Assembly: GCA_965208015.1 (NCBI GenBank)
Contig: CBDBNT010000003.1
Span: 305,832-369,831 of the forward strand
Source of the DNA: Dehalococcoidia bacterium
GTDB lineage: Bacteria > Chloroflexota > Dehalococcoidia > Lucifugimonadales > UBA3495
Direction of reading: 5' to 3'
DNA length: 64,000 bases
The translations under genes and the position numbers were made by a program. The notes beneath the pieces are model-generated. The model saw nothing but the letters and a program-made list of their open reading frames with translations, had not been told where the DNA came from and made no database searches. Shown piece by piece: positions 1 to 64,000 of this stretch (positions within the stretch are counted from its first letter, which is position 1; every line of letters begins with the position of its first letter).

Positions 1-860
1 TGACCGCCGGCGAAACCATAGTCGCGCCGGGCGCCTACGACCCGATGTCCGCCCGCGTGGTGCAATCCCTGGGGTTCGACACCGTGTACGTGGGCGGTTA
101 CATGAGCGGGGCCCACCTGGCCGTCACCGAGCCGTTAATGACACTGACCGAGCAGGTCGACGTCGCCCAGCGCGTGGCCAAGTCCGTGCCGCTACCCGTG
201 ATCTGCGACGCCGGCGCCGGCTACGGTGATCCGGTCCACACCATGCACACCGTGCGCACCTTCGAGCGGGCCGGCATTTGCGGCATCCACATCGAGGACC
301 AGGTCTTCCCCAAGCGTGCCTCCTACCACGCCGGCCTGGAACACGTGATCCCCATCGACGAGTTCCTGGAAAAGATGCGCTACGCCCTGGAGGCCCGCAG
401 CGACCCCGATTTCCTGATCATCGGCCGCACTGATTCCTTCACCGCCGTCGAGGGCGACATGGAAGACGCCATCGCACGCGGCAACGCCCTGCGCGACCTG
501 GGCGTGGACGTCGTGATGCCCCGGGGTGTGCGCCAACGCGAGGACCTGGCAACCTTCCGCGCCGGCGTCCCCGACGTGCCGCTGCTGGTCATCGCCGGCA
601 CTGACGACATCACCGTGCAGGAATACGAGGAGCTGGGCTACAAGGTCATCATCTACGCCACCACGCCGGCCATCGCGGCGGTGCAGGGCATCCAGAACGC
701 ATACACCAGCCTGCGCGACACCGGACACATCGGCATCGGAGCAGCGGAGGTTGCCCAACGCCGGGCCGAGGTCGAGGCGCTGATCAGCCTTCCCGAATAC
801 CAGGCGGTGGAGGCGGCCACCACCGAGCGGGAGTTCCAGGACCGCGTGGGGCACCACTAG
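1..860 (+). CDS. Isocitrate lyase/PEP mutase superfamily enzyme (2-methylisocitrate lyase-like), 5' end outside window
   Basis: Frame 3 is open from the window edge (TAGETIVAPGAYDPMSARVVQSLGFDTVYVGGY...). Track ORF 45..860 is only the Met-initiated part. Family-typical GIHIEDQVFPKR and IIGRTDS segments. Confidence 0.8.
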   Translation, partial: TAGETIVAPGAYDPMSARVVQSLGFDTVYVGGYMSGAHLAVTEPLMTLTEQVDVAQRVAKSVPLPVICDAGAGYGDPVHTMHTVRTFERAGICGIHIEDQVFPKRASYHAGLEHVIPIDEFLEKMRYALEARSDPDFLIIGRTDSFTAVEGDMEDAIARGNALRDLGVDVVMPRGVRQREDLATFRAGVPDVPLLVIAGTDDITVQEYEELGYKVIIYATTPAIAAVQGIQNAYTSLRDTGHIGIGAAEVAQRRAEVEALISLPEYQAVEAATTEREFQDRVGHH

Positions 861-947
861 GCCCAAGTTGGGTTCACACCATCGGACTGCGCTCTGGCTG
901 TTCGTCGGGGCGCAGTCCGCCATCGAAGCAATGGGAAGGAGTCGGCT

Positions 948-1220
948 ATGGCATCAGAGGAACGCCAGCGCAGCGAATTCTCGACACGCGCGCACGCCAT
1001 ATACGACGCGGAACTGCGTCACAAGCTGGAACCCTACGAACACGGCCGATACCTGGCGCTGGAAGTGGAGACCGGCGACTACGAGATTGCCGACCGTTTC
1101 AGAGACGCCAACGCGCAGTTGCGTGAGCGGCATCCGCTGCCTGCAATGTTCTACACTTTCCGCATTGGCTATCCGGCCGCCCTCAAAATGGTGGGGGCGC
1201 GCTACGGGAGCCGGTCATGA
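948..1220 (+). CDS. Small protein (90 aa) of unknown function, coupled to downstream retropepsin-like gene
   Basis: GGAAGGA Shine-Dalgarno at 934-940 before ATG 948. The stop overlaps the next start (ATGA at 1217-1220). Confidence 0.6.
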   Translation: MASEERQRSEFSTRAHAIYDAELRHKLEPYEHGRYLALEVETGDYEIADRFRDANAQLRERHPLPAMFYTFRIGYPAALKMVGARYGSRS

Positions 1221-1579
1221 TTTTTGGCTACGTCAACAGGAACTTGGATCCAATCGTTGCGGTTTTCGTCGTGGACGGCAATGGCTACCGATGGCGTCAG
1301 GAAGTGGTTGTTGACACCGGCTTTAACGGCGACCTGACGTTACCGACAGAGTTCGTTGACCATTTGGGCCTCGTTTTGGTAGGTCAAACGGAGCTCACAC
1401 TGGCTACCGGCCAGACGGTCGATACTAATCAATATCAAGCGAAAGCGATTTGGGACGGAGAACCACTGGCCGTTGACGTGATGGAGTCGGAGAACCAATA
1501 CCTGCTGGGTACGAACCTGCTCCACGGCAGAACCTTGACTGTGCAAATGTGGGCAGGCGGCGACGTGGTTATTGACTAG
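1217..1579 (+). CDS. Retropepsin-like (clan AA) aspartic protease, single domain, 120 aa
   Basis: Catalytic VVDTGFNGDLTLP (D-T-G) motif plus downstream YLLGTNLL (hydrophobic-hydrophobic-Gly) motif typical of homodimeric retropepsins. ATGA coupling to the upstream ORF. Confidence 0.75.
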   Translation: MIFGYVNRNLDPIVAVFVVDGNGYRWRQEVVVDTGFNGDLTLPTEFVDHLGLVLVGQTELTLATGQTVDTNQYQAKAIWDGEPLAVDVMESENQYLLGTNLLHGRTLTVQMWAGGDVVID

Positions 1580-3101
1580 ATGGCCAGTCGCGCCAAGCCA
1601 ATCGGCCGGCCACAATGGTCGCCGCGGAACGAATGGCGGGCAAGTCCGCTATCGACATGGTGAACGGATCCGGTTCCACCACCGCCAGATCCGCCGGCAT
1701 CCCCGGCGCGATACGCCGATTGCTGGAGTGCAAAACCAGCGCCTCAGCCACCAACTTGACACCGACCCCTCCGAGATCAACGCCGGCGGCGGATTGGCGA
1801 GACACTGCGGCCGCAATTGACGCCCACGGGTTCGGTTCGATGATCGGAGCGTCGGAACCCAGAGCGACGGGTATATCCCGGTCGACCAACGCCGCCACCG
1901 GGTAGAGGTGCGGCAAGAGATCGCCAGCAACAGTGCGGAGATACCGCTCCCCGTCGTAGTGCAAAAACCCCGGATTCGGAACGACCATCGCCCCGCTTTG
2001 AGCCACCAGCTCGAGCACATCCGGCGGACATTCGGCGCAGTGCTCGATGCGGTCGAGAAGCCGGCTGCCATCTTCGGCAACGAGTGGCGGCGAGTCGCCG
2101 ATGGCCAGCGCGGACGCGACGACGGCATCTCGCTCCACCGCGTGGATCGCAACGGGAAAGCCCAGTTGGTGGGCATGGGCCACCATTTCGGCCAGCCGCG
2201 CAGGATGAGGTCGGAGTTGCCCGGTGGATGCGGTGAGCATGATCTTGGCGTGGCCTACCCTTAGTTGACCGTCGTTAGCAGTGACGCCGTATTTCCAGCC
2301 GGCGTTCAGTATTTCCTCCAACTGGTCGAAGCCAACCATCATGGTCAGCCGCAAGGGGAACGTGCCGTCACCCGTCTTCTCCTTGAAATATCGCCAGCGA
2401 TCCAGACCATTGCTCGGCCCGGCATCCGTGACGGCCGTGATTCCGTACGCCAGCATCTGATTGCCAAATCCCTGCAGAACGTCCGACCTAACCCTCGGAG
2501 ATGGATCATCGGATCTTCCCGCGCGGCCACGTAACCAGTCAGACATTTCCAGCAACAACCCGGTGGGTTCCCCGTCCCGATCCCTTACAATCACGCCGCC
2601 GGGCGGATCCGGCGTCTGTCGGTCGATGCCCACGGCTGTCAAAGCGCGGGTGTTGAGTGCACACGCGTGCCCAGAGCGATGATCCACCCCGACGGGTTGC
2701 GCCGTCGAAACCCGATCCAAATCGTTTCGGGTCAAGTGCCGGCCCAAGCCGACCGAAGTGTCGTCGTATCCGTAGCCACGTATCCAACCGTCACCGGTCG
2801 CCGCGGCACGGCGCAACGCGTCGATGATCGCATCTACATCGGGAGTCGCGGCTGGCCGGCAATCGACCCGCAGGCTGGTGGCAGCCGTCGCCAATACGTG
2901 GCAATGGGCGTCCACTATGCCCGGGATAACCGTGCAGCCGCCGCAGTCCAAAACGGTGGCGCTGGGTGTCACCAGTCCCCGAATTTTCCGATCGTCACCC
3001 ATCGACAGGACCTCCCCGCCGGCAATGGCCAGTGCGGTTGGATCGCCCACGCCGGCGAGAATTTTCCCGTTGAGCAGGACGATTTCGACGGTAGGAGTCA
3101 T
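1569..3101 (-). CDS. Amidohydrolase-family metal-dependent hydrolase (amidohydrolase 3-like)
   Basis: 510-aa ORF. N-terminal VIPGIVDAHCHV (HxH metal site) and C-terminal LGSDAP motif, as in TIM-barrel amidohydrolases. Confidence 0.85.
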   Translation of the reverse strand: MTPTVEIVLLNGKILAGVGDPTALAIAGGEVLSMGDDRKIRGLVTPSATVLDCGGCTVIPGIVDAHCHVLATAATSLRVDCRPAATPDVDAIIDALRRAAATGDGWIRGYGYDDTSVGLGRHLTRNDLDRVSTAQPVGVDHRSGHACALNTRALTAVGIDRQTPDPPGGVIVRDRDGEPTGLLLEMSDWLRGRAGRSDDPSPRVRSDVLQGFGNQMLAYGITAVTDAGPSNGLDRWRYFKEKTGDGTFPLRLTMMVGFDQLEEILNAGWKYGVTANDGQLRVGHAKIMLTASTGQLRPHPARLAEMVAHAHQLGFPVAIHAVERDAVVASALAIGDSPPLVAEDGSRLLDRIEHCAECPPDVLELVAQSGAMVVPNPGFLHYDGERYLRTVAGDLLPHLYPVAALVDRDIPVALGSDAPIIEPNPWASIAAAVSRQSAAGVDLGGVGVKLVAEALVLHSSNRRIAPGMPADLAVVEPDPFTMSIADLPAIRSAATIVAGRLAWRDWPSSQ

Positions 3102-3149
3102 GTGTGCTTTGATGGTAACTGGTCTTCGGAATCGGAGCGGTCGCAGTGC

Positions 3150-3155
3150 TATAAT
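3150..3155 (+). promoter_or_regulatory. -10 box TATAAT (extended TGcTATAAT) for the MBL-fold gene
   Basis: Perfect TATAAT preceded by TGc, 55 nt upstream of ATG 3210, in a divergent intergenic region. Confidence 0.5.
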
Positions 3156-3209
3156 CGCGCTCCATTGCGACTAAATATCTCGATTGACCACGTCTGGCGG
3201 AGGGACATT

Positions 3210-4013
3210 ATGCCGGAACTGGAAATCATTATGGGCGGATACTCCATCAACACCGATCAGACCCGGTTGGGGTTGTGCACCGTGACGCTGATCCGCGGCG
3301 AGGTGCTCTCCATCGTGGACGTGGCGCATTTTGGTCGCCGGAACATGCTGGTCGACGAACTGGCCGCCCACGGCATTTCCACCGACGACATCGGCCGGGT
3401 GATTCTAACCCACGCGCACTGGGATCACTCGCAGAATACCGATCTGTTCCCCAACGCGGAAATCGTTATCCACTCCGACGAGCTGGAATACAGCCGCAAC
3501 CCCCGGGTCGGCGACTTGGCAACCGCGAGGTACTTCGCAGACACGCTGCTCCAGCAGAAGGTCAACGCCGTCAGCGGTGAAACTGAGCTGGAGCCGGGCG
3601 TTAGGATCATCGAGACGCCCGGACATACCCGTGGCCACATCAGCGTCGTTGTAGAAACGGAGGCCGGCGCCGTCTGCATTGGCGGCGACGCCATGTCGGA
3701 TGCCGGGGCCATCGGCCGCGGAACCCCGGCGATCATCTTCTGGAGCGAGGCCGACGCCCGAGCCAGCATCCAGAAAATCGTCGCAGCGGCCAACACCATC
3801 TATCCCGGCCACGACCGCCCCTTCCGGGTGGAGTCCAACGGCGACATCACCTATTTGGCCGACTCGCCCACCCTCGAGGTCAGCGGCGTGCTGCACTACG
3901 CCAGCGGTGCGGTCACCGTCAAACTCGGACGGGCGGATCACCCCGGCACCACCGTGATGCCCAGCGCCATCGACTACCAGGGCGGGGGTCAGAGCCACCC
4001 CGGTCACTGCTAG
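3210..4013 (+). CDS. MBL-fold metallo-hydrolase
   Basis: LTHAHWDHSQN (HxHxDH) and TPGHTRGH motifs. Start chosen at ATG 3210 after GGCGGAGGGA. The upstream part of track ORF 2667..4013 is antisense to the amidohydrolase gene. Confidence 0.8.
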   Translation: MPELEIIMGGYSINTDQTRLGLCTVTLIRGEVLSIVDVAHFGRRNMLVDELAAHGISTDDIGRVILTHAHWDHSQNTDLFPNAEIVIHSDELEYSRNPRVGDLATARYFADTLLQQKVNAVSGETELEPGVRIIETPGHTRGHISVVVETEAGAVCIGGDAMSDAGAIGRGTPAIIFWSEADARASIQKIVAAANTIYPGHDRPFRVESNGDITYLADSPTLEVSGVLHYASGAVTVKLGRADHPGTTVMPSAIDYQGGGQSHPGHC

Positions 4014-4074
4014 TCGCACAGCCGGGAAATCTTCTGAACTCAAGACAACCCCGGCCGAGTCACGAGAGGTGGGT

Positions 4075-4986
4075 ATGCAAGCGGTCATTTTCGACTGGGA
4101 TTTGACGCTGTGGAACAGCTGGGGCATCCATCTGGGTTTGATGGAGAGCACCGCGACAGAATTGGGCATGGCTCCACCCACCGCCGAAGCCGTCGCCGCC
4201 GAGTTTCATCGCCCCTTTCACCAGCATCTCCTGTGGTTCTTCGGCACCCATCCGGAAGCGCAGGACGAGCTGGACACCATCCTTCCCATTTTTCTGAGCC
4301 ACTACCACGCCATTGACGGGCATCGCCGTTACCTATATCCGGGAGTTACCACGCTGTTGCACGCATTCCGGCGTCGCGGAATCCGCGTGGGCATCCTGTC
4401 GGATAAAATCCCATACTTCGGGGAGATCGAGCTTCGGGAGTCCGGGCTGGCCCCGCTGGTCGAGTACGCCAACTTCAAGACCGACGCGCGGCCCTACAAG
4501 CCGGCGCCCGACGGCTTGCTGGATGTCCTGGAGACGATGGCAGTCGACCCCGAGGACGCCATGTACGTCGGCGATGGGCCGCAGGATATCGCCTGCGCCC
4601 GCAGCGTTGGCACAACGTCCGTCGCCGCCCTGTGGGCCACCATCGACCAGGAAGCGATACTGGCGGAGCAGCCGACCCACCGCGTGTACCGTCCCCACCA
4701 GGTGATGGCCGTGGTCGCCGAGGCCAACGGCTACGGTGGTTCAGATCCGTGGCGCCGGCATCTCCCCTGGCCGTGGCAGCCGGACGCCGACAATCCCGAC
4801 GACGATCAGGACAGCGGGCACGCAGACCAGGCCGACGCCATCGGCGACGTGGACCGTCCCACGCTGCTGTCCTGGCCTCTGGCGGACCGCTGGCGCGGAC
4901 GCATCAATGATCTGGCGCTGCCGCCGAGGGACGCCAACCCCATCGCGCCTCTCAGATTGCAAACCGGCGCGGATGACAGCAGATGA
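4075..4986 (+). CDS. HAD-superfamily hydrolase (phosphoglycolate phosphatase-like) with acidic/Pro-rich C-terminal tail
   Basis: MQAVIFDWDLTLWNS (DxD nucleophile motif), ILSDK, and YVGDGPQDI (motif IV). Last ~90 aa are low complexity. ATG 4075 is preferred over GTG 4069. Confidence 0.8.
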   Translation: MQAVIFDWDLTLWNSWGIHLGLMESTATELGMAPPTAEAVAAEFHRPFHQHLLWFFGTHPEAQDELDTILPIFLSHYHAIDGHRRYLYPGVTTLLHAFRRRGIRVGILSDKIPYFGEIELRESGLAPLVEYANFKTDARPYKPAPDGLLDVLETMAVDPEDAMYVGDGPQDIACARSVGTTSVAALWATIDQEAILAEQPTHRVYRPHQVMAVVAEANGYGGSDPWRRHLPWPWQPDADNPDDDQDSGHADQADAIGDVDRPTLLSWPLADRWRGRINDLALPPRDANPIAPLRLQTGADDSR

Positions 4987-5047
4987 CCGCCCCGGGTGGT
5001 ATCCGCACACGATTCGCGGCTAGGCCCCGCCAGCGTCGTCAGGCGCG

Positions 5048-5075
5048 TTGCCAGCGGTTATGTTGCTTGTATAAT
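5048..5075 (+). promoter_or_regulatory. sigma70-like promoter (TTGCCA-16-TATAAT) for scoAB
   Basis: -35 TTGCCA at 5048-5053, -10 TATAAT at 5070-5075 (TGtATAAT), about 80 nt upstream of scoA. Confidence 0.6.
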
Positions 5076-5156
5076 GGCCGCACCCGTCGCGCTACCGACG
5101 ACGACGGCATCGCCGCAGGCTAATGGCGGCGACACCAGAAATGGGAGCCCACCCCA

Positions 5157-5855
5157 ATGAAAAACAAGGTTTTCCCCGATTTCGACTCCGCCGTTGCCGA
5201 CATGAAGGACGGCATGACCTTCATGTCGCCCGGTTTTGGCAACGTGGGCCTGGCCCGCAACCTCCTGGCTGCAGTGCACCGGCTGGGGGTAAAGGACCTC
5301 ACCGGCATTTCCAACAATGCGGGTTCACTGGATGACCGCGTGGACGTAGGTACGTTGATCGAAGCCCGCCAAGTCAAGAAGATGATCTGTGCGTTCACCG
5401 CGCCGACGCATCCGTCGCAGATCACGCCATTCGTCCAGATGTACAACGACGATGAGCTGGATGCAGAACTGGTCCCGCAGGGAACCCTGGCCGAGCGGAT
5501 GCGCGCCGCCGCCGCCGGTATTGGCGCCTTCTACACGCCGGCCAGCGTAGGCACTGAGCTGGCGGAAGGCAAAGAGCACCGGGAAATCAACGGGCGCACC
5601 TACGTGCTCGAGTATCCGTTGCCGGCCGATTTCGCGCTCATCCGCGCATACCGGGCCGACACCTTTGGCAATCTGCAATTCCGCCTGACCCAACGCAACT
5701 TCAACCCCGTGATGGCCATGGCCGCCGACATCACCGTGGTCGAGGTAGAAGACAGCATCGTTGAACCCGGGGAGATTGACCCGGACTGCGTGCACGTTCC
5801 GGGAATCTACGTTGATCGACTGGTGAAGATACCGGAAGACGGGATCTGGGACTGA
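5157..5855 (+). CDS. scoA: 3-oxoacid CoA-transferase subunit A
   Basis: 232 aa, family I CoA-transferase alpha-subunit pattern (GFGNVG...). Followed by the beta subunit. Confidence 0.9.
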   Translation: MKNKVFPDFDSAVADMKDGMTFMSPGFGNVGLARNLLAAVHRLGVKDLTGISNNAGSLDDRVDVGTLIEARQVKKMICAFTAPTHPSQITPFVQMYNDDELDAELVPQGTLAERMRAAAAGIGAFYTPASVGTELAEGKEHREINGRTYVLEYPLPADFALIRAYRADTFGNLQFRLTQRNFNPVMAMAADITVVEVEDSIVEPGEIDPDCVHVPGIYVDRLVKIPEDGIWD

Positions 5856-5922
5856 AGACGCCGGTTCAGATTAGCATAGACATCGAAGCGGGTACGCGAT
5901 CAAGAACACAAGGAGTACTGCG

Positions 5923-6612
5923 ATGACTACCGCGGACAAGCCCCGCCTCTCCCGGCAAACCATGTGCGACCGCCTTGCCATGGAGTTCCAGGATGGTTGG
6001 ATCGTGAACCTGGGTGTGGGTATGCCAACTCTTTGCTCCAACTACCTGGAGTGCGAGCCGGACAAGGAGATAATCTTTCATTCCGAAAACGGGGTGATCG
6101 GATTTGGTCCGTTGGCCCCGGCCGGGGAAGAAGACCGGCACCTGGTCAACGCCGGCGGCCAGAACGTGGTTGCCCTGCCCGGCATGGCCATCGTGCATCA
6201 CGCCGATTCGTTCGGGATCATCAGGAAGGGCATGGTGGACGTGACGGTGATGGGAGCGTACGAGGTCTCCGAGAACGGCGATTTCGCCAATTGGCGCATA
6301 CCGGTCCGCAAGGGCGGCGGCATCGGCGGCGCCATGGACCTGGCCGCCTGCGCCAAGCGCGTGTTCATCGCCATGGAGCACAACCAGCGCAACGGCGCGC
6401 CTCGCGTGCTCAAGCAATGCAACCTGCCCATCACCGCGCCGGGCGTGGTCAAGCTGCTGGCCACGGATCTGGGCCTGTTCGAGATCACGGAAGACGGCTT
6501 TGTCCTGCGCGAGCACGCCCCCGGCTGGTCCCCGGAGGACATCCAGGAGCAGACCGAGGCGAAACTGATCATCGCCGACGACCTGCGGGAGATGCGGGTG
6601 CGGCCGGCGTAG
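5923..6612 (+). CDS. scoB: 3-oxoacid CoA-transferase subunit B
   Basis: 229 aa with the catalytic-Glu motif FHSENGVIGFGP (SENG) of beta subunits. Confidence 0.9.
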   Translation: MTTADKPRLSRQTMCDRLAMEFQDGWIVNLGVGMPTLCSNYLECEPDKEIIFHSENGVIGFGPLAPAGEEDRHLVNAGGQNVVALPGMAIVHHADSFGIIRKGMVDVTVMGAYEVSENGDFANWRIPVRKGGGIGGAMDLAACAKRVFIAMEHNQRNGAPRVLKQCNLPITAPGVVKLLATDLGLFEITEDGFVLREHAPGWSPEDIQEQTEAKLIIADDLREMRVRPA

Positions 6613-6626
6613 CCACACAGCCAACC

Positions 6627-7763
6627 ATGTACACGTCCTTCAGCATCGAAAACTTCCGCCTGTTTGACCAACTGACGGTGGAACCCCTGGCCCGCGTCAA
6701 CCTGATCGCGGGCCAAAACAACGCCGGCAAGACTGCATTGCTGGAGGCGCTGTGGCTGCACAACGGGCAGAACAACCCGGAGCTAGCGCAACGCATAAAC
6801 TTGTGGCGTGGCTTGCCTGGCGGGGAACCGGGAGAGTTGTTTTCGGAGCTCTTCCGAGATTATCAAACTGACCTGCCCATCAGGTTGACCGCCGTTCGGG
6901 ACCGTGCAATGGGTGCCCGAACCTTGACCATAGTCCGTCAGCTGATAGCAGAGCGCACTAGCACACTAACTCCGACACTTTCCACTGGCGCTGAAACCCG
7001 AAGAACTCCACCGCAAAACATATATGAACATGAAATCGTGTTCGAGTACGTGGATAAAACCGGGGACTTGTTCCCATCCCGCGCTTGGGTAGAACTCACC
7101 CCGTTACCGTTTGAACTGCCCGTCCCTCCCGGCGTCCAATTTGATGGAAACGTAGCTGCCCTTCGCGCTGAAAGAGGGGCCAGCAGCAGTGACCGGAGAA
7201 GTAGCGTTTTTATGCAATCTCTTGGACGCATTGGTCCGCCGGAACTGGCGGCTCGTTTTGGACGCGCAGAAATCGGAGGCTACTTAGGCGATGTGGAAGA
7301 GGTGATGCGTCTGATAGAACCTCGCTTGCGTCGCCTAACCGCTGTACCCAGCGCAGATGGATCGGCATTGGTATATGGCGACGTCGGTACTGGCCGCATT
7401 ATGCCGGTGTCCTTGATGGGCAGCGGTTTCGCACGTTTCTTGGAATTGACACTTGCATTTCAAGAGGTTCGCGACGGCTCAATCCTTATTGATGAAATTG
7501 AGAATGGACTGCACTACGCAGTGCTGAACGGTGTGTGGTGCGCGATCAATCGCCTTTCCCAGAAGTTCAACGTCCAAGTTTTTGCCACCACCCACAGCTA
7601 CGAGTGCATCGTCGCCGCAAACAAAGCGTTCACCGAGATGGAATCAGATGAGCTGCACCTGCATCGTCTATACCGGCGCAGCGGATCAGAGCCAGTAAGG
7701 GCAATAACGTACACCAAGGATATGTTGGATACTAATATCGAATTCTTTTGGGAGTTGAGATGA
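6627..7763 (+). CDS. ABC/SMC-like AAA_21-type ATPase (378 aa), candidate defence-system ATPase
   Basis: MYTSFSIENFRLFD..., Walker A GQNNAGKT, long insert, Walker B SILIDEIENGLH, then FATTHS. Start is ATG 6627; the upstream 221 codons of track ORF 5964..7763 overlap scoB in another frame. G+C is lower than the flanks. Confidence 0.8.
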   Translation: MYTSFSIENFRLFDQLTVEPLARVNLIAGQNNAGKTALLEALWLHNGQNNPELAQRINLWRGLPGGEPGELFSELFRDYQTDLPIRLTAVRDRAMGARTLTIVRQLIAERTSTLTPTLSTGAETRRTPPQNIYEHEIVFEYVDKTGDLFPSRAWVELTPLPFELPVPPGVQFDGNVAALRAERGASSSDRRSSVFMQSLGRIGPPELAARFGRAEIGGYLGDVEEVMRLIEPRLRRLTAVPSADGSALVYGDVGTGRIMPVSLMGSGFARFLELTLAFQEVRDGSILIDEIENGLHYAVLNGVWCAINRLSQKFNVQVFATTHSYECIVAANKAFTEMESDELHLHRLYRRSGSEPVRAITYTKDMLDTNIEFFWELR

Positions 7764-8422
7764 TGGCGACGCGACAAGAAGGTTCGCAAGTCATTCATCT
7801 CGAACGCCCCTGTCTGCTTCTGGTTGAAGGGGCGGATGACTATTGGTTTTTCCGGCGGATCATCGAGCGTCGACAAAGTGCAGGCATACAAATTATCGAA
7901 TTCGGTGGGAAGGATACGCTGGGTGAATTTTTGACAAACGTCCTTGTTCCCCGTGTCCGGGGTACTGATATAGTCCGGATCATCGGCATAGTGAGAGATG
8001 CCGATGATTTTTATGACCGTGCGTACCAGAGTGTTGGCGACTCCCTGAGGCGCGCCCGCTTGCCCGTCCCCCGAGGGCCACTAATGTATGCGAATGGCAT
8101 GCTAGACGACACTACCATTCGAACAGCAGCGTATATCATTCCCGACAATGGTTCGCCGGGCGACCTCGAAACCTTGTGCCTTCAAGCAGTCCGTGATGTG
8201 CCGGCAATCCCCTGTGTTGACGGTTATTTCGACTGCTTGGAGCTAATAGGCCACGTTCCCCGCCAGGAAAGCAAAGCCCGCTTACAAGCTTTCCTTGCGG
8301 CGAACCCGGACAATCCCACATTGCGGATCGGGGAAGCAATCGCAGCCGGCGTCATCCCTTGGAACAGCCCGGCGTTCACCGGCGTCCACCAATTCCTGGA
8401 TATGCTGGACGCCGCCAACTAG
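7760..8422 (+). CDS. TOPRIM-like (DUF4435/DUF3226-style) protein, 220 aa, partner of the ATPase
   Basis: ATGA overlap with the ATPase stop (7760-7763). LLLVEGADDYWFF (conserved Glu) and IGIVRDADDF (DxD) acidic motifs as in OLD/TOPRIM-type nucleases. Confidence 0.7.
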   Translation: MMATRQEGSQVIHLERPCLLLVEGADDYWFFRRIIERRQSAGIQIIEFGGKDTLGEFLTNVLVPRVRGTDIVRIIGIVRDADDFYDRAYQSVGDSLRRARLPVPRGPLMYANGMLDDTTIRTAAYIIPDNGSPGDLETLCLQAVRDVPAIPCVDGYFDCLELIGHVPRQESKARLQAFLAANPDNPTLRIGEAIAAGVIPWNSPAFTGVHQFLDMLDAAN

Positions 8423-8449
8423 GTTCACACGACGCCAGGCGATCCCACA

Positions 8450-9574
8450 TCACCGCAGCACCCGGTTCAGCGCCGCGTGCCGACCCGGGTCCAGGTCCTT
8501 CCCGGCAAGGGCCGGGTGGTCGGGGCTGTAGCGGTGACAGCGGAAGGTGGCGTTAGTGTATTCCATGCCGCCACCGCCACCAGCGGCTTCGCTGTAGAGG
8601 AAGAACGGGTTGATGTACTCCCAGACGATCTCGCCTCGGGGAGTGACCTCGAACATGCGGCCCGGCGCGCCCTCGCAGATCAGCGTGTTGCCGTTGGGCT
8701 GCCGCTCCGCGCTGCTGATGTTGTAGCTGTAGAAGGAAATGGCGGGCATTCCCCGGTACTCCCAATGGATCTCGTTGGTTGCCGGGTCCACCTCCACGAC
8801 GCGGGAGAAACTGGTGCCGGGCCGGTGGGACCCGTTGTCGAAGATCAGCACCCGTCCGTTGTCCAGCCAGGTTGGATGATGTTGCTGGTAAATCTCGCCC
8901 GGGCCCCACTTCCACTTGAAGGCTCCAGTGGCACGGTCCACGATGCCCACGGTGCTGGTCAAACGGTAGCTGACCAGCAGGTCACCGTCAGGCGTGACGT
9001 TCAGGCAATTCCCGTGGGTCCATTCCCGCCGGGCATCCGGACCGATAATGTCTTCGGTCGGATCCAGATGCTCCCAGGATTTCCACTCCCAAACAGTCGC
9101 GCCGTCCGGCGTCACTTCACGAACCACGTCGCCAAGCATCCCGGGGGCAAAATCCACCTCGAAGCCTCCCTGTACCTGGTCTTCCAGACCATCGGGCAGC
9201 GGCTCCCACAGCAGCAGCAGAGTGTTGCCATTGGGCAGGCGCTCATAGTCATGGTGGAGCGTGTTGTCCCGGTAGGCCCAGACCAGATTGCTGTCCCAGT
9301 CCAGTTCGATGATGCTGGCCGAGGAGCCGCCTACCGTCTCGATGCCGCCGGCGTCCTCGGGCGGTAAGGTACGGCACAGCAGGTTGCCGTTGTCCAGCAA
9401 GTAGGAATAGTGGATGCCCTCAGGAGAATGCCACCGGTGGACGACGTTGCCCTGCATATCAATCAGGTAAGCGTCCTTGCCGCCGCGCGTGGTCGAAAAA
9501 AGCGTGTAGCCGCGATTGCACGCTGCGGGTGTGTGATGGATCAGTCCGACTGGATGGTGAATCGACCAGCCCAT
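8450..9574 (-). CDS. Arylsulfotransferase (ASST)-like beta-propeller protein
   Basis: 374 aa with repeated NGN(L/T)L and W-E-W/Y blades, resembling the aryl-sulfate sulfotransferase family. Assignment from motif memory only. Confidence 0.6.
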   Translation of the reverse strand: MGWSIHHPVGLIHHTPAACNRGYTLFSTTRGGKDAYLIDMQGNVVHRWHSPEGIHYSYLLDNGNLLCRTLPPEDAGGIETVGGSSASIIELDWDSNLVWAYRDNTLHHDYERLPNGNTLLLLWEPLPDGLEDQVQGGFEVDFAPGMLGDVVREVTPDGATVWEWKSWEHLDPTEDIIGPDARREWTHGNCLNVTPDGDLLVSYRLTSTVGIVDRATGAFKWKWGPGEIYQQHHPTWLDNGRVLIFDNGSHRPGTSFSRVVEVDPATNEIHWEYRGMPAISFYSYNISSAERQPNGNTLICEGAPGRMFEVTPRGEIVWEYINPFFLYSEAAGGGGGMEYTNATFRCHRYSPDHPALAGKDLDPGRHAALNRVLR

Positions 9575-9606
9575 TCGTGTACCTCCGCTAATTCAAATCC
9601 GGCGCG

Positions 9607-9612
9607 ATTATA
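9607..9612 (-). promoter_or_regulatory. -10 box TATAAT (minus strand) for the ASST-like gene
   Basis: Plus-strand ATTATA at 9607-9612, 33 nt upstream of start 9574. Confidence 0.5.
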
Positions 9613-9740
9613 GCAGGGGAGCCGGCGCGGCCCCTGCTTGCGCGCGGGTTATACTGCGTGGGCCTTACGCCGCCAACAGCCGAAGCCACGAGCGCTGTGC
9701 GTGGTGATACTCTCACGGTCCCAAGGATGGCGCCTTAGTC

Positions 9741-10637
9741 GTGTGGATCTTCCTGGCCATCTGTAGCGCCGCTTCGCTCGGCCTCGCGAACGTTGCCCAC
9801 AAAAGGCTGCTGGACAACTACCTTGAGGGAGTTGGAGCGCTGGGCGCCGGTTCGATCGTTACACGATCTGTATGCGCGGCAATAATCCTGATCGCCATGG
9901 GCTGGCCGGTGGGCGCGCCGGCTCAATCGGTTGCCATCGCCCTGCTGTCGGGCGTGAGCTTGGGGTCAGGGCTTCTGCTGCTGTTCCTGGGCCTCAAACT
10001 GGGCGAGGCCTCGCGCGCCGTGGCGGTAAGTCAAACCAACCCGATACTGGTCGCCCTGCTGGCGATGGTGATACTGGGTGAGACCATCACCGCCCCGCAG
10101 TGGGCGGCGATTGCGCTGGTGGTCGTCGGTGTCGCGCTGGTTTCCATTGAAGGATTCGGCCGTGGGCTGCTGAGACTGACGCCGGGGCTGACGGTGCTGG
10201 TGGGCAGTTCCATCACCCTGGGCCTGTCGTTCTTCCTGGCCAAACTGGTGCTGACCGACCTGACGCCGTGGGAAGTGTTCGGGTTGCAGGAACTGGGGAT
10301 GGTGCCGGCCTTCGCGGTTTACGGACGGCCGGAAAACTGGCGTCGGTTATTCCGCGGATTGCGTTCCGGGCCAGGTCTGGCGACTTTCGTCATCGGTGAG
10401 GGCTTGCTGCCCCAGTTGGCCATCATGCTGTTCATCTGGTCCTTCAGCCTCGGGCCGGTGTCGCTGGCGTCGGCGATCCTGGCCACCCGTCCGCTGTTCG
10501 TGTTCGTGGTGGGCACGATGCTCAGCTGGCGGACGTTCGGGATGATGCAGGAATCGCTGCGGCCCAGCGCGCTGGCAGCCAAGGGCGTCGCCATCCTGAT
10601 GATCGTCGGCGGGACGACGGTGCTGGCTGCGCTATGA
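9741..10637 (+). CDS. EamA/DMT-family transporter
   Basis: 298 aa, about 10 hydrophobic helices arranged as two EamA-like halves. Confidence 0.8.
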   Translation: MWIFLAICSAASLGLANVAHKRLLDNYLEGVGALGAGSIVTRSVCAAIILIAMGWPVGAPAQSVAIALLSGVSLGSGLLLLFLGLKLGEASRAVAVSQTNPILVALLAMVILGETITAPQWAAIALVVVGVALVSIEGFGRGLLRLTPGLTVLVGSSITLGLSFFLAKLVLTDLTPWEVFGLQELGMVPAFAVYGRPENWRRLFRGLRSGPGLATFVIGEGLLPQLAIMLFIWSFSLGPVSLASAILATRPLFVFVVGTMLSWRTFGMMQESLRPSALAAKGVAILMIVGGTTVLAAL

Positions 10638-10648
10638 CGATGGGCAGC

Positions 10649-11317
10649 CTATCCTGGGCCGGGGGTGGCTCCACTGTCCGGCCGGCGGGAGCGCACTGCC
10701 CAGAAGTGCACCGCACCCACCACTATGAAGATGCCCAGGCAGTAACCAACGGCTCCCCAACCGACGCCAAAAACCGCTCGGGCCAGCGCCATGGAGGTCA
10801 GATAGATGAACGGCAGCGCGATAATGGTGCTTCTGGTAAGCAGCAGGACCGCGATGCACGGCAGTGCCATAATCAGCACCGCGGCGGGCAGCGCGGCGCC
10901 GGTAATCCCCAAGGCCGTAGCCGCTCCGCGACCGCCGTGAAATTTCAGCCAGACCGGCCAGATTTGCCCGGCCATGGCAGCGGCGCCGGCCAGCATTCCT
11001 GCCGGAGTCAAGGCGAAGACCGGTGCTAGTGAGTCGGGCAATCCGGAAGGGCTGCCGGCCAGCGCGGGGTTGACCAGACGGAACAGCAGGTTGAACGCCA
11101 GCACCGCCGCCACGCCTTTGGCGATGTCCACGGCTCCCACCAGAATGGCCCAACGCCGGCCGCAGATGCGGTTGACGTTGTTGGCCCCGGCGTTCCCGTC
11201 GCCGGCCTGACGGATGTCAACCGCGCCGCTGGTGACCCATCGCACTACCAGGTAGGCGGTGGGTATGCTGCCCAGCAGGTAGCCCCCCAGGGCGGCCGCG
11301 CCGAGCAGCCCGAGCAT
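10649..11317 (-). CDS. plsY: Glycerol-3-phosphate acyltransferase PlsY
   Basis: GSIPTAYLV and GDGNAGANNV motifs, multi-TM, typical length. Confidence 0.85.
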   Translation of the reverse strand: MLGLLGAAALGGYLLGSIPTAYLVVRWVTSGAVDIRQAGDGNAGANNVNRICGRRWAILVGAVDIAKGVAAVLAFNLLFRLVNPALAGSPSGLPDSLAPVFALTPAGMLAGAAAMAGQIWPVWLKFHGGRGAATALGITGAALPAAVLIMALPCIAVLLLTRSTIIALPFIYLTSMALARAVFGVGWGAVGYCLGIFIVVGAVHFWAVRSRRPDSGATPGPG

Positions 11318-11344
11318 CGCCGCTTCTCCGGCGGGGCGACCTCC

Positions 11345-12313
11345 CTAGGCCGGTACCAGGCCCGCAGTCTTTACCGAGGTGCACCAGTGCCGGTACTTGG
11401 GATTGTTGCCGACCACGATGTCGAAGTACATCCGCTGCAGTTGCGTCGTGATCGGGCCGGGTTGCCCGTCGGCGATGGGTCGAAAGTCCAACTCCACCAC
11501 CGGGGTCAGGTGGGCCGCGGTGCCGCTGAGGAACACCTCGTCCGCAAGGTACAACTCGCTGCGGTCGATGGTGCGCATCTGCACTTCCATCCCCAACTCG
11601 GCGGCGGCCAACTGCATGATCGTGTCGCGGGTGATTCCGCCGAGGACGTTGTCCTCCAGCGGCGGGGTGTAGATGACACCTTTCTTGACCATGAAGATGT
11701 TTTCGCCGGAACCTTCCGACACGTGGCCGTCATGGTTGAGCAGGATGGCCTCGTCGAAGCCGGCGATGGTGGCCTCGGTCTTGGCGAGGATGCTGTTGAT
11801 GTAGATGCCGCAAGCCTTGATGCGCGCCGGTATCATCGGGTCGTCGACCCGGCGCCAGGAGGACGTGCAGCAGCGCAGCCGGTCGCTCCCCAGGTAGTTG
11901 CCGAAAGGCACCGTGATCAGGGTGAAGTCCGACGCCAATTCCTGCAACTTCAGGTTGGCCACCAGCTCCTCGCTCTTGTACGCGAGGGGCCTGATGTAAA
12001 TGTCCGAGTCGTGACGGTTGCGCTCGACCAAATCAACCGTGATGTCGCAGAGTTGGTCGGCGGAATAAGGGATGTCCAGCATCAGGATGCGGCATCCGTC
12101 CAGCAGCCGCTCGTAGTGCTCCCGCATGCGGAAGATGTTGATCGCGCCCTGTTCCTGGTTCCAGTTGCCGCGGATACCCTCGAATACGCCCGTCCCGTAG
12201 TGGAGGGCGTGGGTCATTACACTTACCCTGGCCTCGCTGGCTGGTACAAACTGCCCGCGGAAAAACACTTGCAGTTCATCGGCGTTGAAGGAAGCCTGGC
12301 CATTGGTAGTCAC
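11345..12313 (-). CDS. ilvE: Branched-chain amino acid aminotransferase
   Basis: 322 aa class IV aminotransferase pattern (HYGTGVFEGIRG, EGSGENIF). GTG start after AAGGGGG SD. Confidence 0.9.
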   Translation of the reverse strand: MTTNGQASFNADELQVFFRGQFVPASEARVSVMTHALHYGTGVFEGIRGNWNQEQGAINIFRMREHYERLLDGCRILMLDIPYSADQLCDITVDLVERNRHDSDIYIRPLAYKSEELVANLKLQELASDFTLITVPFGNYLGSDRLRCCTSSWRRVDDPMIPARIKACGIYINSILAKTEATIAGFDEAILLNHDGHVSEGSGENIFMVKKGVIYTPPLEDNVLGGITRDTIMQLAAAELGMEVQMRTIDRSELYLADEVFLSGTAAHLTPVVELDFRPIADGQPGPITTQLQRMYFDIVVGNNPKYRHWCTSVKTAGLVPA

Positions 12314-12345
12314 GTAATGCCCCCTTTGAGCAAAGAATTCGCAGC

Positions 12346-12351
12346 ATTATA
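12346..12351 (-). promoter_or_regulatory. -10 box TATAAT (minus strand) for ilvE
   Basis: Plus-strand ATTATA, 33 nt upstream of start 12313. Confidence 0.45.
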
Positions 12352-12440
12352 CCGTCGCGCGGCGAGTGTTGCCAATCAAGCCGGCGTGCGCGGAGACGAA
12401 AAACCCGGGCGCGGCGAACCGGAATTCCACGCCGTCGTTG

Positions 12441-13094
12441 CTACGCTTGCAGTCTTTCGGTGCTATGCGCGCCCGGCCCGGTGGCCGATATGAGCCGTCG
12501 GGCAGACAGGTAATCCATGATGGTATCGACGCACTCGCTGGGGGTGCGCCCGCTGGTGTTGATGGCGATCTCCGGGTCCTCCGGGCGCTCAAAGGGCGAG
12601 TCGATACCCGTGAAGTCGCTGATTTCGCCGGCCCGGGCGCGACGATAGAGCCCCTTGTTATCCCTTTGCTCGCAGAGCGCCAGCGGGGTATCGACAAACA
12701 CCTCGACGAACCTGCCCGCGGGCACCAGGCTCCGGGCGAAGTCTCGTTCCACCTTGAATGGAGAGATGCAGGCGGCCAGCGTGATCAGGCCGGCATCGTA
12801 CATCAGGCCGGCCACCTCGGCCATGCGCCGCACGTTTTCGTGGCGCGCCGCCACGCTGAAATCCAGGTCACGATTGAGGCCATGGCGCAGGTTGTCCCCG
12901 TCCAGCACATAGGTGGCATAGCCGCAGTCGTACAACCGCTTGGCCAGGCAGTTGGCCAGCGTCGTTTTGCCAGCGCCCGACAGACCCGTAAACCAGAGCG
13001 CCAAAGGCTCCTGCTTGAGCAGCGCGGTTCGGTCGCGTCGGGATACGGCGTAGTCCTGCCAGAACACTTCGGATTGGTTGCCCATATCGCACAC
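12441..13094 (-). CDS. cysC: Adenylyl-sulfate (APS) kinase
   Basis: WFTGLSGAGKTTLA P-loop and APS-kinase pattern. Alternative ATG start at 13085. Confidence 0.9.
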   Translation of the reverse strand: MCDMGNQSEVFWQDYAVSRRDRTALLKQEPLALWFTGLSGAGKTTLANCLAKRLYDCGYATYVLDGDNLRHGLNRDLDFSVAARHENVRRMAEVAGLMYDAGLITLAACISPFKVERDFARSLVPAGRFVEVFVDTPLALCEQRDNKGLYRRARAGEISDFTGIDSPFERPEDPEIAINTSGRTPSECVDTIMDYLSARRLISATGPGAHSTERLQA

Positions 13095-13116
13095 CGAGGA
13101 TCAATTATCGCGGGCG

Positions 13117-13122
13117 ATTATA
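13117..13122 (-). promoter_or_regulatory. -10 box TATAAT (minus strand) for cysC
   Basis: Plus-strand ATTATA, 23-32 nt upstream of the candidate starts. It lies only 25 nt from the IS target duplication. Confidence 0.45.
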
Positions 13123-13146
13123 GCGCAGACGGGCGTGTGCAACCTT

Positions 13147-13156
13147 GACAACGCGG
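13147..13156. repeat. Left copy of 10-bp target-site duplication GACAACGCGG
   Basis: Identical 10-mer directly abuts the outer ends of both IS inverted repeats (13147-13156 and 14340-14349). Confidence 0.85.
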
Positions 13157-14339
13157 CTCACGCGTACCCACTTTGAGTTGAAGGGTTGAAAAAGGTCGGC
13201 CTCTCCGGGTAAGGAACGGGTTACCAACCACCGTTTCCACCAGGGGAGGACGACCATGCCATGGTATCACCAGGTTGCCACATTTCTGAACGATGCACTG
13301 CCGCAGTTTCGAGCCACTCGTCGCGCCAATCTGGTGCTGCTCACTGCGGCCATTCTCCAGCGGCGCACCCTGGTGATCTCGGTGTTGGTACGGTCGTGGC
13401 ACGTTCAGCTGCCCTATTCTCACCATCAGCGTAAGAAGCGGCTGTTTCGCTTTCTGTCCAACACCGCTTTTGATAGCGTAACGGTGCAGACGGCATTGTT
13501 GGGGACCATTTGTCAGACGGCCCGATTGCGGGGACTGGTTCCCATCATGATTGACTGGTCGGATCTGGGCCAGGGACGCAACGGTTTGTTTGCGGCCGTC
13601 TGCTTTCGGGGTCGTGGGCTGCCCTTGCTCAGCTGGGTGTCCACGCCGGCAGAGTTGGACCCGTCCCAGAACCGAGTGGAGGAGTTCTTCATCGGTCGGC
13701 TGTTGCGCCACTTGCCCGCCAACATCCGGCCCCTGCTGCTGGCGGACCGAGGCTTCGGGCGGGCCAGCCTGCTCCGCTTCGTGCAGCAGATGCCTAACCA
13801 CACCGGCTATCCCGTGGACTACGTAGTGCGTCTCAAGGGCGACGTGGTGGTGCAGCGCGCCGATTATCGCGGTCGGTTGCGGGACTATCCCTTGCGCAAG
13901 GGCCGGATCAACTTCTGGCCGCAAACCCTTTACCGATCCGACGGCGCCGTGGTCATCAATTTGGTCTTGTACTGGGCCCGTGGCCATCGGGAACCCTGGT
14001 ATCTGGCCACGTCCCTGACTGATCCCCGACTGGCAGTGAAGATGTATCGGAAGCGGATGCAACCGGAGCAGTACTTCAAGGATGGCAAGCAGCGCTTCGG
14101 GCTGGACCGCAGCACGGTAACCACCACCGCCCGGCTGCAACGGCTGCTGGTAGCGCTGCTCCTGGCCTGCTGCTTGCTGATACTGGCAGGAATGCGCGCC
14201 TCGCCAACCTTCCGACGACAGGTCTGCTCCCGGGGCAAATTGGGCATCTTACACTTGGGCTACGAATACTACCTGGCCACTCCCGACCCACCCGACGACT
14301 TCTTCACCATTGCACGCCGACAAACCGGGTACGCGTGAG
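13157..14339 (+). mobile_element. IS4-family insertion sequence, 1183 bp, intact
   Basis: Terminal inverted repeats CTCACGCGTACCC (13157-13169) and GGGTACGCGTGAG (14327-14339). Flanked by a 10-bp direct repeat. Single DDE transposase ORF whose stop lies inside the right IR. Confidence 0.85.
13256..14338 (+). CDS. IS4-family DDE transposase
   Basis: 360 aa. DWSD and LADRGFG acidic motifs, and Y-x2-R-x3-E-x6-K signature in YRKRMQPEQYFKDGK. Confidence 0.85.
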   Translation: MPWYHQVATFLNDALPQFRATRRANLVLLTAAILQRRTLVISVLVRSWHVQLPYSHHQRKKRLFRFLSNTAFDSVTVQTALLGTICQTARLRGLVPIMIDWSDLGQGRNGLFAAVCFRGRGLPLLSWVSTPAELDPSQNRVEEFFIGRLLRHLPANIRPLLLADRGFGRASLLRFVQQMPNHTGYPVDYVVRLKGDVVVQRADYRGRLRDYPLRKGRINFWPQTLYRSDGAVVINLVLYWARGHREPWYLATSLTDPRLAVKMYRKRMQPEQYFKDGKQRFGLDRSTVTTTARLQRLLVALLLACCLLILAGMRASPTFRRQVCSRGKLGILHLGYEYYLATPDPPDDFFTIARRQTGYA

Positions 14340-14349
14340 GACAACGCGG
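14340..14349. repeat. Right copy of 10-bp target-site duplication GACAACGCGG
   Basis: See the left copy. Confidence 0.85.
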
Positions 14350-14352
14350 CGG

Positions 14353-14381
14353 TTGGAACAACCCTTCATTTGTGATAGAAT
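14353..14381 (+). promoter_or_regulatory. sigma70-like promoter (TTGGAA-17-TAGAAT) for the SelW-like gene
   Basis: -35 at 14353-14358, -10 at 14376-14381, 44 nt upstream of ATG 14425. Starts 4 nt after the IS target duplication. Confidence 0.45.
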
Positions 14382-14424
14382 TCTCAAAGCAGGCGCCGAT
14401 AATCGGCTCCAAACGGAGGAAAAC

Positions 14425-14712
14425 ATGGAAGGCAAAGTCCAGATCGAGATCACCTACTGCGTGCCTTGACAGCACCACGCTACCGCCACGTGGATGGCGA
14501 ACGAGTTTTTCCGAGCCTACGGCGGCGACGCCGCGATCACCATCTCCCCGCGCGGCCAGAGCATCATGGAAGTGTTCGTGGACGGCGAGAAGATCTTTGA
14601 CAGGAAGGCTGAGGGGAACATCTACCCCGACCTGGGCCGCGTCCGCAAGATGAAGGAAGTCATCTCCGCGAAGATCGCGCAGGTCGACTTGGCTGTGGCT
14701 GCCGACAACTAG
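14425..14712 (+). CDS. SelW/Rdx-family selenoprotein (95 aa) with in-frame UGA (Sec) at 14467-14469
   Basis: GGAGGA SD, then ATG 14425. The sequence MEGKVQIEITYCVP-TGA-QHHATATWMANEFF... gives a C-x-x-U redox motif. The remainder (track ORF 14494..14712) has the Rdx pattern G..MEVFVDGEKIFDRK..G.YP. Confidence 0.8.
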
Positions 14713-14737
14713 TCGAGCCCAATCGCTGAATAACGAG

Positions 14738-14766
14738 CCGCCGCCCCGGCGAGGGCGGCGGTTTTC
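14738..14766 (+). terminator. Rho-independent terminator
   Basis: 9-bp GC stem CCGCCGCCC / GGGCGGCGG with a 6-nt loop, followed by TTTT. Lies between convergent genes. Confidence 0.7.
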
Positions 14767-14795
14767 GTTTGTCCCGGTATGTCGTTAGCATGGAC

Positions 14796-15464
14796 CTACG
14801 GCACGCGCACGGACGGTATTTTGGTCGTGAGCAACCCCTCTATGGCTGCCCGCACCGCGGTTGAAACCTGGTCGATTGAACGGTGGCCGTCAACGACGTG
14901 CCAGTGGTCAGGGTCGGACTCGGCTTGTTTCAAGAATCCCCGCCGAACGTTGTCATGAAACACCATGATTTCTTCTTCAAACCGGTCAGGTGCGCCGGCC
15001 ATAGGCAGGGCGAGTTGCAGTTGCCGACTGTTCACCCGCTCCAATCCAATCAAAGGATCAATGTTCAGCAAAATGGTGAGGTCGGGATACAATCGGCCGG
15101 TGGCAAAATCGTTCAGCCACTGAATGCGCTCCAATTTGATACCGCGACCGTGTCCCTGGTAGGCGACCGTAGATCCGGCGAAGCGATCAGCGATGACGAC
15201 GGCGCCGTCGTCCAGTAGAGGTCGAATCCGCTCCTCCACCAACTGGGCTCGAGAAGCCTCAAACAGGAGGAGTTCGGCCGACGGGACTATGGGCTCGTTG
15301 TTGACCAGGTAGGCACGCAGGTAGTCCCCCAATTGGGTTGAGCCCGGCTCACGCAACAGCACGGCGTTGTAGCCCTGAGCGCACAAGTGTGATTCCAGGC
15401 AGCGTGCCTGCGTGGACTTGCCGGCGCCCTCGCCACCCTCAAAGGCTATGAACACCCCCGACAT
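14796..15464 (-). CDS. tmk: dTMP (thymidylate) kinase
   Basis: FIAFEGGEGAGKSTQ P-loop and typical Tmk length. Confidence 0.9.
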   Translation of the reverse strand: MSGVFIAFEGGEGAGKSTQARCLESHLCAQGYNAVLLREPGSTQLGDYLRAYLVNNEPIVPSAELLLFEASRAQLVEERIRPLLDDGAVVIADRFAGSTVAYQGHGRGIKLERIQWLNDFATGRLYPDLTILLNIDPLIGLERVNSRQLQLALPMAGAPDRFEEEIMVFHDNVRRGFLKQAESDPDHWHVVDGHRSIDQVSTAVRAAIEGLLTTKIPSVRVP

Positions 15465-15565
15465 CGCCGTGACCCCCGCTTGCGTATCAACGTAACGGCG
15501 TCAGGGTATCAGAAGCAGGGACGACGTTATGCGTGTCGCCACCCCGCATTTCAGGCAACACGTCG

Positions 15566-17236
<1,671 letters not shown>

Positions 17237-17319
17237 CTATGCCTCCCGGTGGCGCTGCGTATCGCCGATCTATTCTGGCGGGCTCTTTGGAAATGACAGG
17301 TTATTGGCTGAGCCGGTGG

Positions 17320-17940
17320 CTAGCGGACACGGGGCGTATCGATCAGGGGAGCGTCGGGATCAAATGCCGGTCCGCCGGCCAGGGAAACGAAATAGCGGTG
17401 AATGCGCGCGTCGTCGGTGAGCTCGGGGTGGAACGACGTGGCCATCATGTTGCCCTGCTGCACCGCGACCGGCCGGCCGTCGGGGAGCGCCGCCAGGACG
17501 TTAACTGGGTCTCCTACCCGGATTATGACCGGCGCGCGAATGAATATGGCGTGATACTCCCGCTCGCCCAGCGCTTTGATGTGCAGGTCCTGTTCGAAAG
17601 AATCGACCTGGCGACCGAAGGCATTGCGCTGGACGCCCACGTCCATGAGCCCCATGGGCACCGGGTCTTCCTCGGTGATTTCATTCGCCAGCATGATCAT
17701 GCCGGCGCACGTGCCCCACACGGCTTTACCCCGTTTTGCCATGTCCACGACCGGTTCGCGGAGATCGTACAGCGACATCAGCCGGCTGAGAGTGGTGCTC
17801 TCACCTCCCGGGATGATGAGCCCGTCCAAGCCTTCGAGGTGCTTGGGCAAGCGCACCTCGCTGGCCGTAACGCCCACACTGCGGAGCACGTGGCAGTGCT
17901 CCGCGAAATCACCCTGGACTGCTAAAACGCCGATGTTCAA
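17320..17940 (-). CDS. pdxT: Pyridoxal 5'-phosphate synthase glutaminase subunit
   Basis: MNIGVLAVQGDF..., GTCAGMI catalytic Cys region, FHPE. Confidence 0.9.
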   Translation of the reverse strand: MNIGVLAVQGDFAEHCHVLRSVGVTASEVRLPKHLEGLDGLIIPGGESTTLSRLMSLYDLREPVVDMAKRGKAVWGTCAGMIMLANEITEEDPVPMGLMDVGVQRNAFGRQVDSFEQDLHIKALGEREYHAIFIRAPVIIRVGDPVNVLAALPDGRPVAVQQGNMMATSFHPELTDDARIHRYFVSLAGGPAFDPDAPLIDTPRVR

Positions 17941-17997
17941 CTAACCGAACTGCCTCTCTGACTTGAGCTCGATAAGTTGGTACCGATGGGGACCCGA

Positions 17998-18891
17998 TCA
18001 GACGCTGCGGGTTGCGAGCAGTTCCTGGTCGGACAGCTCGCGGACGCTGCGGCCAACCATGGGCTCGCCCAGGTCCTTGGACACGTCGGCCAGAATGTGC
18101 GGGTCATTGTAGTGGGTGACCGCCTGGACGATGGCGTGACCGCGGCGCACCGGGTCGCCGGACTTGAAGATGCCCGAGCCCACGAATACGCCGTCAGCGC
18201 CCAGTTGCATCATCAGCGCGGCGTCGGCCGGGGTGGCCACGCCACCGGCGGCGAAATTCACTACGGGCAGGCGGCCTTCCTCGCGAGTCTGCATAAGCAG
18301 GTCGAGGCTCACGCGCATGTCCCGCGCCTCTACCACCAACTCGTCGTCGGGCATGTTGCGCAGCTTGCGGATGGCGTCCTGGACGGCCCGCATGTGGCGC
18401 ACGGCTTCCACCACGTCGCCGGTGCCAGCCTCGCCTTTGGTGCGGATCATGGCCGCGCCTTCGGAGATGCGACGCAGGGCCTCACCCAGGTCGCGGCAGC
18501 CGCAAACGAAGGGCACGGTGTAGTCGTGCTTCCAGACGTGGTGCTGCTCGTCGGCCGGGGTCAGCACCTCCGACTCGTCCACGTAGTCCACGCCCATGGC
18601 CTCGAGGATCTGCGCTTCTACGAAGTGTCCGATGCGGCACTTGGCCATGACGGGAATGGAGACGGAGTTGATGATCTGGGCGATCATGGACGGATCGCTC
18701 ATGCGCGCCACGCCCCCGTCGGCCCGGATATCCGCAGGCACCCGCTCCAGTGCCATCACCGCCACCGCGCCGGCTTCCTGGGCGATGCGGGCCTGGTCCG
18801 GGGTGACCACGTCCATGATGACGCCACCCTTGAGCATCTGGGCGTGGCCGGATTTGACGGTAAAGGTACCGGTCAGGACGTCAGCAACCAT
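17998..18891 (-). CDS. pdxS: Pyridoxal 5'-phosphate synthase lyase subunit
   Basis: Highly conserved PdxS sequence ([31 protein letters not shown]). Confidence 0.95.
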
Positions 18892-18930
18892 GTGCGCGCC
18901 TCCTCAATCACAAAACGAAAGGTTGAAACC

Positions 18931-18936
18931 ATTATA
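18931..18936 (-). promoter_or_regulatory. -10 box TATAAT (minus strand) for pdxST
   Basis: Plus-strand ATTATA, 40 nt upstream of the pdxS start. GAGGAGG SD follows. Confidence 0.5.
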
Positions 18937-19213
18937 GCCGTCGCCGCCGGGCCAATCAAATAGCGCGGACATGGCAACTGTTCAGACTTGAGGGGAGCCT
19001 CCCCAGTGCAAAGCCGTCCTACCGGCGCAAGAACGGCCGGCTCCACGTCGGAGAGCGGGGCCGGTACCTGGAAATCCTTGCCACGCTTGCAGTTGCCTGC
19101 GACCTTGACGCCGGATTGAGTCGGATCGTGTTGCGGTAAGCACAGATTATCTGGGAAACGGGCGGGTGACTTTGGCCGGCAGCTTTGCCTGGCTTCTAAC
19201 TCAGGGAGGTTGA

Positions 19214-19489
19214 TCAGCCCCTATGGCCCCGGCCTATATCGGAATCCCAAAGCCGCAGGAACATGAGAGCCTTGCGCCCACCGACATAGTACGCTGTTGC
19301 TCCAATGATTCCGAATAGGAGGAATACTACGATTTGCAAGATCAGAAGGGGTCCTCTAGGCAATGCGAGCACCGCATCGTGGAGGCTTGTCGGCGCGAAA
19401 TGTACAAATATCACGATGGGCAGAACGCCACATGCTCCTCCGACAACCGAGCAGGATATCATGAAGATATACGTAATAGGTTTTCGCAC
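19214..19489 (-). CDS. Hypothetical small membrane protein (91 aa)
   Basis: Three hydrophobic segments, lower G+C than surroundings, no recognisable family. Confidence 0.4.
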   Translation of the reverse strand: MRKPITYIFMISCSVVGGACGVLPIVIFVHFAPTSLHDAVLALPRGPLLILQIVVFLLFGIIGATAYYVGGRKALMFLRLWDSDIGRGHRG

Positions 19490-19535
19490 GACGTCTCGCC
19501 TCCCGAGGAAATGCTTGCGCCGGGTTCGCCCGAAC

Positions 19536-20252
19536 CTAATTCGCCTTGGCCACTACGGCCAATGCGGCCCGCGCCGCCTCGGTTTCGGCGGCGTTTTTGC
19601 TGCGACCCACGCCGGCGCCCAATACGTCGCCGTCCACTGCCACTTCAACGGTGAATTGAGGTTGATGCGCCGGTCCGGAGGACGCCACTACCCGGTAGGT
19701 TGGCGTGGGTTGGCCCTGCCCTTGCAGCAATTCCTGGAGTTCCGCCTTGGGGTTGTCCGGTCGCCAGCCGGGCTTGCAGGCCGCGGTTAGAGGTTCCGAC
19801 AGGGCGTGCAGCACCAATTCGCGCGCCGCGGCGTTGCCCTGGTCCAGGTAGACGGCGGCGATGACCGATTCCATGACGTCGCCCATCACGGCTTCGCCGG
19901 CCCGCCCGCCCGACGCTTCGAACCCGCGCCCAAGAAGAACGTACTCGGCGAGGCCGAGATCCCGGGCCGCGTCGGCCAGCGCGCGTTGACTGAGCAGGGA
20001 AGTCCAGCGCCGGGTCAGGCCGCCCTCATCGCATTCCGGCAGGCGGCGGTACAGCTCCTCGCTCACGATGAGGCGCGCCACCACGTCCCCCAGGAACTCG
20101 AGACGCTCGTAGGAATCCGTATCTGAACCGCCGGTCTCGTTGACGTAGGAGCGATGGGTCAACGCCTGAATGAGCAAGCCCCGGTCCCGAAAGCTCAGGC
20201 CCAGGGCTTGTTCCAGTTCGGCGACCGGGCGATTTGCGCCGGGCGAACTCAT
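19536..20252 (-). CDS. rnc: Ribonuclease III
   Basis: ERLEFLGD signature and C-terminal dsRBD. ATG 20252 (MSSPGANRPVAELEQALG) is preferred over track start 20288. Confidence 0.9.
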   Translation of the reverse strand: MSSPGANRPVAELEQALGLSFRDRGLLIQALTHRSYVNETGGSDTDSYERLEFLGDVVARLIVSEELYRRLPECDEGGLTRRWTSLLSQRALADAARDLGLAEYVLLGRGFEASGGRAGEAVMGDVMESVIAAVYLDQGNAAARELVLHALSEPLTAACKPGWRPDNPKAELQELLQGQGQPTPTYRVVASSGPAHQPQFTVEVAVDGDVLGAGVGRSKNAAETEAARAALAVVAKAN

Positions 20253-20268
20253 CCGGTGTCGAGCGCCG

Positions 20269-20901
20269 TTATCCGCGCACACCCTCATAGGGCCACGGCG
20301 GGGACGGTCGCTTGACCTCGCCCACGTGCTTGTGGTCGGCCATCATCTCGACCAGATTGTCGTAGATGGGTCCCGACTCGTCGTCGGACGGAATGAACAT
20401 CTTGACGAAGGCGGAGTTGCCGTTCGGGAAGACATAGAGGGGCACGCCGAAGGCGCCGTGCACTTCCACGGCCTCGGTGTGGCTCTCGCCGATCTCGCGG
20501 AGCACGTCCGGATCGGCCAGGTCCTCGGCAAACTGGCCCATGTCAACGCCCGACGCCTCGGCCACGGCGTTGATGGCGTCCGCGTCGGTCAGGTCGATGC
20601 GATCTTCGTGGCGAGCCTTCAGCAGGTTGATGAAGAAGCGGTCGAAGATCTCCTCGCCCTGGCGCTGCGCGGCGATGCCGGCCCGCAGCTCGAGCAGCGT
20701 GTTGTCCGAGTCGTCCTGCTCCCAGTACTTGAACCCGTCGTCGTTGTTGTTGTCGTGATTTACCTGGACCAGCGAGAATGGCTTCAGATCCACGGCGATT
20801 TCGTGGTCGGTATTCTCGCGTACTTTCGCCCACCACATGGCAGCGTTGTACACGAAGGGTCAACGAAAGTCGTAATAAACGGTGAAATCAGTTTCGGCCA
20901 T
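20269..20901 (-). CDS. DsbA-like thioredoxin-fold selenoprotein (210 aa) with in-frame UGA (Sec) at 20862-20860
   Basis: GGGAGG SD 8 nt before ATG 20901. The sequence MAETDFTVYYDFR-TGA-PFVYNAAMWW... is in frame with track ORF 20269..20853. The TGA sits at the redox-Cys position of the DsbA/FrnE-type (F/Y)xDFxCPxxY motif. Confidence 0.7.
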
Positions 20902-21057
20902 GATTTGGACCTCCCTGTCTGTGTTTGACCGTTGGTCCCGGGTGGGTTTTCCGGGTTCACTTGGTTCGTGGGCGGATTGTAGCACAGACGACTTCGGACT
21001 GGGCAAGTGTCAACCTGTCAACGCTGGAAGTGAGTTCGCACGAACTCACCGAGGGAC

Positions 21058-21157
21058 GTCAGAATCAGGATTTCCAGGATTTCGAGATTTACTGGATTGG
21101 AGCCATCCGATGAAAAAGAACACCCAATCCTGCAATCCCGCAAATCCTGATTCTGAC
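21058..21157. repeat. MITE-like palindromic element (100 bp) with perfect 16-bp terminal inverted repeats
   Basis: GTCAGAATCAGGATTT (21058-21073) versus AAATCCTGATTCTGAC (21142-21157). The arms contain 8-9-nt periodic GGATT / AATCC sub-repeats. Confidence 0.55.
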
Positions 21158-21188
21158 GACTTCCCGGCGCAAACCGGGTACGCATGAG
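21155..21188 (+). mobile_element. Relic of the right end of an IS related to the 13157-14339 element
   Basis: GACGACTTC...CAAACCGGGTACGCATGAG matches the IS 3' end (GACGACTTC...CAAACCGGGTACGCGTGAG; 18/19 in the terminal block). No transposase follows. Confidence 0.4.
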
Positions 21189-21243
21189 ATCGTTGCATTC
21201 ATAACTTCGATGCAAACGCAACGGCACTATGCGCGAATCGTAA

Positions 21244-21272
21244 TTGACCCGAAATAGGCAGATTGCTACAAT
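21244..21272 (+). promoter_or_regulatory. sigma70-like promoter (TTGACC-17-TACAAT) for P450 gene 1
   Basis: -35 at 21244-21249, -10 at 21267-21272 preceded by TGc. Confidence 0.6.
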
Positions 21273-21354
21273 TGCCCAAACGCGGCGACAATAGCCGCTG
21301 GTCATCTATGCCCGGCGGTGAGTTTGACCATGAAAAGTCAACGGGAGGGACTTT

Positions 21355-22641
21355 ATGGTTACCACCTTTAACGAAAACCTGTTTTCCCCTGAAGTCATCC
21401 AGGACCCGTATACGTACTTCGGCCGGATGCGCGAGGAGGATCCGGTTCACTGGAATGACCCCTACAAGCTGTGGGTCATCACCAAGTACAAGGACTTGGT
21501 TTGGGTCACCCGGCGCCCCGAAGCGTTCTCTTCCGAGGTATTCCACCGCGACCCGTTGCCTCCGTACCCTTCGATCGACGAGTCGGACATGGGCCTCTAC
21601 GAGGACGTGCGGAACTTCTTCAGCCAGTGGTTCATTCAGACCGACCGGCGCGCGGTCAGCACTCACGAGCACATTCGCGAGCACGGCGGCCCGGACCACA
21701 CCGACATGCGGAAGGTCATCCACGGCTACTTCACCCCCAAGGCCATGGAACTCTGGCGCCCGCTGGTGCAATCGGCCATCAAGCAGTTGCTGGACGAGGC
21801 CGAAGAGCGCGGCCACATGGACGTGATGCGCGACTACGCTACGCCGCTGCCGCTGCTGGTGATCGCCGCCATGATGGGCATCGAGACCTACGACCGGCAG
21901 TTCATCCGCTCGCTGGCCGAGAAACTGCTGTTCATCGGCCGGGGCAACGCCGACCGGATGCAGCCGCTGTCCGAAGGCATCACCGAGCTTCAGGACTACC
22001 TGCGGCCCATGGTCAAAGCCCGCCTGGACAATCCCAACGGCGACCTGCTGGACAAGATGACCGACGCCGCCCGCACTACCAACGCGGCCGGACAGCGCAT
22101 CATGGACGAAGAGCAGGTGGTCGCCAACGCCATCCTGTTGCTCCTGGCCGGTCACGAGACCACCATCAACCTGATCTGCAACGGCACCCGGGCGTTCATG
22201 GAGCACCCCGACCAGTGGGAACTGTTCAAGAGCGACCCCGCCGGCAAGATGATCCGCGCTACCGAGGAGTGCCTGCGATACGACCCGCCGGTCAAGTCCA
22301 TCACCCGCATCGCCGGTGAGGACGTCGAACTGGGCGGCAAGCTCATCCAGAAGGACGAGCGGATGCGCTGGTTCGTCACCTCCGCCAACCGTGACCCCGA
22401 AGTGTTCGACCGCCCCGACGACTTCGACGTCGAGCGGTATCCGAATCCTCACGTGGCCTTTGGCAGCGGCATTCACCACTGCCTGGGCGCGACCCTGGCG
22501 CGGCTGGAAGGGCAGGAAGCCTTCAAGGCCCTGGCCGAGCGGTTCCCGAACCTCAACATGAACTGCAACTCCGACGACCTCACCTATACCTCCAGCATCA
22601 CTTTCCGCACGCTGGAGACGCTGCCGGTGAGCCTGTCGTAA
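21355..22641 (+). CDS. Cytochrome P450 (paralog 1)
   Basis: I-helix LLLLAGHETT, ExxR (ECLRYD), heme loop FGSGIHHCLGATLARLE. Confidence 0.9.
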   Translation: MVTTFNENLFSPEVIQDPYTYFGRMREEDPVHWNDPYKLWVITKYKDLVWVTRRPEAFSSEVFHRDPLPPYPSIDESDMGLYEDVRNFFSQWFIQTDRRAVSTHEHIREHGGPDHTDMRKVIHGYFTPKAMELWRPLVQSAIKQLLDEAEERGHMDVMRDYATPLPLLVIAAMMGIETYDRQFIRSLAEKLLFIGRGNADRMQPLSEGITELQDYLRPMVKARLDNPNGDLLDKMTDAARTTNAAGQRIMDEEQVVANAILLLLAGHETTINLICNGTRAFMEHPDQWELFKSDPAGKMIRATEECLRYDPPVKSITRIAGEDVELGGKLIQKDERMRWFVTSANRDPEVFDRPDDFDVERYPNPHVAFGSGIHHCLGATLARLEGQEAFKALAERFPNLNMNCNSDDLTYTSSITFRTLETLPVSLS

Positions 22642-22668
22642 TCGGTTCGCAAATCCCCGCAGGGTTAC

Positions 22669-22705
22669 GAGGCCCGGCGAACATTCGCCGGGCCTCGGCT
22701 TTTGT
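22669..22705 (+). terminator. Rho-independent terminator after P450-1
   Basis: 12-bp stem GAGGCCCGGCGA / TCGCCGGGCCTC, 4-nt loop, then GGCTTTTGT. Confidence 0.75.
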
Positions 22706-22708
22706 CGC

Positions 22709-22737
22709 TTGCAAGCACGGCGTTCGGAGCCTATAAT
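22709..22737 (+). promoter_or_regulatory. sigma70-like promoter (TTGCAA-17-TATAAT) for P450 gene 2
   Basis: -35 at 22709-22714, -10 at 22732-22737. Confidence 0.65.
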
Positions 22738-22809
22738 CGGCGCATCAGAGCAGTTTGATCTGCGTAATTCGTCGGCAAATCACGTGTCGCACACCGGAGG
22801 TCGCAGGAA

Positions 22810-24069
22810 ATGGTCAGCACTATCAACGACAACCCATTCTCTCTGGAAGCGATGTACCAACCCTACGAGTTTTTCGCGCGGCTGCGCGATTGGGAGCCGG
22901 TACACTACAACGAGGAGTACGAGGTCTGGATGGTCACGGACTGGGAGCACCTGGTATGGGTGACCCGGCACCCGGAGGTCTTCTCGTCCAGCGTGTTCGC
23001 CCGGGACCCCCGGCCGCCGAACCCGCCCATCGACGAAGACGACATGGAGATCTACAACTACATCAAGAAGTGGCAGGTCTCCCGGTTTATCCAGCACGAC
23101 CAGAAGCGGTACAACCCCGGGGTCAGCGGGCCCGACCACGTGGACATGCGCCGGGTGATGCACGGTTACTTCACCCCCAAGTCCATGGAAATGTGGCGCC
23201 CCCTGGTTCAGTCGGCCATCGATGAACTGCTGGACGCCGTGCAGGAAAAGGGCCGCATGGACGTGATGGCCGATCTGGCCACGCCGCTGCCCCTGCTGGT
23301 CATCGCGCGGATGCTGGGCATCCCGGACAGCGACCGCCCCATTATGCGCCGGCTGGCCAAGGACCTGCGCCACCTGAACCGGACGGGCCCAAACCGCATG
23401 GGTCCCCTATCCGAATCGGTGCAGAACCTGCAGGACTACCTGGGCCCGCTGTGCGACGAACGCATCGCCAACCCCAAGGACGACCTGATCTCGGTCGTTG
23501 CCGAAGGGGCGCGGCGCGGCATCTTCGACCGCGACATGGTGGTGAACAACGTGATGCTGCTGCTCTCCGCGGGTCACGAGACCACCATCAACCTGATCTG
23601 CAACGGCACCCTGGCCTTCACCCAGCACCCGGACCAGTGGGCGATCCTGAAGTCGGACCCTGAAGGCAAGACCGTGCGCGCCACCGAAGAGTGCCTGCGG
23701 TACGACTCGCCGGTGAAGTCCATCCAGCGCATCGCCATGGAGGACATGGAGCTCAACGGCCAGCAGATCAAGGAGAATGACCGGGTGCGGTGGTTCATCT
23801 CCGGGGCCAACCGGGATCCCAAGGTGTTCGACCGGGCGGACGACTTCGACGTCGAGCGCTACCCCAACATGCACGTGGCCTTCGGCAGCGGCATCCACCA
23901 CTGCCTCGGCGCGACCCTGGCGCGGCTGGAAGGGCAGGAGATATTCCGCAACCTGGCCAACCGCTTCGAGAGCCTGGAACTGGAAGTCCCGGCCGAGACG
24001 CTGGAATACGACCAGCTCATCGGCCTGCGGGCGCTGGAATCGCTGCCGGTGACGGTCACCAACGCATAG
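22810..24069 (+). CDS. Cytochrome P450 (paralog 2)
   Basis: LLLSAGHETT, ECLRYD, FGSGIHHCLGATLARLE. Confidence 0.9.
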   Translation: MVSTINDNPFSLEAMYQPYEFFARLRDWEPVHYNEEYEVWMVTDWEHLVWVTRHPEVFSSSVFARDPRPPNPPIDEDDMEIYNYIKKWQVSRFIQHDQKRYNPGVSGPDHVDMRRVMHGYFTPKSMEMWRPLVQSAIDELLDAVQEKGRMDVMADLATPLPLLVIARMLGIPDSDRPIMRRLAKDLRHLNRTGPNRMGPLSESVQNLQDYLGPLCDERIANPKDDLISVVAEGARRGIFDRDMVVNNVMLLLSAGHETTINLICNGTLAFTQHPDQWAILKSDPEGKTVRATEECLRYDSPVKSIQRIAMEDMELNGQQIKENDRVRWFISGANRDPKVFDRADDFDVERYPNMHVAFGSGIHHCLGATLARLEGQEIFRNLANRFESLELEVPAETLEYDQLIGLRALESLPVTVTNA

Positions 24070-24095
24070 CCGCAACGACGACATCAGGCGCTTTC

Positions 24096-24131
24096 GTGCG
24101 CCGGGGAGGGTTATACGCCTCCCCGGCGCAC
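24096..24131 (+). terminator. Strong hairpin (14-bp stem) after P450-2, weak T tract
   Basis: GTGCGCCGGGGAGG / CCTCCCCGGCGCAC with an 8-nt loop, followed by ACCCATTTAAT. Confidence 0.5.
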
Positions 24132-24207
24132 ACCCATTTAATGGCGCTGTACGGTCAGCTGTAAGCCGGACCAAGCGCGAACGACTGCACTTCGTGCGAA
24201 TATCGGT

Positions 24208-24213
24208 TATAAT
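24208..24213 (+). promoter_or_regulatory. -10 box TATAAT for P450 gene 3
   Basis: TATAATCGGC is identical to the P450-2 -10 context. The -35 is poor. Confidence 0.5.
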
Positions 24214-24283
24214 CGGCCAATCTCAAGGCGCTGCGGGCTGTTGGGCCGGCAGCCATGTCAACGTACCACCGGAGGTACAACCA

Positions 24284-25555
24284 ATGGTAACCACCTTCAA
24301 CGACAATCCGTTTTCGCCGGAAGCGATCTACAAGCCCTATGACTTTTACAATCGGCTGCGCGAGCACCAGCCGGTGTATTACAACGAGCAACTCGAGGTG
24401 TGGATGATCACCTCGTGGGAACACTTGGTGTGGGTCACTCGGCATCCGGAGGCATTCTCGTCCAGCGTGTACGCGCGGGACACGCGCGCCCCGAACCCAC
24501 CGATCGATGAAGACGACATGGAACTCTACAACTTCATCAAGAAGTGGCAGGTTTCACGGTTCATCCAGCACGACCAGCGCCGGTACAATCCCGACGTCAG
24601 CGGCTCGGACCACATCGATATGCGACGGGTGATGCACGGCTACTTCACCCCCAAGTCCATCGAAATGTGGCGCCCCCTGGTGCAGTCGGCCATCGACGAG
24701 TTGCTGGACGCCGTCGAAGCGAAGGGTCGGATGGACGTAATGGCCGACCTGGCCACCCCGCTGCCTTTGCTGGTCATCGCCCGGATGCTGGGCATCCCGG
24801 ACAGTGAGCGGGAGCGGCTGCGCGAACTGGCCAAGGACCTGCGATTCCTCAACCGTGAGGGTCCCGACCGCATGAAGCCGCTGACTCAGGCGGTGCAGAA
24901 CCTGCAGGACTTCATTGCGCCAATGGTCGAGGACCGGATGACCAACCCCGAGAACTTCGATGCAACCGACCTGATGTCCGTGGTCTGCGAAGGTGAACGG
25001 CAGGGGGTGTTCAACCGGGATATGACCGTCAACAACATCATGCTGCTGCTGTCAGCCGGACACGAGACCACCATCAACCTGATCTGCAACGGCACGCTGG
25101 CATTCACCCAGCACCCGGAACAGTGGGCAATCCTGAAGTCCGATCCGGAAGGCAAGACCGTCCGCGCGACTGAAGAGGCGCTCCGGTATGACTCGCCTGT
25201 CCGGTCCATCCAGCGCATCGCGATGGATGATATCGAGCTGAACGATCAGCTGATCAAGAAGAATGACCGGGTCCGCTGGTTCATCCCCGGCGCCAACCGT
25301 GACCCCAAGGTTTTCGACCGCGCCGATGACTTTGACATCGAACGGTACCCGAACCAGCACGTCGCTTTTGGCAGCGGCGTCCATCACTGCTTGGGCGCAA
25401 CCCTGGCCCGGCTGGAGGGTCAGGAGATCTTCCGGAACCTGGCCAACCGCTTCGAGAAGGTCGAGCTGGAGATCCCGGTGGAAGAGGTCGAGTACGACCA
25501 CGTCCTCACCTTCCGCGCGGTGGAGAGCCTCCCGGTGAAGGTGACCAGCGCATAG
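24284..25555 (+). CDS. Cytochrome P450 (paralog 3)
   Basis: Start ATG 24284 (MVTTFNDNPF) after GGAGG. LLLSAGHETT, EALRYD, FGSGVHHCLGATLARLE. Confidence 0.9.
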   Translation: MVTTFNDNPFSPEAIYKPYDFYNRLREHQPVYYNEQLEVWMITSWEHLVWVTRHPEAFSSSVYARDTRAPNPPIDEDDMELYNFIKKWQVSRFIQHDQRRYNPDVSGSDHIDMRRVMHGYFTPKSIEMWRPLVQSAIDELLDAVEAKGRMDVMADLATPLPLLVIARMLGIPDSERERLRELAKDLRFLNREGPDRMKPLTQAVQNLQDFIAPMVEDRMTNPENFDATDLMSVVCEGERQGVFNRDMTVNNIMLLLSAGHETTINLICNGTLAFTQHPEQWAILKSDPEGKTVRATEEALRYDSPVRSIQRIAMDDIELNDQLIKKNDRVRWFIPGANRDPKVFDRADDFDIERYPNQHVAFGSGVHHCLGATLARLEGQEIFRNLANRFEKVELEIPVEEVEYDHVLTFRAVESLPVKVTSA

Positions 25556-25591
25556 TCATACCGGCGCACGCAAACCCACATCGAACATCGA

Positions 25592-25628
25592 GCCGGCGGT
25601 CGCAAGAGTGGCCGCCGGCCATGTTTTT
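25592..25628 (+). terminator. Rho-independent terminator after P450-3
   Basis: GCCGGCGG..CCGCCGGC stem followed by CATGTTTTT. Confidence 0.6.
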
Positions 25629-25643
25629 GAGCAGACCCTCGGT

Positions 25644-25672
25644 TTGAATTGTAGAACCGCTTGTGATAATTT
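25644..25672 (+). promoter_or_regulatory. sigma70-like promoter (TTGAAT ... TGtGATAAT) for P450 gene 4
   Basis: -35 TTGAAT at 25644-25649. Extended -10 TGTGATAAT at 25662-25670. Confidence 0.5.
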
Positions 25673-25708
25673 TGACCGCACCGACGACCACCTACTCAGG
25701 GGTTCACT

Positions 25709-26938
25709 ATGCCCGCAAACATCCACGACGACCTGTTCGCCGCCGAGGCGATCCGCGATCCGTACGGCTATTTTGGAGCCCTGCGGGCCGAGGCGCCGGT
25801 TCACTGGAACGAGCAGTACCAGATGTGGGTGGTGACCAGCTACGAGCGGCTGGTGTGGACGGCCCGGCATCCCGAATACTTCTCCTCCGAAGTGGCGCTG
25901 CGCGACAACAAACCGCCTTCTCCCACGATCCCCGAAGAGGACATGGAACTCTTTGGCGCCGTGCGGAATTGGATGGCGGCCCGGTTCACCCAGAACGACG
26001 GCGCGAAGCACAAGGAAAAGCGCAAGGTGGTTCACGGCTTCTTCACGCCCAAGGCGATGGAAACTTGGCGTCCGTTGGTCCGCCAGACGGTGAACGACCT
26101 GCTGGACGACCTTCAGGGCGCCGGCCGCATGGACGTCATGCATGACTTCGCCACGCCGCTCACCTACAGCATCATCGCCGGCCTGATGGATATACCGCCC
26201 AGCGACCGCGCCTTCGTCAAGGAGCTGTGCAGTAGCATGTGCGGTTTCGACGGGAACCAGCCGGACCGGATCCGGATGTACGCGGAGGGCGTGCAGGCGG
26301 TGACCGACTACTTGGCTCCCATCGTGGCCGAGCGGGTCCGGGACCCGGGCGACGACCTGCTGTCGGTGATCTGCAAAGGCGAGATCATGGGAGCGTACAC
26401 CCGCGATGAGGTGCTGGCCAATGCCCTCCTGCTCCTGGTCGCGGGACACGAAACCACCAACGACCTGATTTCCAACGGAGTGCTGGCATTCGCACAACAC
26501 TCCGACCAGTTTGACCTCCTGCGAACCGACCCTGACGCCCACATCGTTAACGCCGTCGAGGAAGTGCTGCGATACGACTCTCCGCTGAAATCAATCCAGC
26601 GTGTCGCGACCCAGGACGTGGACATGGGCGACGGGCAGCAGGTTGGCAAGGACGACCGCGTGCGTTGGGTGATCTCGTCGGCCAACCGCGATCCGGAGGT
26701 CTTTGAGGAGCCGGACGCCCTGGATATCACGCGCAATCCGAACCCCCACGTGGCCTTCGGCAGCGGCGTTCACCACTGCCTGGGTGCCACCCTGGCGCGG
26801 CTGGAAGGGCAGGAAGCCTTCGCCGAACTGGCACGCCGCTTCGAGGGGTTCGAACTGGAAACCGATCCCAACGACTTGGAATACCTGCCCAGCGTGGGGC
26901 AGCGCACCCTGCTGAACCTGCCGGTTGCAACACGCTAG
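25709..26938 (+). CDS. Cytochrome P450 (paralog 4, most divergent)
   Basis: LLLVAGHETT, EVLRYD, FGSGVHHCLGATLARLE. Confidence 0.9.
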   Translation: MPANIHDDLFAAEAIRDPYGYFGALRAEAPVHWNEQYQMWVVTSYERLVWTARHPEYFSSEVALRDNKPPSPTIPEEDMELFGAVRNWMAARFTQNDGAKHKEKRKVVHGFFTPKAMETWRPLVRQTVNDLLDDLQGAGRMDVMHDFATPLTYSIIAGLMDIPPSDRAFVKELCSSMCGFDGNQPDRIRMYAEGVQAVTDYLAPIVAERVRDPGDDLLSVICKGEIMGAYTRDEVLANALLLLVAGHETTNDLISNGVLAFAQHSDQFDLLRTDPDAHIVNAVEEVLRYDSPLKSIQRVATQDVDMGDGQQVGKDDRVRWVISSANRDPEVFEEPDALDITRNPNPHVAFGSGVHHCLGATLARLEGQEAFAELARRFEGFELETDPNDLEYLPSVGQRTLLNLPVATR

Positions 26939-27006
26939 CCGCCGGTCGCCGCAACCATGCTGGCGAACACCCTCGTTCGCCTGACCATCACGAGGAGGTT
27001 ACCCCG

Positions 27007-27231
27007 ATGGCCCGACAGCTGAAAATCACCGTGGACTACAACGTGTGCGTGGGCAACGCCATGTGCGAGACCTTCGCGGAAAACACTTTTGGCCTGAACG
27101 ATGACCGGCAGTCTTACGTTAAGGACCCGGCCGGCGATCCCGAGGAAACCATCATCGAGGCGGCGGAAAACTGCCCGGTCACGGCGATCACCGTGGAGGA
27201 CGCGGAGACCGGGGAGATTTTGTTCCCGTAG
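27007..27231 (+). CDS. Small ferredoxin, 3Fe-4S type (P450 redox partner candidate)
   Basis: 74 aa. C-x5-C...CP pattern (YNVCVGNAMCE ... AENCPVTAI). GAGGAGG SD. Confidence 0.85.
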   Translation: MARQLKITVDYNVCVGNAMCETFAENTFGLNDDRQSYVKDPAGDPEETIIEAAENCPVTAITVEDAETGEILFP

Positions 27232-27258
27232 AAAGTCGGCATCCAACTGGATACCATG

Positions 27259-27289
27259 GGGGCGAATGATCATTCGCCCCTACATTTTT
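27259..27289 (+). terminator. Rho-independent terminator ending the P450/ferredoxin array
   Basis: Palindrome GGGGCGAATGATCATTCGCCCC followed by TACATTTTT. Abuts the stop of the convergent LLM gene. Confidence 0.6.
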
Positions 27290-28293
27290 GCAATCACTTC
27301 CTCACCGAACCTGCGAATAATATCCGCCGGGTCGTGGCTGATGGCCGTGATCTGCAAAACGTCGGCGCCGGACTCGGCGACCTCGACAACCTTGGCGCGG
27401 CATTCCTCGGGAGTGCCAACTACAGCGAACCGGTCGGCCAGGTAGTCAGTCACCCCGAGCTCATCCGACAACGCAGCGTTGCGCGTTGCGCCTACCTGCT
27501 CGTGTTCCGCCGGCACGTACTCCCCCTGGATGATCTGCATCGCTTCGTGAAGCTCGGGCGGGACGTGCTTCCCTTCCAGGGTGAAGCGGAAGGCGTGGTG
27601 CGCACTGGCGGACAGCGCCATTCGGATCTCGTCGATGGCGTCGCCGCTGTCGTCCGAGATGTTGCACTTTGCGAAGGCCCAGACCTCCGTGGACCCCGCC
27701 GGTTTGCCCGCGTCGGCCTCCCCTTCGCGGATGCGCGACACGGTGTCGGCCAGGATTTCGGGCGTGAGCCCAGTGTGGACCATGACCCGGTCGGCGATTT
27801 CTCCGGCCATGCGCAGGGTCCGCGGACCCTCGGCGGACATCATTATGGGGACGGGATCACTACTCCAGCGTACATGCCCCTCGCGACCCAGGTACTCCGC
27901 AGTTTCCCCGGCCAGGAAATCCCGGACCGCGGCGACGTAATCGCGCAACGCCCTCATACGTGCCGGCCGGAGCCCCAGGTTCAGGATCGCGCTGTCGCCG
28001 GTGCCTATGCCAAGAAACGCCCGTCCCTCCGACAATTCCTGTAGCGAGGCGATGGCCGAGGCGGTCACCGCCGGATGCCGCGTCAGCGGGTTGGTTACCG
28101 ACGGGCCGAGATGCACGCGTGAGGTCTCAGTAGCCGCAACGGCCAGCGAGACGAAAAGCTCGCGGAAGAGCGATTGCGAGTCCGCGACGCCGATGTAGTC
28201 AAACCCAACCGCCTCCGCGAGACGAACGTGGCGGCGAAAGGATTTGTAGGAACTGGGCAGGAGGGTCACGCCGTATTTCATGGTACGTTCCAA
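27280..28293 (-). CDS. LLM-class (luciferase-like) flavin/F420-dependent oxidoreductase
   Basis: 337 aa with a bacterial-luciferase-family pattern (DYIGVADSQSL..., LGIGTGD). Confidence 0.85.
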   Translation of the reverse strand: MERTMKYGVTLLPSSYKSFRRHVRLAEAVGFDYIGVADSQSLFRELFVSLAVAATETSRVHLGPSVTNPLTRHPAVTASAIASLQELSEGRAFLGIGTGDSAILNLGLRPARMRALRDYVAAVRDFLAGETAEYLGREGHVRWSSDPVPIMMSAEGPRTLRMAGEIADRVMVHTGLTPEILADTVSRIREGEADAGKPAGSTEVWAFAKCNISDDSGDAIDEIRMALSASAHHAFRFTLEGKHVPPELHEAMQIIQGEYVPAEHEQVGATRNAALSDELGVTDYLADRFAVVGTPEECRAKVVEVAESGADVLQITAISHDPADIIRRFGEEVIAKM

Positions 28294-28325
28294 CGTGGAT
28301 CGAGCTGTCTGTGATTCCGGGACGC

Positions 28326-28331
28326 TATACT
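28326..28331 (+). promoter_or_regulatory. -10 box TATACT for the Uma2 gene
   Basis: 44 nt upstream of ATG 28375. GGAGG SD follows. Confidence 0.35.
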
Positions 28332-28374
28332 ATACACGTCGCATGCTTTCTGACGGCGCGATGGAGGCCAGGCC

Positions 28375-28935
28375 ATGACTACCGCACGGAAACTGCTCAC
28401 CGCCGACGACCTGCTGGCGATGCCCCGGGACGGCTATCGCCACGAACTGGTACGGGGGGAACTGATAACAATGCCGCCGCCCGGAATCATGCACACCAGG
28501 ATCACTGGACGCTTTTGCCGTCGCATTGGCAATTTCATTGAGGAACACGACCTTCCTTATGTCGATGGCCCCGAGGCCGCCGCCTACACTGAGCAGAACC
28601 CCGATACGGTTCGCGCCGCCGATTACGCCATTTACCCCCTACACGATCTGTCTGGTCCTCTGCCAGATCGCGGCTACGTCCTCGGTCTGGTTCCCGTGCT
28701 GGCAGTGGAAGTAATTTCTCCGGGCTACCGTTCGGCCGCCGGCGTCGCCGAGCGGGTGCGGATGTGGCTGGGGGCCGGCCTACAGATGGTTGTGATCGCC
28801 CATATTGCCACCCGCGAAATTGTCACCCATGGCAGTGACGGCGCAGAGCATACATTCACCACCGGAGACACCTTCACCCTGGAGCCGATACTTCCCGGTT
28901 TCGCCTGCCCGGTGGACGATCTTTTCGCCGTCTAG
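28375..28935 (+). CDS. Uma2-family (DUF820) endonuclease-fold protein
   Basis: N-terminal LLTADDLLAMPRDGYRHELVRGELITMPPPG and PD-(D/E)xK-like core typical of Uma2. Confidence 0.8.
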   Translation: MTTARKLLTADDLLAMPRDGYRHELVRGELITMPPPGIMHTRITGRFCRRIGNFIEEHDLPYVDGPEAAAYTEQNPDTVRAADYAIYPLHDLSGPLPDRGYVLGLVPVLAVEVISPGYRSAAGVAERVRMWLGAGLQMVVIAHIATREIVTHGSDGAEHTFTTGDTFTLEPILPGFACPVDDLFAV

Positions 28936-28952
28936 CCCCGCCCGTCCAACCT

Positions 28953-28979
28953 GAATTCCGGCTTTCGCCGGAATGACGG
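28953..28979 (+). repeat. REP-like hairpin repeat (family GGATTCCnGCTTTCGCnGGAATGACG)
   Basis: GAATTCCGGCTTTCGCCGGAATGACGG, followed by a half copy CGGAATGACGG at 28985-28995. Intergenic. Confidence 0.8.
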
Positions 28980-29008
28980 GATCACGGAATGACGGAAAAC
29001 GCGGATAG

Positions 29009-30196
29009 TCAGCTGTAGCGCAGTCGGGGGCCCACGGTGGCCTGGTAGCCCTCAAAGTTGCGGCGGGTTTCGGAAATGCTGTCGCCACCGAACTTTTCCA
29101 TAAAGGCGTCGGCCAGAACCAGGGCGACCATCGCCTCTCCGATGACTCCGGCCGGTGGAGCCTGACACACGTCACTCCGCTCAAAGTGGGCCTGCACCGG
29201 TTCGCCGGTATCCAGGTCGACCGATGGCAGCGGGTTGTGCAGGGTGGCGATGGGCTTGATGACGAAACGGGCCACCAGGGGCGGGCCGCTGGTCATGCCG
29301 CCTTCGGTGCCGCCGGCGCGATTGGTCTTCCGCTGCCACGGGTTGTCCGGATCGGTTACAGGCTCGATCACGTCCTGGAACTCGGAGCCCCAGGCGTCCA
29401 TCAATTCCCAACCGGGTCCGATGCTGACGGCCTTGACCGCGTTGATGCTCATCAGTGCCTGGGCGATCTTGGCGTCGATCTTGCGGTCCCAGTGGACGTG
29501 GGAGCCGAGACCGATGGGCACGTTTTCCGCGATCACTTCCACCGTGCCGCCCACAGTGTCGCCAGCCTCCCGGGCTGCGTCCACCTCGGCCATCATCTTC
29601 TCCGCGGCGGCGTTGTCGGCGCAGTGTACCGGCGACTCTTCCACGGCCTCCCAGTCGATGGCGTCGTGTTCGGGAGGGTCGGCGTGGATGCGGCCGATGG
29701 AGATAACATGGCTGTGAAAATTGATGCCGAACTCCTCCAGCAAGCGCATGGCCACCGCTCCGGCGGCCACCCGTCCGGCGGTCTCCCGCGCGGAGGCACG
29801 CTCCAGCGAGTTGCGCACGTCGTGGAAGCCGTACTTCATCGCCCCCGGGAGATCCGCATGACCCGGGCGGATGCGAGTTACGCGACGGTTGCGGCCTTCC
29901 TGGGACGGGTTTTCGACGTACTCTACGGCCATGGCGTCCTGCCAGTTGACCCAGTCCCGGTTCTCCAGCAGCATCCCGATGGGGCTGCCCAGAGTGTAGC
30001 CGTGGCGCACGCCGGTCTGGATGTGGGCATGGTCGCGCTCAATCTGCTGCCGCCCGCCGCGTCCGTATCCCCGCTGGCGTCGGGCCAGGTGGTGCGCGAT
30101 GTACTCCTCATCCAGGGGCAAGTAGGCCGGCACGCCTTCGACGATGATCATCAGGCCCTGACCATGGGATTCGCCCGCTGTGAACCAACGTATCAT
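29009..30196 (-). CDS. aroC: Chorismate synthase
   Basis: MIRWFTAGESHGQG... Start ATG 30196 after AGGAGG. Track start 30241 would overlap aroE. Confidence 0.9.
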   Translation of the reverse strand: MIRWFTAGESHGQGLMIIVEGVPAYLPLDEEYIAHHLARRQRGYGRGGRQQIERDHAHIQTGVRHGYTLGSPIGMLLENRDWVNWQDAMAVEYVENPSQEGRNRRVTRIRPGHADLPGAMKYGFHDVRNSLERASARETAGRVAAGAVAMRLLEEFGINFHSHVISIGRIHADPPEHDAIDWEAVEESPVHCADNAAAEKMMAEVDAAREAGDTVGGTVEVIAENVPIGLGSHVHWDRKIDAKIAQALMSINAVKAVSIGPGWELMDAWGSEFQDVIEPVTDPDNPWQRKTNRAGGTEGGMTSGPPLVARFVIKPIATLHNPLPSVDLDTGEPVQAHFERSDVCQAPPAGVIGEAMVALVLADAFMEKFGGDSISETRRNFEGYQATVGPRLRYS

Positions 30197-30221
30197 CGAG
30201 TTTCGGCCTCCTGGAATGGGG

Positions 30222-31103
30222 TCATCGTGCTTCAGCTTCACGCTCGTGCATGGCGGACATGGCGGCGTCCATCATCACGGAAACGGGCGCGGGCCGTTCC
30301 AGCCACAACTCAAAGGATGCGGCGCCCTGGTATACCAGCATGGAAATACCGCCCAGGGTTAGGGCTCCTGCCGTCTGCGCCTCCCTGAGCAGCGGGGTCA
30401 GCATGGGATTATACACAAGGTCGTAGACCAGGGCCGAAGGAGGTATCTGCGACGCCGGCAGGGGTGAAGCATCCTCGTCGGGCCCATGGTGCATACCCAG
30501 CGAAGTGCAGTTGACGATCAGGTCGGCTCCCTCTGGCACGTTCCCGGTTTGCAGGGCATCCAGTCGAATCGGCCACGCGGGAACACCGCGATTGGCGGCC
30601 AGTTCAGCCAACGCTTCGGCGCGCTCCAGGGTCCGGTTCGCGATGACAAGTTCGGCGACGCCGGCCCGGAGCAGGGCCTGAACCACGCCCCTCGCTGATC
30701 CGCCGGCGCCCAGGATCAAGACTCGCTTGCCGGCGGGATCCAGTCCGCCCGACTCGCGGAGCGCACGAAGGAAGCCATAGCCGTCGGTGTTGTAGCCGAC
30801 GAGTCGGCCGGCGCGATTGACTATCGTATTCACGGCGCCCGCTTCCGCCGCCCACTCGTCAATCTCGTCGAGAAACGGCATCACCGCCTCTTTGTGCGGG
30901 ACGGTGACGTTGATGCCACGAACCGAGTCTGACCGCAGCGACGCCACAAAATCCCTCACCAGGTCGGGGTGCACATCGTAGGGGAGATACCGATGATCGA
31001 CGGCGAGACTATCCAGCCCGGCCTGCTGGAACCGGGGAGATATCGAGTGGCCGATGGGATGGCCGATGATGCCCAAGGCTGAGTCAATTACCATGACAAT
31101 CAA
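30222..31103 (-). CDS. aroE: Shikimate dehydrogenase
   Basis: GIIGHPIGHSISP, NVTVPHK, GAGGSARG motifs. Confidence 0.9.
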   Translation of the reverse strand: MIVMVIDSALGIIGHPIGHSISPRFQQAGLDSLAVDHRYLPYDVHPDLVRDFVASLRSDSVRGINVTVPHKEAVMPFLDEIDEWAAEAGAVNTIVNRAGRLVGYNTDGYGFLRALRESGGLDPAGKRVLILGAGGSARGVVQALLRAGVAELVIANRTLERAEALAELAANRGVPAWPIRLDALQTGNVPEGADLIVNCTSLGMHHGPDEDASPLPASQIPPSALVYDLVYNPMLTPLLREAQTAGALTLGGISMLVYQGAASFELWLERPAPVSVMMDAAMSAMHEREAEAR

Positions 31104-31140
31104 TGGGATGTGAATGGGGACGCGCCAGACGACATTCTAT

Positions 31141-31180
31141 CAGAGAGCAGAAAGCCCCGAGGCCAGAAAGACCTCGGGGC
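31141..31180 (-). terminator. Rho-independent terminator (minus strand)
   Basis: On the minus strand: GCCCCGAGG / CCTCGGGGC stem followed by TTTCTGCTCTCTG. Downstream of the lipoprotein gene stop. Confidence 0.55.
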
Positions 31181-31201
31181 GCCGTGTCCACCCATGTAGC
31201 G

Positions 31202-31855
31202 TCAGTTGACCCTTAGGTCCCTCCTGACCACGCAGCCGGGAGACGTCCTCGGAGTGTCCACTCCGGTGTCGTCAGCGCCGATAAAGATGTCGAAGAACTG
31301 ATCGAACTCGGTGATTGGGAGCCGATAGGTACCTTCCGCGTCTGACCTGGTATCCGCCACGACGCGATTGCTTCCGTCCTTGCTCATGGCCACAACCAGG
31401 GCATTTGCGACCGGGCCTCCACTGTCCCTGACCACGCCGGCGATCATGCACGGTATCCGGCTGGCGGGGTTGCTTACGGGTGTGGCAGTGGGAACCGGGG
31501 TGGGCACCGGGGTGCTGGTCGGTTCCGGTGTGTTGGTGGGCACGGGGGTCGGCGTCGGCGTTGGCTCGGGTGTGTTGGTGGGCATGGCGGCGCGGGTCGC
31601 TGCGATGCTGGCGTCGATGGTGGCCTGCAAATCAGGCGTTGGCTCCGGCGTAGGGGGCTCCGGGGTATCGGTGGGAGGTATGGGCGTTGCGGTGGGCACC
31701 GCAGCCTCAACCGCAGCTGCAATGGTGGCTGCCAGGTCGGGAGTGGAAGTGGGCTCCGGTTCTTCCCCACCACCAAAGAAGCAGCCGGTGGTGGCAGCGA
31801 GAACAAGTATGGCGATTAAACCTAAAATCGAAAATCGGGCGACGTTGCGCAACAT
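31202..31855 (-). CDS. Lipoprotein with Pro/Thr-rich linker and carboxypeptidase-regulatory-like C-terminal domain
   Basis: Signal peptide plus lipobox LAATTGC. About 100 aa of (T/E)P repeats. C-terminal G.V.D..G.P..A.V...D..G.Y pattern. Confidence 0.6.
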   Translation of the reverse strand: MLRNVARFSILGLIAILVLAATTGCFFGGGEEPEPTSTPDLAATIAAAVEAAVPTATPIPPTDTPEPPTPEPTPDLQATIDASIAATRAAMPTNTPEPTPTPTPVPTNTPEPTSTPVPTPVPTATPVSNPASRIPCMIAGVVRDSGGPVANALVVAMSKDGSNRVVADTRSDAEGTYRLPITEFDQFFDIFIGADDTGVDTPRTSPGCVVRRDLRVN

Positions 31856-31959
31856 CTAGAGACTCCTGCTCCGGGGCGATAGGGGTCGACAGGACATATT
31901 CTGGCAGCTTGGGGCTCCCGGCGCTCCAAGCGTCGCGTGCAGATTATGGCAATCTTGTG

Positions 31960-34677
31960 TCAGACCCCCAGCTGCGCGATTATGTCCTCGATGCGCTGGC
32001 GCTCCTCGGTCAGCGAGCGCAGGCGTTGGCGTTCATTCTCAACAACCTCAGCGCGAGCCTTGGAAACGAAGTTGGGATTTGCCAGCAGCTGTTCCTTGCG
32101 TGTTTCGTCCTGGCGCTTGGATTCCAGCTCCCGGTGCAAGCGGTCGGATTCCGCCCGCAGGTCCACCCCTTCGAGGGGCAAACGGACCACCAGCGGATTT
32201 ACCACCAGGCTGACGCCCGTGGTCGTGTCCGCATCGCCTGCGTCCAACAACCGCAACGGTTCCACTCGAGCCAGAGCGCAGATCACCTCCTGCTCTTCCT
32301 CTACGACGGCCCACATCCCGTTGGTTTCAATCGCGGCTTCCAATTTTTGTCCTGCCGGGATGCGCAGCTGGGCTCGCATGTTGCGCACCGCCCGCACGGT
32401 CTGCATTACGATGTCCACGTCCGCCTCGGCGTCCGGCGCCGAGCGCGGCGCGTCAACCTGGGGATACGGACACACCATGATGGACGCGGGGAGTTCAGCA
32501 TCCGGCGTGGGAACCCGCCCCGTGAGGTTCTGCCAGATCTCCTCAGTGACGAAGGGCATGAACGGGTGCAAGAGGCGGAGCAGGCGCTCCAGGACGTGAA
32601 CCAGGGTTGTCGCCGCCGCGGTCGCGTCGACCGAATCGGCAACCCGGAGCCGGACCTTGGCCATCTCGATATACCAGTCGCAGAAATCGTTCCACGCGAA
32701 GTCATAGATCTTCTGCTGGGCTTCTCCCAGTTCGAACGCGGTCAGCGCCTGGTTCACGGTGGCGGTGAGATCATCCAGGCGGCTGACTATCCAACGGTCC
32801 TCACGATGTGCCGGAGCGGGAAGTTGGTGCCAGTCGCCCAATTCGCCCTTTCCCGAAGCCGTCCTGGCCTCGATGACGCTGATCACGTAGCGCGCGGCGT
32901 TCCAGATCTTGTTGGCAAAATTGCGAGCCGATTCCAGTTTTTCGTCGCTGAGGCGGAGGTTGTTTCCGGGCGCGGTTCCGGTGGTCAACGCGAACCTCAG
33001 GGCGTCGGTCCCGTATTGTTCCAGCAGGTCCAGCGGGTCCAGGGTGTTGCCCCGGGTCTTGCTCATCTTCTGGCCCTCGGCGTCAAGAACCATGCCGTGC
33101 AGGTACACTGACCGGAACGGGACGTCGCCGGTGTTTTCGATGCCCAGCATGATCATGCGGGCGACCCAGAAGAACAGGATGTCGTAGCCCGTTTCCAGCA
33201 CCGAGTTGGGGTAGAAGTACTCAAGGTCTTCTGATCCCGCATCTGGCCATCCCAGGGTCGAGTGGGGCCATAGGCCGCTGCTGAACCAGGTATCCAGAAC
33301 GTCGCTTTCCTGTTCGATGTCCCCGCTGCCGCACCTGGGACACGCCGCCGGATCATCGACGTGAGCGGAGTGACCGCCGCATGCACCGCAGTACCAGACC
33401 GGGATGCGATGGCCCCACCAGAGTTGCCGACTGATGCACCAGTCCCGGATGTTCTCCAACCAGTTCAGATAGACGCGGGAGAACCGGTCCGGCACGATCT
33501 CGATATCCCGATTGACCACGGCGGCGTAGGCGTTGCCGGCGATGGTGCCCGGCTGGTCGTGCTTGCCCACGTTCAGGAACCATTGCAGACTGATGAGCGG
33601 TTCCACCACCTCGTTGCAGCGTTGGCAATGGCCCACCGAGTGATGGTAGTCCTCCACGCCTTCCAGCGCCCCGATGGCCTCAAGCTCGGCGACAACGGCG
33701 GCGCGAGCGGCGAAGCGCTCCATGCCGGCGTACTTGGCTCCGGCCTCGTCAGTCATGCAGCCGTCGAACCCGATGACGGTGACTATGGGCAGGTTATGTC
33801 GTTCTCCAATTTCGAAGTCAATGATGTCGTGGCCGGGGGTGACCTTCAGCGCGCCGGTTCCGAACTCCATCTCAATGGCCGTGTCGCCGACCACTGGTAT
33901 CTGGCGCCCCACGATGGGCAGCGTGACCATGCCGCCGATCCTGTCGGCGTAACGCTCGTCGTCGGGGTGAACGGCGACGCCGGTGTCGCCCAGCATGGAC
34001 TCGGGCCGGGTGGTAGCCACCGTCACACCGTCAGCGGGATTGTCCGCCGAGGGATAGCGGATGTGGTAAAGCTTGCCGTCCTGCTCCTCGTGATCGACTT
34101 CGAGATCGGACAGAGCGGTGGCGCAGCGGGGGCACCAGTTGATGATGCGTTCGTGGCGGTAGATCAGGCCCTTGTTGAACAGGTTCACAAATGTGGTGCG
34201 CACGGCGTGGACCGGGCCGGGATCCAGCGTGAACCGCAAGCGGGACCAGTCGCAGGAAGCTCCCAGGCGGCGGTGCTGCTCGTCAATGGTGTTCCCATAG
34301 AGGCGCACCCACTCCCAGACGCGCTCTTCGAACTTCTCCCGGCCCAGGTCGTGCCGAGTCGTGCCTTCCGCGGCCAGGGCGCGCTCCACCACCCATTGCG
34401 TGGCGATGCCGGCGTGATCTTTGCCAGGCAGCCAGAGAGTGGGATCGCCGCACATGCGGTGCCAGCGGGCCAGGGAGTCCTGCAGGCTGGCGGTCAGGGC
34501 ATGGCCCAGGTGCAACTCTCCCGTGACATTGGGCGGGGGCATTACCACACAGAAAGGTTGGCGGTCGGGATCGATGCGCGGTACGAAGTATCCGGCGTCC
34601 CACCAATTCTGATAGATGCGCTGTTCGACCGAGGCAGCATCATAGGCGCGGGGCATGGCGGAAGCAGAGGCAGTCAT
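31960..34677 (-). CDS. valS: Valine--tRNA ligase
   Basis: Class I HIGH (NVTGELHLGHA) and KMSKT motifs. The E. coli-like N-terminus aligns at MPRAYDAASVEQ (ATG 34656). ATG 34677 was chosen; track start is 34794. Confidence 0.9.
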   Translation of the reverse strand: MTASASAMPRAYDAASVEQRIYQNWWDAGYFVPRIDPDRQPFCVVMPPPNVTGELHLGHALTASLQDSLARWHRMCGDPTLWLPGKDHAGIATQWVVERALAAEGTTRHDLGREKFEERVWEWVRLYGNTIDEQHRRLGASCDWSRLRFTLDPGPVHAVRTTFVNLFNKGLIYRHERIINWCPRCATALSDLEVDHEEQDGKLYHIRYPSADNPADGVTVATTRPESMLGDTGVAVHPDDERYADRIGGMVTLPIVGRQIPVVGDTAIEMEFGTGALKVTPGHDIIDFEIGERHNLPIVTVIGFDGCMTDEAGAKYAGMERFAARAAVVAELEAIGALEGVEDYHHSVGHCQRCNEVVEPLISLQWFLNVGKHDQPGTIAGNAYAAVVNRDIEIVPDRFSRVYLNWLENIRDWCISRQLWWGHRIPVWYCGACGGHSAHVDDPAACPRCGSGDIEQESDVLDTWFSSGLWPHSTLGWPDAGSEDLEYFYPNSVLETGYDILFFWVARMIMLGIENTGDVPFRSVYLHGMVLDAEGQKMSKTRGNTLDPLDLLEQYGTDALRFALTTGTAPGNNLRLSDEKLESARNFANKIWNAARYVISVIEARTASGKGELGDWHQLPAPAHREDRWIVSRLDDLTATVNQALTAFELGEAQQKIYDFAWNDFCDWYIEMAKVRLRVADSVDATAAATTLVHVLERLLRLLHPFMPFVTEEIWQNLTGRVPTPDAELPASIMVCPYPQVDAPRSAPDAEADVDIVMQTVRAVRNMRAQLRIPAGQKLEAAIETNGMWAVVEEEQEVICALARVEPLRLLDAGDADTTTGVSLVVNPLVVRLPLEGVDLRAESDRLHRELESKRQDETRKEQLLANPNFVSKARAEVVENERQRLRSLTEERQRIEDIIAQLGV

Positions 34678-34903
34678 CGTACCGTCCCATAATTCAGCGC
34701 CAGCGAGGGCCGCTGGTCCGGCCCCATCCGGCGACACGTCGACCGTTGAAAAACTTTTGAAAAATGGTAGCACCGGCACTTCGGGATTGTCCATACGAAG
34801 ACCCCGCTCGAGACGATTCCTGAACTCTGACGTTCTGTCCCGAAAACCTGTAGATCAGAGAGCGGCTGTCTTCCTCAACTCGTCCGTTGGCTGCACTTTG
34901 CTC

Positions 34904-34909
34904 TATACT
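34904..34909 (+). promoter_or_regulatory. -10 box TATACT for the 2-TM protein gene
   Basis: 41 nt upstream of ATG 34950. AGGAGG SD at about 34929. Confidence 0.35.
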
Positions 34910-34949
34910 GATTGAGCAGCCTTCGGGCAGGAGGTGAGCTGCGGCGACG

Positions 34950-35585
34950 ATGACAGAGCAAACTCGTACCGCCGTTTGGGGAACACTGTGCGACTTGGAG
35001 TGGAACAAACGGTACTATGCGGCCATGGCGGATAAATACAAGCGCACCCACTTGTCAGTTCGATTCGCGATCTTATTCGGGATCGTCGCTGAAGGATTCA
35101 TCCTGTACTTCGTGCGAGAGTATGAGTGGCTTTTTCTAGCTGGGCTGGCCTTGGGGTTGCTTTTGGCCTTGGGCACCATTTGGGACGCCCTGTCTGACTA
35201 TGCGCAAAATGCTGCCAATTTGCAGAATGCCGAGTTCACGTGTGATTCATTGCTTCAGGAAGTTGAAGAATTATGGCGGGCGATAGAAACGGGGCGAATG
35301 GAATCTGATGATGCGGAGTCATCCTTGCAATCGATAAAACGTAGGTGGACGGCATCAACCGAACGCGCCAGGGTGAGGACAGACCAGCGAATTAACAACA
35401 AGGCGTATGATGACGCCAACGGATACGAAATCAGTATGCGGTTCACTAATTCGACCCCGAGGCAAGTTCTAGGCCCTGAACGACCACCGCGGCCGCAACC
35501 GCCTCCACCCAAACCAACGCCCCCGCCACGAGAGAGCGAACCGGACCGGCGTCCCGTGAACCAGCCCAAACCTGCCATACAGTAG
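34950..35585 (+). CDS. Hypothetical 2-TM protein with helical domain and Pro-rich tail (possible SLATT-like)
   Basis: 211 aa: N-terminal helix, two TM helices (FAILFGIVAEGFILYFV, LFLAGLALGLLLALGTIW), helical region, PPRPQPPPPKPTPPP tail. About 48 % G+C by hand count of one line. Confidence 0.5.
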   Translation: MTEQTRTAVWGTLCDLEWNKRYYAAMADKYKRTHLSVRFAILFGIVAEGFILYFVREYEWLFLAGLALGLLLALGTIWDALSDYAQNAANLQNAEFTCDSLLQEVEELWRAIETGRMESDDAESSLQSIKRRWTASTERARVRTDQRINNKAYDDANGYEISMRFTNSTPRQVLGPERPPRPQPPPPKPTPPPRESEPDRRPVNQPKPAIQ

Positions 35586-35683
35586 CTCCGGTGGTCAATA
35601 TCCACTGAACAGCGGCCTTGACGAGAGAGCCGTTACGGTGGATAGGCGCAGGCGATGTGGGCGCCTGTCCATAGATGGGCCGT

Positions 35684-36568
35684 TTAGCCGGCCCGCCGCA
35701 GCCTGGGGTCGAGGTAGTCCCGAAGCCAGTCGCCGAAGAAGTTGAACGCCATCACGACCACCGTGATCACCAGCCCGGGGAACAGTGCGATCCACCACGC
35801 CTGGGTCAGGAATTCGCGTCCTTCCGCAACCAGGATGCCCCACGCCGGATCGCCGGGGGCGAGGCCCAGTCCCAGGAAGCTGAGCGAGGCTTCCAGCAGG
35901 ATGACCTGGCCGACGCTGACGCTGGTCAGCACCATCAGGGTGTTGATGACGTTGGGGAACAGGTGACGCCAGACGATCATGCCGGGCGATACCCCGTAGA
36001 TCTGGGCCAGCACCACAAAGTCCCGATCACGTATGGCGAGAACTTCACCGCGAATCATGCGTGCAAATCGGGCCCATTGCGTCGCCGCGATGGCGATCAT
36101 CACGTTCCACACTCCGGTCCCCAGATAAGTGACGATCAGGAGCGCCACCAAGATTGATGGGAACCCTAATACCGCGTCGGTGATGCGCATCAGCACCGAG
36201 TCGGCCCACCGGCCGGAGTACCCGGACACCAGCCCCACTACCGTGCCGGCGAGAATGGCGACAACCATCGACGGCGCGGTCACCTGGAGCATCGTTCGGG
36301 CGCCGTAGATCAGGCGGCTGAGCATGTCCTTGCCCAGTCGGTCGGTGCCCAGGATGTGGTCGCTGCTGGCGAAGGGCGGCTGTAGCTTGTTGCGCACGTC
36401 GTTGGCGCGCGGGTCGTGAGGAGCAATCAGATTGGCGAATGCCGCGCAGAATACGATGATGAGCAGGATTGCGACGGGCACCCAGGGCAACCGCGCGTCC
36501 TTGATTCGCTGCCCCAGGGACACCGGGGCGCGTTCGTCCAGAACCAGCGTCGGATTTTCAGAAGCCAA
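35684..36568 (-). CDS. ABC transporter permease (peptide/nickel type, DppC/OppC-like)
   Basis: 294 aa with 6 TM. BPD_transp_1 EAA-like loop (EASLSFLGLG). Confidence 0.85.
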   Translation of the reverse strand: MASENPTLVLDERAPVSLGQRIKDARLPWVPVAILLIIVFCAAFANLIAPHDPRANDVRNKLQPPFASSDHILGTDRLGKDMLSRLIYGARTMLQVTAPSMVVAILAGTVVGLVSGYSGRWADSVLMRITDAVLGFPSILVALLIVTYLGTGVWNVMIAIAATQWARFARMIRGEVLAIRDRDFVVLAQIYGVSPGMIVWRHLFPNVINTLMVLTSVSVGQVILLEASLSFLGLGLAPGDPAWGILVAEGREFLTQAWWIALFPGLVITVVVMAFNFFGDWLRDYLDPRLRRAG

Positions 36569-36610
36569 AACAGCGCTCCTGCTTGCATTGCGTCATTCCG
36601 GCATTACTTT

Positions 36611-36638
36611 GCGTCATTCCGGCGAAAGCCGGAATCCA
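36611..36638 (-). repeat. REP-like hairpin repeat (inverted orientation)
   Basis: GCGTCATTCCGGCGAAAGCCGGAATCCA. A half copy GCGTCATTCCGGC lies at 36590-36602. Confidence 0.8.
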
Positions 36639-36670
36639 TATTCCTAGTGAAACAGTCATGCCGCCCCCTC

Positions 36671-36697
36671 TGGATTCCCGCTTTCGCGGGAATGACG
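36671..36697 (+). repeat. REP-like hairpin repeat
   Basis: TGGATTCCCGCTTTCGCGGGAATGACG. Forms an inverted pair with the 36611-36638 copy, between the two permease genes. Confidence 0.8.
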
Positions 36698-36715
36698 TTT
36701 TGAAGTTCTCGTCAG

Positions 36716-37681
36716 TTAGTTCATCCGAACCCGAGGGTCGGCGTAACCGTAGAGAATGTCAACGACCAGCGCGGTCAGGATGTAGGCTGCACCCGAGACC
36801 ATAATCGCCCCCTCCACCTGCGGGAAATTATTGGAGAGCACCCCTTCCAGCAGCATCAACCCGACGCCGGGCCAGGCAAACACCACCTCGACCACAACCG
36901 AGCCGTTGAGCAGGCCGGCCAGGCTGATCCCGCCGAAGGTGATGACCGGGATCAGCGCGTTGCGCGCCGCGTGTTTCCAGATGACCACCCGGTCGCTCAT
37001 TCCCTTGACTTGGGCGAATTTCACGTAGTCGCTGTCCAGCACCTCCAGCATCGCGGACCGGGCCAGCCGCATGATGGCGGCGATTATCGCCAGGGCCAGC
37101 ACGAAAGCCGGCAGGATAAGGTGGAGGAGCATATTCGGTATCTGTGACCAGGTGGGGAACCACCCGGTCACGTCTCCTCTGCCGAATGCCGGCAATAACC
37201 CCCAATACCCGGCAAACACGATGATCAGCATGATTGCCACCCAGAATTGGGGCGCGGCCATGCCGAAGATCGCAAATGCCTTGCAGATGCGGTCCAGGAA
37301 AGTGTCCCGCTTCACTGCCGAGATGATGCCCAAGGGCACGCCGATCCCGATGGCCAAGATGGTCCCGGCGATTGCCAGGTGCACCGTCGCCGGAATCCGC
37401 TCCAGCAGGATTTCCTGCACTGGCCGGCGGGCCGTGAAAGAGTCGCCGAAGTCTAGCCGTACCGCCTTGATCAGGAAGTTCCAGTACTGGACGATAAACG
37501 GCTTGTCCAGGCCGTAGGCAGCCTTCTGGGCTTCGTACACCGACTCGTCGTGCTCAGCGGATATGGGCAACAGGAACCGAGCCGGGTCACCCGTCAGATG
37601 CACGCTGCCGAACACGACAAAACTCAGGGCGATCAGAGTGATCAATCCCTCGCCGATGCGCCGCACTATGTATGTGGTCAT
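36716..37681 (-). CDS. ABC transporter permease (DppB/OppB-like)
   Basis: 321 aa, typical MTTYIVRRI..N-terminus and 6 TM. Confidence 0.85.
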   Translation of the reverse strand: MTTYIVRRIGEGLITLIALSFVVFGSVHLTGDPARFLLPISAEHDESVYEAQKAAYGLDKPFIVQYWNFLIKAVRLDFGDSFTARRPVQEILLERIPATVHLAIAGTILAIGIGVPLGIISAVKRDTFLDRICKAFAIFGMAAPQFWVAIMLIIVFAGYWGLLPAFGRGDVTGWFPTWSQIPNMLLHLILPAFVLALAIIAAIMRLARSAMLEVLDSDYVKFAQVKGMSDRVVIWKHAARNALIPVITFGGISLAGLLNGSVVVEVVFAWPGVGLMLLEGVLSNNFPQVEGAIMVSGAAYILTALVVDILYGYADPRVRMN

Positions 37682-37775
37682 AAGATTAGCCTAAGAACGA
37701 TGCGCTAATTGTTCAGCGGCCGACGCCCTTCGGTATCTTGGACGACGTCGGCCGCTGGTGTCCACTAAATGCCGC

Positions 37776-39587
37776 CTACTTCAGTTTCAGCGTCCAGATG
37801 GCGGTGACGTAAGGCACGAGGCTCCAGGGCTCGTAGGAGGCCACGTCGGCGCCCAGGCCCCACGGAACGTTGGTGTTGAACCCGTCGCCCCAGTGCGTCT
37901 GGTCCTGCAGGTAATCGTACATCGCGTTGTAGGATGCGGCCCGCGTGCTGGCGTTCAGGTCCGACAGGCCCTTCTGCACTACTGGCGTGGTGGTGCTGGC
38001 CCAGGGCTCGTTCTCCCAGTTGCCCACCGCCCGCCAGGCGATCTGCTCGTTGAGGAAGCCGCCCTGGGTGATGGAGGTGCCGTCATAGCGGCCCTCGTTG
38101 GTCCGCACCAGGACGTCGCCGGGATATTCGCGGTTGTTCCACTTCTGGCGCGTGGCGGCTGCGTCACCTACCGACACCTCAACGTCCCAGCCCAGTTCGG
38201 TCCAGAAGTCCTTGTACAACTGGGCCAGGTCGGGCAGCAGGGGCAGGTCGCCGGCTTCCCACGTGTACAGGGTGAAGGCAATCTGCTCGCCATTGGCGTC
38301 CGTGCCGTCACCGCCGTCCGCGCCGCCGTAGCCGATGGACTTGAGCAGTTCTTTGGACTTTTCCAGGTCGAACGGCCGCGGGCGCAGGTTCTCGCCCCAG
38401 CCCAGGGAGTTGGGGGTTACGTGGGCCCAGCTGTCGGCGTTCACCGATTCGGGCGAGTACAGCCCGTTGACGATGGCGTCCTTATCGATGGCGTGTTCTG
38501 CGGCCTGCCGGGCTTCCACCGGGAAGCACCACAGGGACTCTTCCCAGCAGTCCACGTACACCACCCAGTTGTAGGAGGATTCCTTTTGCCACGCGATAGA
38601 TGCGCCGTCGATGCCGTTGATGTCGCCGATCATGTTGATGTTCGCTTCAATCAACTGGGCGTCTCCGCTGCGCAGGGCGGCCAGGCGGCCCGCCGGCTCC
38701 GGCACGACCTCGATGGTCAGGGTGTCGAAGGTGACGCTGCGGTCTTCCGAGAACCCGTTTTCAGTGGTCCAGAAGAAATTATCAAACTTCTCGAACGAAT
38801 ACTTCTGCTCCAGCACGAAATCGGTCACTTCCATGGAACCGATCCCGATGGGGTCGGTCTCGTAGCCTTCGAATCCGGTGGCGCCGGCGCGTTCCCGCAT
38901 GGTGGCTTCGGGAACGATCATGGGGCTGGCGCCCTGAGCGTTCTCGGACCAGTTGAAGGAGAAGTCCAGACGGACGGTGTTGAAGATAACCTGCACCTGG
39001 TCATCGGCCGGGCCCTTGGACACGCCGTCGATCAGCTTGGTGAGCGCCACGTCGCGAGGCTCATAGTAGGTCGATTCCAACAACGTTTGCGCTTCCGCTC
39101 CCAACCGGGAGTCGAGGTTGAAGAATACGTCGTCACGGGTGATGATGTTCCCGTCGTGGGCCTCGATGAAGCCATCGTTGACGGTGAACGTCCAGACCTT
39201 GCCGTCCTCGCTGACCGACCAATCCTTGGCCACAGCGGGCACCAGCTCGCTACCACCGGCGCCGCCGACCATGGCGACTCCGAAGATTCGCTGGAACTTC
39301 AGATCTTCGCCTTCCGTCAGCAGCGGGTCGAACTTGCCGTTGCCGATGTTAGTGACCAGCAGGTTGACGTGACCGCCGGTTTCCTCCGCCATGGCGGCGG
39401 GTTGGGCGGATTCCGGCATGGCTGTCGGCGCCGCCGACGCGGCGCTCGCCGGGGCGGCCGTGGGCGCTGCCGCCGGCGGCGCGGCAGGAGCCTCGGATGC
39501 TCCGCCGCAGGCCACCGCAGCAATCAAGCCCGCTCCCAGGCCCAATGCGGCCAGCAGCCGCAAGTTAATATACCGTTTCAATCCCAT
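37776..39587 (-). CDS. ABC transporter substrate-binding lipoprotein (family 5, peptide/nickel)
   Basis: Signal plus lipobox LIAAVACGG, Ala/Pro-rich linker, family-5 SBP core. Confidence 0.85.
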   Translation of the reverse strand: MGLKRYINLRLLAALGLGAGLIAAVACGGASEAPAAPPAAAPTAAPASAASAAPTAMPESAQPAAMAEETGGHVNLLVTNIGNGKFDPLLTEGEDLKFQRIFGVAMVGGAGGSELVPAVAKDWSVSEDGKVWTFTVNDGFIEAHDGNIITRDDVFFNLDSRLGAEAQTLLESTYYEPRDVALTKLIDGVSKGPADDQVQVIFNTVRLDFSFNWSENAQGASPMIVPEATMRERAGATGFEGYETDPIGIGSMEVTDFVLEQKYSFEKFDNFFWTTENGFSEDRSVTFDTLTIEVVPEPAGRLAALRSGDAQLIEANINMIGDINGIDGASIAWQKESSYNWVVYVDCWEESLWCFPVEARQAAEHAIDKDAIVNGLYSPESVNADSWAHVTPNSLGWGENLRPRPFDLEKSKELLKSIGYGGADGGDGTDANGEQIAFTLYTWEAGDLPLLPDLAQLYKDFWTELGWDVEVSVGDAAATRQKWNNREYPGDVLVRTNEGRYDGTSITQGGFLNEQIAWRAVGNWENEPWASTTTPVVQKGLSDLNASTRAASYNAMYDYLQDQTHWGDGFNTNVPWGLGADVASYEPWSLVPYVTAIWTLKLK

Positions 39588-39794
39588 CGTTTGATCTTAC
39601 CTCCTCCTTTTGAAGGGGCGGGCAGCGTATGCCGCTGTCACGCCGCCGCGTTACGGATGCCGAACGATTAAACGGTGATATCGCCTTGCTGTCAAGGATG
39701 GGTTACGAATCCATGCCAATCCACGGGCGTATTCCACATTCTATTTGTGCTAGCATTGCTGCCGTAGACTTCGACTGGCAAACCAATCTTCAGG

Positions 39795-40145
39795 GTGTTC
39801 GGGAACGCAATCATGTTCACTCCCACCAAGCTGTTTTACATCATCAGCGCCGCCGGCGTCGGCAGCGCGGCCGGCGGCTACGTTGCTTGGGCCATCGCCT
39901 CGCGGTTCGCCCGGATCGCCGACCTGAACAACCGGGCCATCGTGGAGCCCCATGTGCTCATCGTGCTGTGCGTGGCCGGGGGTTTGCTGGCCTTCCCGCT
40001 GGGAGCGGCAGCCGGACTTTTCGGCGCGGTGGTGATCAACCGCGTGGTCGACTACCTGCGCCGGTCCCAGGGCAGAGGAGGCGAAACCGACAACGCGTCG
40101 TGGGTGACGCAGCGTCCCACGACTGACGACCGCCCCGGCGAGTAG
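39795..40145 (+). CDS. Hypothetical small membrane protein
   Basis: Two hydrophobic helices. An ATG alternative exists at 39813. No family recognised. Confidence 0.4.
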   Translation: MFGNAIMFTPTKLFYIISAAGVGSAAGGYVAWAIASRFARIADLNNRAIVEPHVLIVLCVAGGLLAFPLGAAAGLFGAVVINRVVDYLRRSQGRGGETDNASWVTQRPTTDDRPGE

Positions 40146-40151
40146 GCCCGG

Positions 40152-40157
40152 TATAAT
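40152..40157 (+). promoter_or_regulatory. -10 box TATAAT for the cupin gene
   Basis: 72 nt upstream of ATG 40229. A REP hairpin lies in the predicted 5' UTR. Confidence 0.45.
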
Positions 40158-40179
40158 CTGCAGCGACGGAAATCAGCCT

Positions 40180-40207
40180 TGGATTCCGGCTTTCGCCGGA
40201 ATGACGG
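40180..40207 (+). repeat. REP-like hairpin repeat
   Basis: TGGATTCCGGCTTTCGCCGGAATGACGG. Confidence 0.8.
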
Positions 40208-40228
40208 TACAGTTGTAGGAGTTTTCTC

Positions 40229-40597
40229 ATGCCCCAGTTCGTGCGCGTTTTCACCGGTCCCGACGGGCAGTCCCGTCTCGAGCATTACGAACCGCCCTTC
40301 GAGGACTTCCTGGACACCGAGGGGGCCTACGGACGAGGCACCCCCATGCAGGCCACCAGCGGTATGACGATCCGCATCTCGCCGCCTGACTACTTCCTGG
40401 ACTTCCACTGCGCCCCGCGAAGGCAATACACGGTAACCCTGGCCGGGCAGGCCGAGATCGGGCTGAGCGACGGCACTGCGCATCGCGTCGGACCCGGCGA
40501 TGTGCTCCTCGCCGAAGATTTGACGGGTGAGGGCCACACGACCCGCGTGGTCGGCGGCGAGGAACGAGTGTACCTCGTGATTCCCCTGGCGGATTAG
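40229..40597 (+). CDS. Cupin-domain protein
   Basis: 122 aa. The beta-barrel-like pattern ends with GDVLLAEDLTGEGHTT. GTAGGAG SD. Confidence 0.65.
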   Translation: MPQFVRVFTGPDGQSRLEHYEPPFEDFLDTEGAYGRGTPMQATSGMTIRISPPDYFLDFHCAPRRQYTVTLAGQAEIGLSDGTAHRVGPGDVLLAEDLTGEGHTTRVVGGEERVYLVIPLAD

Positions 40598-40617
40598 GGA
40601 GCGTCGTCAAATTATCC

Positions 40618-40644
40618 CGTCATTCCTGCGAAAGCAGGAATCCA
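40618..40644 (-). repeat. REP-like hairpin repeat (inverted orientation)
   Basis: CGTCATTCCTGCGAAAGCAGGAATCCA. Confidence 0.8.
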
Positions 40645-40664
40645 GGCGTTTCCACAACCAAATC

Positions 40665-41990
40665 GTGCTGCGACAGCAGACGATTCTAGATTCCCGCTTT
40701 CGCGGGAATGACGGAAATGGAGGAAACGACCCGGGCGGTGTCTTCTACGGATGGTGGGTGCTCTCCGCCGCGGTTGTCCTGGGTTTCTTCGCCTTTGGCG
40801 TGGTGATCCCCGGATACCTGGCGTTTTCGGTTCCCGTTCGCGGTGAGCTCGGCCTGACATCCGGGCAGTCTGCCTTCGTGGTGGGAGCCGCGTGGGGCGT
40901 GGGAGACGTCACGTCGCTGGCAGCCGGGTGGCTGGCCGACCGCTACGGCGCGCGCCGGTTGATCCTGGCCGGGGGCCTGCTTTCCGGACTGGGCTTCGCC
41001 GCGCTGGGTTTCGCTGACTCGTTCTGGACCATCGTGGCGGCTTATTCCGTGGTCGCATCGGTGGGCCGCGGTCTCGGCATCTTCCCGACGCTGATGACCG
41101 TGGTCAACCAGTGGTTCGAGCAGCGCAAGGCCTTCGCCCTGGCGGTGATCAATACCGCGGTAATGGGCGGAGCGGCGGCCATCCTCCCGGCGCTCAGCGC
41201 CGCCGCAGACCAGTTCGGCTGGCGACCCACGGCGATGGTCGCCGGCGTCCTGGTGTGCGTCCTGGTCATCCCGGCCGCAGCGATCATCCGCAGTCGGCCC
41301 GAGGACATGGGCCTGCAACCCTACGGCGCTGGCGTGATCGAAACAGGATCAGCGCGCGGAGGGTCAAGACTAGCCGGTGCCGCCGGCTCTCAGCGGCGAG
41401 AGTACTCGGCGACCCAGGCGCTGGTCACGCTGTCCTTCTGGGCGCTGACGGTGGGCGCCGCCCTGCGCACGGTTCCGTCGGACGTGCTGGTCATCAACCA
41501 GATCCCCATCCTGATCTGGAAAGGCGTGGCCGAAGAACGGACCTCCACCTACCTGTCGATCACCTATTTCGCCACCATACCGGCCCGGTTCGGCATGGGT
41601 CTCGCCGCCGCGTGGGCATCGCCCCGCTGGCTGCTGAGCGGAGCCATGGCGGTGGTCGCCCTTTGCTCCGTCGCCGCCCTGCTTCTGGACGGCGATGCGG
41701 TTGCCTGGTGCCTGATCCTTTCGTCAGCTACAGGGCAGGGGGTGAGTTCCCTGGCCTGGATCACCGTGGGCGAATACTTCGGCCGGCGCAGCTTCGGAAC
41801 TCTGGTGGGAGTCATGACCCTGTTCTACGGCGTCAGTGGTCCCATCGTCCCGGCAGCGGCGGGATGGGTCTTTGACCGCACGGGCAGTTTCGTACCCGTC
41901 CTGGTGGCAGTTGGAGCGCTGCAAGTGATTTCCGTGTCCGCGTTCCTGCTGGCAAAGCGGCCCGGCAACCCCGCAACGGCCGAGGGATAG
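40665..41990 (+). CDS. MFS transporter
   Basis: 12-TM-like profile. GTG 40665 is the only upstream in-frame start, has no SD and reads through a REP copy, so the true start is uncertain. Confidence 0.75.
   Translation: MLRQQTILDSRFRGNDGNGGNDPGGVFYGWWVLSAAVVLGFFAFGVVIPGYLAFSVPVRGELGLTSGQSAFVVGAAWGVGDVTSLAAGWLADRYGARRLILAGGLLSGLGFAALGFADSFWTIVAAYSVVASVGRGLGIFPTLMTVVNQWFEQRKAFALAVINTAVMGGAAAILPALSAAADQFGWRPTAMVAGVLVCVLVIPAAAIIRSRPEDMGLQPYGAGVIETGSARGGSRLAGAAGSQRREYSATQALVTLSFWALTVGAALRTVPSDVLVINQIPILIWKGVAEERTSTYLSITYFATIPARFGMGLAAAWASPRWLLSGAMAVVALCSVAALLLDGDAVAWCLILSSATGQGVSSLAWITVGEYFGRRSFGTLVGVMTLFYGVSGPIVPAAAGWVFDRTGSFVPVLVAVGALQVISVSAFLLAKRPGNPATAEG
40688..40714 (+). repeat. REP-like hairpin repeat
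   Basis: AGATTCCCGCTTTCGCGGGAATGACGG. Lies inside the first 17 codons of the only open in-frame start of the MFS ORF. Confidence 0.8.
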
Positions 41991-42217
41991 CAATACTGAG
42001 CGAGCCCCTATCGCAGAACGCACGACACCCCGGAACCCACACTGAGAGTATGTACTATGGGTGGTGCGTGTTGCTCACCGCCGGCGGCATGACAGTCAGG
42101 TATGGCTCGGAATCTATGGTCCCGCCGCATTTAGGGTTGTGCGATTATTCGTGGTATATTTTGCCTGTTCCGCAGCATTGCAACGTTTCCAGTGGGCATT
42201 GCCCGAGGGAGGATATT

Positions 42218-42553
42218 ATGCCTGACTTCCTGCACGGTTTGGGTTTGCCAGACGAGTTGGTTGCAGATTTCATGGTTGCCGCGGAAGAACGAGGCCTGTC
42301 TCCTGACGAGTACGCAGCGGATCTGTTGTTACGGGCTTTTCGGCTTGGAGTTGGTCGGCCTGGACGAACGTTCACCGTGCCTGCGACTTCCGAAGGACTT
42401 TTCCGTGAAGATGGCTTTCGCGTGGTAGGGCGCTGTAACGGCGAAGTGGAGTTTGCTTCTTCGTCCGGGCTGTCGTTCGAGCAGGCTTCCGACGCTTTGC
42501 TGGGTGCTATTCTTGCCGATAGCGAATCGCGTGAGCTGTACCTGACCAAGTAG
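42218..42553 (+). CDS. Ribbon-helix-helix-like antitoxin candidate (111 aa)
   Basis: GGGAGGA SD. N-terminal LPDELVADFMVAAEERGLSPDEYAADLLLRAF resembles the CopG/RHH pattern. Sits 5 nt upstream of the PIN gene. Low G+C. Confidence 0.5.
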   Translation: MPDFLHGLGLPDELVADFMVAAEERGLSPDEYAADLLLRAFRLGVGRPGRTFTVPATSEGLFREDGFRVVGRCNGEVEFASSSGLSFEQASDALLGAILADSESRELYLTK

Positions 42554-42558
42554 CTGCG

Positions 42559-42978
42559 GTGCGGGTAGTGACGGATACCAGCGCGTTGCTAACGCAGGCA
42601 CGAAGCGGCTTGCGAGATAGCCTGTTATGGCGCGGCTTTGCCTCTGGCACACTGGTGCCATTGGTCTGCGAAGACACCTACCGGGAGTTTCGTCGGAAAC
42701 TAGCCGAGCGTCGGTTAGGATTATCGGTGGGAGTACAGACCGAGATATTGGCTGAGTATTTGTCGTACGCTGAGTACGTGGAAAAGGTGCCTCAAGGGTA
42801 CGATTACGGTCTGAGTGGAGTAGACCGAGTGATGCTTGACTTGGCGTTGTAGCGTGAAGCCGATGTTCTCATTACTCTGGATGGCGCTTTGCTCAACTTG
42901 GACGGCAAAGGGCACTTTGACCTGCGAATCATGCGGGTGGGGGAGTTCATGTCGAAATTCCCCTTGGGATTGCGGTGA
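42559..42978 (+). pseudogene. PIN-domain toxin gene interrupted by in-frame TAG at 42850-42852
   Basis: MRVVTDTSALL... (PIN Asp). After the TAG the same frame continues READVLITLDGALLNL...EFMSKF to TGA 42976-42978, matching the C-terminal T-x-D segment of PIN-family toxins. Confidence 0.65.
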
Positions 42979-43216
42979 AAACGGAGCCCTCCTCCGGTGA
43001 AGTGGCAGCGTCCAAGCTCCAAACCACCGGACGGGGGCTTTACATGTTGCAGCGAGCTGGGCCGATATAACTGGCTTCGAGGCAATGCTACCCGCTGGTG
43101 CAAAAGCCCGGCAACGACCGTCCTCCTGGCCCGCAACCTGGCACATGAAGACAATCATTCAAGTCCTCTCGGCGCATTACCCGTCAGTCATATGGTCATG
43201 GACCTGACAACAGACC

Positions 43217-43240
43217 AGGGGCGACCGGTCGGTCGCCCCT
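43217..43240. terminator. Hairpin between convergent genes (10-bp stem)
   Basis: AGGGGCGACC / GGTCGCCCCT with loop GGTC, 30 nt beyond the BVMO stop. No clear T tract. Confidence 0.35.
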
Positions 43241-43269
43241 GTAGCGCTGGTCAAGTTGCTTCTGGCACG

Positions 43270-44904
43270 TCAGTCCAGGGTAAACCCTTCATAGCCGTTG
43301 GCCGCCACCTCGGCGCGCTTGGCGCGCATGACCGGCGCGGTGTCGGGCGCGGTCAGCAGCACGCGGGCCTTGCCCGGAATGTTGGCCCCGACGAACCAGG
43401 AGTCGGCCTGGGTGCGGAGGATGTTCTCGCTGTCCTCCCTCATGTGCCGCACCCACGCCTCCTCAGCTTCGGGGGTAGCCATGATCCGGTTATGGCCGTT
43501 GTCGCGCACGTGGGCGATGGCGTCGGTGACCCACTCGACCAGCGGCTCGGCGGAACGGGGAAAGTTGCCCACGGAGGCGGCGTTGATGGTGAAAATGTTG
43601 GGGAAACCGTAGCTGGACATGCCCATGTAGGTGCGGGGGCCGTTGGCGAACTTTTCCTTGAGGACCTCGCCGCCGATGCCCTGGATGTGAATCAGGTTGA
43701 GCGGGCCGGTAACGGCGTCGTAGCCGGTGGCGAAGATGATGACGTCGAGCTCGTACTCGTTGCCGCTCTCAAGCTGGATCCCGCGGGGAGTCAGGCGCGC
43801 GATGGGGTCTTCCCGAACATCGACCAGCAGCACGTTGTCGCGGTTGTAGACCTCGTAGTACCCGCTCTCGCAGGGAAGCCGCTTGGACCCGAACATGTGG
43901 TTCTTCGGCACCAGCTTCTCCGCAACCTCCGGGTCGTGCACGCGCTCGCGGATCTTGTTGCGAACGAACTCGGCATAGTCTTCGTTCGCCTCACCGGGCA
44001 TCATGATGTCGTAGAAGTTTGATAGCCACTTCTTGAAGCCGGGCTCGGCCCACAGCCGCTCGTACTGCTCCAGCTTCTCTTCTTCCGAAACCGCCAGCGC
44101 GGAGCGGGTGTCGAACTCGTGCATGAAGGAACCGGGGGTTGCCAAGCACTGCTCGAAAATCTCGGGGTAGTGCGACTTGATGTAGTCTTGCGTCTCCCGG
44201 TCGATGACGGCGTTGCGCAGCGGCACGCAGTAGTTTGCGGTGCGCTGGAAAACCGTCAGGTGGGCGACTTCGTCCACGATCTCCGGGATCAACTGGACGG
44301 CCGTGGCCCCGGTACCAATGACGCCCACGCGCTTGCCGGCCAGGTCCATACCCTCCTTGGGCCAGCGGTTGGTGTGACACCAGGCTCCTTCATAGCTGTC
44401 CAGCCCCTCAAACTCAGGGATGTAGCGCGCCGAGAGAATCCCGATGGCCGTGATGACGAACTGCGCGCGGGCCTGGTACCCGTCGTCGGTGGTCACGTTC
44501 CAGCGGTTGGTGTCCTCGTCATAAACCAGGGAAGCCACCCGGGAGTTGAAGCGGATATCCCGGCGCAGGTCGAACTTGTCGGCTACGTAGTTCAGGTAGC
44601 GCTCGTTCTCGGGCTGGCTGGAGTAGTGCTCTTGCCATTCCCACTCCTGGAGCAGTTCCTCAGAGAATGAGTAGCCGTAGGTGTAGCTTTCGGAGTCGAA
44701 ACGGGCTCCCGGGTAGCGGTTCCAGTACCAGGTGCCTCCGACTCCGGTGCCTTCCTCCAGGGATCGTACCGAGAACCCCAGCTGGCGCAGCCGATAAAGG
44801 GAATACAACCCCGTGACGCCGGCGCCAATGACAACCACTTCAAACTCTTCCACGCCTCCGCCGGAATGCCCGTTGGAAGTCGTCTGCTGCAACGACGTAG
44901 CCAT
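43270..44904 (-). CDS. Baeyer-Villiger (type I flavin) monooxygenase
   Basis: FAD GxGxxG (VVIGAGVTGLY), BVMO fingerprint-like YEGAWCHTNRWP, second Rossmann GVIGTGATAVQ. ATG 44904 after AGGAGGG. Confidence 0.85.
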   Translation of the reverse strand: MATSLQQTTSNGHSGGGVEEFEVVVIGAGVTGLYSLYRLRQLGFSVRSLEEGTGVGGTWYWNRYPGARFDSESYTYGYSFSEELLQEWEWQEHYSSQPENERYLNYVADKFDLRRDIRFNSRVASLVYDEDTNRWNVTTDDGYQARAQFVITAIGILSARYIPEFEGLDSYEGAWCHTNRWPKEGMDLAGKRVGVIGTGATAVQLIPEIVDEVAHLTVFQRTANYCVPLRNAVIDRETQDYIKSHYPEIFEQCLATPGSFMHEFDTRSALAVSEEEKLEQYERLWAEPGFKKWLSNFYDIMMPGEANEDYAEFVRNKIRERVHDPEVAEKLVPKNHMFGSKRLPCESGYYEVYNRDNVLLVDVREDPIARLTPRGIQLESGNEYELDVIIFATGYDAVTGPLNLIHIQGIGGEVLKEKFANGPRTYMGMSSYGFPNIFTINAASVGNFPRSAEPLVEWVTDAIAHVRDNGHNRIMATPEAEEAWVRHMREDSENILRTQADSWFVGANIPGKARVLLTAPDTAPVMRAKRAEVAANGYEGFTLD

Positions 44905-44962
44905 AAAAACCCTCCTGTTGCCTGGTGGCACGCGTCGGCCAAAAAGTGAAAACGGTGGGCCG

Positions 44963-44968
44963 ATTATA
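44963..44968 (-). promoter_or_regulatory. -10 box TATAAT (minus strand, TGtATAAT) for the BVMO gene
   Basis: Plus-strand ATTATACA, 59 nt upstream of ATG 44904. Confidence 0.5.
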
Positions 44969-45062
44969 CACCCGGATCGAGGCTCTGACGGCCGGTGTCC
45001 GCAACTCCCTGAAACATCGGGCCGATTCCTTTTCCGTCACCGGGAGACTCTCGGCCCGATGC

Positions 45063-45068
45063 TATACT
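45063..45068 (+). promoter_or_regulatory. -10 box TATACT (TGcTATACT) for the divergent duplicated-domain gene
   Basis: 60 nt upstream of ATG 45128. Confidence 0.4.
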
Positions 45069-45127
45069 GCCGCACAGTCCAACAACACGGCGACGCTGCG
45101 CAACGCGCGTTGACATGGAGTAGAGCG

Positions 45128-45802
45128 ATGGGAACGAGGAGAAAAGGCGACGGCTTGTTGCTTGTGTACAGCGACGTGGCGCCAGAGCACGACGAGGAGT
45201 ACAACCGCTGGTATAACGAGGAACATATTCCGGAGCGGCTGTCGATACCGGGCGTGCTCGATGCGGCGCGCTACCAGGCGGTCCAGGGCGGGCCGAAGTA
45301 CCTGGCGGTCTACGAGCTGGACAGCCACGAAGCCTGGTACTCGGATGAGTGGCAGAAGTGGCTGAACGAGCCGACCGAGTGGTCGCGCCGGATGTCGCCC
45401 AGCGTCATCGGCACCGAGTACATTCGCAACCTGTACCAGCGGGTCCATCCCGACGAACTGTCGGAGGAGACGGCCCAGGCCGGTATGTCGCCCCTGCTCC
45501 TTGTGGGTCGTATGGGCATCCCGGAACACCTCGAAGAGGCGTGGAACGACGCCTACAACAACGAGCGGCTGCCCATGGCCCTGGACATCCCCGGGTATAT
45601 CCGCGCCCGCAGGTTCCAGGCAGTGATGGGCAAGCCCAAGTACGCCACCGTGCACGAGATGGAGTCGCTGGCGGTGGCAGAGAGCGAGGCCTGGCAAAAC
45701 TGGAGCCGCATCGTCACCCCGGTCTGGACCCACGAGGTGCGGCCGCACATGGTTCACGGAGAAGGGTCGCCGGGGATATACCAGCGAATCTTCCCCAAGT
45801 AA
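45128..45802 (+). CDS. Hypothetical protein made of two homologous ~100-aa repeats (EthD/dimeric alpha-beta-barrel-like is a guess)
   Basis: Repeat 1 is LLLVYSDVAPEHDEEYNRWYNEEHIPERLSIPG..ARYQAVQGGPKY. Repeat 2 is LLLVGRMGIPEHLEEAWNDAYNNERLPMALDIPG..ARRFQAVMGKPKY. Confidence 0.5.
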   Translation: MGTRRKGDGLLLVYSDVAPEHDEEYNRWYNEEHIPERLSIPGVLDAARYQAVQGGPKYLAVYELDSHEAWYSDEWQKWLNEPTEWSRRMSPSVIGTEYIRNLYQRVHPDELSEETAQAGMSPLLLVGRMGIPEHLEEAWNDAYNNERLPMALDIPGYIRARRFQAVMGKPKYATVHEMESLAVAESEAWQNWSRIVTPVWTHEVRPHMVHGEGSPGIYQRIFPK

Positions 45803-45857
45803 CCTTTTGTCAATCCGCCCTGTAGGCGGTAACATTAAGCTACCGGGGAGGTGGGCT

Positions 45858-46250
45858 ATGACAACGCCCAACGTGCACAGCAGGGGCGCGGAAGCAGAAC
45901 CCGTGCCGGCTCAAGTCAACGATGCGAGTCACCAGACCGACCAGCCTAGTGACGCTGGCAAGTGGGGAGGCCGGCTGGACAAGTCAGTCTGGCTCAATTA
46001 CATCCTAATCGGAGCAGGCGTCACAACCACACTGGGGGTGATTACGCTGCTCTGGGGCAGTGCGCAGAACAGCCCCATCATTATGCTGTTAGGAGCGTGC
46101 CTGCTTTCAGCCGGCACTTTGGGCTGGCTGGGAGCGTTCATCTTCTTGACTTGGTTGCTGATACAGGACATCGGCCCGCTAGTTTGGCGCGGACTGAAAA
46201 GCGTTCGTCAGTTCTTTCCAAAATTCAATTCCAAAGGCAAGGAGCAATAG
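45858..46250 (+). CDS. Hypothetical membrane protein (130 aa)
   Basis: GGGGAGG SD before ATG 45858. Three hydrophobic helices. Confidence 0.45.
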   Translation: MTTPNVHSRGAEAEPVPAQVNDASHQTDQPSDAGKWGGRLDKSVWLNYILIGAGVTTTLGVITLLWGSAQNSPIIMLLGACLLSAGTLGWLGAFIFLTWLLIQDIGPLVWRGLKSVRQFFPKFNSKGKEQ

Positions 46251-46460
46251 CAGGGCCAGTATAATGAGCGGCAAACACGCCAACCACAGCATTACCGAGC
46301 GGAGTACGCCTGAGCTGGCCCCCAGAGGCAGCTGTTGGTTACGAGCCGAATGCAAGGCCGCATAAAAGGTTAGTGCCAACGATTCCGTCACGACCGCTAT
46401 GATAACAATCGTCCGGTAATCGGGCGGCAGGTAAGCAATTATTTCGGCCAGGTGCTTCAT
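46179..46460 (-). CDS. Hypothetical small membrane protein (93 aa)
   Basis: ATG lies 3 nt after the acyl-CoA dehydrogenase stop. Its 3' end overlaps the convergent ORF by 72 nt, so one of the two may be spurious. Confidence 0.35.
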   Translation of the reverse strand: MKHLAEIIAYLPPDYRTIVIIAVVTESLALTFYAALHSARNQQLPLGASSGVLRSVMLWLACLPLIILALLLLLAFGIEFWKELTNAFQSAPN

Positions 46461-46463
46461 GGG

Positions 46464-47630
46464 TCAGGTGTACAGAGACGCAGTAGTCTCCGCGCCCATC
46501 AGTACCTGACCGCCGTACTCAAAATTGTTCGGCAGACCCGATATGTGCTGGCCACTGACGTGCAGGTCGCGGAAGAACCGCTCCAAACCCACCGAGCGGT
46601 GGATGGCATTGGTTCCGGCCACGCTGAACAGCCGGTCGACAACGTCCACCGAGCGGCGGATGGCATGGGTTATCGCCAGCCGGGCGCGCACCGCACGATC
46701 CATCAGGTCGGGCTTTTGGTGCACCTGGGCATCCCACATGCTCCCCACGGCATCGAGCACGTAGGTGCGGGCGCCGTCCAGGATGGCCTCGCACTCGCCG
46801 TATGCGATCTGCACGTAGGCCCGATCTCGCAGCAGCATCGGCGAGTTGGTGGTCCCAGCGCCCGTAGCGAGGTCGTGAAATGCGTTCATCGCGCCGCGAG
46901 CCATGCCCAGCGCGTTGGCGGCGGCCAGCGTCCAGCTGATCAGGATGGAAGTCTGGGCTGGGTTGTACAGCGGCCCGGGATGATACGACGGGTCGCCCCG
47001 CCGGTAGGAATGGTGCGCCGGCACGAACACCTCGGAATAATCGCAGTCGTTGCTCGCGGTACCTCGCATCCCCAGGGTGGTCCAGTTGTCAATTACCGTG
47101 CCCGCGTCGACCGGCGCCACCACCACCCGCATGGCCGGACTGCCGTCGTCGTTCAGCGCCGGAGACCCGTCGTGCTTCAGCACGCGGCAGTTGAGGAACA
47201 GCGCGGTAGAGTGGTCGATGCCGCTCAGGTAGTTCCAGCGTCCATTGATGATGTATCCGCCCTCGGTGATGGTCGCGGTGCCTTCAGGCCGCGCCGAGCC
47301 GGAGCCCAGCATGCCCGGCGGGTCGCCGAAAATCTCCTTGACCGCATCCACCGTGAGCCGAGCCAGGGCTGCCGTGATGGCGCTGCCATTGAACACGCAC
47401 CAGCCTGCGGATCCGTCGGCTTGGGAAATGATTTCCACCACCCGGAACGCCGTGAGCGGGTCAAGTTCCGGGCCGCCCAGAGCCTGCGGCGCGTAAAGGC
47501 AGAACAGGTTGTGCGCTGCCATCCGCTCAGCCAAGTCGGGAGGCAGCTGACACTCGGCGTCGATTCGATCAAGGTTCGCCAGGATTTCCGGCGCCAAACT
47601 TTCGGCTATACGGACCAAATCTTCGGGCAT
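46464..47630 (-). CDS. Acyl-CoA dehydrogenase family protein
   Basis: 388 aa, ACAD N/M/C-domain pattern. Confidence 0.8.
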   Translation of the reverse strand: MPEDLVRIAESLAPEILANLDRIDAECQLPPDLAERMAAHNLFCLYAPQALGGPELDPLTAFRVVEIISQADGSAGWCVFNGSAITAALARLTVDAVKEIFGDPPGMLGSGSARPEGTATITEGGYIINGRWNYLSGIDHSTALFLNCRVLKHDGSPALNDDGSPAMRVVVAPVDAGTVIDNWTTLGMRGTASNDCDYSEVFVPAHHSYRRGDPSYHPGPLYNPAQTSILISWTLAAANALGMARGAMNAFHDLATGAGTTNSPMLLRDRAYVQIAYGECEAILDGARTYVLDAVGSMWDAQVHQKPDLMDRAVRARLAITHAIRRSVDVVDRLFSVAGTNAIHRSVGLERFFRDLHVSGQHISGLPNNFEYGGQVLMGAETTASLYT

Positions 47631-47662
47631 TGAGCGGCTCCATCGGTAATGAGGTGCCGGAC

Positions 47663-47668
47663 ATTATA
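47663..47668 (-). promoter_or_regulatory. -10 box TATAAT (minus strand) for the acyl-CoA dehydrogenase gene
   Basis: Plus-strand ATTATA, 33 nt upstream of ATG 47630. Confidence 0.5.
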
Positions 47669-47886
47669 GCCGTGGGCCGTCAACGTCCCATCGGCGGATG
47701 ACCCCGGCAACGATGGATGCCCGCTCACGTCCACCCGGTCTGGCCCGAACTGTCATTGCGAGCGAAGCGCGGCAATCTCGTCGGGGTAACAGACATCGCT
47801 CCGACAAGCAATCAAATCCCGTTCATCCTGTTTATCCTGTTCATCCATGCAAAACCAAACCGGCTCCGCTTGCGGACACGACCCTC

Positions 47887-47916
47887 TTGACAATGCCGAA
47901 CATGCGTTCCTATACT
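47887..47916 (+). promoter_or_regulatory. Near-consensus sigma70 promoter (TTGACA-18-TATACT) with no ORF downstream
   Basis: -35 TTGACA at 47887-47892, -10 TATACT at 47911-47916. The next convincing feature is tRNA-Ser, 540 nt downstream. Confidence 0.5.
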
Positions 47917-48457
47917 GTATCCATCACGTGAAATACCAGCCATCGCCAGAGGTCCTAAAGGGTCGTTCGCGGCCACCCCGTCAGCATCAAAATCGCAAAT
48001 CCCTGTCCCGAGCGACCATCGTCCGCCCGTTTCTCAGCGGCGTGGTCATCCCGGTGACACAGCGACAGTCCACTCGCTGCGTTCTGCACGACCCCAGCGT
48101 CGTCAACGGTTTCAGTGGGCAAAAATACCTTGCGTAACCCCGGCCGTGGGGCTGACACCGACCTGAAATCCTCTGGCAGCGCTGTACCAACCAACAACCG
48201 GACCCAGCAGAAAGCGAGAAAGCCAACAACCAGCCAAGGAACCAACAACCCTCACGGATGCCCAATTCCCGTCAAACGGTCATTGCAACCCCGCACGCGA
48301 TACGGGAGTGGCAGTCTCGTCGCTTGCTGGGCGCTCTCCAGGCAACGAGAGCGCCCCACCGATGCGTTCTTTGAGATACCAAAATGGGTACGCGTCAGCG
48401 GATACCCGGCCTGTACGCCTGCGTGCCGGCGGCAGTACAATGGATATCCGGCGCTGT

Positions 48458-48545
48458 GGAGGGATGGCAGAGTGGACGATTGCGACGGTCTTGAAAACCG
48501 TTAACCCTCACGGGTTCGTGGGTTCGAATCCCACTCCCTCCGCCA
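48458..48545 (+). tRNA. tRNA-Ser (anticodon UGA), CCA encoded
   Basis: Cloverleaf folded by hand. Acceptor GGAGGGA/TCCCTCC, anticodon stem ACGGT/ACCGT with loop CTTGAAA, long variable arm AACCC..GGGTT, T arm GTGGG-TTCGAAT-CCCAC, discriminator G plus CCA. Confidence 0.95.
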
Positions 48546-48562
48546 ATCGGGTGATGGCCCGA

Positions 48563-49036
48563 TCACCACTGCAGCCCGGGCTCTCGTTCCTGCAACAGTT
48601 CTCCGAACAGCGTCAGGACCTGATCGATGCGCAGCACGACGATGGCGCCGACGCTGCCCTCCAGGTAGCGTTCGTTCACTAGCCCCGATTCCAGCAGGCG
48701 ATTGGTCATGTCCTCAAAGACCTGCCCCTCACGGTACACCGAGGCAGTGCAGCGGAACTTCCAGCCGGCGTCCCGCCCGGCGTTGCGGAAAAGGACGATG
48801 ACCTTCGGGTTCGCCTCGATGTGCTCCAGCGGGTTGCGTCCAGTGCGATCACGGTAGATCAGCGTGTCGTCGCCCACCGTGAGCACCGTGCCGATGTATC
48901 CGCAGTTGGGCGTGCCGTCATCCGAGGCGGTGGCCACAATGCACGGGTAGCCGTCGTCCCGCGCCCGGTTAATCAGGCTCGACATTTCTTCGGTCAGCTG
49001 AATCATCTCAAACCCCTCAGGCAGCCGGGCAATCAT
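48563..49036 (-). CDS. Pyridoxamine 5'-phosphate oxidase-family (PPOX/FMN- or F420-binding split-barrel) protein
   Basis: 157 aa. ATGA overlap with the upstream gene stop (49033-49036). Pattern ..DGYPCIVATASDDGTPN...VIVLF. The rest of track ORF 48563..49549 is a shadow. Confidence 0.7.
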   Translation of the reverse strand: MIARLPEGFEMIQLTEEMSSLINRARDDGYPCIVATASDDGTPNCGYIGTVLTVGDDTLIYRDRTGRNPLEHIEANPKVIVLFRNAGRDAGWKFRCTASVYREGQVFEDMTNRLLESGLVNERYLEGSVGAIVVLRIDQVLTLFGELLQEREPGLQW

Positions 49037-50088
49037 CCGGCGTTGATGTACTCCACGGCGCGACGGTGGCTTTCCAGCAGGCCGGGCACCCGCGCCGGGT
49101 CGGTGCGGCCCCATCCGCATTCGCTGGCCACGCCGAAAGAATCCACGAAATCCCGGACGGCGTCGATGCGAGCGCGGTCGCCGGCTGCATCGTCGTAGTG
49201 GACCAGGCCCAGGATCAGATCGGTGTCCGCGGACACACTCAGTCCCTCCAAGGGCTGGAAATACGCTCGGTCCGTCCGGTCCTGGGGCACGGGCATGTGA
49301 ATGAAGTCCAGCCGCCGGCCCGCTCGGTCGGTGATGCCGTTGGCAATCTCCACGAGGATCCCCATGTCCGTCGGCATCACCAGGTGCTCGTCGCGGGGCG
49401 ACCCGTAGCACAGGTGGTAACCCAGGTCCACCGTCACGGGGATTGCGGAGCCCAGCCGCCCCAGCTCCGCAAAGATCTGCTCCTTGTAGTCCGGGGGCCG
49501 GTGTGGGAAGTAGTCCTCGAACAGGAGCACCTCCTGGCACACATCCCACTGGATGGACAGCCGCTCGTGCGGCGCGGACGCGAGAATTTCGTCTACCGCT
49601 GACAGCAGTGACTGTTCGTAGGCGGGAATGTACGCGTCCCGCGCCGCCGGGCTCACGTACATGTACGCTGTGGCCATGGGAGTGGGCAGGGACACCTGGA
49701 ACCGGACGTCGCCCGGGATCACCCCATCGTCCTGTAAGCGGGCATATATATCAAAGGACTCCAGCGCCGCCTCAGAATACCCAGTGGGAAAGTCGACGGT
49801 GATCGGATCAACCCCCGGCCTGAAGCGAATATATGAAGTTTCGCGCAACAACTGGCCATCCCACTGGTAAAGGGCATAGGGCGGCTCATCCGGGTCGGGT
49901 TCCATGGCCGGATGCTGCTCCAGCATCTCCCGCTGGAACCAGATCCAGCGGCCGCGACGTCCGGTTTCCCCGTCGGAGATGCGGCGCAGGTGCGGGCCCC
50001 AAGCTGCACTCACCGTGCGGAACACGGTTTCCGCATCGGATAGCGGGACACTGCCCACCAGATGCGCCCAGCTCTTGGCGTCGGCCAT
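49033..50088 (-). CDS. MetE-like (cobalamin-independent methionine synthase catalytic-domain-like) Zn protein, function unknown
   Basis: 351 aa. HLCYG (His-x-Cys) and ASECGWG (Glu-Cys) resemble the Zn ligand motifs of the MetE/UROD-fold family. Assignment tentative. Confidence 0.5.
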   Translation of the reverse strand: MADAKSWAHLVGSVPLSDAETVFRTVSAAWGPHLRRISDGETGRRGRWIWFQREMLEQHPAMEPDPDEPPYALYQWDGQLLRETSYIRFRPGVDPITVDFPTGYSEAALESFDIYARLQDDGVIPGDVRFQVSLPTPMATAYMYVSPAARDAYIPAYEQSLLSAVDEILASAPHERLSIQWDVCQEVLLFEDYFPHRPPDYKEQIFAELGRLGSAIPVTVDLGYHLCYGSPRDEHLVMPTDMGILVEIANGITDRAGRRLDFIHMPVPQDRTDRAYFQPLEGLSVSADTDLILGLVHYDDAAGDRARIDAVRDFVDSFGVASECGWGRTDPARVPGLLESHRRAVEYINAG

Positions 50089-50120
50089 AAGACCTCCGGG
50101 TGTCCTGTGCCGATGAGCGT

Positions 50121-51233
50121 CTACCCGATCACCCGACGGAAGTAGTCCAGTGCGTTGCCGCCGACGATCTTGAGTACGTCCTCGTCGGAGTGGCCCCGCC
50201 GGATCAGCCCGCGCACGATGTTCTTGCCGTCGGCCGGCGACTCCAGTCCATTGAGATACGGGGCCGGCAGCTGGTCCGGCCTCCGACCCAGCAGAACGCG
50301 GTGGAAAGCCACGTGGTCGCCCACGGTGGTATCGGTGCCGATGCCCACGTGATCGACGCCAACCAGGTTTACCATGTAGTCATAGTGGTCCAGGACGCAC
50401 TCGATGTCCTGCTCGGGGTCGTCGCTCAGCGAGTTGGGCACGGCTGTGATGCAGACCAGGCCGCCGTTGCGGGCGCAGGCCAGCAGCTCCTCGTCCTTGC
50501 GAGTCCGGCCGTTGGGTCGCAGCGTGTAGGAAGCGTTGTGGCTGAACACCGTGGGCGCGCGGGAAATCTCGATGGCGTCCATCGCCGTGGGCGTCGACGC
50601 GTGGGACAGGTCCACCGCCATGCCCAGGTCGTTCATTCGGTGCACCACCTCCACGCCGAATTCGCTCAATCCACCCGGATTGCGCTCCGTCTGGCCGTCG
50701 CCGATGAAGTTCCGCCGGTTGTAGGTGATGCCGGCCAGGCGCACGCCCATGCCGAACAGCGCGTCCACCCGCTCGATGCGGTTGCCGATGGCCAGATGCT
50801 CCAGGGTGGGCAGAAAGCCGATCTTGCCCTGCTGCCGAGCGGCCATGATCTCGTCCGCGTTGCCCACCCGCACGATATTATTCTGCGTTGCCACGTCCGC
50901 CAGCATCCCGCCAACCTCGGCGGCGATGTCCTCGTATTCCATGAAGGACATGTCGGTGGTGCTCTTGAACCCGCTGAAGGCGCTGGCAGTGGTCACCGCC
51001 GACCAACCGCCGGCCTCCACCGCCTGGTAGCCGTACTGGTAGCGGCTGGTGCGCAGGAACTCGATGAACCGGTCCATGTCCTCCGGCAGCAGGAACGGAT
51101 GCTGGTGAACGTCGATCATCACTGCTTCGTCCATGATGCGCTCGAAGCGGGTCTGCTCGGGCGCGTTCAGCGGCACCTCTGATGACGGCACTCGGCCCAC
51201 CTCGCGGACCATTTCGAAAATCTGCGTGACCAT
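50121..51233 (-). CDS. Membrane-dipeptidase family (peptidase M19) protein
   Basis: IDVHQHP metal site, AVDLSHAS...FSHNAS, and GIGTD motifs, as in renal-dipeptidase homologs. Confidence 0.8.
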   Translation of the reverse strand: MVTQIFEMVREVGRVPSSEVPLNAPEQTRFERIMDEAVMIDVHQHPFLLPEDMDRFIEFLRTSRYQYGYQAVEAGGWSAVTTASAFSGFKSTTDMSFMEYEDIAAEVGGMLADVATQNNIVRVGNADEIMAARQQGKIGFLPTLEHLAIGNRIERVDALFGMGVRLAGITYNRRNFIGDGQTERNPGGLSEFGVEVVHRMNDLGMAVDLSHASTPTAMDAIEISRAPTVFSHNASYTLRPNGRTRKDEELLACARNGGLVCITAVPNSLSDDPEQDIECVLDHYDYMVNLVGVDHVGIGTDTTVGDHVAFHRVLLGRRPDQLPAPYLNGLESPADGKNIVRGLIRRGHSDEDVLKIVGGNALDYFRRVIG

Positions 51234-51312
51234 AGACGTCCCTCCTTCAAACTACGGTCAATAGCCCGCGCGGGAATCCCGCCGGATACGCGCGGGCGGT
51301 ATGGCTCGGCGT

Positions 51313-52194
51313 TCACATCGTGCGCCAGGCCGTTCCTTCCGTCAGGGCCAGGAACTGCTCCACCAGCGCCGGATTGGACACGATCAGGCCCGGCGAAAAC
51401 AGGGTCGCATCCTTCAGCGTGGCCCGGTCCAGCACCTGGCCTCCCGCTTCCCGCGCCAGCAGCACGCCGGATGCGATGTCCCACGCCGAAAGGCTGTGGT
51501 GGAAGTACAGGTCAATGCGCCCACAGGCGGCATAGGCCAGGCTGAGCGCGCTGGATCCCATCAACCGGTATCCCTGGACCCGAGGCCAGACGCCGGCGGC
51601 CATTTCCAGCAGCAGCTTGGCCTGGTCGAAGTTGTAGCCCAGGTCGAAACCCAGCACCGCCTCGTCAATGTCGTCGCGGTCGGAAACAGTGATGGGCTGT
51701 CCGTTCAGGGAAGCCCCGCGCCCCTGTTGCGCCGAAAACATCTCGTCCCGCACCGGGTCGTAGGTTACGCCGCAGACCACCTGGTCGCCCTCCGCAATGG
51801 CGACCACCACGCAGAAATGCGGAATCCCCTCCGCGAAATTGCGGGTGCCGTCGATGGGGTCCACCACCCAGGTATACGGCGACGAACCGGAAACGGGAGC
51901 CGACTCCTCGGAGAGGATGCCGAAATCAGGGTATTCCCCGGCCACGTAGTCCAGGATCAGCTTTTCGGAAGCCAGATCGGCGTCGGTGACCACGTTTGCT
52001 CGGCCCTTGAGGCTGACTTCCACATCGGTGCGGAAACGCTCCAGGACCAGCTCACCGGCGCGGCGGGCGGCGGTTTCGCACACCACCAACGCGGACCGGC
52101 CGGAGCGGGAAATGGGCAGTTCATCGACGGTTTCGGCAGGCATCAGCGCATACTCACTGGGGCGGTCAGGATAGGGCAGTCTAGCACCCGCCAT
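51313..52194 (-). CDS. Inositol monophosphatase family protein
   Basis: ILSEES and WVVDPIDGTRNF motifs. Confidence 0.85.
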   Translation of the reverse strand: MAGARLPYPDRPSEYALMPAETVDELPISRSGRSALVVCETAARRAGELVLERFRTDVEVSLKGRANVVTDADLASEKLILDYVAGEYPDFGILSEESAPVSGSSPYTWVVDPIDGTRNFAEGIPHFCVVVAIAEGDQVVCGVTYDPVRDEMFSAQQGRGASLNGQPITVSDRDDIDEAVLGFDLGYNFDQAKLLLEMAAGVWPRVQGYRLMGSSALSLAYAACGRIDLYFHHSLSAWDIASGVLLAREAGGQVLDRATLKDATLFSPGLIVSNPALVEQFLALTEGTAWRTM

Positions 52195-52257
52195 TCCCGG
52201 CCGACAACCGAGTTCAACGGCTCATGCTGGTCGATCAGGGTGTGACCGTCCCCGTGC

Positions 52258-52263
52258 TATACT
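52258..52263 (+). promoter_or_regulatory. -10 box TATACT (TGcTATACT) placed for a leaderless NUDIX mRNA
   Basis: Six nucleotides separate the -10 (ends 52263) from GTG 52270, with no room for an SD. Confidence 0.4.
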
Positions 52264-52269
52264 GCCGCC

Positions 52270-52728
52270 GTGAGTACGCAGGCAGACAGGCCGCTGGTGG
52301 GTGTGGGGGTGGTATTCGTGCGGGCCGGAAAGGTCTTCCTGGCGCAGCGGCAGGGAGCCCATGGCGAGGCGACGTGGGGCTCCGCTGGCGGACACCTGGA
52401 GTTCGGCGAAACCCTGGAGGATTGCGCCCGCAGGGAAGCTCTGGAAGAGCTGGGCGTACAGGTAGGCGAGCTTCGCGTACTCTGCCTGAGCAACATCGTT
52501 GCCTATGGCCGTCACTATGTTGACGTAGAGTTCCTGGGCGATATTGGCGACCAGGATCCGGTCCCCCAGGCAAGCGACGGATCATTTTGCGAGTACGGCT
52601 GGTTTCCCCTGCGTGAGTCGCCCCAGCCGCTGTTCGAACCCATGCGCCTGGCGATTGCCAGCCTGCTGTCGGGCGACTGGTACCACGCCCCCGCCGGAGA
52701 AGGCCCGGGCACGGCCCGTTCCGACTGA
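52270..52728 (+). CDS. NUDIX hydrolase
   Basis: Nudix box GGHLEFGETLEDCARREALEELG. Confidence 0.85.
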   Translation: MSTQADRPLVGVGVVFVRAGKVFLAQRQGAHGEATWGSAGGHLEFGETLEDCARREALEELGVQVGELRVLCLSNIVAYGRHYVDVEFLGDIGDQDPVPQASDGSFCEYGWFPLRESPQPLFEPMRLAIASLLSGDWYHAPAGEGPGTARSD

Positions 52729-52888
52729 CGTGAATGCGGTCCAAACGCGCCCCGAGAGCATCCGAAATCGTTGGCCGATTTCCTGAAATCCGCGAATTGG
52801 TGACATCCGACGCATGACAATCAAGCGGCATATTTGATATAATGCTAAGGGTGTCCATACTGGACATTGTTGCACTGCGTTACAGTGA

Positions 52889-54934
<2,046 letters not shown>

Positions 54935-54963
54935 TTCACCCTTCGGTTCCGGGGGGCACCGCG

Positions 54964-55497
54964 ATGCGACGTGACGGCCTGGTCGTCCTGATCCCCGAGG
55001 ACGAGTTGAAAGCCGGCGTCGCCACGCTGGCCCGCGAAATCGACCGCGATTACGCGACCACCGGCGTAGTGATCGTATGCGTCCTCAAGGGAGCGGCGAT
55101 CTTCACCGCCGACCTGTTGCGGGCATTGAGCGCCGAGGTGCATCGCCTGGAGTTCGTGAGGGCCAGCAGCTACGGCAGTGGCACCGAGTCATCCGGAGAT
55201 GTCAGGCTGGCCGGCATCCTCGACCCCAGACATCTCGGCGGCCAGCACGTCCTCATTGTCGACGATATCGCGGACACCGGCTTTACCTGCGTCGCCGTGA
55301 AGGACTACATCCGCAGTCTGGCCCCGGCTTCGTTGCGCTATTGCACGCTGCTGGACAAACCGGAGCGCCGCGAAGTCGAAGTCCAGTACGACTACGTCGG
55401 GTTCACCATCCCCAACCACTTCGTCGTTGGCTACGGCATGGATTTCGACGAACGCTACCGGGGCCTGCCGGCGATTTACTACTTTCCGGAGACCTGA
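54964..55497 (+). CDS. hpt: Hypoxanthine phosphoribosyltransferase
   Basis: PRPP motif VLIVDDIADTGFT and typical length. Confidence 0.9.
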   Translation: MRRDGLVVLIPEDELKAGVATLAREIDRDYATTGVVIVCVLKGAAIFTADLLRALSAEVHRLEFVRASSYGSGTESSGDVRLAGILDPRHLGGQHVLIVDDIADTGFTCVAVKDYIRSLAPASLRYCTLLDKPERREVEVQYDYVGFTIPNHFVVGYGMDFDERYRGLPAIYYFPET

Positions 55498-55544
55498 ACG
55501 GGAGATTGCCAGCGCCCAACCGAAACCCGCCGGCTGGCAGTTGA

Positions 55545-55574
55545 TTGACCTGCTTTGTCTCAAGTCGTTACAAT
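55545..55574 (+). promoter_or_regulatory. sigma70-like promoter (TTGACC-18-TACAAT) for the coiled-coil gene
   Basis: -35 at 55545-55550, -10 at 55569-55574, 21 nt upstream of ATG 55595 (AGGAGAGAG SD). Confidence 0.55.
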
Positions 55575-55594
55575 TCTCCCAACGCAGGAGAGAG

Positions 55595-56071
55595 ATGAGT
55601 ACGGACGTTATCACGATCATCGGCGCACTGGTAAGCATCGCCACCCTCATCGCCTTGGTCGGCGGCGGATTCTACTGGTGGGGACGCCTGTCCAGCCGGG
55701 TCGACGGGCTGGACCGGGAAGTACAATCGTTGCGCGACGACGTGAAGTCCGTGCGTGAAGACGTCCAATCCGTCCGCAATGAACTGAATGGCGAACTGCA
55801 ATCCGTCCGCGGCGAACTGCAATCCGTCCGCAATGAACTGAACGGCGAACTGCAATCCGTCCGCGGCGAACTGCAATCCTTGCGCGTCGAACTGCTGACA
55901 GAGATTCGGTTGAGCGAGGAAAGGATACTGACCGCCCTGACGCACCACTCCCACGTCTCGCCGGACGCCGGCCCGCCGGTGTTCTGGCAGCCCATTGGCG
56001 CGCCTAATCCGCCGTCAACCGAGGCGGCAGCGGCAGCCCAAAACGCGGGCGTTGACGCGCCGGCCTCGTAG
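55595..56071 (+). CDS. Membrane-anchored coiled-coil protein with tandem LQSVR repeats
   Basis: N-terminal TM (IIGALVSIATLIALVGGGFYWW), then DVKSVREDVQSVRNELNGELQSVRGELQSVRNELNGELQSVRGELQSLRVEL. Confidence 0.6.
   Translation: MSTDVITIIGALVSIATLIALVGGGFYWWGRLSSRVDGLDREVQSLRDDVKSVREDVQSVRNELNGELQSVRGELQSVRNELNGELQSVRGELQSLRVELLTEIRLSEERILTALTHHSHVSPDAGPPVFWQPIGAPNPPSTEAAAAAQNAGVDAPAS
55766..55879 (+). repeat. Tandem repeat, 54-bp unit, about 2.1 copies, in frame
   Basis: Units 55766-55819 and 55820-55873 differ at one nucleotide (AATGGC vs AACGGC). A third copy is partial. Confidence 0.85.
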
Positions 56072-56131
56072 CGATCGGCGCGGGCTTAAAACCCGCCCCT
56101 CTGAGATCATCGTTTTACTCTTCCCCCCGGT

Positions 56132-57763
56132 TTAGTAACCTACGGCCTGCCCGTCGCCCCGGGGATCCGACGCGCCGGCCAATACGCCACGGCGTCCGTC
56201 CCGCACGATGAGCTGCACCACGCCGTGGTAGGAACCCAACGGGTTCTGCACCACGTTGTGACCCATGCGGCCCAGGTCTCGGATCGTGTCGTCGGGCATA
56301 CCCATTTCCATCCTGAGTTCGCCGGCGCGGTTGATGGTCGCCGGGTCGGTGCCGGGGAAGCTGTGCCAGCGTGGCGATTCCACGGCGTCCTGGGGTTGCA
56401 GCCCGCCGTCGATCAATTTGGTCAGCATCTGGATCCCAACCTGCGGCTGGACGTCGCCGCCGGGCGTGCCGCCGACGATGGCCACCTCGCCGCCCACGGT
56501 GGTCAGGTAGCAGTTCAGCGTGTGCATGGTGCGCTTGCCCGGCGCGATGACGTTGGGATGGTCCGGTTCCAGGCTGAACCCGCGCCCGGCCCGGTTGTTG
56601 AACAGGACACCGGTGCCGGGAGCAACGACGCCGGAACCGAACCCGTTGGACAGGCTGTGAATCCAGCTGACTGCGTTCCCCGACCCATCCGCGACGCAGA
56701 AGTAGGTGGTGTCGCCCCGGCCGTCCACCGGCGTCAGCGGGCGGACCTCGCCGCCGGCCTGGAATGGGTGGATCTGGTCTCGGCGCATGTCCGCGTATTC
56801 GGTTGACAGCAGGCCGTCCAGGGGCCAGTCCACGAAGTTCGGATCCCCGGCGAGGCGGTTGCGATCCGAATACGCGATCTTCTTCGCTTCAACCAGCAGG
56901 TGGATCGAGTCCGCCGAGTTCGGCGTCATCGACGACAGATCGTGCCCGCTGACGATGTTCAGCATCTCCAGCAGCATGAACCCCTGCGACGGCGGCCGGG
57001 TCTGGTAAACAGTGTGACCTCGGTACGTCGTGCTGATGGCGTCCCCAACGTCGGCGTAGTGCCCGGCGAAGTCGGCCTCGGTGAACAGCGCCCCTGCATT
57101 GTTGAGACCCTCGACCATCCTGGCGGCGATTTCGCTGCGGTAAAAGGCGTCGGCTCCGCCCTCGGCCACCGCGCGGATCGTCTTCGCCAGGTCGCCGTTG
57201 ACCAGCACCTCGCCAACCCGAGGCGGACGACCGCCGTTGGCCAGATAGATGTCCGCGGTAGCGGCGAAGCGCCCCAGCAACTCGGCGTTCCCCGCGAAAG
57301 AGCGCGCGATACGCGGCGATACGGGGAAGCCGCGCTCGGCGTACCGAATGGCGGGCGCCAGCAGATCGGCAAACTGCATGGTGCAGAAATCTCGGTGCAC
57401 GGTTTCCCAGGCCGCGGCTTCGCCGGGCACGGAAATCGAGTGCGGCCCCTGTATCGGCATCAAAGCGAGGCCCTGGCTTCGGTAGTATTCGGCTTCCGCT
57501 CCCGACGCGGCGACCCCGCTGCTGTTGATGTTGGTGACCTGGCCACTCTTGGCGTCGTAGGCAAGGATGAACGAATCGCCTCCCAGACCGCACACCGGCA
57601 CCAGGGTGACGCATTCCACCGCGGCCACCGCCAGGGCGGCGTCGAACGCGGTCCCGCCTTCCTGCAAGACCCGGAGGCCTGCGGACGCGGCCAGCGGCGA
57701 GTTGGAGCAGACCATGCCATTCTGACCGTACACGGCGCTGCGGGTGAGTTGGGTGATGGACAT
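56132..57763 (-). CDS. ggt: Gamma-glutamyltransferase
   Basis: 543 aa. Autoprocessing-site region GDTTYFCVADGSGNAVS and GGxGG-like segment TPGGD. Confidence 0.9.
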   Translation of the reverse strand: MSITQLTRSAVYGQNGMVCSNSPLAASAGLRVLQEGGTAFDAALAVAAVECVTLVPVCGLGGDSFILAYDAKSGQVTNINSSGVAASGAEAEYYRSQGLALMPIQGPHSISVPGEAAAWETVHRDFCTMQFADLLAPAIRYAERGFPVSPRIARSFAGNAELLGRFAATADIYLANGGRPPRVGEVLVNGDLAKTIRAVAEGGADAFYRSEIAARMVEGLNNAGALFTEADFAGHYADVGDAISTTYRGHTVYQTRPPSQGFMLLEMLNIVSGHDLSSMTPNSADSIHLLVEAKKIAYSDRNRLAGDPNFVDWPLDGLLSTEYADMRRDQIHPFQAGGEVRPLTPVDGRGDTTYFCVADGSGNAVSWIHSLSNGFGSGVVAPGTGVLFNNRAGRGFSLEPDHPNVIAPGKRTMHTLNCYLTTVGGEVAIVGGTPGGDVQPQVGIQMLTKLIDGGLQPQDAVESPRWHSFPGTDPATINRAGELRMEMGMPDDTIRDLGRMGHNVVQNPLGSYHGVVQLIVRDGRRGVLAGASDPRGDGQAVGY

Positions 57764-57798
57764 GGTGGCTGCCTCCTGAGTAGCGGGTTGACCCCCTG

Positions 57799-57806
57799 AT
57801 TATAAT
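57799..57806. promoter_or_regulatory. Overlapping divergent -10 boxes (ATTATAAT) for ggt and the SBP gene
   Basis: TATAAT is read on the plus strand at 57801-57806 and on the minus strand at 57804-57799. Confidence 0.45.
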
Positions 57807-57866
57807 AGGCGCCGTCCATTTTGATACTGAAAACTGCGGAATCAATTCATTTGATACGGGGGAACT

Positions 57867-60065
57867 GTGCCGAAGTCGATCCGAATCAGCATTGTCGTCA
57901 TCATGTGTCTGGTTGGCACAGCAGTTGGAATGCTGTTCCTTCCGGTGGGTGATGCGGCGGCAGCCGACCCGGCGTGTCCCGGTTCCTGGCCGGAGCAGGC
58001 TTACGAGGGGCCGCTGCGGCAAGAGGACCACGGCCGCGTCGCCTATCAGGACTTCTTCACCGACCCCGACGGCGACCGCTGGTTCATCATCCGCAGTTCC
58101 GACAGCAACGGTTACACCACCGTCCGCGCGTATCCCGCCACCGACAGCGGATACGCAGCCAACTCCCCAGACGAGGTTTGCTATCTGGTCGTGCGCAAGC
58201 CAGGCGCCGCCGAGGACGCCGCAGAACCAAGGCAGGTGGTGTTCCCGAAAGAGCAGGAGGAACCGGAACCGCCCGACCCCTGTCAAGTTCGGGGTGGACC
58301 CACCGGCCCAGCGCCTCCCGCGGTATCTCGTCGAGACGATCCCCAAGGAACGGATCAGTCCAATATTGTTGCCCAACTGGAGAGGAACGCCGCGGAGTTT
58401 GAGTACGGCATTGGCCGCCGGTGCGGAAACTTGACCATAGCGACCATCGGCGAACCTCTTACCTTTAACCTGGCTCTGGCGGATGACGCTTCATCATCCA
58501 ACGTGCTCGGATATCTGTTCGAAGGGTTGACTGAGGTCTCCTGGCTCACTAACCGCGAGGAACCCAGCCTGGCACGGAGTTGGGAGCATTCGGCCGACGG
58601 CCTAACCTGGACTTTCCACCTGAGGCAAGATGTCCGGTGGCACGACGGACAACCCTTCACCGCCAATGACGTGGCTTTCACCTTCAACCGCATCATCTAC
58701 AACGAAGACATCAACGCCAATGCCCGCGCCGCATTCAACTTCCGTGTCCTGGACGACGCAACCGGCGAATGGCGGGAAGAGCCCATGACGGTGACTGTCC
58801 TGAACGACCATACGGTCCGGTTCCGCCTTCCTGTGCCTTCCGCTCCCTTCCTGCGTTCCATGGGAACCGCGATTTATCCCAAGCATATCCTGGAGCAATA
58901 CGTGGACGCCGGCACGTTCCACACCGTTTGGGGCATCGACACCGACCCGGCAGAGGTGATCGGAACCGGCCCCTTCACCATCACTGGCTACGAGCCGGGC
59001 CGAAGCGTGGTCCTGCGCCGGAACTCGGACTACTGGCTCAAGGATGCCGCCGGCAATCGCCTGCCGTACCTGGACGGAATAGTTTACGTCAAAGTACCCG
59101 ATCTCGCGGCGGAACTGGCCCGGTTCCGTTCTGGCCAGTCCGACCTACACGGAGTGCTGGGAGAAGAATTTGCTGAATTAGCGCCGCTCCAGGACGCAGA
59201 GAACTTCATCATCCACAGGCGCGGCCCCGGTTTGGGATTGTCCTTCCTGGCGTTCAACATGAACTCGGGCCGGAACGATGCCGGGGACAGTTACGTCGTT
59301 CCCGAACGGCTGGAATGGTTCCGCAACACACAATTCCGCCAAGCCGTGGCTCATGCTATTGACAAGGAAGCCATCATTGGCGACGTGTATCACGGCCACG
59401 CTTTCCCGCAGTCATCGTCCATCAGCCCGGCGGCCGGCGACTTTCACAATCCCAACGTCCGCCGGTACGAGTATGACATCGACCGGGCCAACGCCATCCT
59501 GGACGATCTGGACTGGACTGACACTGACAGCGACGGGATACGGGAAGACAGCGCCGGCAATCCAATCGTGTTCACCATGGTGACCAACGAAGGCAACACC
59601 GTGCGCGAAAAAACGGGGGCGACAATCCACGAAGGTTTGCAGGCTGTTGGCATTGGAGCTGCCTACGAAATCAAACCATTCAGCGAAATCGTGCCCCAGC
59701 TTACGTCCAGCTATGATTGGGAGGCGATAGTCATCGGCTTCGGCGAAGGCAGTGATCCGCATGGCGGCATCGTCTTGTGGCACAGCAGTGAGAACTTCCA
59801 CCTGTGGCATCCCAAACAGGTGCAGCCGGCCACGGCGTGGGAAGCTGAAATCGACGACCTGTACGTCAGGGCCAGCCAGGAACTGAACCATGAACAGCGT
59901 GTGGCTCTCTACCATCGCGCCCAGGAGATCGTTGCGGAAAACCTGCCGCTTATTTTCACGGTGCGGCCCGAGCGCATAACAGCGGTTCGCGACGTCTTCG
60001 GCAACACCACCGCCACCCTGTACGGCCTGTGGGACATCCGCTACCTGTACCGCACGGACCGGTAG
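57867..60065 (+). CDS. Family-5 ABC substrate-binding protein with ~170-aa N-terminal extension; orphan (no adjacent permeases)
   Basis: GTG start after GGGGGAA, signal-like IVVIMCLVGTAVGMLFLPVG. The SBP core begins near NLTIATIGEPLTFNLA. Confidence 0.8.
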   Translation: MPKSIRISIVVIMCLVGTAVGMLFLPVGDAAAADPACPGSWPEQAYEGPLRQEDHGRVAYQDFFTDPDGDRWFIIRSSDSNGYTTVRAYPATDSGYAANSPDEVCYLVVRKPGAAEDAAEPRQVVFPKEQEEPEPPDPCQVRGGPTGPAPPAVSRRDDPQGTDQSNIVAQLERNAAEFEYGIGRRCGNLTIATIGEPLTFNLALADDASSSNVLGYLFEGLTEVSWLTNREEPSLARSWEHSADGLTWTFHLRQDVRWHDGQPFTANDVAFTFNRIIYNEDINANARAAFNFRVLDDATGEWREEPMTVTVLNDHTVRFRLPVPSAPFLRSMGTAIYPKHILEQYVDAGTFHTVWGIDTDPAEVIGTGPFTITGYEPGRSVVLRRNSDYWLKDAAGNRLPYLDGIVYVKVPDLAAELARFRSGQSDLHGVLGEEFAELAPLQDAENFIIHRRGPGLGLSFLAFNMNSGRNDAGDSYVVPERLEWFRNTQFRQAVAHAIDKEAIIGDVYHGHAFPQSSSISPAAGDFHNPNVRRYEYDIDRANAILDDLDWTDTDSDGIREDSAGNPIVFTMVTNEGNTVREKTGATIHEGLQAVGIGAAYEIKPFSEIVPQLTSSYDWEAIVIGFGEGSDPHGGIVLWHSSENFHLWHPKQVQPATAWEAEIDDLYVRASQELNHEQRVALYHRAQEIVAENLPLIFTVRPERITAVRDVFGNTTATLYGLWDIRYLYRTDR

Positions 60066-60094
60066 CGCCAACCGAACCCACCGAAGCAGCTACG

Positions 60095-60604
60095 TTAGGG
60101 GAGCCTCCCCCACAGCACGACGCCGGCCCGGTCATCCACCTGCTCCAGTAGCTGCCCGACGGTAGGGCCATCGGGCGGGACAATTCCGTCAGGGATTATC
60201 TCCGCCAGCGGAACCAGCGCGAAGGCTCGCTGGGACATGCGCGGATGCGGTATCTGGAGGTCCGGCTCGGCCGAATCTACCACCTGGTCGCCGTAGAGCA
60301 GGATGTCAACGTCGATCAATCGCGGTCCCCACCGGAACGACGGAGTGCGGCCGACGGTCGCCTCTACCGACTTGCACGCCGCAAGCAGGTCCGCCGGCGC
60401 CAGGGTGGTCTCGTAGGCGGCGACCAGGTTGAGGAAGTTGGGCTGGTCCGAAACGGCCCACGGCTCCGTTTCGTACACCGACGAACACGCGGTGCGGTGC
60501 ATCCCCGGCGTCTCGTCCAGCAGTCGCAATGCCTCCGTCAGTGCCGCCAGCCTGTCGCCCAGGTTGCCGCCCAGGCACAAGTAGGTCGTTATCGGTTCGG
60601 CCAA
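60095..60604 (-). CDS. folK: 2-amino-4-hydroxy-6-hydroxymethyldihydropteridine diphosphokinase
   Basis: YLCLGGNLGD..., YETEPW, GPRLIDVDILLY motifs. Confidence 0.9.
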   Translation of the reverse strand: MAEPITTYLCLGGNLGDRLAALTEALRLLDETPGMHRTACSSVYETEPWAVSDQPNFLNLVAAYETTLAPADLLAACKSVEATVGRTPSFRWGPRLIDVDILLYGDQVVDSAEPDLQIPHPRMSQRAFALVPLAEIIPDGIVPPDGPTVGQLLEQVDDRAGVVLWGRLP

Positions 60605-61509
60605 TTCTCCGGCCTCCAGTCGCGCACAATGGCGTCCGTCATCTTGGCAACGCGGACCATCTGCCTCACGTCATGCACTCGTACAATATCGGACCCGCCG
60701 GCGATGCTCATGGCCACCGCCGCCGCCGTACCCTCCACTCGGTCTTCCGCCGGCAACCCCAGGACGCGGCCGATGGTCGACTTACGGGAGACCCCCAGCA
60801 GCAGCGGGTACCCGAGATCCCGCAGTTCCGGCAGTCGCCGCAGCAGTTCCAGGTTGTGGTCAGCGGTCTTTCCGAACCCGATGCCCGGGTCAAGGATCAC
60901 GTTCTGGTCGGCGATGCCGGCGGCGCGCGCAATTCCGGAGATGCGACCCAGACCCGCGATCACATCGGGCACCAGGTCGTCGTACTGCGCTTCCCGTTGG
61001 TTGTGCATCAGGATTGCAGGCACCCCGGCGTGGGCGATGACCCGCGCCATGTTTCCGTCGGCCAGCAGCCCCCACACGTCGTTGACCAGCGACGCCCCGG
61101 CCGCAATCGCCTGCCGTGCCACTGGAGCCTTGTAGGTGTCCACGCTCACCGGAATGCTCACCGCCCGGCAGATGGCCTCCAGGGCCGGCAGCAACCGATC
61201 CGCCTCCGCCGACGCGGAGATGGGCGTACTGCCCGGGCGCGTCGACTCCGCGCCGACGTCCAGCATGTCCGCGCCGTCGGCTTCCATGCGCCGGGCTTGG
61301 TCCACGGCGGCCGCCACGTCGCCGGCCAGGCCATCGCCGGAGAAGGAGTCAGGCGCCAGGTTGATGATGCCCATGACGTAGGTGCGCCGCCCCCAGACCA
61401 GGGGTTCGCCGCCGGCCACAGACAGGGGCGGCGCATTGGGAGGTGGCTGGGATCTGGAAGCCGTCAAGTCACTCACTGTTGGCTGGGGACGGTGGTTTGC
61501 GGGAACCAT
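60589..61509 (-). CDS. folP: Dihydropteroate synthase
   Basis: VMGIINLAPDSFSGDG, DVGAESTRPG. The true start may be downstream of 61509. Confidence 0.85.
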   Translation of the reverse strand: MVPANHRPQPTVSDLTASRSQPPPNAPPLSVAGGEPLVWGRRTYVMGIINLAPDSFSGDGLAGDVAAAVDQARRMEADGADMLDVGAESTRPGSTPISASAEADRLLPALEAICRAVSIPVSVDTYKAPVARQAIAAGASLVNDVWGLLADGNMARVIAHAGVPAILMHNQREAQYDDLVPDVIAGLGRISGIARAAGIADQNVILDPGIGFGKTADHNLELLRRLPELRDLGYPLLLGVSRKSTIGRVLGLPAEDRVEGTAAAVAMSIAGGSDIVRVHDVRQMVRVAKMTDAIVRDWRPENWPNR

Positions 61510-61567
61510 TATACTGACCCCGCGAAACTAGCCGCTTGCCGCACAGCAACGTCGTTGGAGGTCCAGG

Positions 61568-63136
61568 TTGTCCACACGAGAAGAAGCAATCACCGACCCG
61601 GGTTTGGAAAACCTGCTCCGCCTCCAGGACCAGGCCGCGCTGGGAGGCGGCCAGCGTCGCGTCGACCAGCAGCACCAGCGGGGCAAGATGACCGCCCGCG
61701 AACGGCTGAACACCCTCATGGACGACGGCACGTTCACCGAGATCGACCGATTCGTGACCCATCGGACCACCGACTTCGGACTGGCGGACCGTACCTTCCT
61801 GGGCGACGCGGTGGTCACCGGCTACGGCAACATCGACGGCCGCCAGGTATTCGCCTACGCCCAGGACTTCACCGTCTTTGGCGGTTCGCTGTCCGAGGTG
61901 GTGGGCCAGAAGATCTGCAAGGTCATGGACCTGGCCGCCAAAACCGGATGCCCCATGATCGGCATCTGCGACTCCGGCGGAGCGCGCATCCAGGAAGGGG
62001 CGCTGAGCCTGGCCGCCTACGGCGACATCTTCCTCCGCAACACCATGTATTCCGGTGTGGTTCCGCAGATTTCGGTCATCATGGGCCCCTCTGCCGGCGG
62101 CGCGGTCTACTCGCCAGCGATCACCGACTTCATCTTCATGGTCCGGGGAACCGGACAGATGTACATCACCGGCCCCGACGTGGTGCGCGCGGTCACCGGC
62201 GAAAACGTGACCCACGAGCAACTGGGCGGCGCCGACGCCCACGCGGCCCGCAGCGGCGTGGCGCACTTCGTAGCCGCCTCTGAGGAAGAGTGCCTGGAGG
62301 AGCTGCGTCGGCTGATTTCCTTCCTTCCCCTGAACAACCTCGACGACCCGCCCGGGTATCGCTCCGCTGACCCGGTAGACCGCGCCGACGAAGTCCTGCG
62401 CGGCATCGTTCCCGACGAGCCCAACCGGCCTTACGACATTCGAGAGATCATCTACCACATCGTCGATGATGAGGACTTCATGGAAGTCCAGGCCGGCTAC
62501 GCGCCCAACGTCGTCGTAGGATTCGCGAGGATGGCCGGCCGAACCGTGGGACTGGTCGGCAACCAGCCGGCGTACCTGGCCGGCGTGCTGGACATCAACG
62601 CCTCAGCCAAGGCAGCCCGCTTCGTGCGGTTCTGCGATTGCTTCAACGTGCCGCTGGTGACGCTGGTGGACGTGCCTGGGTTCATGCCGGGCACGGAGCA
62701 GGAGTACGGGGGCATCATCCGCCACGGGGCCAAGCTGATCTACGCCTACGCGGAGGCCACGGTGCCCAAGGTCGCGTTGATCACCCGCAAGGCGTACGGC
62801 GGCGCCTACATCGTCATGAGCAGCAAGCACCTGCGTTCGGACGTGAACCTCGCCTGGCCCAGCGCCGAGATCGCCGTTATGGGCCCGGACGGCGCGGTGA
62901 ACATCATCTACCGGGAGGAGATCAGCAACGCCGACGACCCCGACGCCCGCCGCGCCGAGCTCATCGCCGACTACCAGGAGCGCTTCACCAACCCGTATGT
63001 CGCCGCCAACCGCGGCTACCTGGATGATGTGATCGACCCGGCGTCAACTCGGGCAACCGTCATCCGCGCCCTAGAGATGCTGCAAAACAAGCGAGACACC
63101 CTGCCCGCCAAGAAACACGGCAACATCCCGCTATAA
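61568..63136 (+). CDS. Acyl-CoA carboxylase carboxyltransferase (beta) subunit, propionyl-CoA carboxylase-like
   Basis: [21 protein letters not shown] and two crotonase-like CT halves. TTG start. Confidence 0.9.
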
Positions 63137-63137
63137 T
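63132..63137 (+). promoter_or_regulatory. -10 box TATAAT overlapping the carboxyltransferase stop
   Basis: Perfect TATAAT, 92 nt upstream of the 63229 ORF. Confidence 0.35.
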
Positions 63138-63228
63138 GACGGCACCGCAATAGAATGGCCGGACGGGGTGGATCGCCATACCCAGCGTTCCGCCGGAACG
63201 GGCCGCTCAAGCTTTCATCTCGTTCTAC

Positions 63229-63558
63229 TTGGCAATAGCGGCGGCAATTGCCATTGACGTACTGCTGATTACCCACAATCACGGGCCGAAGACATGGCAA
63301 TTGACCGCGGAGATGGTCTTTGACGACGGCGGTCAATTCGTGGCCTGGGCGCTGGCGGCGACCTGGCCGATTATGGAGACGATGAGAATGGTACTGGCAT
63401 CAATTTTTGAAAAACGAGCCGTCAACCGGGGCAGGGAGGAGATGAACCGAATCTGGGCCGATTGGAACCGCCGACGCGTGCAAGCTGAGCAGCGAGGCGA
63501 AACCTTTGATGAACCACCACCGGACATCAGCAGGAGCAACTCCGGCAAACCCGAATAG
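63229..63558 (+). CDS. Hypothetical small protein (109 aa)
   Basis: TTG start, one or two hydrophobic helices then a charged tail. Weak support. Confidence 0.35.
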   Translation: MAIAAAIAIDVLLITHNHGPKTWQLTAEMVFDDGGQFVAWALAATWPIMETMRMVLASIFEKRAVNRGREEMNRIWADWNRRRVQAEQRGETFDEPPPDISRSNSGKPE

Positions 63559-63609
63559 CAACCGCACAAATCCGTTTCGCCTCACACCGACTTGGCCGGG
63601 AGCAATGAT

Positions 63610-64000
63610 ATGCAGTTCGGCGTCTTCTATCAAATCCCTTGCAGCGAGGGCCAAACTCCCGCCGACCGTTACGCTGACGTAATGGCCCAGGTGCAGCTGG
63701 CCGACCGGCTCGGCTACGACATGGCCTGGCTGGCGGAGCTGCACTTCGCCCGGCGCTTCTCGGTGATGCCCGCCCCCTTGCTCATGGCATCAGCGCTATC
63801 ACAGACCACCGAAAGGATCATGCTGGGAACGGCAGTCAACCTGCTGCCCCTGCATCACCCGCTGCGCATCGCGGAAGAAGTCGCGACCCTGGACGTTCTG
63901 TCAGGCGGACGGGCCGTCTTCGGCATTGGGCGCGGTTCCAACCCCAACCACTATCGCGGTTACGGCATCCCCATCGAGGAACGCAACGACCGCTTCGTGG
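63610..64000 (+). CDS. LLM-class flavin-dependent oxidoreductase, 3' end outside window
   Basis: Not in the track (no stop in window). GGGAG SD, then ATG 63610: MQFGVFYQIP...LGYDMAWLAELHF...LGTAVNLLPLHHPLRIAEE... Confidence 0.8.
   Translation, partial: MQFGVFYQIPCSEGQTPADRYADVMAQVQLADRLGYDMAWLAELHFARRFSVMPAPLLMASALSQTTERIMLGTAVNLLPLHHPLRIAEEVATLDVLSGGRAVFGIGRGSNPNHYRGYGIPIEERNDRFV

Follow-up and report, generated by a model that had tools for sequence, protein, structure and literature searches.

A DUF3226-type ATPase and TOPRIM-like gene pair with divergent alleles behind scoAB in Dehalococcoidia, a candidate anti-phage module

Genes and encoded proteins of the locus

The window analysed in this work (the whole 64-kb stretch of a Dehalococcoidia contig) harbours two genes on the same strand directly downstream of scoA and scoB, designated here gene 1 and gene 2 (Table 1). 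The open reading frame listing and its translations reproduced both frames, their overlap and all the motifs quoted for them in the first-pass annotation of this DNA, together with the tight packing described there: scoB ends at position 6612, leaving a 14-nt gap before gene 1, and a convergent gene (374 aa; 8450..9574, minus strand) lies 27 nt beyond gene 2. The ATGA-type end-to-start junction recurs in most of the related loci, and the copies from the E. coli plasmid and the P4 satellite have it too. The 14-nt gap between scoB and gene 1 contains no promoter-like site; the sigma-70-like match upstream of scoA is the sole such site ahead of the pair, and consequently a candidate for driving a scoA-scoB-gene 1-gene 2 transcript. 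Transcription of the pair probably starts at the scoA promoter, and its co-transcription with scoAB is suggested by this arrangement.

The G+C content of the pair is 55.0%, compared to 62.1% in scoAB, 62.8% in the downstream gene and 62.7% in the whole window. It constitutes the 1.8-kb stretch with the lowest G+C of the window (mean 0.627, sd 0.020; no other as low), and a dip at the pair (0.49-0.59 vs 0.61-0.64) was present in 16/16 syntenic genomes. The dip noticed in the first-pass annotation is real, but the contrast was overstated there: the three 60-nt lines counted (45.0%, 41.7% and 80.0% G+C) are unrepresentative. Scanning the window for tRNAs and Rfam families detected a single tRNA-Ser, distant from the pair. 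The hosts are uncultured marine or sponge Chloroflexi, belonging to a SAR202-type Dehalococcoidia clade.

Table 1 Coordinates of the genes, motifs and conserved residues of the locus within the 64-kb window.
Feature	Position	Strand	Remarks
Sigma-70-like promoter match	5048..5075	+	TTGCCA-16-TATAAT, 11/12; upstream of scoA; consensus match only
Gene 1	6627..7763	+	378 aa; ORF listing and translation
Walker A/P-loop GQNNAGKT	6711..6734	+	Gene 1, aa 29-36
Hypervariable beta-rich insert	6762..7481	+	Gene 1, aa 46-285; candidate sensor region
Walker B ILIDE	7482..7496	+	Gene 1, aa 286-290; catalytic Glu290
H-loop FATTHS	7581..7598	+	Gene 1, aa 319-324
ATGA start/stop overlap, gene 1/gene 2	7760..7763	+	4 nt shared
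Gene 2	7760..8422	+	220 aa; ORF listing and translation
LLLVEG, strand 1 then TOPRIM Glu23	7814..7831	+	Gene 2, aa 19-24; strand E18-22 in model
DxD, D80-A81-D82	7997..8005	+	Gene 2, end of strand 3; strand E74-80 in model
Other conserved gene 2 residues	8168..8275	+	Family representatives, n=135
E137	8168-8170	+	133/135
C140	8177-8179	+	121/135
C152	8213-8215	+	135/135
C159	8234-8236	+	135/135
K172	8273-8275	+	132/135

Gene 1 encodes an ABC/SMC-type ATPase, with matches to AAA_15 (9e-18, 65.4 bits) and AAA_21 (4e-16, 60.4 bits), in agreement with the AAA_21-like layout first assigned to it. The best match among all PADLOC models was PDC-M38A (PDLC04611; 5.3e-53, 178.9 bits); AbiLi (PDLC02336; 6.1e-47) and AriA (6e-22) models matched as well. 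The AlphaFold model (pLDDT 85.4) matched SMC heads, PtuA, OLD, GajA and Rad50 in Foldseek at E values of about 1e-11, as well as the fold of the Thermus OLD protein 6p74. Single-sequence phmmer searches with both proteins against the PDB sequences gave nothing significant; only the profiles reached solved structures: AriA (1.2e-4) and PtuA in the case of gene 1, and 2p62 (PH0156; 1.8e-4) in the case of gene 2. The catalytic motifs are highly conserved among 57 homologues: G29, N32 and G34 of Walker A are invariant, with K35 and T36 at least 90% conserved; D289 and E290 of Walker B (stretch SILIDEIENGLH, aa 285-296) are invariant; and so are A320, T321, T322, H323 and S324 of the H-loop (block identity 96%). 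The insert separating these motifs is hypervariable: among 14 syntenic alleles its per-block identity is 24-60%, vs 91-96% for aa 1-45, and its pS is 0.78, vs 0.32 in codons 1-45 and 0.34 in scoB.

Gene 2 encodes a DUF3226 protein (PF11536; 86.1 bits, 3.7e-24, profile positions 3-205 of 208; gathering cut-off 27 bits), and the same domain is carried by all 196 homologues. Of the families first suggested for it, DUF3226 was right, and DUF4435 gave no match at E <= 1. The similarity to TOPRIM proteins was also borne out. The AlphaFold model (pLDDT 92.9) has the TOPRIM strand/helix order, with the Glu after strand 1 and the DxD after strand 3, and its best PDB match in Foldseek was the modest one to 6nk8, the TOPRIM/C-terminal region of a Burkholderia pseudomallei OLD protein (prob 0.97, TM 0.45-0.54, E 8e-3). 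The OLD-like_TOPRIM score (PF20469; 23.1 bits, 1e-4) is 0.1 bit short of the 23.2-bit cut-off; viral-contig homologues reach 25.1 and 27.3 bits, and several database homologues carry PF20469. A Foldseek search against viral predicted structures gave weak TOPRIM/DnaG/RloB-like matches only, and an exact-sequence look-up of gene 2 returned no record. In PADLOC, the only gene 2 matches at E <= 1 were to PDC-M38B models (PDLC04624; 1.8e-8, 32.4 bits, aa 18-204 of 220).

Residue conservation was analysed in 135 gene 2 family representatives sampled at <=50% identity. The Glu of the stretch LLLVEGADDYWFF (aa 19-31), E23, is present in 133/135; in the segment IGIVRDADDF (aa 75-84), D80 occurs in all 135 and D/E82 in 125/135; the remaining conserved positions are listed in Table 1. 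Gene 2 encodes a putative metal-dependent nuclease that would act as the effector of the pair.

Distribution of the pair and variation at the scoAB site

The association between the two genes is conserved: they remain direct neighbours in 41/43 genome loci, which span about 7 phyla, and 12/13 viral contigs also have them side by side, the non-adjacent cases being contig edges or fragments. All the viral gene 2 homologues (9/9) are DUF3226 proteins, two of them above the OLD-like_TOPRIM cut-off, and the gene 2 profile matches 6,568 clusters at 50% identity. Mobile contexts include: a lambdoid contig with the pair in the nin region (order CII-O-P-[pair]-NinB-RusA-Q); a P4-like satellite of E. 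coli MB06172 with a homologous pair (WP_112844573/WP_112844574) at the psu-int hotspot, the class of locus in which PARIS was discovered (PMC9122126); and 142 small plasmids, with Klebsiella accounting for 138, in which the pair is the main cargo. These plasmids (Klebsiella/E. coli) are of about 4.2-4.7 kb, non-mobilizable and of the ColE1/Rop type; WP_064765252/WP_064765251 are the proteins of the small-plasmid copy. The enterobacterial copies were reached solely via a short ATPase DNA match; tblastn gave no hits, either for the window gene 2 among plasmids or for a viral-contig homologue among the genomes of isolated phages.

Few defence genes were detected near the pair, either here or in 19 non-Dehalococcoidia loci, whose neighbours are mostly housekeeping genes; the defence-island location considered in the first-pass annotation is therefore unsupported. 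Large genes that resembled type I restriction-modification subunits, upstream of the pair in three loci (L025, L017, L041), encode an amidohydrolase, an oxidoreductase, a glycosidase and histidine kinases, and the extra DNA past gene 2 in three others (L011-L013) corresponds to an IS5-like element, or to an SDR gene plus a secreted protein, not to defence genes.

The pair lies 3' of scoAB in 16/16 Dehalococcoidia loci. This association is restricted to one Dehalococcoidia clade; 26 loci belonging to other phyla have no scoAB in the vicinity of the pair, which there has unrelated neighbours or occupies the prophages, P4 satellite hotspot and small plasmids described above. The pair is absent from outgroup genomes that have scoB, and most metagenome scoAB loci do not contain it. 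Median protein identities among the syntenic loci are 98.9% for ScoA, 97.4% for ScoB and 92.0% for the product of the downstream gene, vs 49.6% for gene 1 and 61.7% for gene 2; dS is 1.6-2.5 in the pair vs 0.3-0.6 in the flanks, with dN/dS of 0.07-0.25. The DNA identity collapses from about position 6800: the left swap boundary falls inside gene 1, near codon 45, and the allelic replacement starts at the 5' edge of the insert. The allele classes of gene 1 and gene 2 are shuffled relative to each other. Plain fast evolution was rejected as the origin of this divergence, because within one class (the window and L044) the divergence of the pair equals that of the flanks, and synonymous divergence between allele classes is saturated. 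In one close relative (L047), the same site carries an unrelated pair on the opposite strand, a HEC-01A/mad3-like ATPase with a mad4-like partner; the possibility that this small partner is a DUF3226 relative was rejected (hhalign probability 0.5%).

Judged from these genome comparisons, the pair is fixed at the site in this clade and its content has been repeatedly swapped; it is not the recent horizontally acquired insert proposed in the first-pass annotation. A more far-reaching reading, which we put forward tentatively and regard as possible rather than probable when taken as a whole, combines several elements: the post-scoB site would hold a two-gene immune receptor whose alleles form a series that is long-lived and shared across species, and this receptor would belong to a real and mechanistically distinct anti-phage family; homologous recombination would move whole cassettes, composed of sensor insert and effector, from one species to another; the left crossover would fall inside the ATPase gene, just past the Walker A region; ATPase and TOPRIM alleles would re-assort independently; the effector would carry a cysteine triad without counterpart in OLD or AriB; and members of the family would occur in hosts and elements as far apart as uncultured marine Chloroflexi, small plasmids of Klebsiella and P4 satellites of E. 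coli.

A candidate conflict module and alternative explanations

We consider it rather probable that the pair is a self-contained mobile conflict module, most likely anti-phage, of the class formed by an ABC ATPase and a separate TOPRIM nuclease. By analogy with PARIS and AbiL, the ATPase would oligomerise and keep the small TOPRIM protein inactive; a phage-derived trigger would be sensed by the hypervariable beta-rich insert (aa 46-285), and ATP binding or hydrolysis (K35, E290, H323) would release or activate the TOPRIM protein. This protein would then cleave nucleic acid, with metals bound at E23, D80, D82 and E137 acting together with K172; its substrate may be tRNA, as for AriB, or DNA, as for OLD/GajA, and cleavage would lead to growth arrest of the infected cell. 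The segment from ATPase codon ~45 to the end of gene 2 would represent an ancient allelic series at a fixed site after scoB, whose alleles species would swap through homologous recombination, with the conserved flanks as anchors. Some points count against this explanation: we infer nuclease activity, complex formation and toxicity alike; the related candidate HEC-01 failed to protect (see below); the structural likeness to OLD is modest, gene 2 falls just below the OLD-like_TOPRIM cut-off and the pair lies outside defence islands; and the allele classes of gene 1 and gene 2 do not co-vary, unlike those of a tightly co-evolving toxin-antitoxin pair.

The best surviving alternative, which we judge fairly unlikely, is a selfish addiction or stabilisation module resembling a toxin-antitoxin system, with a TOPRIM toxin and an ATPase antitoxin whose loss is harmful, and no real antiviral role. 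The position of the pair as main cargo of the small non-mobilizable plasmids and as a solo cassette amid housekeeping genes is consistent with it, and PARIS acts as a type II toxin-antitoxin pair (PMC13064643). Addiction alone leaves unexplained the ancient, shuffled allelic series with its hypervariable ATPase insert, the occupation of this site by an unrelated ATPase pair in L047, and the placement at the P4 psu-int hotspot and in the lambdoid nin region. The addiction and conflict-module readings can both hold.

It is also unlikely that gene 2 is something other than a nuclease: an enzyme hydrolysing nucleotides or signals, or a metal- or redox-sensing partner acting via the subfamily-specific triad Cys140/152/159, so that the pair would work differently from PARIS and OLD. 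Within this subfamily, C140 is 90% conserved and the other two cysteines, C152 and C159, are invariant, and nothing comparable in OLD nucleases explains them; besides, the structural and HMM links to OLD TOPRIM domains are modest, and 2p62, the sole solved relative, has no assigned function. However, E23, the DxD, E137 and K172 form the set used by metal-dependent TOPRIM nucleases, family members pass the OLD-like_TOPRIM threshold, and conservation of the acidic set and K172 extends further than that of the cysteines; enterobacterial homologues lack the latter.

[quoted passage not shown] RecR is a TOPRIM protein of roughly 200 aa, and RecF, RecN, Rad50 and SMC models match gene 1 over its first 44 residues; but the RecF match (NCBIfam TIGR00611, 34.9 bits vs a cut-off of 172) covers residues 4-44 only, i.e. 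the P-loop region, and such a role is at odds with the patchy, mobile distribution (prophages, satellites, small plasmids), with alleles that share about 50% identity in species whose flanking proteins share 92-99%, and with the missing pair in scoB-containing outgroups. Finally, a functional part in the scoAB (CoA-transferase) metabolic operon, suggested by the 14-nt gap, the common strand, the missing separate promoter match and the constant position after scoAB in the Dehalococcoidia loci, is effectively refuted by the distribution (loci from other phyla without scoAB, metagenome scoAB loci without the pair, a different pair on the opposite strand in L047) and by an evolutionary history of the pair that differs from that of scoAB.

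Pairs of ABC ATPase and TOPRIM proteins (PARIS, AbiL, OLD, Gabija) figure prominently in bacterial immunity, and the DUF3226-type branch is large. The site after scoB constitutes a natural experiment, with deeply diverged, re-assorted alleles among close relatives and one non-homologous replacement at a single position, and this divergence and re-assortment at a fixed site, together with the replacement, suggest that the ATPase insert is likely the specificity determinant. The copies in the E. coli P4 satellite hotspot and in Klebsiella plasmids of about 4 kb make the family testable in standard laboratory hosts. If it proves active, defence catalogues would gain a validated system, and what a common type of small clinical plasmid carries would be accounted for.

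Comparison with known systems

The pair shares with the OLD family (P2 Old, class 2 OLD, GajA, the retron Eco8 effector) the catalytic logic of an ABC ATPase with a TOPRIM domain. In contrast to OLD, which is a single polypeptide, the two domains correspond here to two open reading frames, each with its own start and stop, a split kept in all the related loci; the sequence similarity of gene 2 to OLD-like_TOPRIM is marginal. HEC-01 and the mad3-mad4 genes of MADS also combine a compact ATPase with a small partner, but the partner found in L047 is not detectably homologous to DUF3226. HEC-01, a related ATPase and TOPRIM candidate, conferred no protection in its only published test.

The AbiL/PARIS-like assignment of the first-pass annotation stands as regards the two-gene ATPase/TOPRIM logic, not as regards membership. 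AbiL of Lactococcus and RloAB have the architecture seen here, an ATPase with a small TOPRIM/OLD-like partner (PMC13064643), and gene 1 matches AbiLi; gene 2 does not match the PADLOC AbiLii models at E <= 1. PARIS likewise consists of two genes, encoding an AAA_15/AAA_21 ATPase and a separate TOPRIM-type effector, and is found, as are the homologues of this pair, in P4 satellite hotspots. The detection rule of Rousset et al. combines AAA_15 >= 32 or AAA_21 >= 27 bits with DUF4435 >= 27 bits; gene 1 exceeds the ATPase thresholds, and gene 2 lacks a match to DUF4435, as it does to the PADLOC AriB model. The pair was consequently assigned neither to PARIS nor to AbiL, since gene 2 has no DUF4435/AriB or AbiLii match. 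The similarity between AriB and DUF3226 was reported in HHpred at 96.8% probability (Rousset et al. Table S3, PMC9122126). Compared with PARIS, the proteins are shorter (378 vs 464 aa and 220 vs 306 aa), as the first-pass annotation had noted, and the insert of gene 1 is beta-rich in the model, without the AriA-type extension.

Those sizes do not indicate an undescribed variant, as had been suggested, but are typical of PDC-M38, one of the 145 PDC candidates of the guilt-by-embedding screen of Payne et al., whose models derive from cassettes inside BREX, DISARM or type I RM systems (bioRxiv 10.1101/2024.01.29.577857). The literature searched for PDC-M38 and DUF3226 contained no main-text mention of them. 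The window pair differs from those cassettes in not being embedded in an RM, BREX or DISARM system, and the weak PDC-M38B match (32 bits) places the window copy in a divergent branch. Both proteins match the PDC-M38 models, the genes are adjacent, and their 378 and 220 aa compare with model lengths of 362-383 and 219-240 aa; by these profile matches, the pair is a DUF3226-type member of the catalogued PADLOC candidate family PDC-M38.

Architecture and family of the ATPase and TOPRIM-like pair

The pair downstream of the CoA-transferase genes scoA and scoB consists of an ABC-type ATPase gene (gene 1) and a gene encoding a DUF3226 TOPRIM-like protein (gene 2). The two ORFs, their ATGA overlap, the 14-nt gap between the scoB stop and the gene 1 start, the convergent neighbour (the downstream gene) and every motif quoted in the first-pass annotation were recovered from the ORF list and the translations. 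The nearest relative of the window is the sponge-metagenome contig L044 (gene 1 97% identical, housekeeping neighbourhood alike), whose counterpart of the downstream gene has arylsulfotransferase Pfam matches.

Features of the pair and its convergent neighbour in the window (aa, residues of the encoded protein)
Feature	Position	Strand	Product	Source
Gene 1	6627..7763	+	378 aa	ORF list, raw sequence, translation
Gene 2	7760..8422	+	220 aa	ORF list, raw sequence, translation
ATGA overlap, gene 1/gene 2	7760-7763	+		raw sequence
Convergent gene after gene 2	8450..9574	-	374 aa	ORF list
GQNNAGKT, gene 1	aa 29-36	+		translation
SILIDEIENGLH, gene 1	aa 285-296	+		translation
FATTHS, gene 1	aa 319-324	+		translation
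LLLVEGADDYWFF, gene 2	aa 19-31	+		translation
IGIVRDADDF, gene 2	aa 75-84	+		translation

The G+C content of the pair is 55.0% (scoAB 62.1%, downstream gene 62.8%, window 62.7%); it is the lowest-G+C 1.8-kb stretch within the 64 kb, ~3.8 sd under the mean, and its low G+C recurs in 16/16 syntenic genomes. The dip reported earlier thus exists, but its size had been overstated, as the sample lines (45.0, 41.7 and 80.0%) were extreme values. The sole sigma-70-like match upstream of the pair lies before scoA (5048-5075); the scan of the scoB-gene 1 gap revealed none, and terminator-like sites showed no excess over the shuffled expectation. From the sequence we infer that co-transcription of the pair with scoAB is plausible.

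Gene 1 matched Pfam AAA_15 (9e-18) and AAA_21 (4e-16), and in PADLOC its top match was PDC-M38A (5e-53), followed by AbiLi of AbiL (6e-47) and AriA of PARIS (6e-22); the NCBIfam matches were to P-loop models only, all sub-threshold. Its AlphaFold model (pLDDT 85.4) resembles SMC heads, PtuA, the Thermus OLD nuclease, GajA, Rad50 and retron ATPases (E ~1e-11). The ATPase motifs are intact: Walker A, Walker B/catalytic Glu and the H-loop are invariant positions among 57 homologues. Between Walker A and Walker B the model shows a beta-rich segment, in part of low confidence, and aa 91-135 of this insert form the most variable stretch (24-33% identity). In two more distant Dehalococcoidia loci (L002 8927-10001, L004 8900-10001) gene 1 is in pieces (first ORFs of 62 and 221 aa) and gene 2 is intact, which could be pseudogenisation or assembly frameshifts.

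Gene 2 gave a full-length match to Pfam DUF3226 (3.7e-24, 86 bits), and scored 23.1 bits against OLD-like_TOPRIM (cut-off 23.2); the PDC-M38B models (1.8e-8) were its sole PADLOC matches. In its AlphaFold model (pLDDT 92.9) strands and helices follow the TOPRIM order; Glu23 comes after strand 1, and D80-A-D82 follows strand 3. The top PDB fold match was 6nk8, a C-terminal portion of B. pseudomallei OLD that includes the TOPRIM domain (prob 0.97, TM 0.45-0.54, E 8e-3), the runner-up being a chain of the PARIS complex; by sequence, the family profile found one solved structure, that of the uncharacterised P. horikoshii protein PH0156 (2p62, 1.8e-4). The Pfam score, the modelled topology and the 6nk8 match bear out the earlier TOPRIM-type reading. 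Among 135 representatives (pairwise identity at most 50%), the predicted TOPRIM-like fold keeps its acidic residues and lysine: E23 in 133, D80 in all 135, D/E82 in 125, E137 in 133 and K172 in 132. Three cysteines (window 8177-8236) are also conserved (C152 and C159 in 135/135, C140 in 121/135); they are absent from enterobacterial DUF3226 proteins and are therefore a subfamily feature. The OLD/TOPRIM comparison offers no explanation for this triad, which may serve a metal or redox function.

A search of 1.84 billion representatives (clusters at 50% identity) with the gene 2 profile returned 6,568 clusters at E <= 1e-3 and 1,373 at E <= 1e-30, nearly all of ~200-230 aa. The genome scan, limited to a single genome for each species, gave 43 loci spanning Dehalococcoidia, Anaerolineae, Armatimonadota, Blastocatellia, Verrucomicrobiota, Planctomycetota and one Acetobacteraceae MAG. 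Co-occurrence is strict: in 41 of these loci a gene 1 homologue directly precedes gene 2 (the two exceptions being a contig edge and a fragment), and the pair is present in 12/13 IMG/VR loci, so that the conserved adjacency on which the first-pass reading had been made to depend was found. All nine IMG/VR gene 2 homologues checked are DUF3226 proteins, two of them above the OLD-like_TOPRIM cut-off.

Allelic exchange at the scoB site

The pair directly follows scoA-scoB in 16/16 Dehalococcoidia loci. It is absent on more distant scoB-bearing contigs (75-82% identity), including three with a nearby homologue of the downstream gene, indicating that the clade's ancestor acquired it at the scoB site. 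Median pairwise protein identities in the 13 genomes that have the downstream gene in common were 98.9% (scoA), 97.4% (scoB) and 92.0% (downstream gene), against 49.6% for gene 1 and 61.7% for gene 2. The DNA identity of the flanks (85-96%) drops to 62-75%, or becomes undetectable, at ~6800-8400. Gene 1 forms discrete allele classes and the gene 2 classes are independent of them; for instance, L006 and L016 share 93% identity in gene 1 but 67% in gene 2. Between classes, the synonymous divergence of the pair is either 1.6-2.5 or saturated (flanks 0.3-0.6), and dN/dS of 0.07-0.25 shows purifying selection on both genes; within one class (window and L044) the pair diverges no more than its flanks. 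The gene 1 dS between L016 and L007 (0.15) is below that of the flanks (0.42-0.69), which indicates that an allele was transferred recently. In gene 1, pS rises from 0.32 in codons 1-45 (scoB 0.34) to 0.78 from codon 46 to the end, placing the left exchange boundary inside the gene, just past the Walker A region.

The close relative L047 (MKWU01005841.1; scoA 96%, scoB 97%) carries a different overlapping pair at the same site (6744-8653, - strand), on the opposite strand to that of the window: a 426-aa ATPase (AAA_21/AAA_15; HEC-01A 1.5e-41, mad3 2.4e-31) and a 210-aa partner (mad4 7e-9, no Pfam match) with no detectable homology to DUF3226. The fixed anchor genes, the depth of allelic diversity, the re-assortment and the non-homologous replacement form the signature of a small defence hotspot in the sense of Rousset et al. 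(PMC9122126). The pair, first proposed to be a small acquired insert, is long established at this site, and its content is exchanged between genomes.

Other variation was observed nearby. An IS5-like transposase in two frames lies right after gene 2 in the Dehalococcoidia genome L011 (OX638345.1, 10681-11525; ORF translations read). In three loci (L012 9217-11910, L013 10697-13548, L047 8699-11521) the stretch between the pair, or its L047 replacement, and the downstream gene contains two further genes, one short-chain-dehydrogenase-like and the other coding for a protein of 635-688 aa that has a signal-like N-terminus and a HExxH-like motif (read from translations only). A second patch of allelic replacement covers window 10600-11300, at a plsY-like gene (10649..11317, - strand): DNA identity is 82-98% in L044, L006, L016, L008, L003, L001, L009 and L010, and 55-76% in L014, L007, L011, L012 and L013, the sequence around it being 84-96% identical.

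Copies in viruses, satellites and plasmids

Beyond the Dehalococcoidia clade, the neighbours of the pair are unrelated housekeeping genes and a few defence genes (type II methyltransferases, one restriction enzyme, one other AriA-like ATPase), which makes the pair a solo cassette. Neither residence in a defence island nor a tie to a metabolic operon is supported by these neighbours; a consistent tie of the latter kind would have spoken against the first-pass reading.

The observed settings are mobile and of the conflict type. On viral contigs the neighbours are portal, terminase, scaffold, O-like, P-like and NinB proteins; in one of them (L133) the order is CII - O - P - [ATPase + DUF3226] - NinB - HNH - RusA - Q, and the site is the lambdoid nin region. 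E. coli MB06172 (NZ_CM129887.1; L141 5224-6932) has a homologous pair annotated 'AAA family ATPase' and 'DUF3226 domain-containing protein' (gene 2 32% identical to that of the window, 2e-22), flanked by psu/delta and the integrase within a P4-like satellite that has inserted beside ssrA, and found at high identity in 1/5,426 complete E. coli genomes. The psu-int site of P4-like satellites is the hotspot of PARIS discovery (PMC9122126). Rop-type plasmids of 4.2-4.7 kb, such as E. coli NZ_CP093231.1 (AAA ATPase + DUF3226 at L140 781-2528; gene 1 aligned full-length with that of the window, 4e-32; gene 2, 2e-13), carry another homologous pair as their main cargo, with 142 PLSDB records (138 Klebsiella, 135 non-mobilizable). 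The analysis adds a population-level view of the scoB-site locus and a link to testable enterobacterial copies.

Proposed mechanism and comparison with known systems

By analogy with PARIS and AbiL (PMC11464382, PMC13064643), the ATPase would keep the TOPRIM protein inactive, and its variable insert may act as sensor of a phage factor; nucleotide-dependent release would then activate gene 2 as a putative metal-dependent nuclease, of which tRNA or DNA may be the substrate, leading to cell arrest.

The overall first-pass reading is supported, with corrections to the G+C contrast, to the acquired insert and to two further points: the "undescribed variant" is a DUF3226-type pair already catalogued in PADLOC as candidate PDC-M38, and both proteins, considered markedly shorter than expected, are of typical size for that family. 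The cassettes behind the PDC models of PADLOC were found lying within BREX, DISARM or type I RM systems, and the models stand for candidates only (bioRxiv 10.1101/2024.01.29.577857). The proposed AbiL/PARIS-like module holds for the ATPase plus TOPRIM-like architecture, but not for the partners: AriB of PARIS is a DUF4435 protein, whereas gene 2 lacks DUF4435, and gene 2 has no match to AbiLii of AbiL. In HHpred, AriB resembles DUF3226 with a probability of 96.8%, ranked behind DUF4435 (Rousset et al., PMC9122126, Table S3). Gene 1 falls short of the RecF threshold, and OLD nucleases are single polypeptides, whereas the pair is two genes. In the tests applied, the pair agrees with PDC-M38 and also with DUF3226; it is therefore PARIS/AbiL-like and, by analogy, may work like these systems, yet belongs to neither.

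Follow-up and report, generated by a model that had tools for sequence, protein, structure and literature searches.

A SelW-like (Rdx) gene with an in-frame UGA, probably a selenocysteine codon, and a putative SECIS hairpin in a Dehalococcoidia genome

Positions 14425-14712 (+ strand) of the window, that is, of the whole 64-kb stretch of marine SAR202 (Dehalococcoidia) DNA analysed here, very probably constitute a monocistronic gene that encodes a SelW-like (Rdx) protein of 95 residues, in which the active site would be Cys12-Val-Pro-Sec15 and an in-frame UGA would be read as selenocysteine (Sec) with the help of a hairpin at 14484-14499. Sequence comparison points to this reading, and a structural model to the family. 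Decoding would proceed at the UGA of 14467-14469, where the hairpin would recruit SelB-GTP-Sec-tRNASec to the paused ribosome. The product would be a small thiol/selenol oxidoreductase, presumably cycling between a Cys12-Sec15 selenenylsulfide and its reduced form. The chief value of the case is a correction of annotation. The gene is also one more well-supported case for the selenoprotein-rich SAR202/Dehalococcoidia, it displays clean base-pair covariation in a coding-region SECIS, and the consensus of its hairpin could help to find further Sec genes in the lineage.

The coding sequence is preceded by a Shine-Dalgarno sequence, GGAGGA (14415-14420, + strand), which ends 4 nt before the ATG at 14425 and is kept as GGAGGAA in relatives. 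From this ATG the frame reads MEGKVQIEITYCVP-TGA(14467-14469)-QHHATATWMANEFF... and runs to a TAG at 14710-14712, the complete translation of 14425-14712 being MEGKVQIEITYCVP*QHHATATWMANEFFRAYGGDAAITISPRGQSIMEVFVDGEKIFDRKAEGNIYPDLGRVRKMKEVISAKIAQVDLAVAADN*, where the first asterisk, residue 15, is the presumed Sec. The redox motif Cys12-Val-Pro-Sec15 (TGC GTG CCT TGA; 14458-14469, + strand), with the TGC of Cys12 at 14458-14460 and the TGA of codon 15 at 14467-14469, is assigned from conservation of the TGA and from alignment to Cys-containing homologues. A preliminary description of this DNA had placed the ribosome-binding site, the start codon and the TGA at these same positions and had remarked that a program-made list of ORFs holds only 14494-14712 (+ strand); all of this reads as described. 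The listed ORF, 72 residues long, is an artefact of taking TGA as a stop, and ORF callers arrive at it because of the in-frame TGA, which is most likely a Sec codon.

A consensus scan of the flanks identifies a promoter-like sequence, TTGGAA-17 nt-TAGAAT with a TG-extended -10 (14353-14381, + strand), that may drive the gene, and an intrinsic-terminator-like stem-loop of 12 pairs followed by a T-rich tail (14735-14770, + strand). Together, the two elements frame what appears to be a monocistronic unit starting upstream of ATG 14425. The promoter-like sequence is kept in the related loci L001, L002 and L010. So is the 5' leader at 14382-14414 (..TCTCAAAGCAGGCGCCGA..), although the flanking DNA of these genomes is only ~90% identical, L010 being still more distant. 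A ~1.18-kb insertion (13158-14339) lies upstream of the gene, 3 nt from the -35 hexamer; it contains a DDE transposase ORF (13256-14338; PF01609), has an 11-bp direct repeat, GACAACGCGGC, on either side (13147-13157 and 14340-14350), and does not occur in L002, a locus that is 99% related.

The assignment of the product to the SelW/Rdx family of CxxU proteins, already proposed in the preliminary description, is borne out by profile searches as well as by fold comparison. With U written as C, the 95-residue protein scores 49 bits against Pfam Rdx (PF10262; cut-off 22.6; residues 6-72), whereas the 72-residue ORF reaches 19.5 bits and falls below the cut-off. The best NCBIfam matches are the SelT/SelW/SelH models TIGR02174 (CXXU_selWTH; 28.5 against a cut-off of 34.2) and NF041051 (SelTWH_Campy; 32.9 against a cut-off of 88), and since both scores are sub-threshold the protein is not filed under either model. 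A phmmer search of PDB sequences retrieves 2oka, 2obk, 2fa8, 2ojl, 2p0g and 3dex (E = 4e-8 to 8e-5), in which the YCTQC of 2oka, 2obk and 2fa8 aligns with the YCVP-U of the present protein. Cys occupies the UGA position in all six SelW-related PDB chains with alignments shown or matched, and this alignment of YCxxC with YCVP-U places the TGA on the second redox Cys.

An AlphaFold2 model of the ortholog P0008, computed from a 29-sequence alignment (pLDDT 91, pTM 0.81), shows the predicted order b1(5-12), CVPx, a1(18-35), b2, b3, b4, a2. Foldseek ranks 2obk, 2oka, 2fa8, 2p0g, 2ojl, 3dex and mouse SelW 2npb as the closest structures to this model (TM 0.7-0.86), while thioredoxins reach a TM of only ~0.5. 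Sequence and model alike thus indicate that 14425-14712 encodes a genuine SelW/Rdx-family small redox protein, for which a thioredoxin-like fold is predicted.

In a scan of one genome per species, 207 genomes encode a relative; the best 80 of these are all Dehalococcoidia, SAR202 or Chloroflexota MAGs, and the source names of public matches include the sponge Geodia barretti. All 88 motif-matching sequences, namely the window itself, 80 loci from genomes taken one per species and 7 further copies in other assemblies, retain the TGA, and it is present also in L060 and L064, two loci that the motif pattern missed. Across 86 distinct orthologous genes, the amino acids of codons 3-13 are fixed and the third positions vary freely, which is the signature of a translated region, and the same combination of fixed amino acids with synonymous variation extends over both sides of the TGA. 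The orthologs keep the upstream CxxU strand and do not start at the downstream Met, the contrary of which the preliminary description would have taken as a refutation. Cys-containing orthologs at the U position had been named there as a check, and beyond the solved bacterial structures Cys forms are found among distant full-length homologues, 20 out of 29 of which carry Cys at the aligned position; one such form is P0123, YCVPCGHHGVATW (YCVPC), and P0125, P0127, P0131, P0133, P0136, P0137 and P0140 are similar to it.

These patterns weigh against the interpretation in which translation really ends at the TGA, so that ATG 14494 would begin the actual 72-residue product and the 14 codons before it would belong to an untranslated leader or a separate mini-ORF. 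Such an arrangement matches the output of ORF callers and most public annotations, and genes of this genome commonly end in TGA. It would, however, leave a fragment below the Pfam cut-off that is devoid of strand b1 and of the redox motif, the Shine-Dalgarno sequence stands before ATG 14425 with no such sequence before ATG 14494 on direct reading, codons 2-14 keep their amino acids in the 86 genes while synonymous change is free, and the Cys-containing homologues read straight through the TGA position. We consider a true stop very improbable. Smaller still, and close to negligible, is the chance that a nonsense mutation has turned the SelW-like gene into a pseudogene, as an in-frame stop 14 codons into the domain could suggest: the same TGA recurs in all 88 matched sequences, 80 of them from one-per-species genomes, purifying selection acts on both of its flanks, and the promoter-like site, the Shine-Dalgarno sequence and the terminator are intact. 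Metagenome contigs scanned with the degenerate pattern TGACARCAYCAYGCNACNGCNACNTGG add 78 loci, all with the TGA, a count that shows only the wide spread of such genes since the pattern required TGA.

Trp, Cys or Arg, in place of Sec, could also be inserted at the UGA by way of a reassigned code or near-cognate suppression, and some public records look that way. The 120 public protein clusters listed from NCBI, ENA and JGI hold mostly the truncated form of 71-73 residues, some examples of which nevertheless bear the JGI label "predicted Rdx family selenoprotein"; as a consequence of the truncation, the active-site strand and the Sec residue are absent from these records. A few full-length ENA calls (P0001-P0007), from very short contigs, translate the TGA as W, and in the cluster P0008, of 16 members, Arg replaces the Sec along with other odd substitutions. 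The W calls are, however, most likely code-4 calls on contigs of <1 kb, and the Arg of P0008 may be a sequencing error or a real CGA variant. TGA is a usual stop in the window, where it ends 14 of the 32 long ORFs, which excludes a reassigned code. Moreover, the residue aligned in homologues is a redox Cys, the classic Sec/Cys pairing, a covarying hairpin with a conserved loop G lies at SECIS distance, and SelA, SelB and SelD are encoded by related bins. Insertion of a standard amino acid is accordingly given only a slim chance, and selenocysteine remains the preferred reading of codon 15.

Sec insertion in bacteria calls attention to the RNA that follows the UGA, where the preliminary description had offered two candidate hairpins. 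One of them has held up: CGCCA (14484-88) can pair with UGGCG (14495-99) around the loop C-GUGG-A, forming a SECIS-type hairpin of five G/C-rich pairs (14484-14499, + strand) whose stem begins 14 nt and whose loop begins 19 nt after the UGA. Comparative evidence supports it in two ways. Firstly, synonymous change is suppressed at the hairpin: in the 86 genes, five of six four-fold codons within 14464-14499 are invariant (P14 CCT, T20 ACC, A21 GCC, T22 ACG and A25 GCG), whereas the rest of codons 1-64 includes 21 four-fold or six-fold codons of which not one is invariant (Fisher p = 7.4e-5, a value that is indicative only because the sequences are related). Two bases at third codon positions, C14487 of the stem and G14490 of the loop, never vary either. 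Secondly, among the 107 distinct sequences of the covariation set, assembled with the metagenome loci, 14484 and 14499 pair without exception, 90 times as C-G, 13 times as G-C and 4 times as U-A, a covariation reproduced by no shuffle and by no slid register. The G-C form belongs to the YCVA/Val clade and the U-A form to the YCVP/Met clade, which implies at least two independent compensatory double changes. The other four stem pairs (G-C, C-G, C-G and A-U) are invariant, so that the covariation rests on one base pair, the only one of the five that can vary.

Folding, named in the preliminary description as a way to check the hairpins, is informative in its comparative form: RNAalifold independently gives the same five pairs of 14484-14499. 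On the single sequence the result is not significant, either for 14460-14530 (71 nt, z = 0.63) or for 14467-14506 (40 nt, z = -0.83), and we consequently rely on the comparative evidence. In Val variants (GUG), C14489-G14494 forms a sixth pair and leaves a GUGG tetraloop. A small apical loop with a G is a common feature of bacterial SECIS elements (PMC1088965). Judged from these sequence comparisons, the putative element at 14484-14499 most likely acts as a bacterial SECIS. No Rfam SECIS family matches it at gathering or E-value thresholds.

The other candidate of the preliminary description, 14475-79/14489-93, finds no positive support. It fits the alignment, but it varies only by one-sided C-to-U wobble changes, no better than shuffles, and leaves the covariation of 14484:14499 unexplained. 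The 9-pair minimum free energy fold of the window's own 40 nt (14478-86/14490-99, -10.2 kcal/mol) is likewise rejected, being broken in 13-22 sequences at each varying pair. RNAalifold also draws a 4-pair helix, 14459-14462/14477-14480, that holds the UGA in its loop and shows one-sided C-to-U wobble only.

Beyond the close relatives, a hairpin in this position is also present in the more remote Sec forms L169/L170 and L172; its loop falls on the Trp codon, and its stem sequences are different. A hairpin, UAGCC-ACAU-GGCUA, is also found in the Cys-form L173 (301-570; YCVPC, codon TGT) where Sec forms have the SECIS, which means that the presence of a hairpin alone is not diagnostic; it may be a fossil SECIS left by Sec-to-Cys replacement. 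In L174 a hairpin lies further 3'.

The second TGA-containing gene of the window, reported in the preliminary description, is real. It lies on the minus strand (20901-20269, TGA 20862-20860) and encodes a DsbA-like, thioredoxin-fold protein with the N-terminus MAETDFTVYYDFR-U-PFVY, which scores 58 bits on Pfam DSBA (PF01323) with U written as C and which the ORF list cuts to 194 aa. Its active site, U-P-F-V, would hold one Sec only, which lines up with the active-site Cys (CPYA) of PDB 7dk9. Both L001 and L002 retain this TGA, and a stem-loop stands 3' of the UGA (z = -2.1). A search of the window for further TGA-interrupted genes, based on GC3 and CxxU-type motifs, proved too noisy, with 83 candidates, and missed this gene.

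At 20 nt after its UGA the DsbA-like gene has GCCAUGUGGUGG, near-identical to the hairpin motif of the SelW-like gene. The corresponding pattern GCCAYGTGG(N)TGG has just two matches in the 64 kb, at 14485-14497 (+) and 20830-20841 (-), both ~15-20 nt after the in-frame TGA of a thioredoxin-fold gene. Shuffles expect 0.17 matches. The count is suggestive only, since it was from these very sites that the pattern was drawn up post hoc. Tentatively, and with more doubt than confidence, one can propose that SAR202/Dehalococcoidia use an unusually compact, lineage-specific SECIS, GCCA-YGUGG(N)-UGG, with a 5-6 bp stem ~14 nt after the UGA, that would be common to the unrelated SelW-like and DsbA-like genes and would fix Ala-x-Trp-x-Ala downstream of Sec. 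Were this so, a plain search for the motif might suffice to uncover the large, mostly unannotated selenoproteomes of abundant marine and sponge-associated bacteria.

In agreement with the preliminary description, which had noted the lack of sel genes in the window, the 64 kb contain no tRNA-Sec, and no SelA, SelB or SelD domain is found among their long ORFs. COGs for SelA, SelB and SelD are reported for SAR202 bins 87 and 22 (Slaby et al. 2017, PMC5649159, Table S4), which correspond to L033 and L089 of our set, and both of these carry the orthologous TGA gene. BSepDB has entries for Dehalococcoidia MAGs in which selenoprotein genes number 46-49 (PMC13326102).

With 62.7% G+C, the window is chromosomal DNA that includes gyrB, valS, aroC, aroE and a row of P450 genes. 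Four cytochrome P450 genes follow one another on the + strand, at 21355-22641, 22810-24069, 24194-25555 and 25709-26938. An AAA_15/AAA_21 ATPase ORF (5964-7763, + strand) has an unusually low GC3 of 0.53, against ~0.8 in its neighbours. In L001 and L002 this region has another arrangement, and it may form an island that is variable or mobile.

Compared with known systems, the present protein stands closest to the bacterial SelW-like/Rdx structures (2fa8 Atu0228, 2oka, 2obk, 2p0g, 2ojl and 3dex), with which it has in common PF10262, the approximate size and the predicted b1-a1-b2-b3-b4-a2 fold with the redox motif at the b1/a1 junction. These structures have CxxC, whereas here UGA/Sec takes the second position, and identity in the structural alignment is only ~19-30%. 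Mouse SelW (2npb) has the same fold (TM 0.76) at 17% identity. The active site of mammalian selenoprotein W is CxxU, as here, but the mammalian SECIS resides in the 3' UTR and works with SBP2/eEFSec, whereas the present element lies inside the coding region just after the UGA. In this respect it resembles the fdhF-type SECIS of E. coli, a hairpin immediately 3' of the UGA in the ORF whose apical-loop G and U are contacted by SelB. Relative to that type, the present element is shorter, with 5-6 pairs and a GUGG-containing loop, its spacing is 14 nt instead of 11 nt, and no bulged U is evident in it.

SelW-like CxxU proteins are known in many bacteria (PMC1794560), and SelW-like, with 48 genes, headed the selenoprotein families of the Sargasso Sea data in abundance (Zhang, Fomenko and Gladyshev 2005, PMC1088965). 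By description, the present gene is like the members of that marine metagenome set in its CxxU motif, its in-frame UGA, its small hairpin with an apical-loop G and its occurrence in marine bacteria; it belongs to a SAR202/Dehalococcoidia clade that includes sponge-associated genomes. The kind of gene is thus well known, and nothing is changed in what is known of SelW-like proteins and Sec decoding. The present case stands out by its clade, by the compact hairpin with a GUGG loop and by having been mis-annotated systematically.

Follow-up and report, generated by a model that had tools for sequence, protein, structure and literature searches.

The presence of selenium in DsbA-like proteins and the swapping of selenocysteine (Sec) and cysteine in this family are already established, and the gene described here opens no new question. 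DsbA-like selenoproteins with a UxxC motif were reported from the Sargasso Sea in 2005 (PMC1088965), and their number was later raised to 45 genes in 41 organisms (PMC5029168). A 2026 catalogue distinguishes a second DsbA-like form, in which the PF01323 domain carries the motif DxxUP (PMC13188914); no explicit description of these 'form 2' selenoproteins was found in Peng et al. 2016 and its supplements. Cysteine-based relatives have been described as well. NCgl2478, a cytoplasmic reductase with a CPFC motif that belongs with Rv2466c/Mrx2 to the DsbA-mycoredoxin cluster, strips S-mycothiol adducts by a monothiol route in which only the first Cys is used (PMC8280269). DR2335 of D. radiodurans, available as structure 7DK9, has no reported function (PMC8945050), and no functional paper on 7DK9 was found in the literature.

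The locus compared here with these systems lies on the reverse strand of a stretch of 64,000 nucleotides from a Dehalococcoidia bacterium, called the window throughout. A sequence-only reading of this stretch had located a GGGAGG site, an ATG at 20901, an in-frame TGA, an ORF starting with GTG and a 9-bp stem, and direct reading found all of these coordinates to be correct. The gene is made up of the following features.

20269..20901, reverse strand: predicted coding sequence of a DsbA-like selenoprotein, 210 codons with Sec as codon 14 and a TAA stop at 20271-20269, based on Pfam DSBA, Cys orthologs and an AlphaFold model.
20910..20915, reverse strand: ribosome-binding site GGGAGG, read directly, with an 8-nt spacer to the ATG at 20901-20899.
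20860..20862, reverse strand: in-frame UGA predicted to encode Sec (U14, motif YYDFR-U-PFVY), on the basis of TGA in 85/85 Sec-type loci and of TGT/TGC in 6 orthologs.

From the ATG at 20901, the frame reads directly MAETDFTVYYDFR up to the TGA at 20862-20860, resumes with PFVYNAAMWWAKV and runs to the TAA at 20271-20269. This TGA is the sole interruption of the 210 codons, and the mechanical ORF 20269..20853 opens past it, at an internal GTG (20853). With a Cys set at codon 14, the protein matches Pfam DSBA over residues 8-168 (E 1.4e-15; 58 bits vs a cut-off of 25.6), and the profile therefore crosses the TGA; none of the NCBIfam models matched the 210-residue protein. The Cys orthologs of 210 aa align with the window protein from end to end. 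Judged by sequence comparison, this is a genuine selenoprotein gene that is currently mis-annotated, the start being clipped by annotation pipelines because Sec is written as an in-frame TGA.

The fold of the product was addressed with an AlphaFold model of the Cys ortholog P0018, built on an alignment of 46 sequences (pLDDT 89, pTM 0.86). The model shows a strand at residues 6-10, the segment D-F-R-C14 and a helix at residues 15-31; residue 14 is thus predicted to cap helix 1 in a thioredoxin fold that bears a helical insertion. The window protein begins directly with strand 1, lacks a signal peptide and contains no Cys anywhere. Its active-site motif is U-P-F-V, with neither a CxxC nor a resolving Cys. 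Comparisons of sequence and structure rank the relatives as follows.

DR2335 of D. radiodurans (7DK9; C24S mutant 7DKA): sequence E 5.6e-16, TM 0.78, single Cys in FDFLCPYAW.
Rv2466c/Mrx2: sequence E 1e-3, TM 0.70, CPWC motif.
YjbH, GST kappa, HCCA isomerase, DsbM and FrnE: weaker E and lower TM, behind DR2335 and Rv2466c/Mrx2.

The TGA falls opposite Cys24 of DR2335 and opposite the leading Cys of CPWC in Rv2466c, and Val17 falls opposite the resolving Cys. The proposal of a DsbA-fold protein with Sec in place of the active Cys and without a resolving Cys is borne out by these alignments, as well as by the TGT or TGC found at the same codon in orthologs. DR2335 is the best match in both sequence and fold: it possesses a single active-site Cys in F-D-F-L-C-P-Y-A-W, has no resolving Cys and shares a C-terminal (K/R)RPxP with the window protein, from which it differs by its Cys instead of Sec and by an identity of 26-28%. 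Rv2466c/Mrx2 and NCgl2478 are likewise cytoplasmic DsbA-fold reductases, and their C-P-(W/F)-C aligns with U-P-F-V; they retain, however, the second Cys and require mycothiol. With 24.4 bits against a cut-off of 27, the window protein stays below the threshold of the Pfam model for the Rv2466c-like family (PF22234), to which it is related in fold only.

The other described systems are more remote, or resemble the locus in part. DsbA-like form 1 (UxxC) has the same PF01323 domain, Sec as the first residue of the motif equivalent to CxxC and, shortly past it in the coding region, a SECIS hairpin, but it keeps the resolving Cys, whereas the window protein is Cys-free with a Val at +3. Form 2 (DxxUP), which can be likened to the window protein by motif and domain alone, shares PF01323 and a single Sec, and D11-F-R-U14-P15 fits its motif exactly. 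The name of its representative, MDP6049977.1, suggests a crotonase-linked or fused protein, whereas the window gene stands alone with 210 aa; no crotonase domain was found in any relative of the window protein. The classical dithiol oxidoreductases DsbA and FrnE differ by a CxxC with a resolving Cys. Finally, GST kappa and 2-hydroxychromene-2-carboxylate (HCCA) isomerase have a DsbA-type fold without CxxC and with one catalytic residue, a Ser, in the same place, but the sequence match is marginal (E 0.05, residues 101-158 only) and the fold match weaker (TM ~0.6, rmsd 8-10 A). In these enzymes, the catalytic Ser serves to activate glutathione and does not act as a redox nucleophile itself. An isomerase- or GST kappa-like chemistry, which had been suggested from the U-x-x-V arrangement, is conceivable but not where homology would point, these enzymes being clearly weaker matches than the nearest relatives, DR2335 and Rv2466c/Mrx2.

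The conservation of the TGA was examined among proteins and among genomes. A protein search returned 79 relatives, of which about 11 are full length (201-210 aa) and carry (F/Y)YDFRCPFVYNA with the Cys exactly at the position of the TGA (proteins P0018-P0031 read YDFRCPFVYNA). One relative has a W at this position, the rest are proteins of 189-194 aa that begin just past it, and no full-length Sec form is present among the 79. A genome scan with one genome per GTDB species yielded 347 relatives, the best 80 of which were analysed. These best 80 of 347 are all Dehalococcoidia/SAR202/Chloroflexota MAGs, mostly uncultured and partly sponge-associated, and in each of them the tblastn alignment begins at residue 1 or 2, i.e. 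across the stop. Together with the window, codon 14 is TGA in 81/81 of these sequences. It is also TGA in L082, L088, L089 and L090, which brings the total to 85/85 Dehalococcoidia/SAR202 loci with protein identities of 44-98%. Two of the loci L088, L089 and L090 are only 44-47% identical, L090 being closer, and L088 reads ...FFDYS-TGA-PFVYNA.... L082 is the contig of P0022, the protein with the W, and its DNA has TGA at this place. The residue at +3 after Sec is Val in all the members compared.

TGT or TGC was found at the Sec site in six loci (L081, L083-L087); a metagenome scan with an exact DNA pattern for Cys forms matched only one locus. L081, which has the Cys form, and L090, which has the Sec form, have their entire neighborhood in common: PHP, RNase T/helicase, OGG, ADH and PolyA_pol, then DSBA, rnc, ftsY, DUF2298, PMT_2, LPG synthase and amine oxidase. 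The search for Cys or Sec orthologs that the sequence-only reading had proposed was therefore productive, since both kinds occur in the same gene neighborhood. As far as alignment and gene order can tell, the Sec and Cys forms are orthologs, which is the standard comparative signature of a selenoprotein. The gene that follows the DsbA-like gene is listed next.

19536..20288, reverse strand: RNase III gene rnc, directly downstream, matched by Pfam Ribonuclease_3 and dsrm, with a 20-nt overlap with the 3' end of the selenoprotein gene.

Because the two ORFs overlap, rnc and the DsbA-like gene are probably cotranscribed. The rnc gene is directly downstream in all of the best 80 of 347 genome loci as well as in L081, L082, L086 and L089, and ftsY comes after rnc wherever enough flanking sequence is available. 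RNase III and a redox protein have no obvious link in function. On the Cys-form contig L085 (982-1799), the genes after the DsbA-like gene encode OsmC-like and glutaredoxin proteins and rnc is not found there, a hint of a redox-defence setting for this paralog or ortholog.

The mRNA downstream of the UGA was analysed for a SECIS-like structure, with the following result.

20827..20845, reverse strand: conserved SECIS-like hairpin CGCUGCC-AUGU-GGU(G)GGCG, 7 pairs with one bulged base on the 3' side and a 4-nt loop (20838-20835), based on RNAalifold and covariation.
20848..20856, reverse strand: 5' arm of an outer stem, UUCGUGUAC, present in the minimum-free-energy fold, a lower-stem extension in this clade.
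20815..20823, reverse strand: 3' arm of the outer stem, GUACGCGAG, present in the minimum-free-energy fold, pairing with 20856-20848.

The outer stem is the 9-bp stem that had been put forward as a candidate SECIS. It exists and belongs to the minimum-free-energy fold, but the conserved element is the hairpin at 20845-20827, located within what had been regarded as its 24-nt 'loop'. The fold of the single sequence is not better than that of shuffled ones (z = -1.47; 17/200 shuffles fold equally well), and it is because of the comparative evidence that the DsbA-like gene stands beyond chance. Comparison of the stem-loop in homologous genes, also proposed beforehand, separates the two helices. 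Across 40 distinct sequences, the outer stem is 87.8% paired without any pair changed on both sides, and 4/9 of its pairs are often broken in the ~60% identical clade; it is conserved only among close relatives, and was rejected as the conserved SECIS element for its frequent unpairing in that clade and its lack of compensatory changes. The inner hairpin is the only helix kept by RNAalifold on the same 40 sequences, and it is 95.2% paired even when distant members are included. Counted from the U of the UGA, columns 18-24 pair with columns 29-36 as CGCUGCC-(A/G)UGU-GGN(N)GGCG. Three of the 7 pairs have changed on both sides, from C-G to U-A, from G-C to A-U and from U-G to G-C, the last of these changes falling on the third positions of an Ala codon and a Leu codon, which are synonymous sites.

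Several controls bear on this hairpin. The observed pairing or covariation score is attained by 0/500 shuffles, and pairing falls to 23-62% when the partners are slid by 1-3 columns. If the bulge may sit in column 32 or 34, the 7 pairs form completely in 84/85 TGA loci vs 0/6 Cys loci, which retain 5 or 6 of them. Synonymous-codon entropy has its gene-wide minimum at codons 16-25 (0.35 vs ~0.9 elsewhere) and Ala21 is GCC in 79/79 sequences; the conserved peptide NAAMWLAK imposes part of the nucleotide conservation. The published bacterial SECIS model, as quoted in PMC13188914, asks for an upper stem of 4-16 bp, a loop of 3-9 nt, a UGA-to-loop distance of 16-37 nt and a G in the first two loop positions. 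The hairpin, which starts 15 nt after the UGA, lies within these ranges by its 7-bp stem, its 4-nt loop and its UGA-to-loop spacing of 21 nt. Its loop is AUGU in most sequences, with the G in third position, and GUGU in a minority; the rule on the G of the loop holds only for the GUGU variants or for alternative registers, which covariation does not favor. A subset of bacterial SECIS elements is known to depart from the published model (PMC13188914). The inner hairpin alone has an energy of -6.6 kcal/mol in the window, vs a threshold of -7.5 and a mean of -7.8 for the Sec forms, and the first 60 nt from the UGA, with inner and outer structure, reach -18.4 kcal/mol.

The codons that flank the UGA are biased as well. 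Arg13 (20863-20865, reverse strand), just 5' of the UGA, is encoded by CGT in 81/81 sequences despite a six-fold degeneracy, and the Pro codon just 3' of it is CCC in 75/81. This bias may reflect a codon-context requirement for Sec insertion.

The decoding of UGA was further investigated over the whole window with a codon-usage scan of every in-frame TGA. Only three sites passed: the one in the DsbA-like gene, one at 14467 on the forward strand and one at 52224 on the reverse strand. The last, which lacks a redox motif, is probably a false positive. A GC3-based scan for further selenoprotein genes in the window returned antisense artefacts only. The site at 14467 lies in the following gene.

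14425..14712, forward strand: predicted second selenoprotein gene, Rdx/SelW-like with the motif C-V-P-U, TGA at 14467-14469, outside the DsbA-like locus, based on the codon-usage scan and Pfam Rdx.

This ORF reads MEGKVQIEITYCVP-TGA-QHHATATWMANEFF..., a sequence of the CxxU type. Its product carries a Pfam Rdx match (SelW/SelT/SelH) over residues 6-72 that runs across the TGA (E 7e-13), and a GGAGG site precedes the ATG. Homologs in the same Dehalococcoidia genomes are either clipped to 72 aa or given a W at the TGA position, as in P0148 and P0150. The contigs of these homologs equal in length chromosomes on which the DsbA-like gene is found (4528537, 4377943, 4275039 and 4075112, among others). 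As far as it can be read from sequence, the presence of this second gene gives indirect support to the decoding of UGA as Sec in this genome. One full-length SelW-like homolog, P0155, has an Arg at the Sec position (YCVPRQHH), perhaps through a CGA variant or by error. Some of the homologs are filed under the sponge Geodia barretti, and a DDE transposase gene (Pfam DDE_Tnp_1) occupies positions 13256-14338 of the forward strand, immediately 5' of the SelW-like gene.

The two predicted selenoprotein genes have a sequence motif in common, GCCA-CGUGGA-UGGC at 16 nt after the UGA in the SelW-like gene (14483-14496, forward strand) and GCCA-UGUGG-UGGGC at 19 nt after it in the DsbA-like gene (20841-20828, reverse strand). 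This GCCA/UGGC-type motif may be a lineage-specific recognition motif for SelB. The register that it implies in the DsbA-like gene conflicts with the register supported by covariation. The alternative register GCCA/UGGC with a loop YGUGGN, as in the SelW-like gene, was tried and rejected, as the distant members L088, L089 and L075 can pair only in the 7-bp model.

A reading of the UGA by something other than Sec, be it by a near-cognate tRNA for Trp or Cys or through reassignment of the codon across the lineage, would account for the W given by some pipelines (P0022 and the Rdx homologs P0148 and P0150). In addition, no sel gene turned up when 662 kb of DNA was scanned for motifs of SelA, SelD and SelB, and an Rfam search of the window at gathering thresholds returned a single tRNA, a tRNA-Ser with a UGA anticodon, and not tRNA-Sec. 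In most bins of sponge symbionts, SelA and SelB occur together (PMC5649159), and Dehalococcoidia MAGs, with 46-49 genes, are among the bacteria richest in selenoproteins (PMC13326102). The W calls, however, amount to TGA translated under another genetic code. In the window itself, TGA is the ordinary stop of genes for chorismate synthase (aroC), valyl-tRNA synthetase (valS), a flavin monooxygenase, a transposase and others, the profile of valyl-tRNA synthetase being matched to its last position; the termination of such housekeeping genes by TGA therefore speaks against any reassignment. The residue aligned with the UGA in orthologs is a redox active-site Cys, which makes a classic Sec/Cys pair, a covarying hairpin at SECIS distance goes with the UGA and decays in the Cys forms, and the second UGA gene of the window is a CxxU member of Rdx, a selenoprotein family known for long. 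A non-Sec readthrough is for all these reasons very unlikely.

A start downstream of the TGA, at the GTG at 20853 or at an ATG at codon 22, would turn the 13 upstream codons into a separate short uORF or an untranslated stretch. This is how the gene is presently annotated: all public calls of the ortholog are 189-194 aa long, named 'hypothetical' or 'DsbA family', and begin at MW.. or [VM]YNA.., and the mechanical ORF list likewise begins at the GTG. The resulting product would nevertheless be deprived of strand 1 and of the active-site residue. Moreover, the 13 upstream codons match the Cys orthologs nearly residue for residue (YYDFRCPFVYNA) and show the substitution pattern of coding DNA. 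In codons 2-13, mean column entropy amounts to 0.42, 0.38 and 0.86 for the first, second and third codon position, which is a coding pattern, and it is 1.64 in the 45 nt preceding the ATG, the GGAGG-type site excepted. Such a site is present 6-8 nt 5' of the start in 82/82 related loci, the remaining upstream region being highly variable, and this conserved Shine-Dalgarno sequence precedes the ATG at 20901 and not the internal starts. The internal start is itself unconserved, codon 22 being Val or Thr in some members. Orthologs that uniformly begin past the TGA without a conserved N-terminal strand, which the sequence-only reading had named as the finding that would speak against it, are not what was observed, given the full-length Cys orthologs and the coding-like upstream codons. 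A downstream start is accordingly rated as very improbable.

An inactivation of a Cys-type DsbA-like gene by a TGY-to-TGA nonsense change, or an assembly error, has a negligible probability: TGA is one base away from TGT or TGC and Cys forms exist, but the same TGA recurs in 85 independent assemblies whose divergence (44-98% protein identity) excludes copies of one contaminant, the frame is intact and under purifying selection on both sides with no other stop, and the conserved TGA, the coding pattern of the 13 upstream codons and the conserved GGAGG-type site exclude such an origin.

The product is, very probably, a cytoplasmic DsbA-fold monoselenol enzyme with Sec14 as its sole redox residue and a UGA decoded by means of the hairpin. 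In the mechanism proposed for this enzyme, translation would initiate at the ATG at 20901. At the UGA (20862-20860), the hairpin at 20845-20827, 15-33 nt downstream and, in this clade, lengthened by the outer stem of 9 bp, would recruit SelB carrying Sec-tRNA(Sec), and Sec would be inserted in place of termination. The residue would then occupy the N-terminus of helix 1, directly past strand 1, which is the position of the nucleophilic Cys of the CxxC in DsbA and Rv2466c. The target of its selenolate would be a disulfide, an S-thiolated protein or some other electrophile, and the selenenylsulfide formed would be resolved by an external thiol, provided by a low-molecular-weight thiol or by a partner reductase. 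Since the protein is devoid of any cysteine, the catalytic cycle would have to be monoselenol. A monoselenol reductase or de-thiolase, with resolution by an external thiol, is the favored assignment because NCgl2478 works by a monothiol route. The comparisons show the conserved in-frame UGA, the Cys orthologs, the coding conservation to either side of the UGA, the covarying hairpin that goes with it, and the fold with the place of residue 14; we infer, in this scheme, the actual insertion of Sec, the binding of SelB, the substrate and the reductant.

The practical value of the gene lies in its annotation, as every public call found for the ortholog is without its active site. Restoring the Sec codon would add a further member to the large selenoproteomes reported in Dehalococcoidia. 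A DsbA-fold protein with one Sec as its only chalcogen residue would also offer a clear-cut case, in nature, of a monoselenol oxidoreductase, for which the Cys orthologs and the solved single-Cys relative DR2335 serve as comparison. It is conceivable, though rather doubtful, that the rnc-linked, Cys-free U-P-F-V group constitutes a distinct selenoprotein subfamily, unlike forms 1 and 2 and with a SECIS loop (AUGU) outside the bacterial consensus. If true, SAR202/Dehalococcoidia would have a rule of SelB recognition specific to their lineage, and the DsbA-fold enzyme would be strictly monoselenol.

On the other side of the DsbA-like gene, four tandem cytochrome P450 genes (428, 419, 453 and 409 aa) occupy positions 21355-26938 of the forward strand, in divergent orientation. 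This neighborhood is not common to the more distant loci, in which a PolyA_pol/CCA-adding gene is found upstream.

Follow-up and report, generated by a model that had tools for sequence, protein, structure and literature searches.

Five same-strand genes spanning positions 21355-27231, four for cytochromes P450 and one for a ferredoxin, were identified in the ORF listing of the window (the whole 64-kb stretch of DNA that was analysed). They probably form a ferredoxin-linked class I P450 system made of repeated autonomous gene cassettes. Sequence comparison favours a reading in which P450-1, -2 and -3 would be separate promoter-CDS-terminator units and P450-4 would be co-transcribed with the ferredoxin. 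The array was found in 51 species-level genomes, some of them sponge-derived, with 3, 4 or 5 P450 copies in a fixed order. It is a real and fairly ordinary P450 system, the mechanism of a class I P450 with a [3Fe-4S] ferredoxin being well known.

P450, ferredoxin and neighbouring genes

The four P450 genes lie on the forward strand: P450-1 (group P1) at 21355-22641 (428 aa), P450-2 (P2) at 22810-24069 (419 aa), P450-3 (P3) at 24284-25555 (423 aa) and P450-4 (P4) at 25709-26938 (409 aa). They matched Pfam p450 (PF00067, cutoff 22.8 bits) at 86, 83, 92.5 and 84 bits, respectively. The start of P450-3 was placed at the ATG at 24284, not at the GTG at 24194, using the alignment and a GGAGG ribosome-binding site. 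The heme loop FGSG(I/V)HHCLGATLARLEGQE (FGSG(I/V)HHCLG) was invariant across the four copies and 38 family members, as were AGHETT in the I-helix and EExLR in the K-helix. The proteins carry the P450 superfamily signatures: the FxxGxxxCxG heme-thiolate loop, ExxR and, in the I-helix, the acid-alcohol pair (A/G)Gx(D/E)T(T/S). Since all four retain these, they are canonical O2-activating monooxygenases at the motif level. P450-2 and P450-3 were 79.5% identical; P450-4 was the most divergent copy (48-52% identity to P450-1, -2 and -3) and has a shorter B-C loop. An AlphaFold2 model of P450-2 (mean pLDDT 79, pTM 0.80) had the P450 fold, with a TM score of 0.80 to BioI.

The ferredoxin gene (27007-27231, forward strand) encodes 74 aa with the motif CVGNAMC...CP and matched Pfam Fer4_13 at 41.5 bits (cutoff 24.5). 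It contains exactly three cysteines (C14-x2-N-x2-C20 ... C56-P); motif and cysteine count were the same in 63/63 ferredoxin homologues. The protein falls in the single-cluster CXX?XXC(X)nCP motif class. A [3Fe-4S] cluster has been shown experimentally for Mycobacterium marinum Fdx4, a CXXNXXC ferredoxin (PMC6237146). Judged by motif, cysteine count and this analogue, the array ferredoxin is probably of the [3Fe-4S] type.

An earlier sequence-only reading had placed the four P450 genes and a terminal 3Fe-4S-type ferredoxin exactly here and had noted the identical heme loop, all of which was borne out. The shared N-terminus MVTTFN(E/D)N that it described was present in copies 1 and 3 and approximated in copy 2 (MVSTINDN), but copy 4 begins MPANIHDD. 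It had also reported no ferredoxin reductase and no regulator, and neither was found among the 48 ORFs of the window scanned with Pfam (about 20 small ORFs lay outside the scan). The reductase would be encoded elsewhere in the genome, and the one [3Fe-4S]-type ferredoxin probably supplies electrons to all four P450s.

A luciferase-like (LLM) oxidoreductase gene (27280-28293, reverse strand; Pfam Bac_luciferase, 181 bits) converges on the array and was syntenic with it in 51/51 species. LLMs adjoining P450-ferredoxin genes in other lineages were only 20-28% identical to it. Assignment to an F420-dependent subfamily was not supported, as the best NCBIfam hits were under their cutoffs (PRK02271, 169 against 276; TIGR03842, 164 against 295), and the gene is placed in the general Bac_luciferase family only.

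Age and divergence of the copies

Each of the groups P1 to P4 was monophyletic and contained a single copy from any one genome, and most of the 51 genomes had all four in the same order. In the P450 tree, bootstrap values were 100 for P2+P3 and 92 for P2+P3+P4, and a two-copy outgroup, L067, separated the P1-like copy from the remaining groups. By this phylogeny the amplification is ancient, not recent or narrow, because the first duplication predates the L067 lineage and the groups are shared by most of the 51 genomes. Paralogs were about 49.5-79.5% identical and orthologs 80-99%, and the amplification proposed earlier, if taken as recent or narrow, needs correcting. The tree suggests that an ancestral P450-ferredoxin pair duplicated stepwise within the Dehalococcoidia (SAR202-labelled) lineage, P1 separating from the rest, then P4, then P2/P3. 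Newer copies would have built up on the upstream side, the ferredoxin staying with the original downstream-most copy.

Ortholog dN/dS was 0.03-0.16 for P1, 0.01-0.08 for P2, 0.03-0.08 for P3 and 0.03-0.07 for P4, and each ortholog group is, at the codon level, under strong purifying selection. Seventy-eight of 419 columns were fixed within groups and different between groups. They cluster at positions 81-100, 161-200, 241-260 and 401-410, which we take to be substrate-recognition regions. The sequence-only reading had proposed pairwise identity and phylogeny as checks and had named identical substrate-recognition sites as evidence against it. The result was four diverged monophyletic groups, not near-neutral duplicates, and the presumed recognition regions differed between the copies.

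Promoter-like and terminator-like signals

All signals at the locus are given for the forward strand unless stated otherwise. P450-1 is preceded by a promoter-like site at 21244-21272 (TTGACC, 17 nt, TGC-TACAAT, an extended -10) and followed by a terminator-like hairpin at 22668-22706 (stem-loop 22668-22697, 13 pairs, then TTTT). For P450-2, the promoter-like site is at 22709-22737 (TTGCAA, 17 nt, TATAAT) and the 3' hairpin at 24096-24131 (14-bp stem, 8-nt loop). The site before P450-3 (24185-24213) has a weak -35, CTGCAC, and after 17 nt a TATAAT (24208-24213) within the conserved AAATCGGTTATAATCGG; a terminator-like hairpin follows the gene at 25592-25628 (stem-loop 25592-25619, 12 pairs, then TTTTT). 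P450-4 has a promoter-like site at 25644-25670 (TTGAAT ... TGTGATAAT; TGT-GATAAT). The 68-nt spacer between P450-4 and the ferredoxin (26939-27006) lacks both a strong hairpin and a -10 box and ends in a GAGGAGG ribosome-binding site. A hairpin with a T-run lies between the ferredoxin and LLM genes (27257-27282, no strand assigned; median -21.8 kcal/mol over 51 loci) and is a possible bidirectional terminator. The P1 and P2 sites matched the sigma-70-type hexamers at 10/12 positions. GC-rich hairpins with a U-tract followed P450-1, P450-3 and the ferredoxin, and the P450-2 hairpin was without an adjacent U-tract. The promoter hexamers listed earlier for the four P450s and the hairpins after the first three were thus recovered in place.

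In scans of the window alone, neither signal exceeded chance (3 promoter-like sites against 1.7±1.4 expected; 6 terminator-like sites against 6.6 in shuffled sequence). The significance of these signals comes only from their conservation in related genomes. They were compared in 51 species-level Dehalococcoidia/SAR202 genomes, comprising 53 loci, 161 P450-P450 junctions and 53 P450-ferredoxin spacers, and hairpins were counted as strong at -18 kcal/mol or below. A strong GC-rich hairpin was present about 27 nt past the stop codon in 98% of the 161 junctions: 46/46 for P1-P2 (median -29.7 kcal/mol) and 98% for both P2-P3 (n=43) and P3-P4 (n=50). Stem sequences varied by lineage, and at least 4 T in the 10 nt after the hairpin were found in 54% of cases only. 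The P450-ferredoxin spacers had a strong hairpin in 0/53 loci (median -6.9 kcal/mol) and TAnAAT in 3/53 only.

Upstream of the first copy, TTGACC-N16-18-TAnAAT occurred in 53/53 loci, 76-86 nt from the ATG and whatever the upstream neighbour. The P450-2 TATAAT was invariant across 38 aligned junctions amid variable DNA, and a -10-like box preceded 46/46 P2 copies. GGTTATAAT was found about 70 nt upstream of the ATG in 50/53 P3 copies. GTTTGAATTgT...TGTGATAATTT was conserved upstream of P4 in the aligned junctions, the pattern matching 45/53 copies about 38 nt before the ATG. The -10 box was invariant or nearly so before every copy and conserved in position; on this basis the promoter-like sites are assigned to the sigma-70 type, defined by -35 and -10 hexamers 16-18 nt apart. 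An extra copy, P1', has its own TTGACA-17-TACGAT. P3 and P4 are separated by a module of two opposite-strand ORFs in 18 species, and an IS element and other genes also intervene between copies in many species, the downstream copies being kept intact.

Transcription units and alternative explanations

From the conserved signals, each copy would have its own sigma-70-type promoter, a 38-83 nt leader, a ribosome-binding site and a strong 3' hairpin. With these signals P450-1, -2 and -3 are probably monocistronic, and P450-4 and the ferredoxin probably share one transcript. The separate-unit reading is favoured because strong hairpins occupy 98% of the junctions and none precedes the ferredoxin, the -10 boxes are conserved and interruptions are tolerated. 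The earlier statement that this is not one operon is favoured for copies 1-3 on the same evidence, but copy 4 probably shares the ferredoxin transcript. That the copies are individually controllable did not follow: neither a regulator nor an operator was identified, and differential control cannot be read from promoters alone. Were P450-1 to -3 expressed on their own, ferredoxin would have to come from the P450-4 promoter or another locus, a poor fit with independent control.

A single five-gene operon read from the P450-1 promoter, with hairpins that do not terminate but stabilise or process the RNA or act as partial attenuators setting the product ratio, is unlikely. In its favour, the five genes point the same way and are closely spaced, and every copy would need the lone distal ferredoxin. 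The missing U-tract after P450-2, a following 10 nt with fewer than 4 T for 46% of junction hairpins and window-only counts no higher than in shuffled sequence also fit such an operon. It is harder to reconcile with invariant -10 hexamers at a fixed distance before each copy in otherwise variable intergenic DNA, or with the opposite-strand module, IS and other genes between copies whose downstream neighbours stay intact. Moreover, the only hairpin-free spacer is that between P450-4 and the ferredoxin, where co-transcription is expected. Could the copies instead be functionally redundant tandem duplicates of recent, near-neutral origin? The tandem layout and identical heme loop would suit this, but it was rejected and is given almost no credence: the groups are monophyletic, paralogs are just 50-80% identical against 80-99% for same-position orthologs in dozens of species, dN/dS is 0.01-0.16 across the four groups, and the group-specific differences are fixed.

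It is also improbable that the P450s are biosynthetic, not catabolic, acting in BioI-like acyl-ACP C-C cleavage to pimelate or in natural-product tailoring. This explanation draws on the top sequence and structure matches, BioI (CYP107H1) and the bacillaene enzyme PksS, and on the source name of one homologue, 'Biotin biosynthesis cytochrome P450 [Geodia barretti]'. Identity to BioI, however, was just 35.7% over 384 positions, and all NCBIfam equivalog models scored under cutoff. The scanned ORFs included no bio genes, PKS, NRPS, terpene synthase or carrier protein, and the array is flanked by genes of housekeeping function (PdxS/T, thymidylate kinase, RNase III, AroC, AroE, ValRS). One biosynthetic step would not need four diverged paralogs. 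Assignment as BioI, the biotin-pathway P450, was rejected on the NCBIfam scores and the absence of bio genes from the scanned ORFs of the window and from the syntenic loci.

Function and significance

SAR202-type Dehalococcoidia are abundant, uncultured and thought to oxidise recalcitrant organic matter, and their sponge-associated relatives are major symbionts. The most likely role of the array would be to hydroxylate hydrophobic organic compounds that the bacterium can obtain, possibly from a sponge host, because long aliphatic, polyketide or sterol-like molecules are the substrates of the nearest solved relatives. A substrate cannot be assigned, since the closest solved structures are about 33-36% identical and have very different substrates; the recalcitrant or terpenoid-like organics suggested by the sequence-only reading are a guess. 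Purifying selection and the group-specific residues suggest that the four groups are specialised on different substrates or attack positions. We tentatively raise the idea, which we hold to be doubtful, that the array is a signature of sponge-associated Dehalococcoidia/SAR202, a horizontally acquired cassette amplified into 3-5 separately expressed modules, each tuned to a different host or holobiont lipid. Such lipids might be sterols of the sponge, terpenoids, or metabolites that are long-chain or halogenated, and host chemistry would then be handled by the symbiont with a small, evolvable oxygenase panel and one shared ferredoxin.

The array offers four diverged oxygenases as a defined and highly conserved set, together with a probable cognate ferredoxin. 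The five proteins are short and soluble, open to direct expression and screening, which would make the general claim of 'many oxidative paralogs' testable. It is also a case of tandem amplification: the unit that was duplicated seems to be a whole promoter-gene-terminator cassette.

Comparison with known systems

The closest structures were BioI, PksS, the CYP125 ancestor (CYP125MRCA) and CYP109, at about 33-36% identity for the best. BioI and PksS were matched at sequence E-values of 3e-65 and 2e-64, with fold TM scores of 0.80-0.81 (Foldseek E 2e-23). By convention, a CYP family comprises proteins with >40% amino-acid identity to its members. CYP107 membership was rejected at 35.7% identity to CYP107H1 and 30-34% to other CYP107, CYP109 and CYP125, the comparison covering solved structures only. 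The array P450s share the catalytic motifs of Bacillus subtilis BioI (CYP107H1) and PksS (CYP107K1), but have no bio/pks context and a longer B-C loop with a conserved PPxPxI(D/P)E(D/S/E)DM.

M. marinum Fdx4 (CXXNXXC) adjoins CYP269A1 and CYP138A4 (PMC6237146). Both systems place soluble P450s beside a small single-cluster ferredoxin with Asn replacing the second Cys, and have more than one P450 per neighbouring ferredoxin (PMC6237146). In M. marinum the reductase gene lies elsewhere, as would be the case for the array. Unlike the M. marinum system, the array has 3-5 same-family paralogs in strict tandem, each carrying promoter-like and terminator-like signals of its own. Its host is a member of the Dehalococcoidia, not an actinobacterium, and its 74-aa ferredoxin is distant from solved ones (best E 2.5e-8).

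SAR202 genomes have been described as each having several P450 versions, together with expanded luciferase-like monooxygenases, and these paralogs were viewed as serving the oxidation of recalcitrant organic matter (Landry et al., 2017; PMC5395668). The array resembles these expansions in its P450 paralogs and adjoining LLM gene, but the P450s are covered there in general terms (CYP125-type), without tandem array, ferredoxin partner or transcription architecture (PMC5395668). P450s are unmentioned in the sponge SAR202 paper that is the main genomic description of those symbionts (PMC6306507).

In soil Alphaproteobacteria (Stellaceae MAGs), a single P450-ferredoxin-Amidohydro_2 unit was found. 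Its P450 belongs to the same family (57-60% identity), and a 74-aa CVGNAMC ferredoxin (68-76% identity) lies directly downstream. For the pair compared as the proposed ancestral unit, identity was 59% for the P450 and 69% for the ferredoxin. Unlike the array, this unit has one P450, with a gap of 9-10 nt to the ferredoxin, and is always adjoined by Amidohydro_2, a homologue of which is absent from the window. The ancestral P450-ferredoxin pair may still exist as a single unit in these soil bacteria.

Genes of the array

Five co-oriented ORFs were confirmed on the forward strand of the window at 21355-22641 (P450-1), 22810-24069 (P450-2), 24284-25555 (P450-3), 25709-26938 (P450-4) and 27007-27231 (ferredoxin). 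The P450 ORFs encode 428, 419, 423 and 409 aa, and all four match Pfam p450 well over threshold. The 74-aa product of the fifth was assigned to Fer4_13, a family of single-cluster ferredoxins, and the next ORF, in convergent orientation (27280-28293, reverse strand), to the luciferase-like (LLM) oxidoreductases. The genes described in the sequence-only reading were accurate in position and family, and the hairpins and hexamers listed there are all present in the window sequence. The heme loop FGSG(I/V)HHCLGATLARLEGQE is invariant across the four P450s, which also have in common an EExLR motif and an I-helix AGHETT, at motif level the acid-alcohol pair of O2-activating monooxygenases. P450-2 and P450-3 are 79.5% identical. 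P450-1 is 58.5, 55.9 and 50.2% identical to P450-2, P450-3 and P450-4, respectively, and P450-4 is 52.0% identical to P450-2 and 49.5% to P450-3.

Other genes of the window were also recorded. The LLM gene and aroC are separated by a putative Uma2-family endonuclease gene (28375-28935); its presence varies among related genomes (63-92% identity), and RmuC can stand in its place. An adjoining pair at 6612-8422, an AAA_15/AAA_21 ATPase and a DUF3226 protein with a weak OLD-like TOPRIM match, resembles a two-gene defence module. A DDE transposase is found at 13256-14338.

Distribution and origin of the array

One genome per species was scanned, and 51 species-level MAGs with a Dehalococcoidia or Chloroflexota label proved to have the locus; one bears the label 'SAR202 cluster bacterium bin87'. 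The top database homologues are 86-88% identical; the NCBI record of one of them bears the name of the sponge Geodia barretti, from whose assembly one fetched locus comes. Several isolate names (RHO3, IRC4, SB06xx) resemble those of sponge-microbiome MAGs. The nearest fetched loci share ~92% DNA identity with the window and none is identical; an exact-sequence look-up of P450-2 matched no recorded contig. Gene mapping of all loci gave the order P450s, ferredoxin, convergent LLM gene in 51 of 51 species. In most loci AroC and AroE follow further downstream (some fetched stretches stop short of both), and the upstream flank varies by subclade.

A neighbour-joining tree was built from 221 P450 copies. 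In it, the copies from Dehalococcoidia fall into four ortholog groups, P1 to P4 (named after P450-1 to P450-4), each represented once per genome and always in the same order along the locus. The groups branch as (P1,(P4,(P2,P3))), with bootstrap values of 100 for P2+P3 and 92 for P2+P3+P4. Most species have four copies, seven have three (P1, P3, P4) and nine have five, the additional one being of P1 type (P1'). The P3 copies of the three-copy genomes fall within the P3 group, which suggests that P2 was lost in those genomes.

An intermediate, two-copy array is found in the outgroup locus L067 (6577-9486 of a 3.4-Mb contig). Its first P450 is P1-like (67% identity to P1) and is sister to P1 in the topology as drawn. 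The second, whose closest match is P2 (62%), arises basal to the P2, P3 and P4 groups and is sister to them. The L067 ferredoxin (74 aa) is 77% identical to that of the array. Soil Alphaproteobacteria (Stellaceae MAGs) have a single P450 copy (57-60% identical) and, 9-10 nt further on, a 74-aa ferredoxin with the same motif (68-76% identical). Together, the single unit in Stellaceae and the two copies in L067 point to a P450-ferredoxin pair as the probable ancestral unit. P4, the copy adjoining the ferredoxin, has kept the ancestral position and has diverged most in sequence. Judged from the tree and these relatives, amplification would have been stepwise and would have occurred long before the divergence of present species. 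The lineage-specific amplification proposed earlier needs correction in both age and breadth, the array being conserved across these species and apparently old.

Divergence of the paralogs

Values of dN/dS between the window copies and their orthologs were 0.01-0.16 for all four groups. Across the 419 aligned columns 133 are invariant, and another 78 are conserved within each group (≥90%) yet different between groups. These group-specific sites are densest at positions 81-100, 161-200, 241-260 and 401-410, which we take to be the B-C loop, the F/G region, the I helix and the C-terminal beta-hairpin; this assignment used the conserved motifs as anchors, together with what is generally known of P450 structure, rather than a ligand complex. 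These four are the classical substrate-recognition regions. Recent neutral duplication with identical recognition sites, by which the sequence-only reading would have been refuted, is the reverse of the pattern in these putative regions. On the divergence of the paralogs the sequence-only reading was right.

Transcription units

In the window alone, promoter and terminator scan counts were not above shuffled expectation, so outside evidence was needed for the regulatory part of the observation. Hairpins of -18 kcal/mol or stronger were scored within 85 nt of the upstream gene's stop codon. They were found at 98% of P450-P450 junctions (n = 161, median -28.5 kcal/mol), starting ~27 nt past the stop codon, at 0% of P450-ferredoxin junctions (n = 53, median -6.9 kcal/mol) and at 59% of ferredoxin-LLM junctions (n = 51, median -21.8 kcal/mol). 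Shuffled controls gave a median of -16.3 and a best value of -21.9 kcal/mol. The stems between P450 genes vary by lineage while the hairpin is kept (e.g. GAGGCCCGGCGA, ATGCCCGGAGG, GGGGCGGGT and GAGTGCCCGGAGTG).

Downstream of each hairpin in the related loci a -10 box is invariant or nearly so, and the surrounding DNA is variable. The elements are TTGACC-N17-TGnTAnAAT for P1 (53/53 first copies, ~83 nt to the ATG), TATAAT for P2 (46/46, ~71 nt), GGTTATAAT for P3 (50/53, ~70 nt) and TTGAAT...TGTGATAAT for P4 (45/53, ~38 nt); most of the nine P1' copies have TTGACA-17-TACGAT. The P2 and P3 promoter regions are alike, with TATAATCGG and leaders of similar length, which suggests that the duplicated unit comprised the promoter and terminator as well.

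Insertions between array copies are tolerated in many species. Eighteen species (loci L002-L005, L009, L010, L015, L016, L018, L020, L021, L024, L025, L032, L037, L040, L047 and L050; e.g. L004, 10747-11518) share a homologous opposite-strand module of ~620 bp in the P3-P4 spacer, which is absent from the window. The module holds two overlapping conserved ORFs, one of ~96-119 aa and the other of 81 aa with the C terminus ...EAALESLY(S/T)DH. Its layout resembles that of a toxin-antitoxin pair; a HicAB-like identity was suspected and dropped, as neither ORF had a Pfam match. An ISAs1-type DDE transposase lies between P2 and P3 in L016 (~9264-10660), a SocA/Panacea-domain gene separates P2 from the second P1-type copy in L020 and L024, and a 381-aa protein without known family lies between P1 and P2 in L021 and L036. 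Accessory genes seem to settle preferentially in the spacers of the array.

The junction hairpins, the conserved -10 boxes and the tolerated insertions favour an arrangement in which P450-1, P450-2 and P450-3 are separate cassettes and P450-4 forms a bicistron with the ferredoxin. The proposal that every P450 gene is an independent transcription unit probably holds for the first three; the fourth would share its transcript with the ferredoxin gene. Individual control of the copies and the substrates suggested in that reading are conjectural.

Window 19000-29000 had no Rfam match of any kind (E up to 1), and hence no known riboswitch or leader RNA in its 5' regions. Within the 83-nt leader of P450-1 (21273-21354) a small hairpin, GCCGCTGG ... 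CCGGCGGT, is retained in other lineages with some compensatory changes. RNAalifold supported no more than a helix of 4 pairs, weakly covarying (-2.8 kcal/mol), and the leader folded alone had a z-score of -0.86; no claim of a structured regulatory leader is made on these values. A long imperfect inverted repeat (21049-21167; 33-nt arms at 21057-21089 and 21126-21158) lies ~190 nt upstream of P450-1, between this gene and a divergent DsbA-like gene. Its RNA fold is -48.7 kcal/mol (z -5.5). It has no Rfam match and occurs once in the window; L005 and L008 have part of it at the corresponding position.

Electron supply and putative substrates

The window ferredoxin has three cysteines in the motif CVGNAMC...CP, and motif and cysteine count are constant in 63 of 63 homologues. 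In the CXX?XXC(X)nCP class the Asn variant binds [3Fe-4S] experimentally in Mycobacterium marinum Fdx4, and such ferredoxins adjoin and support P450s in M. marinum (PMC6237146). Neither a ferredoxin reductase nor a transcription regulator was found among the 48 window ORFs scanned against Pfam, in agreement with the sequence-only reading. The nearest flavoprotein is a Baeyer-Villiger-type monooxygenase (43270-44931), and the reductase would have to be encoded elsewhere in the genome. A 2-oxoglutarate:ferredoxin oxidoreductase was suggested as a possible source of reduced ferredoxin in SAR202 (Landry et al., PMC5395668).

Among solved structures, those closest in sequence are BioI (CYP107H1; 35.7% identity), PksS and a reconstructed CYP125 ancestor. 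The predicted P450 structure (pLDDT 79, pTM 0.80) has the same three as neighbours, then CalO2, CYP109 enzymes and PikC (TM ~0.8, 28-34% identity). No NCBIfam equivalog model scored over its cutoff for the array P450s. The solved neighbours have acyl chains, polyketides and sterols as substrates, from which hydrophobic, aliphatic or alicyclic substrates may loosely be proposed, and no further. One homologue is publicly named 'biotin biosynthesis cytochrome P450'; the context, with housekeeping flanks and no bio genes, lends this name no support.

In all alphaproteobacterial single-copy relatives an Amidohydro_2 gene adjoins the P450-ferredoxin pair, on one side or the other (85-96% identical among loci L052-L057 and L064-L066). 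It has no homologue in the window and may be a clue to the ancestral substrate. The convergent LLM gene was considered as a functional partner, since LLM genes also lie near P450-ferredoxin pairs in two other lineages. These are only 20-28% identical to the window LLM, so their recurrence may only reflect the abundance of LLM genes in these genomes.

Comparison with known systems

By its motifs the array would be a class I P450 system with a [3Fe-4S]-type ferredoxin, a kind already known; mycobacteria likewise have several P450s near one such ferredoxin. Literature on P450s in SAR202, sponges and Chloroflexi yielded general mentions only: the presence of multiple P450s in individual SAR202 genomes has been described in broad terms (PMC5395668), and P450s go unmentioned in the main sponge SAR202 genome paper (PMC6306507). 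New here are a P450 family with <40% identity to any solved P450, its strict tandem array of three to five apparently autonomous paralog cassettes, and the conservation of this array in more than 50 species of Dehalococcoidia- or Chloroflexota-labelled MAGs.
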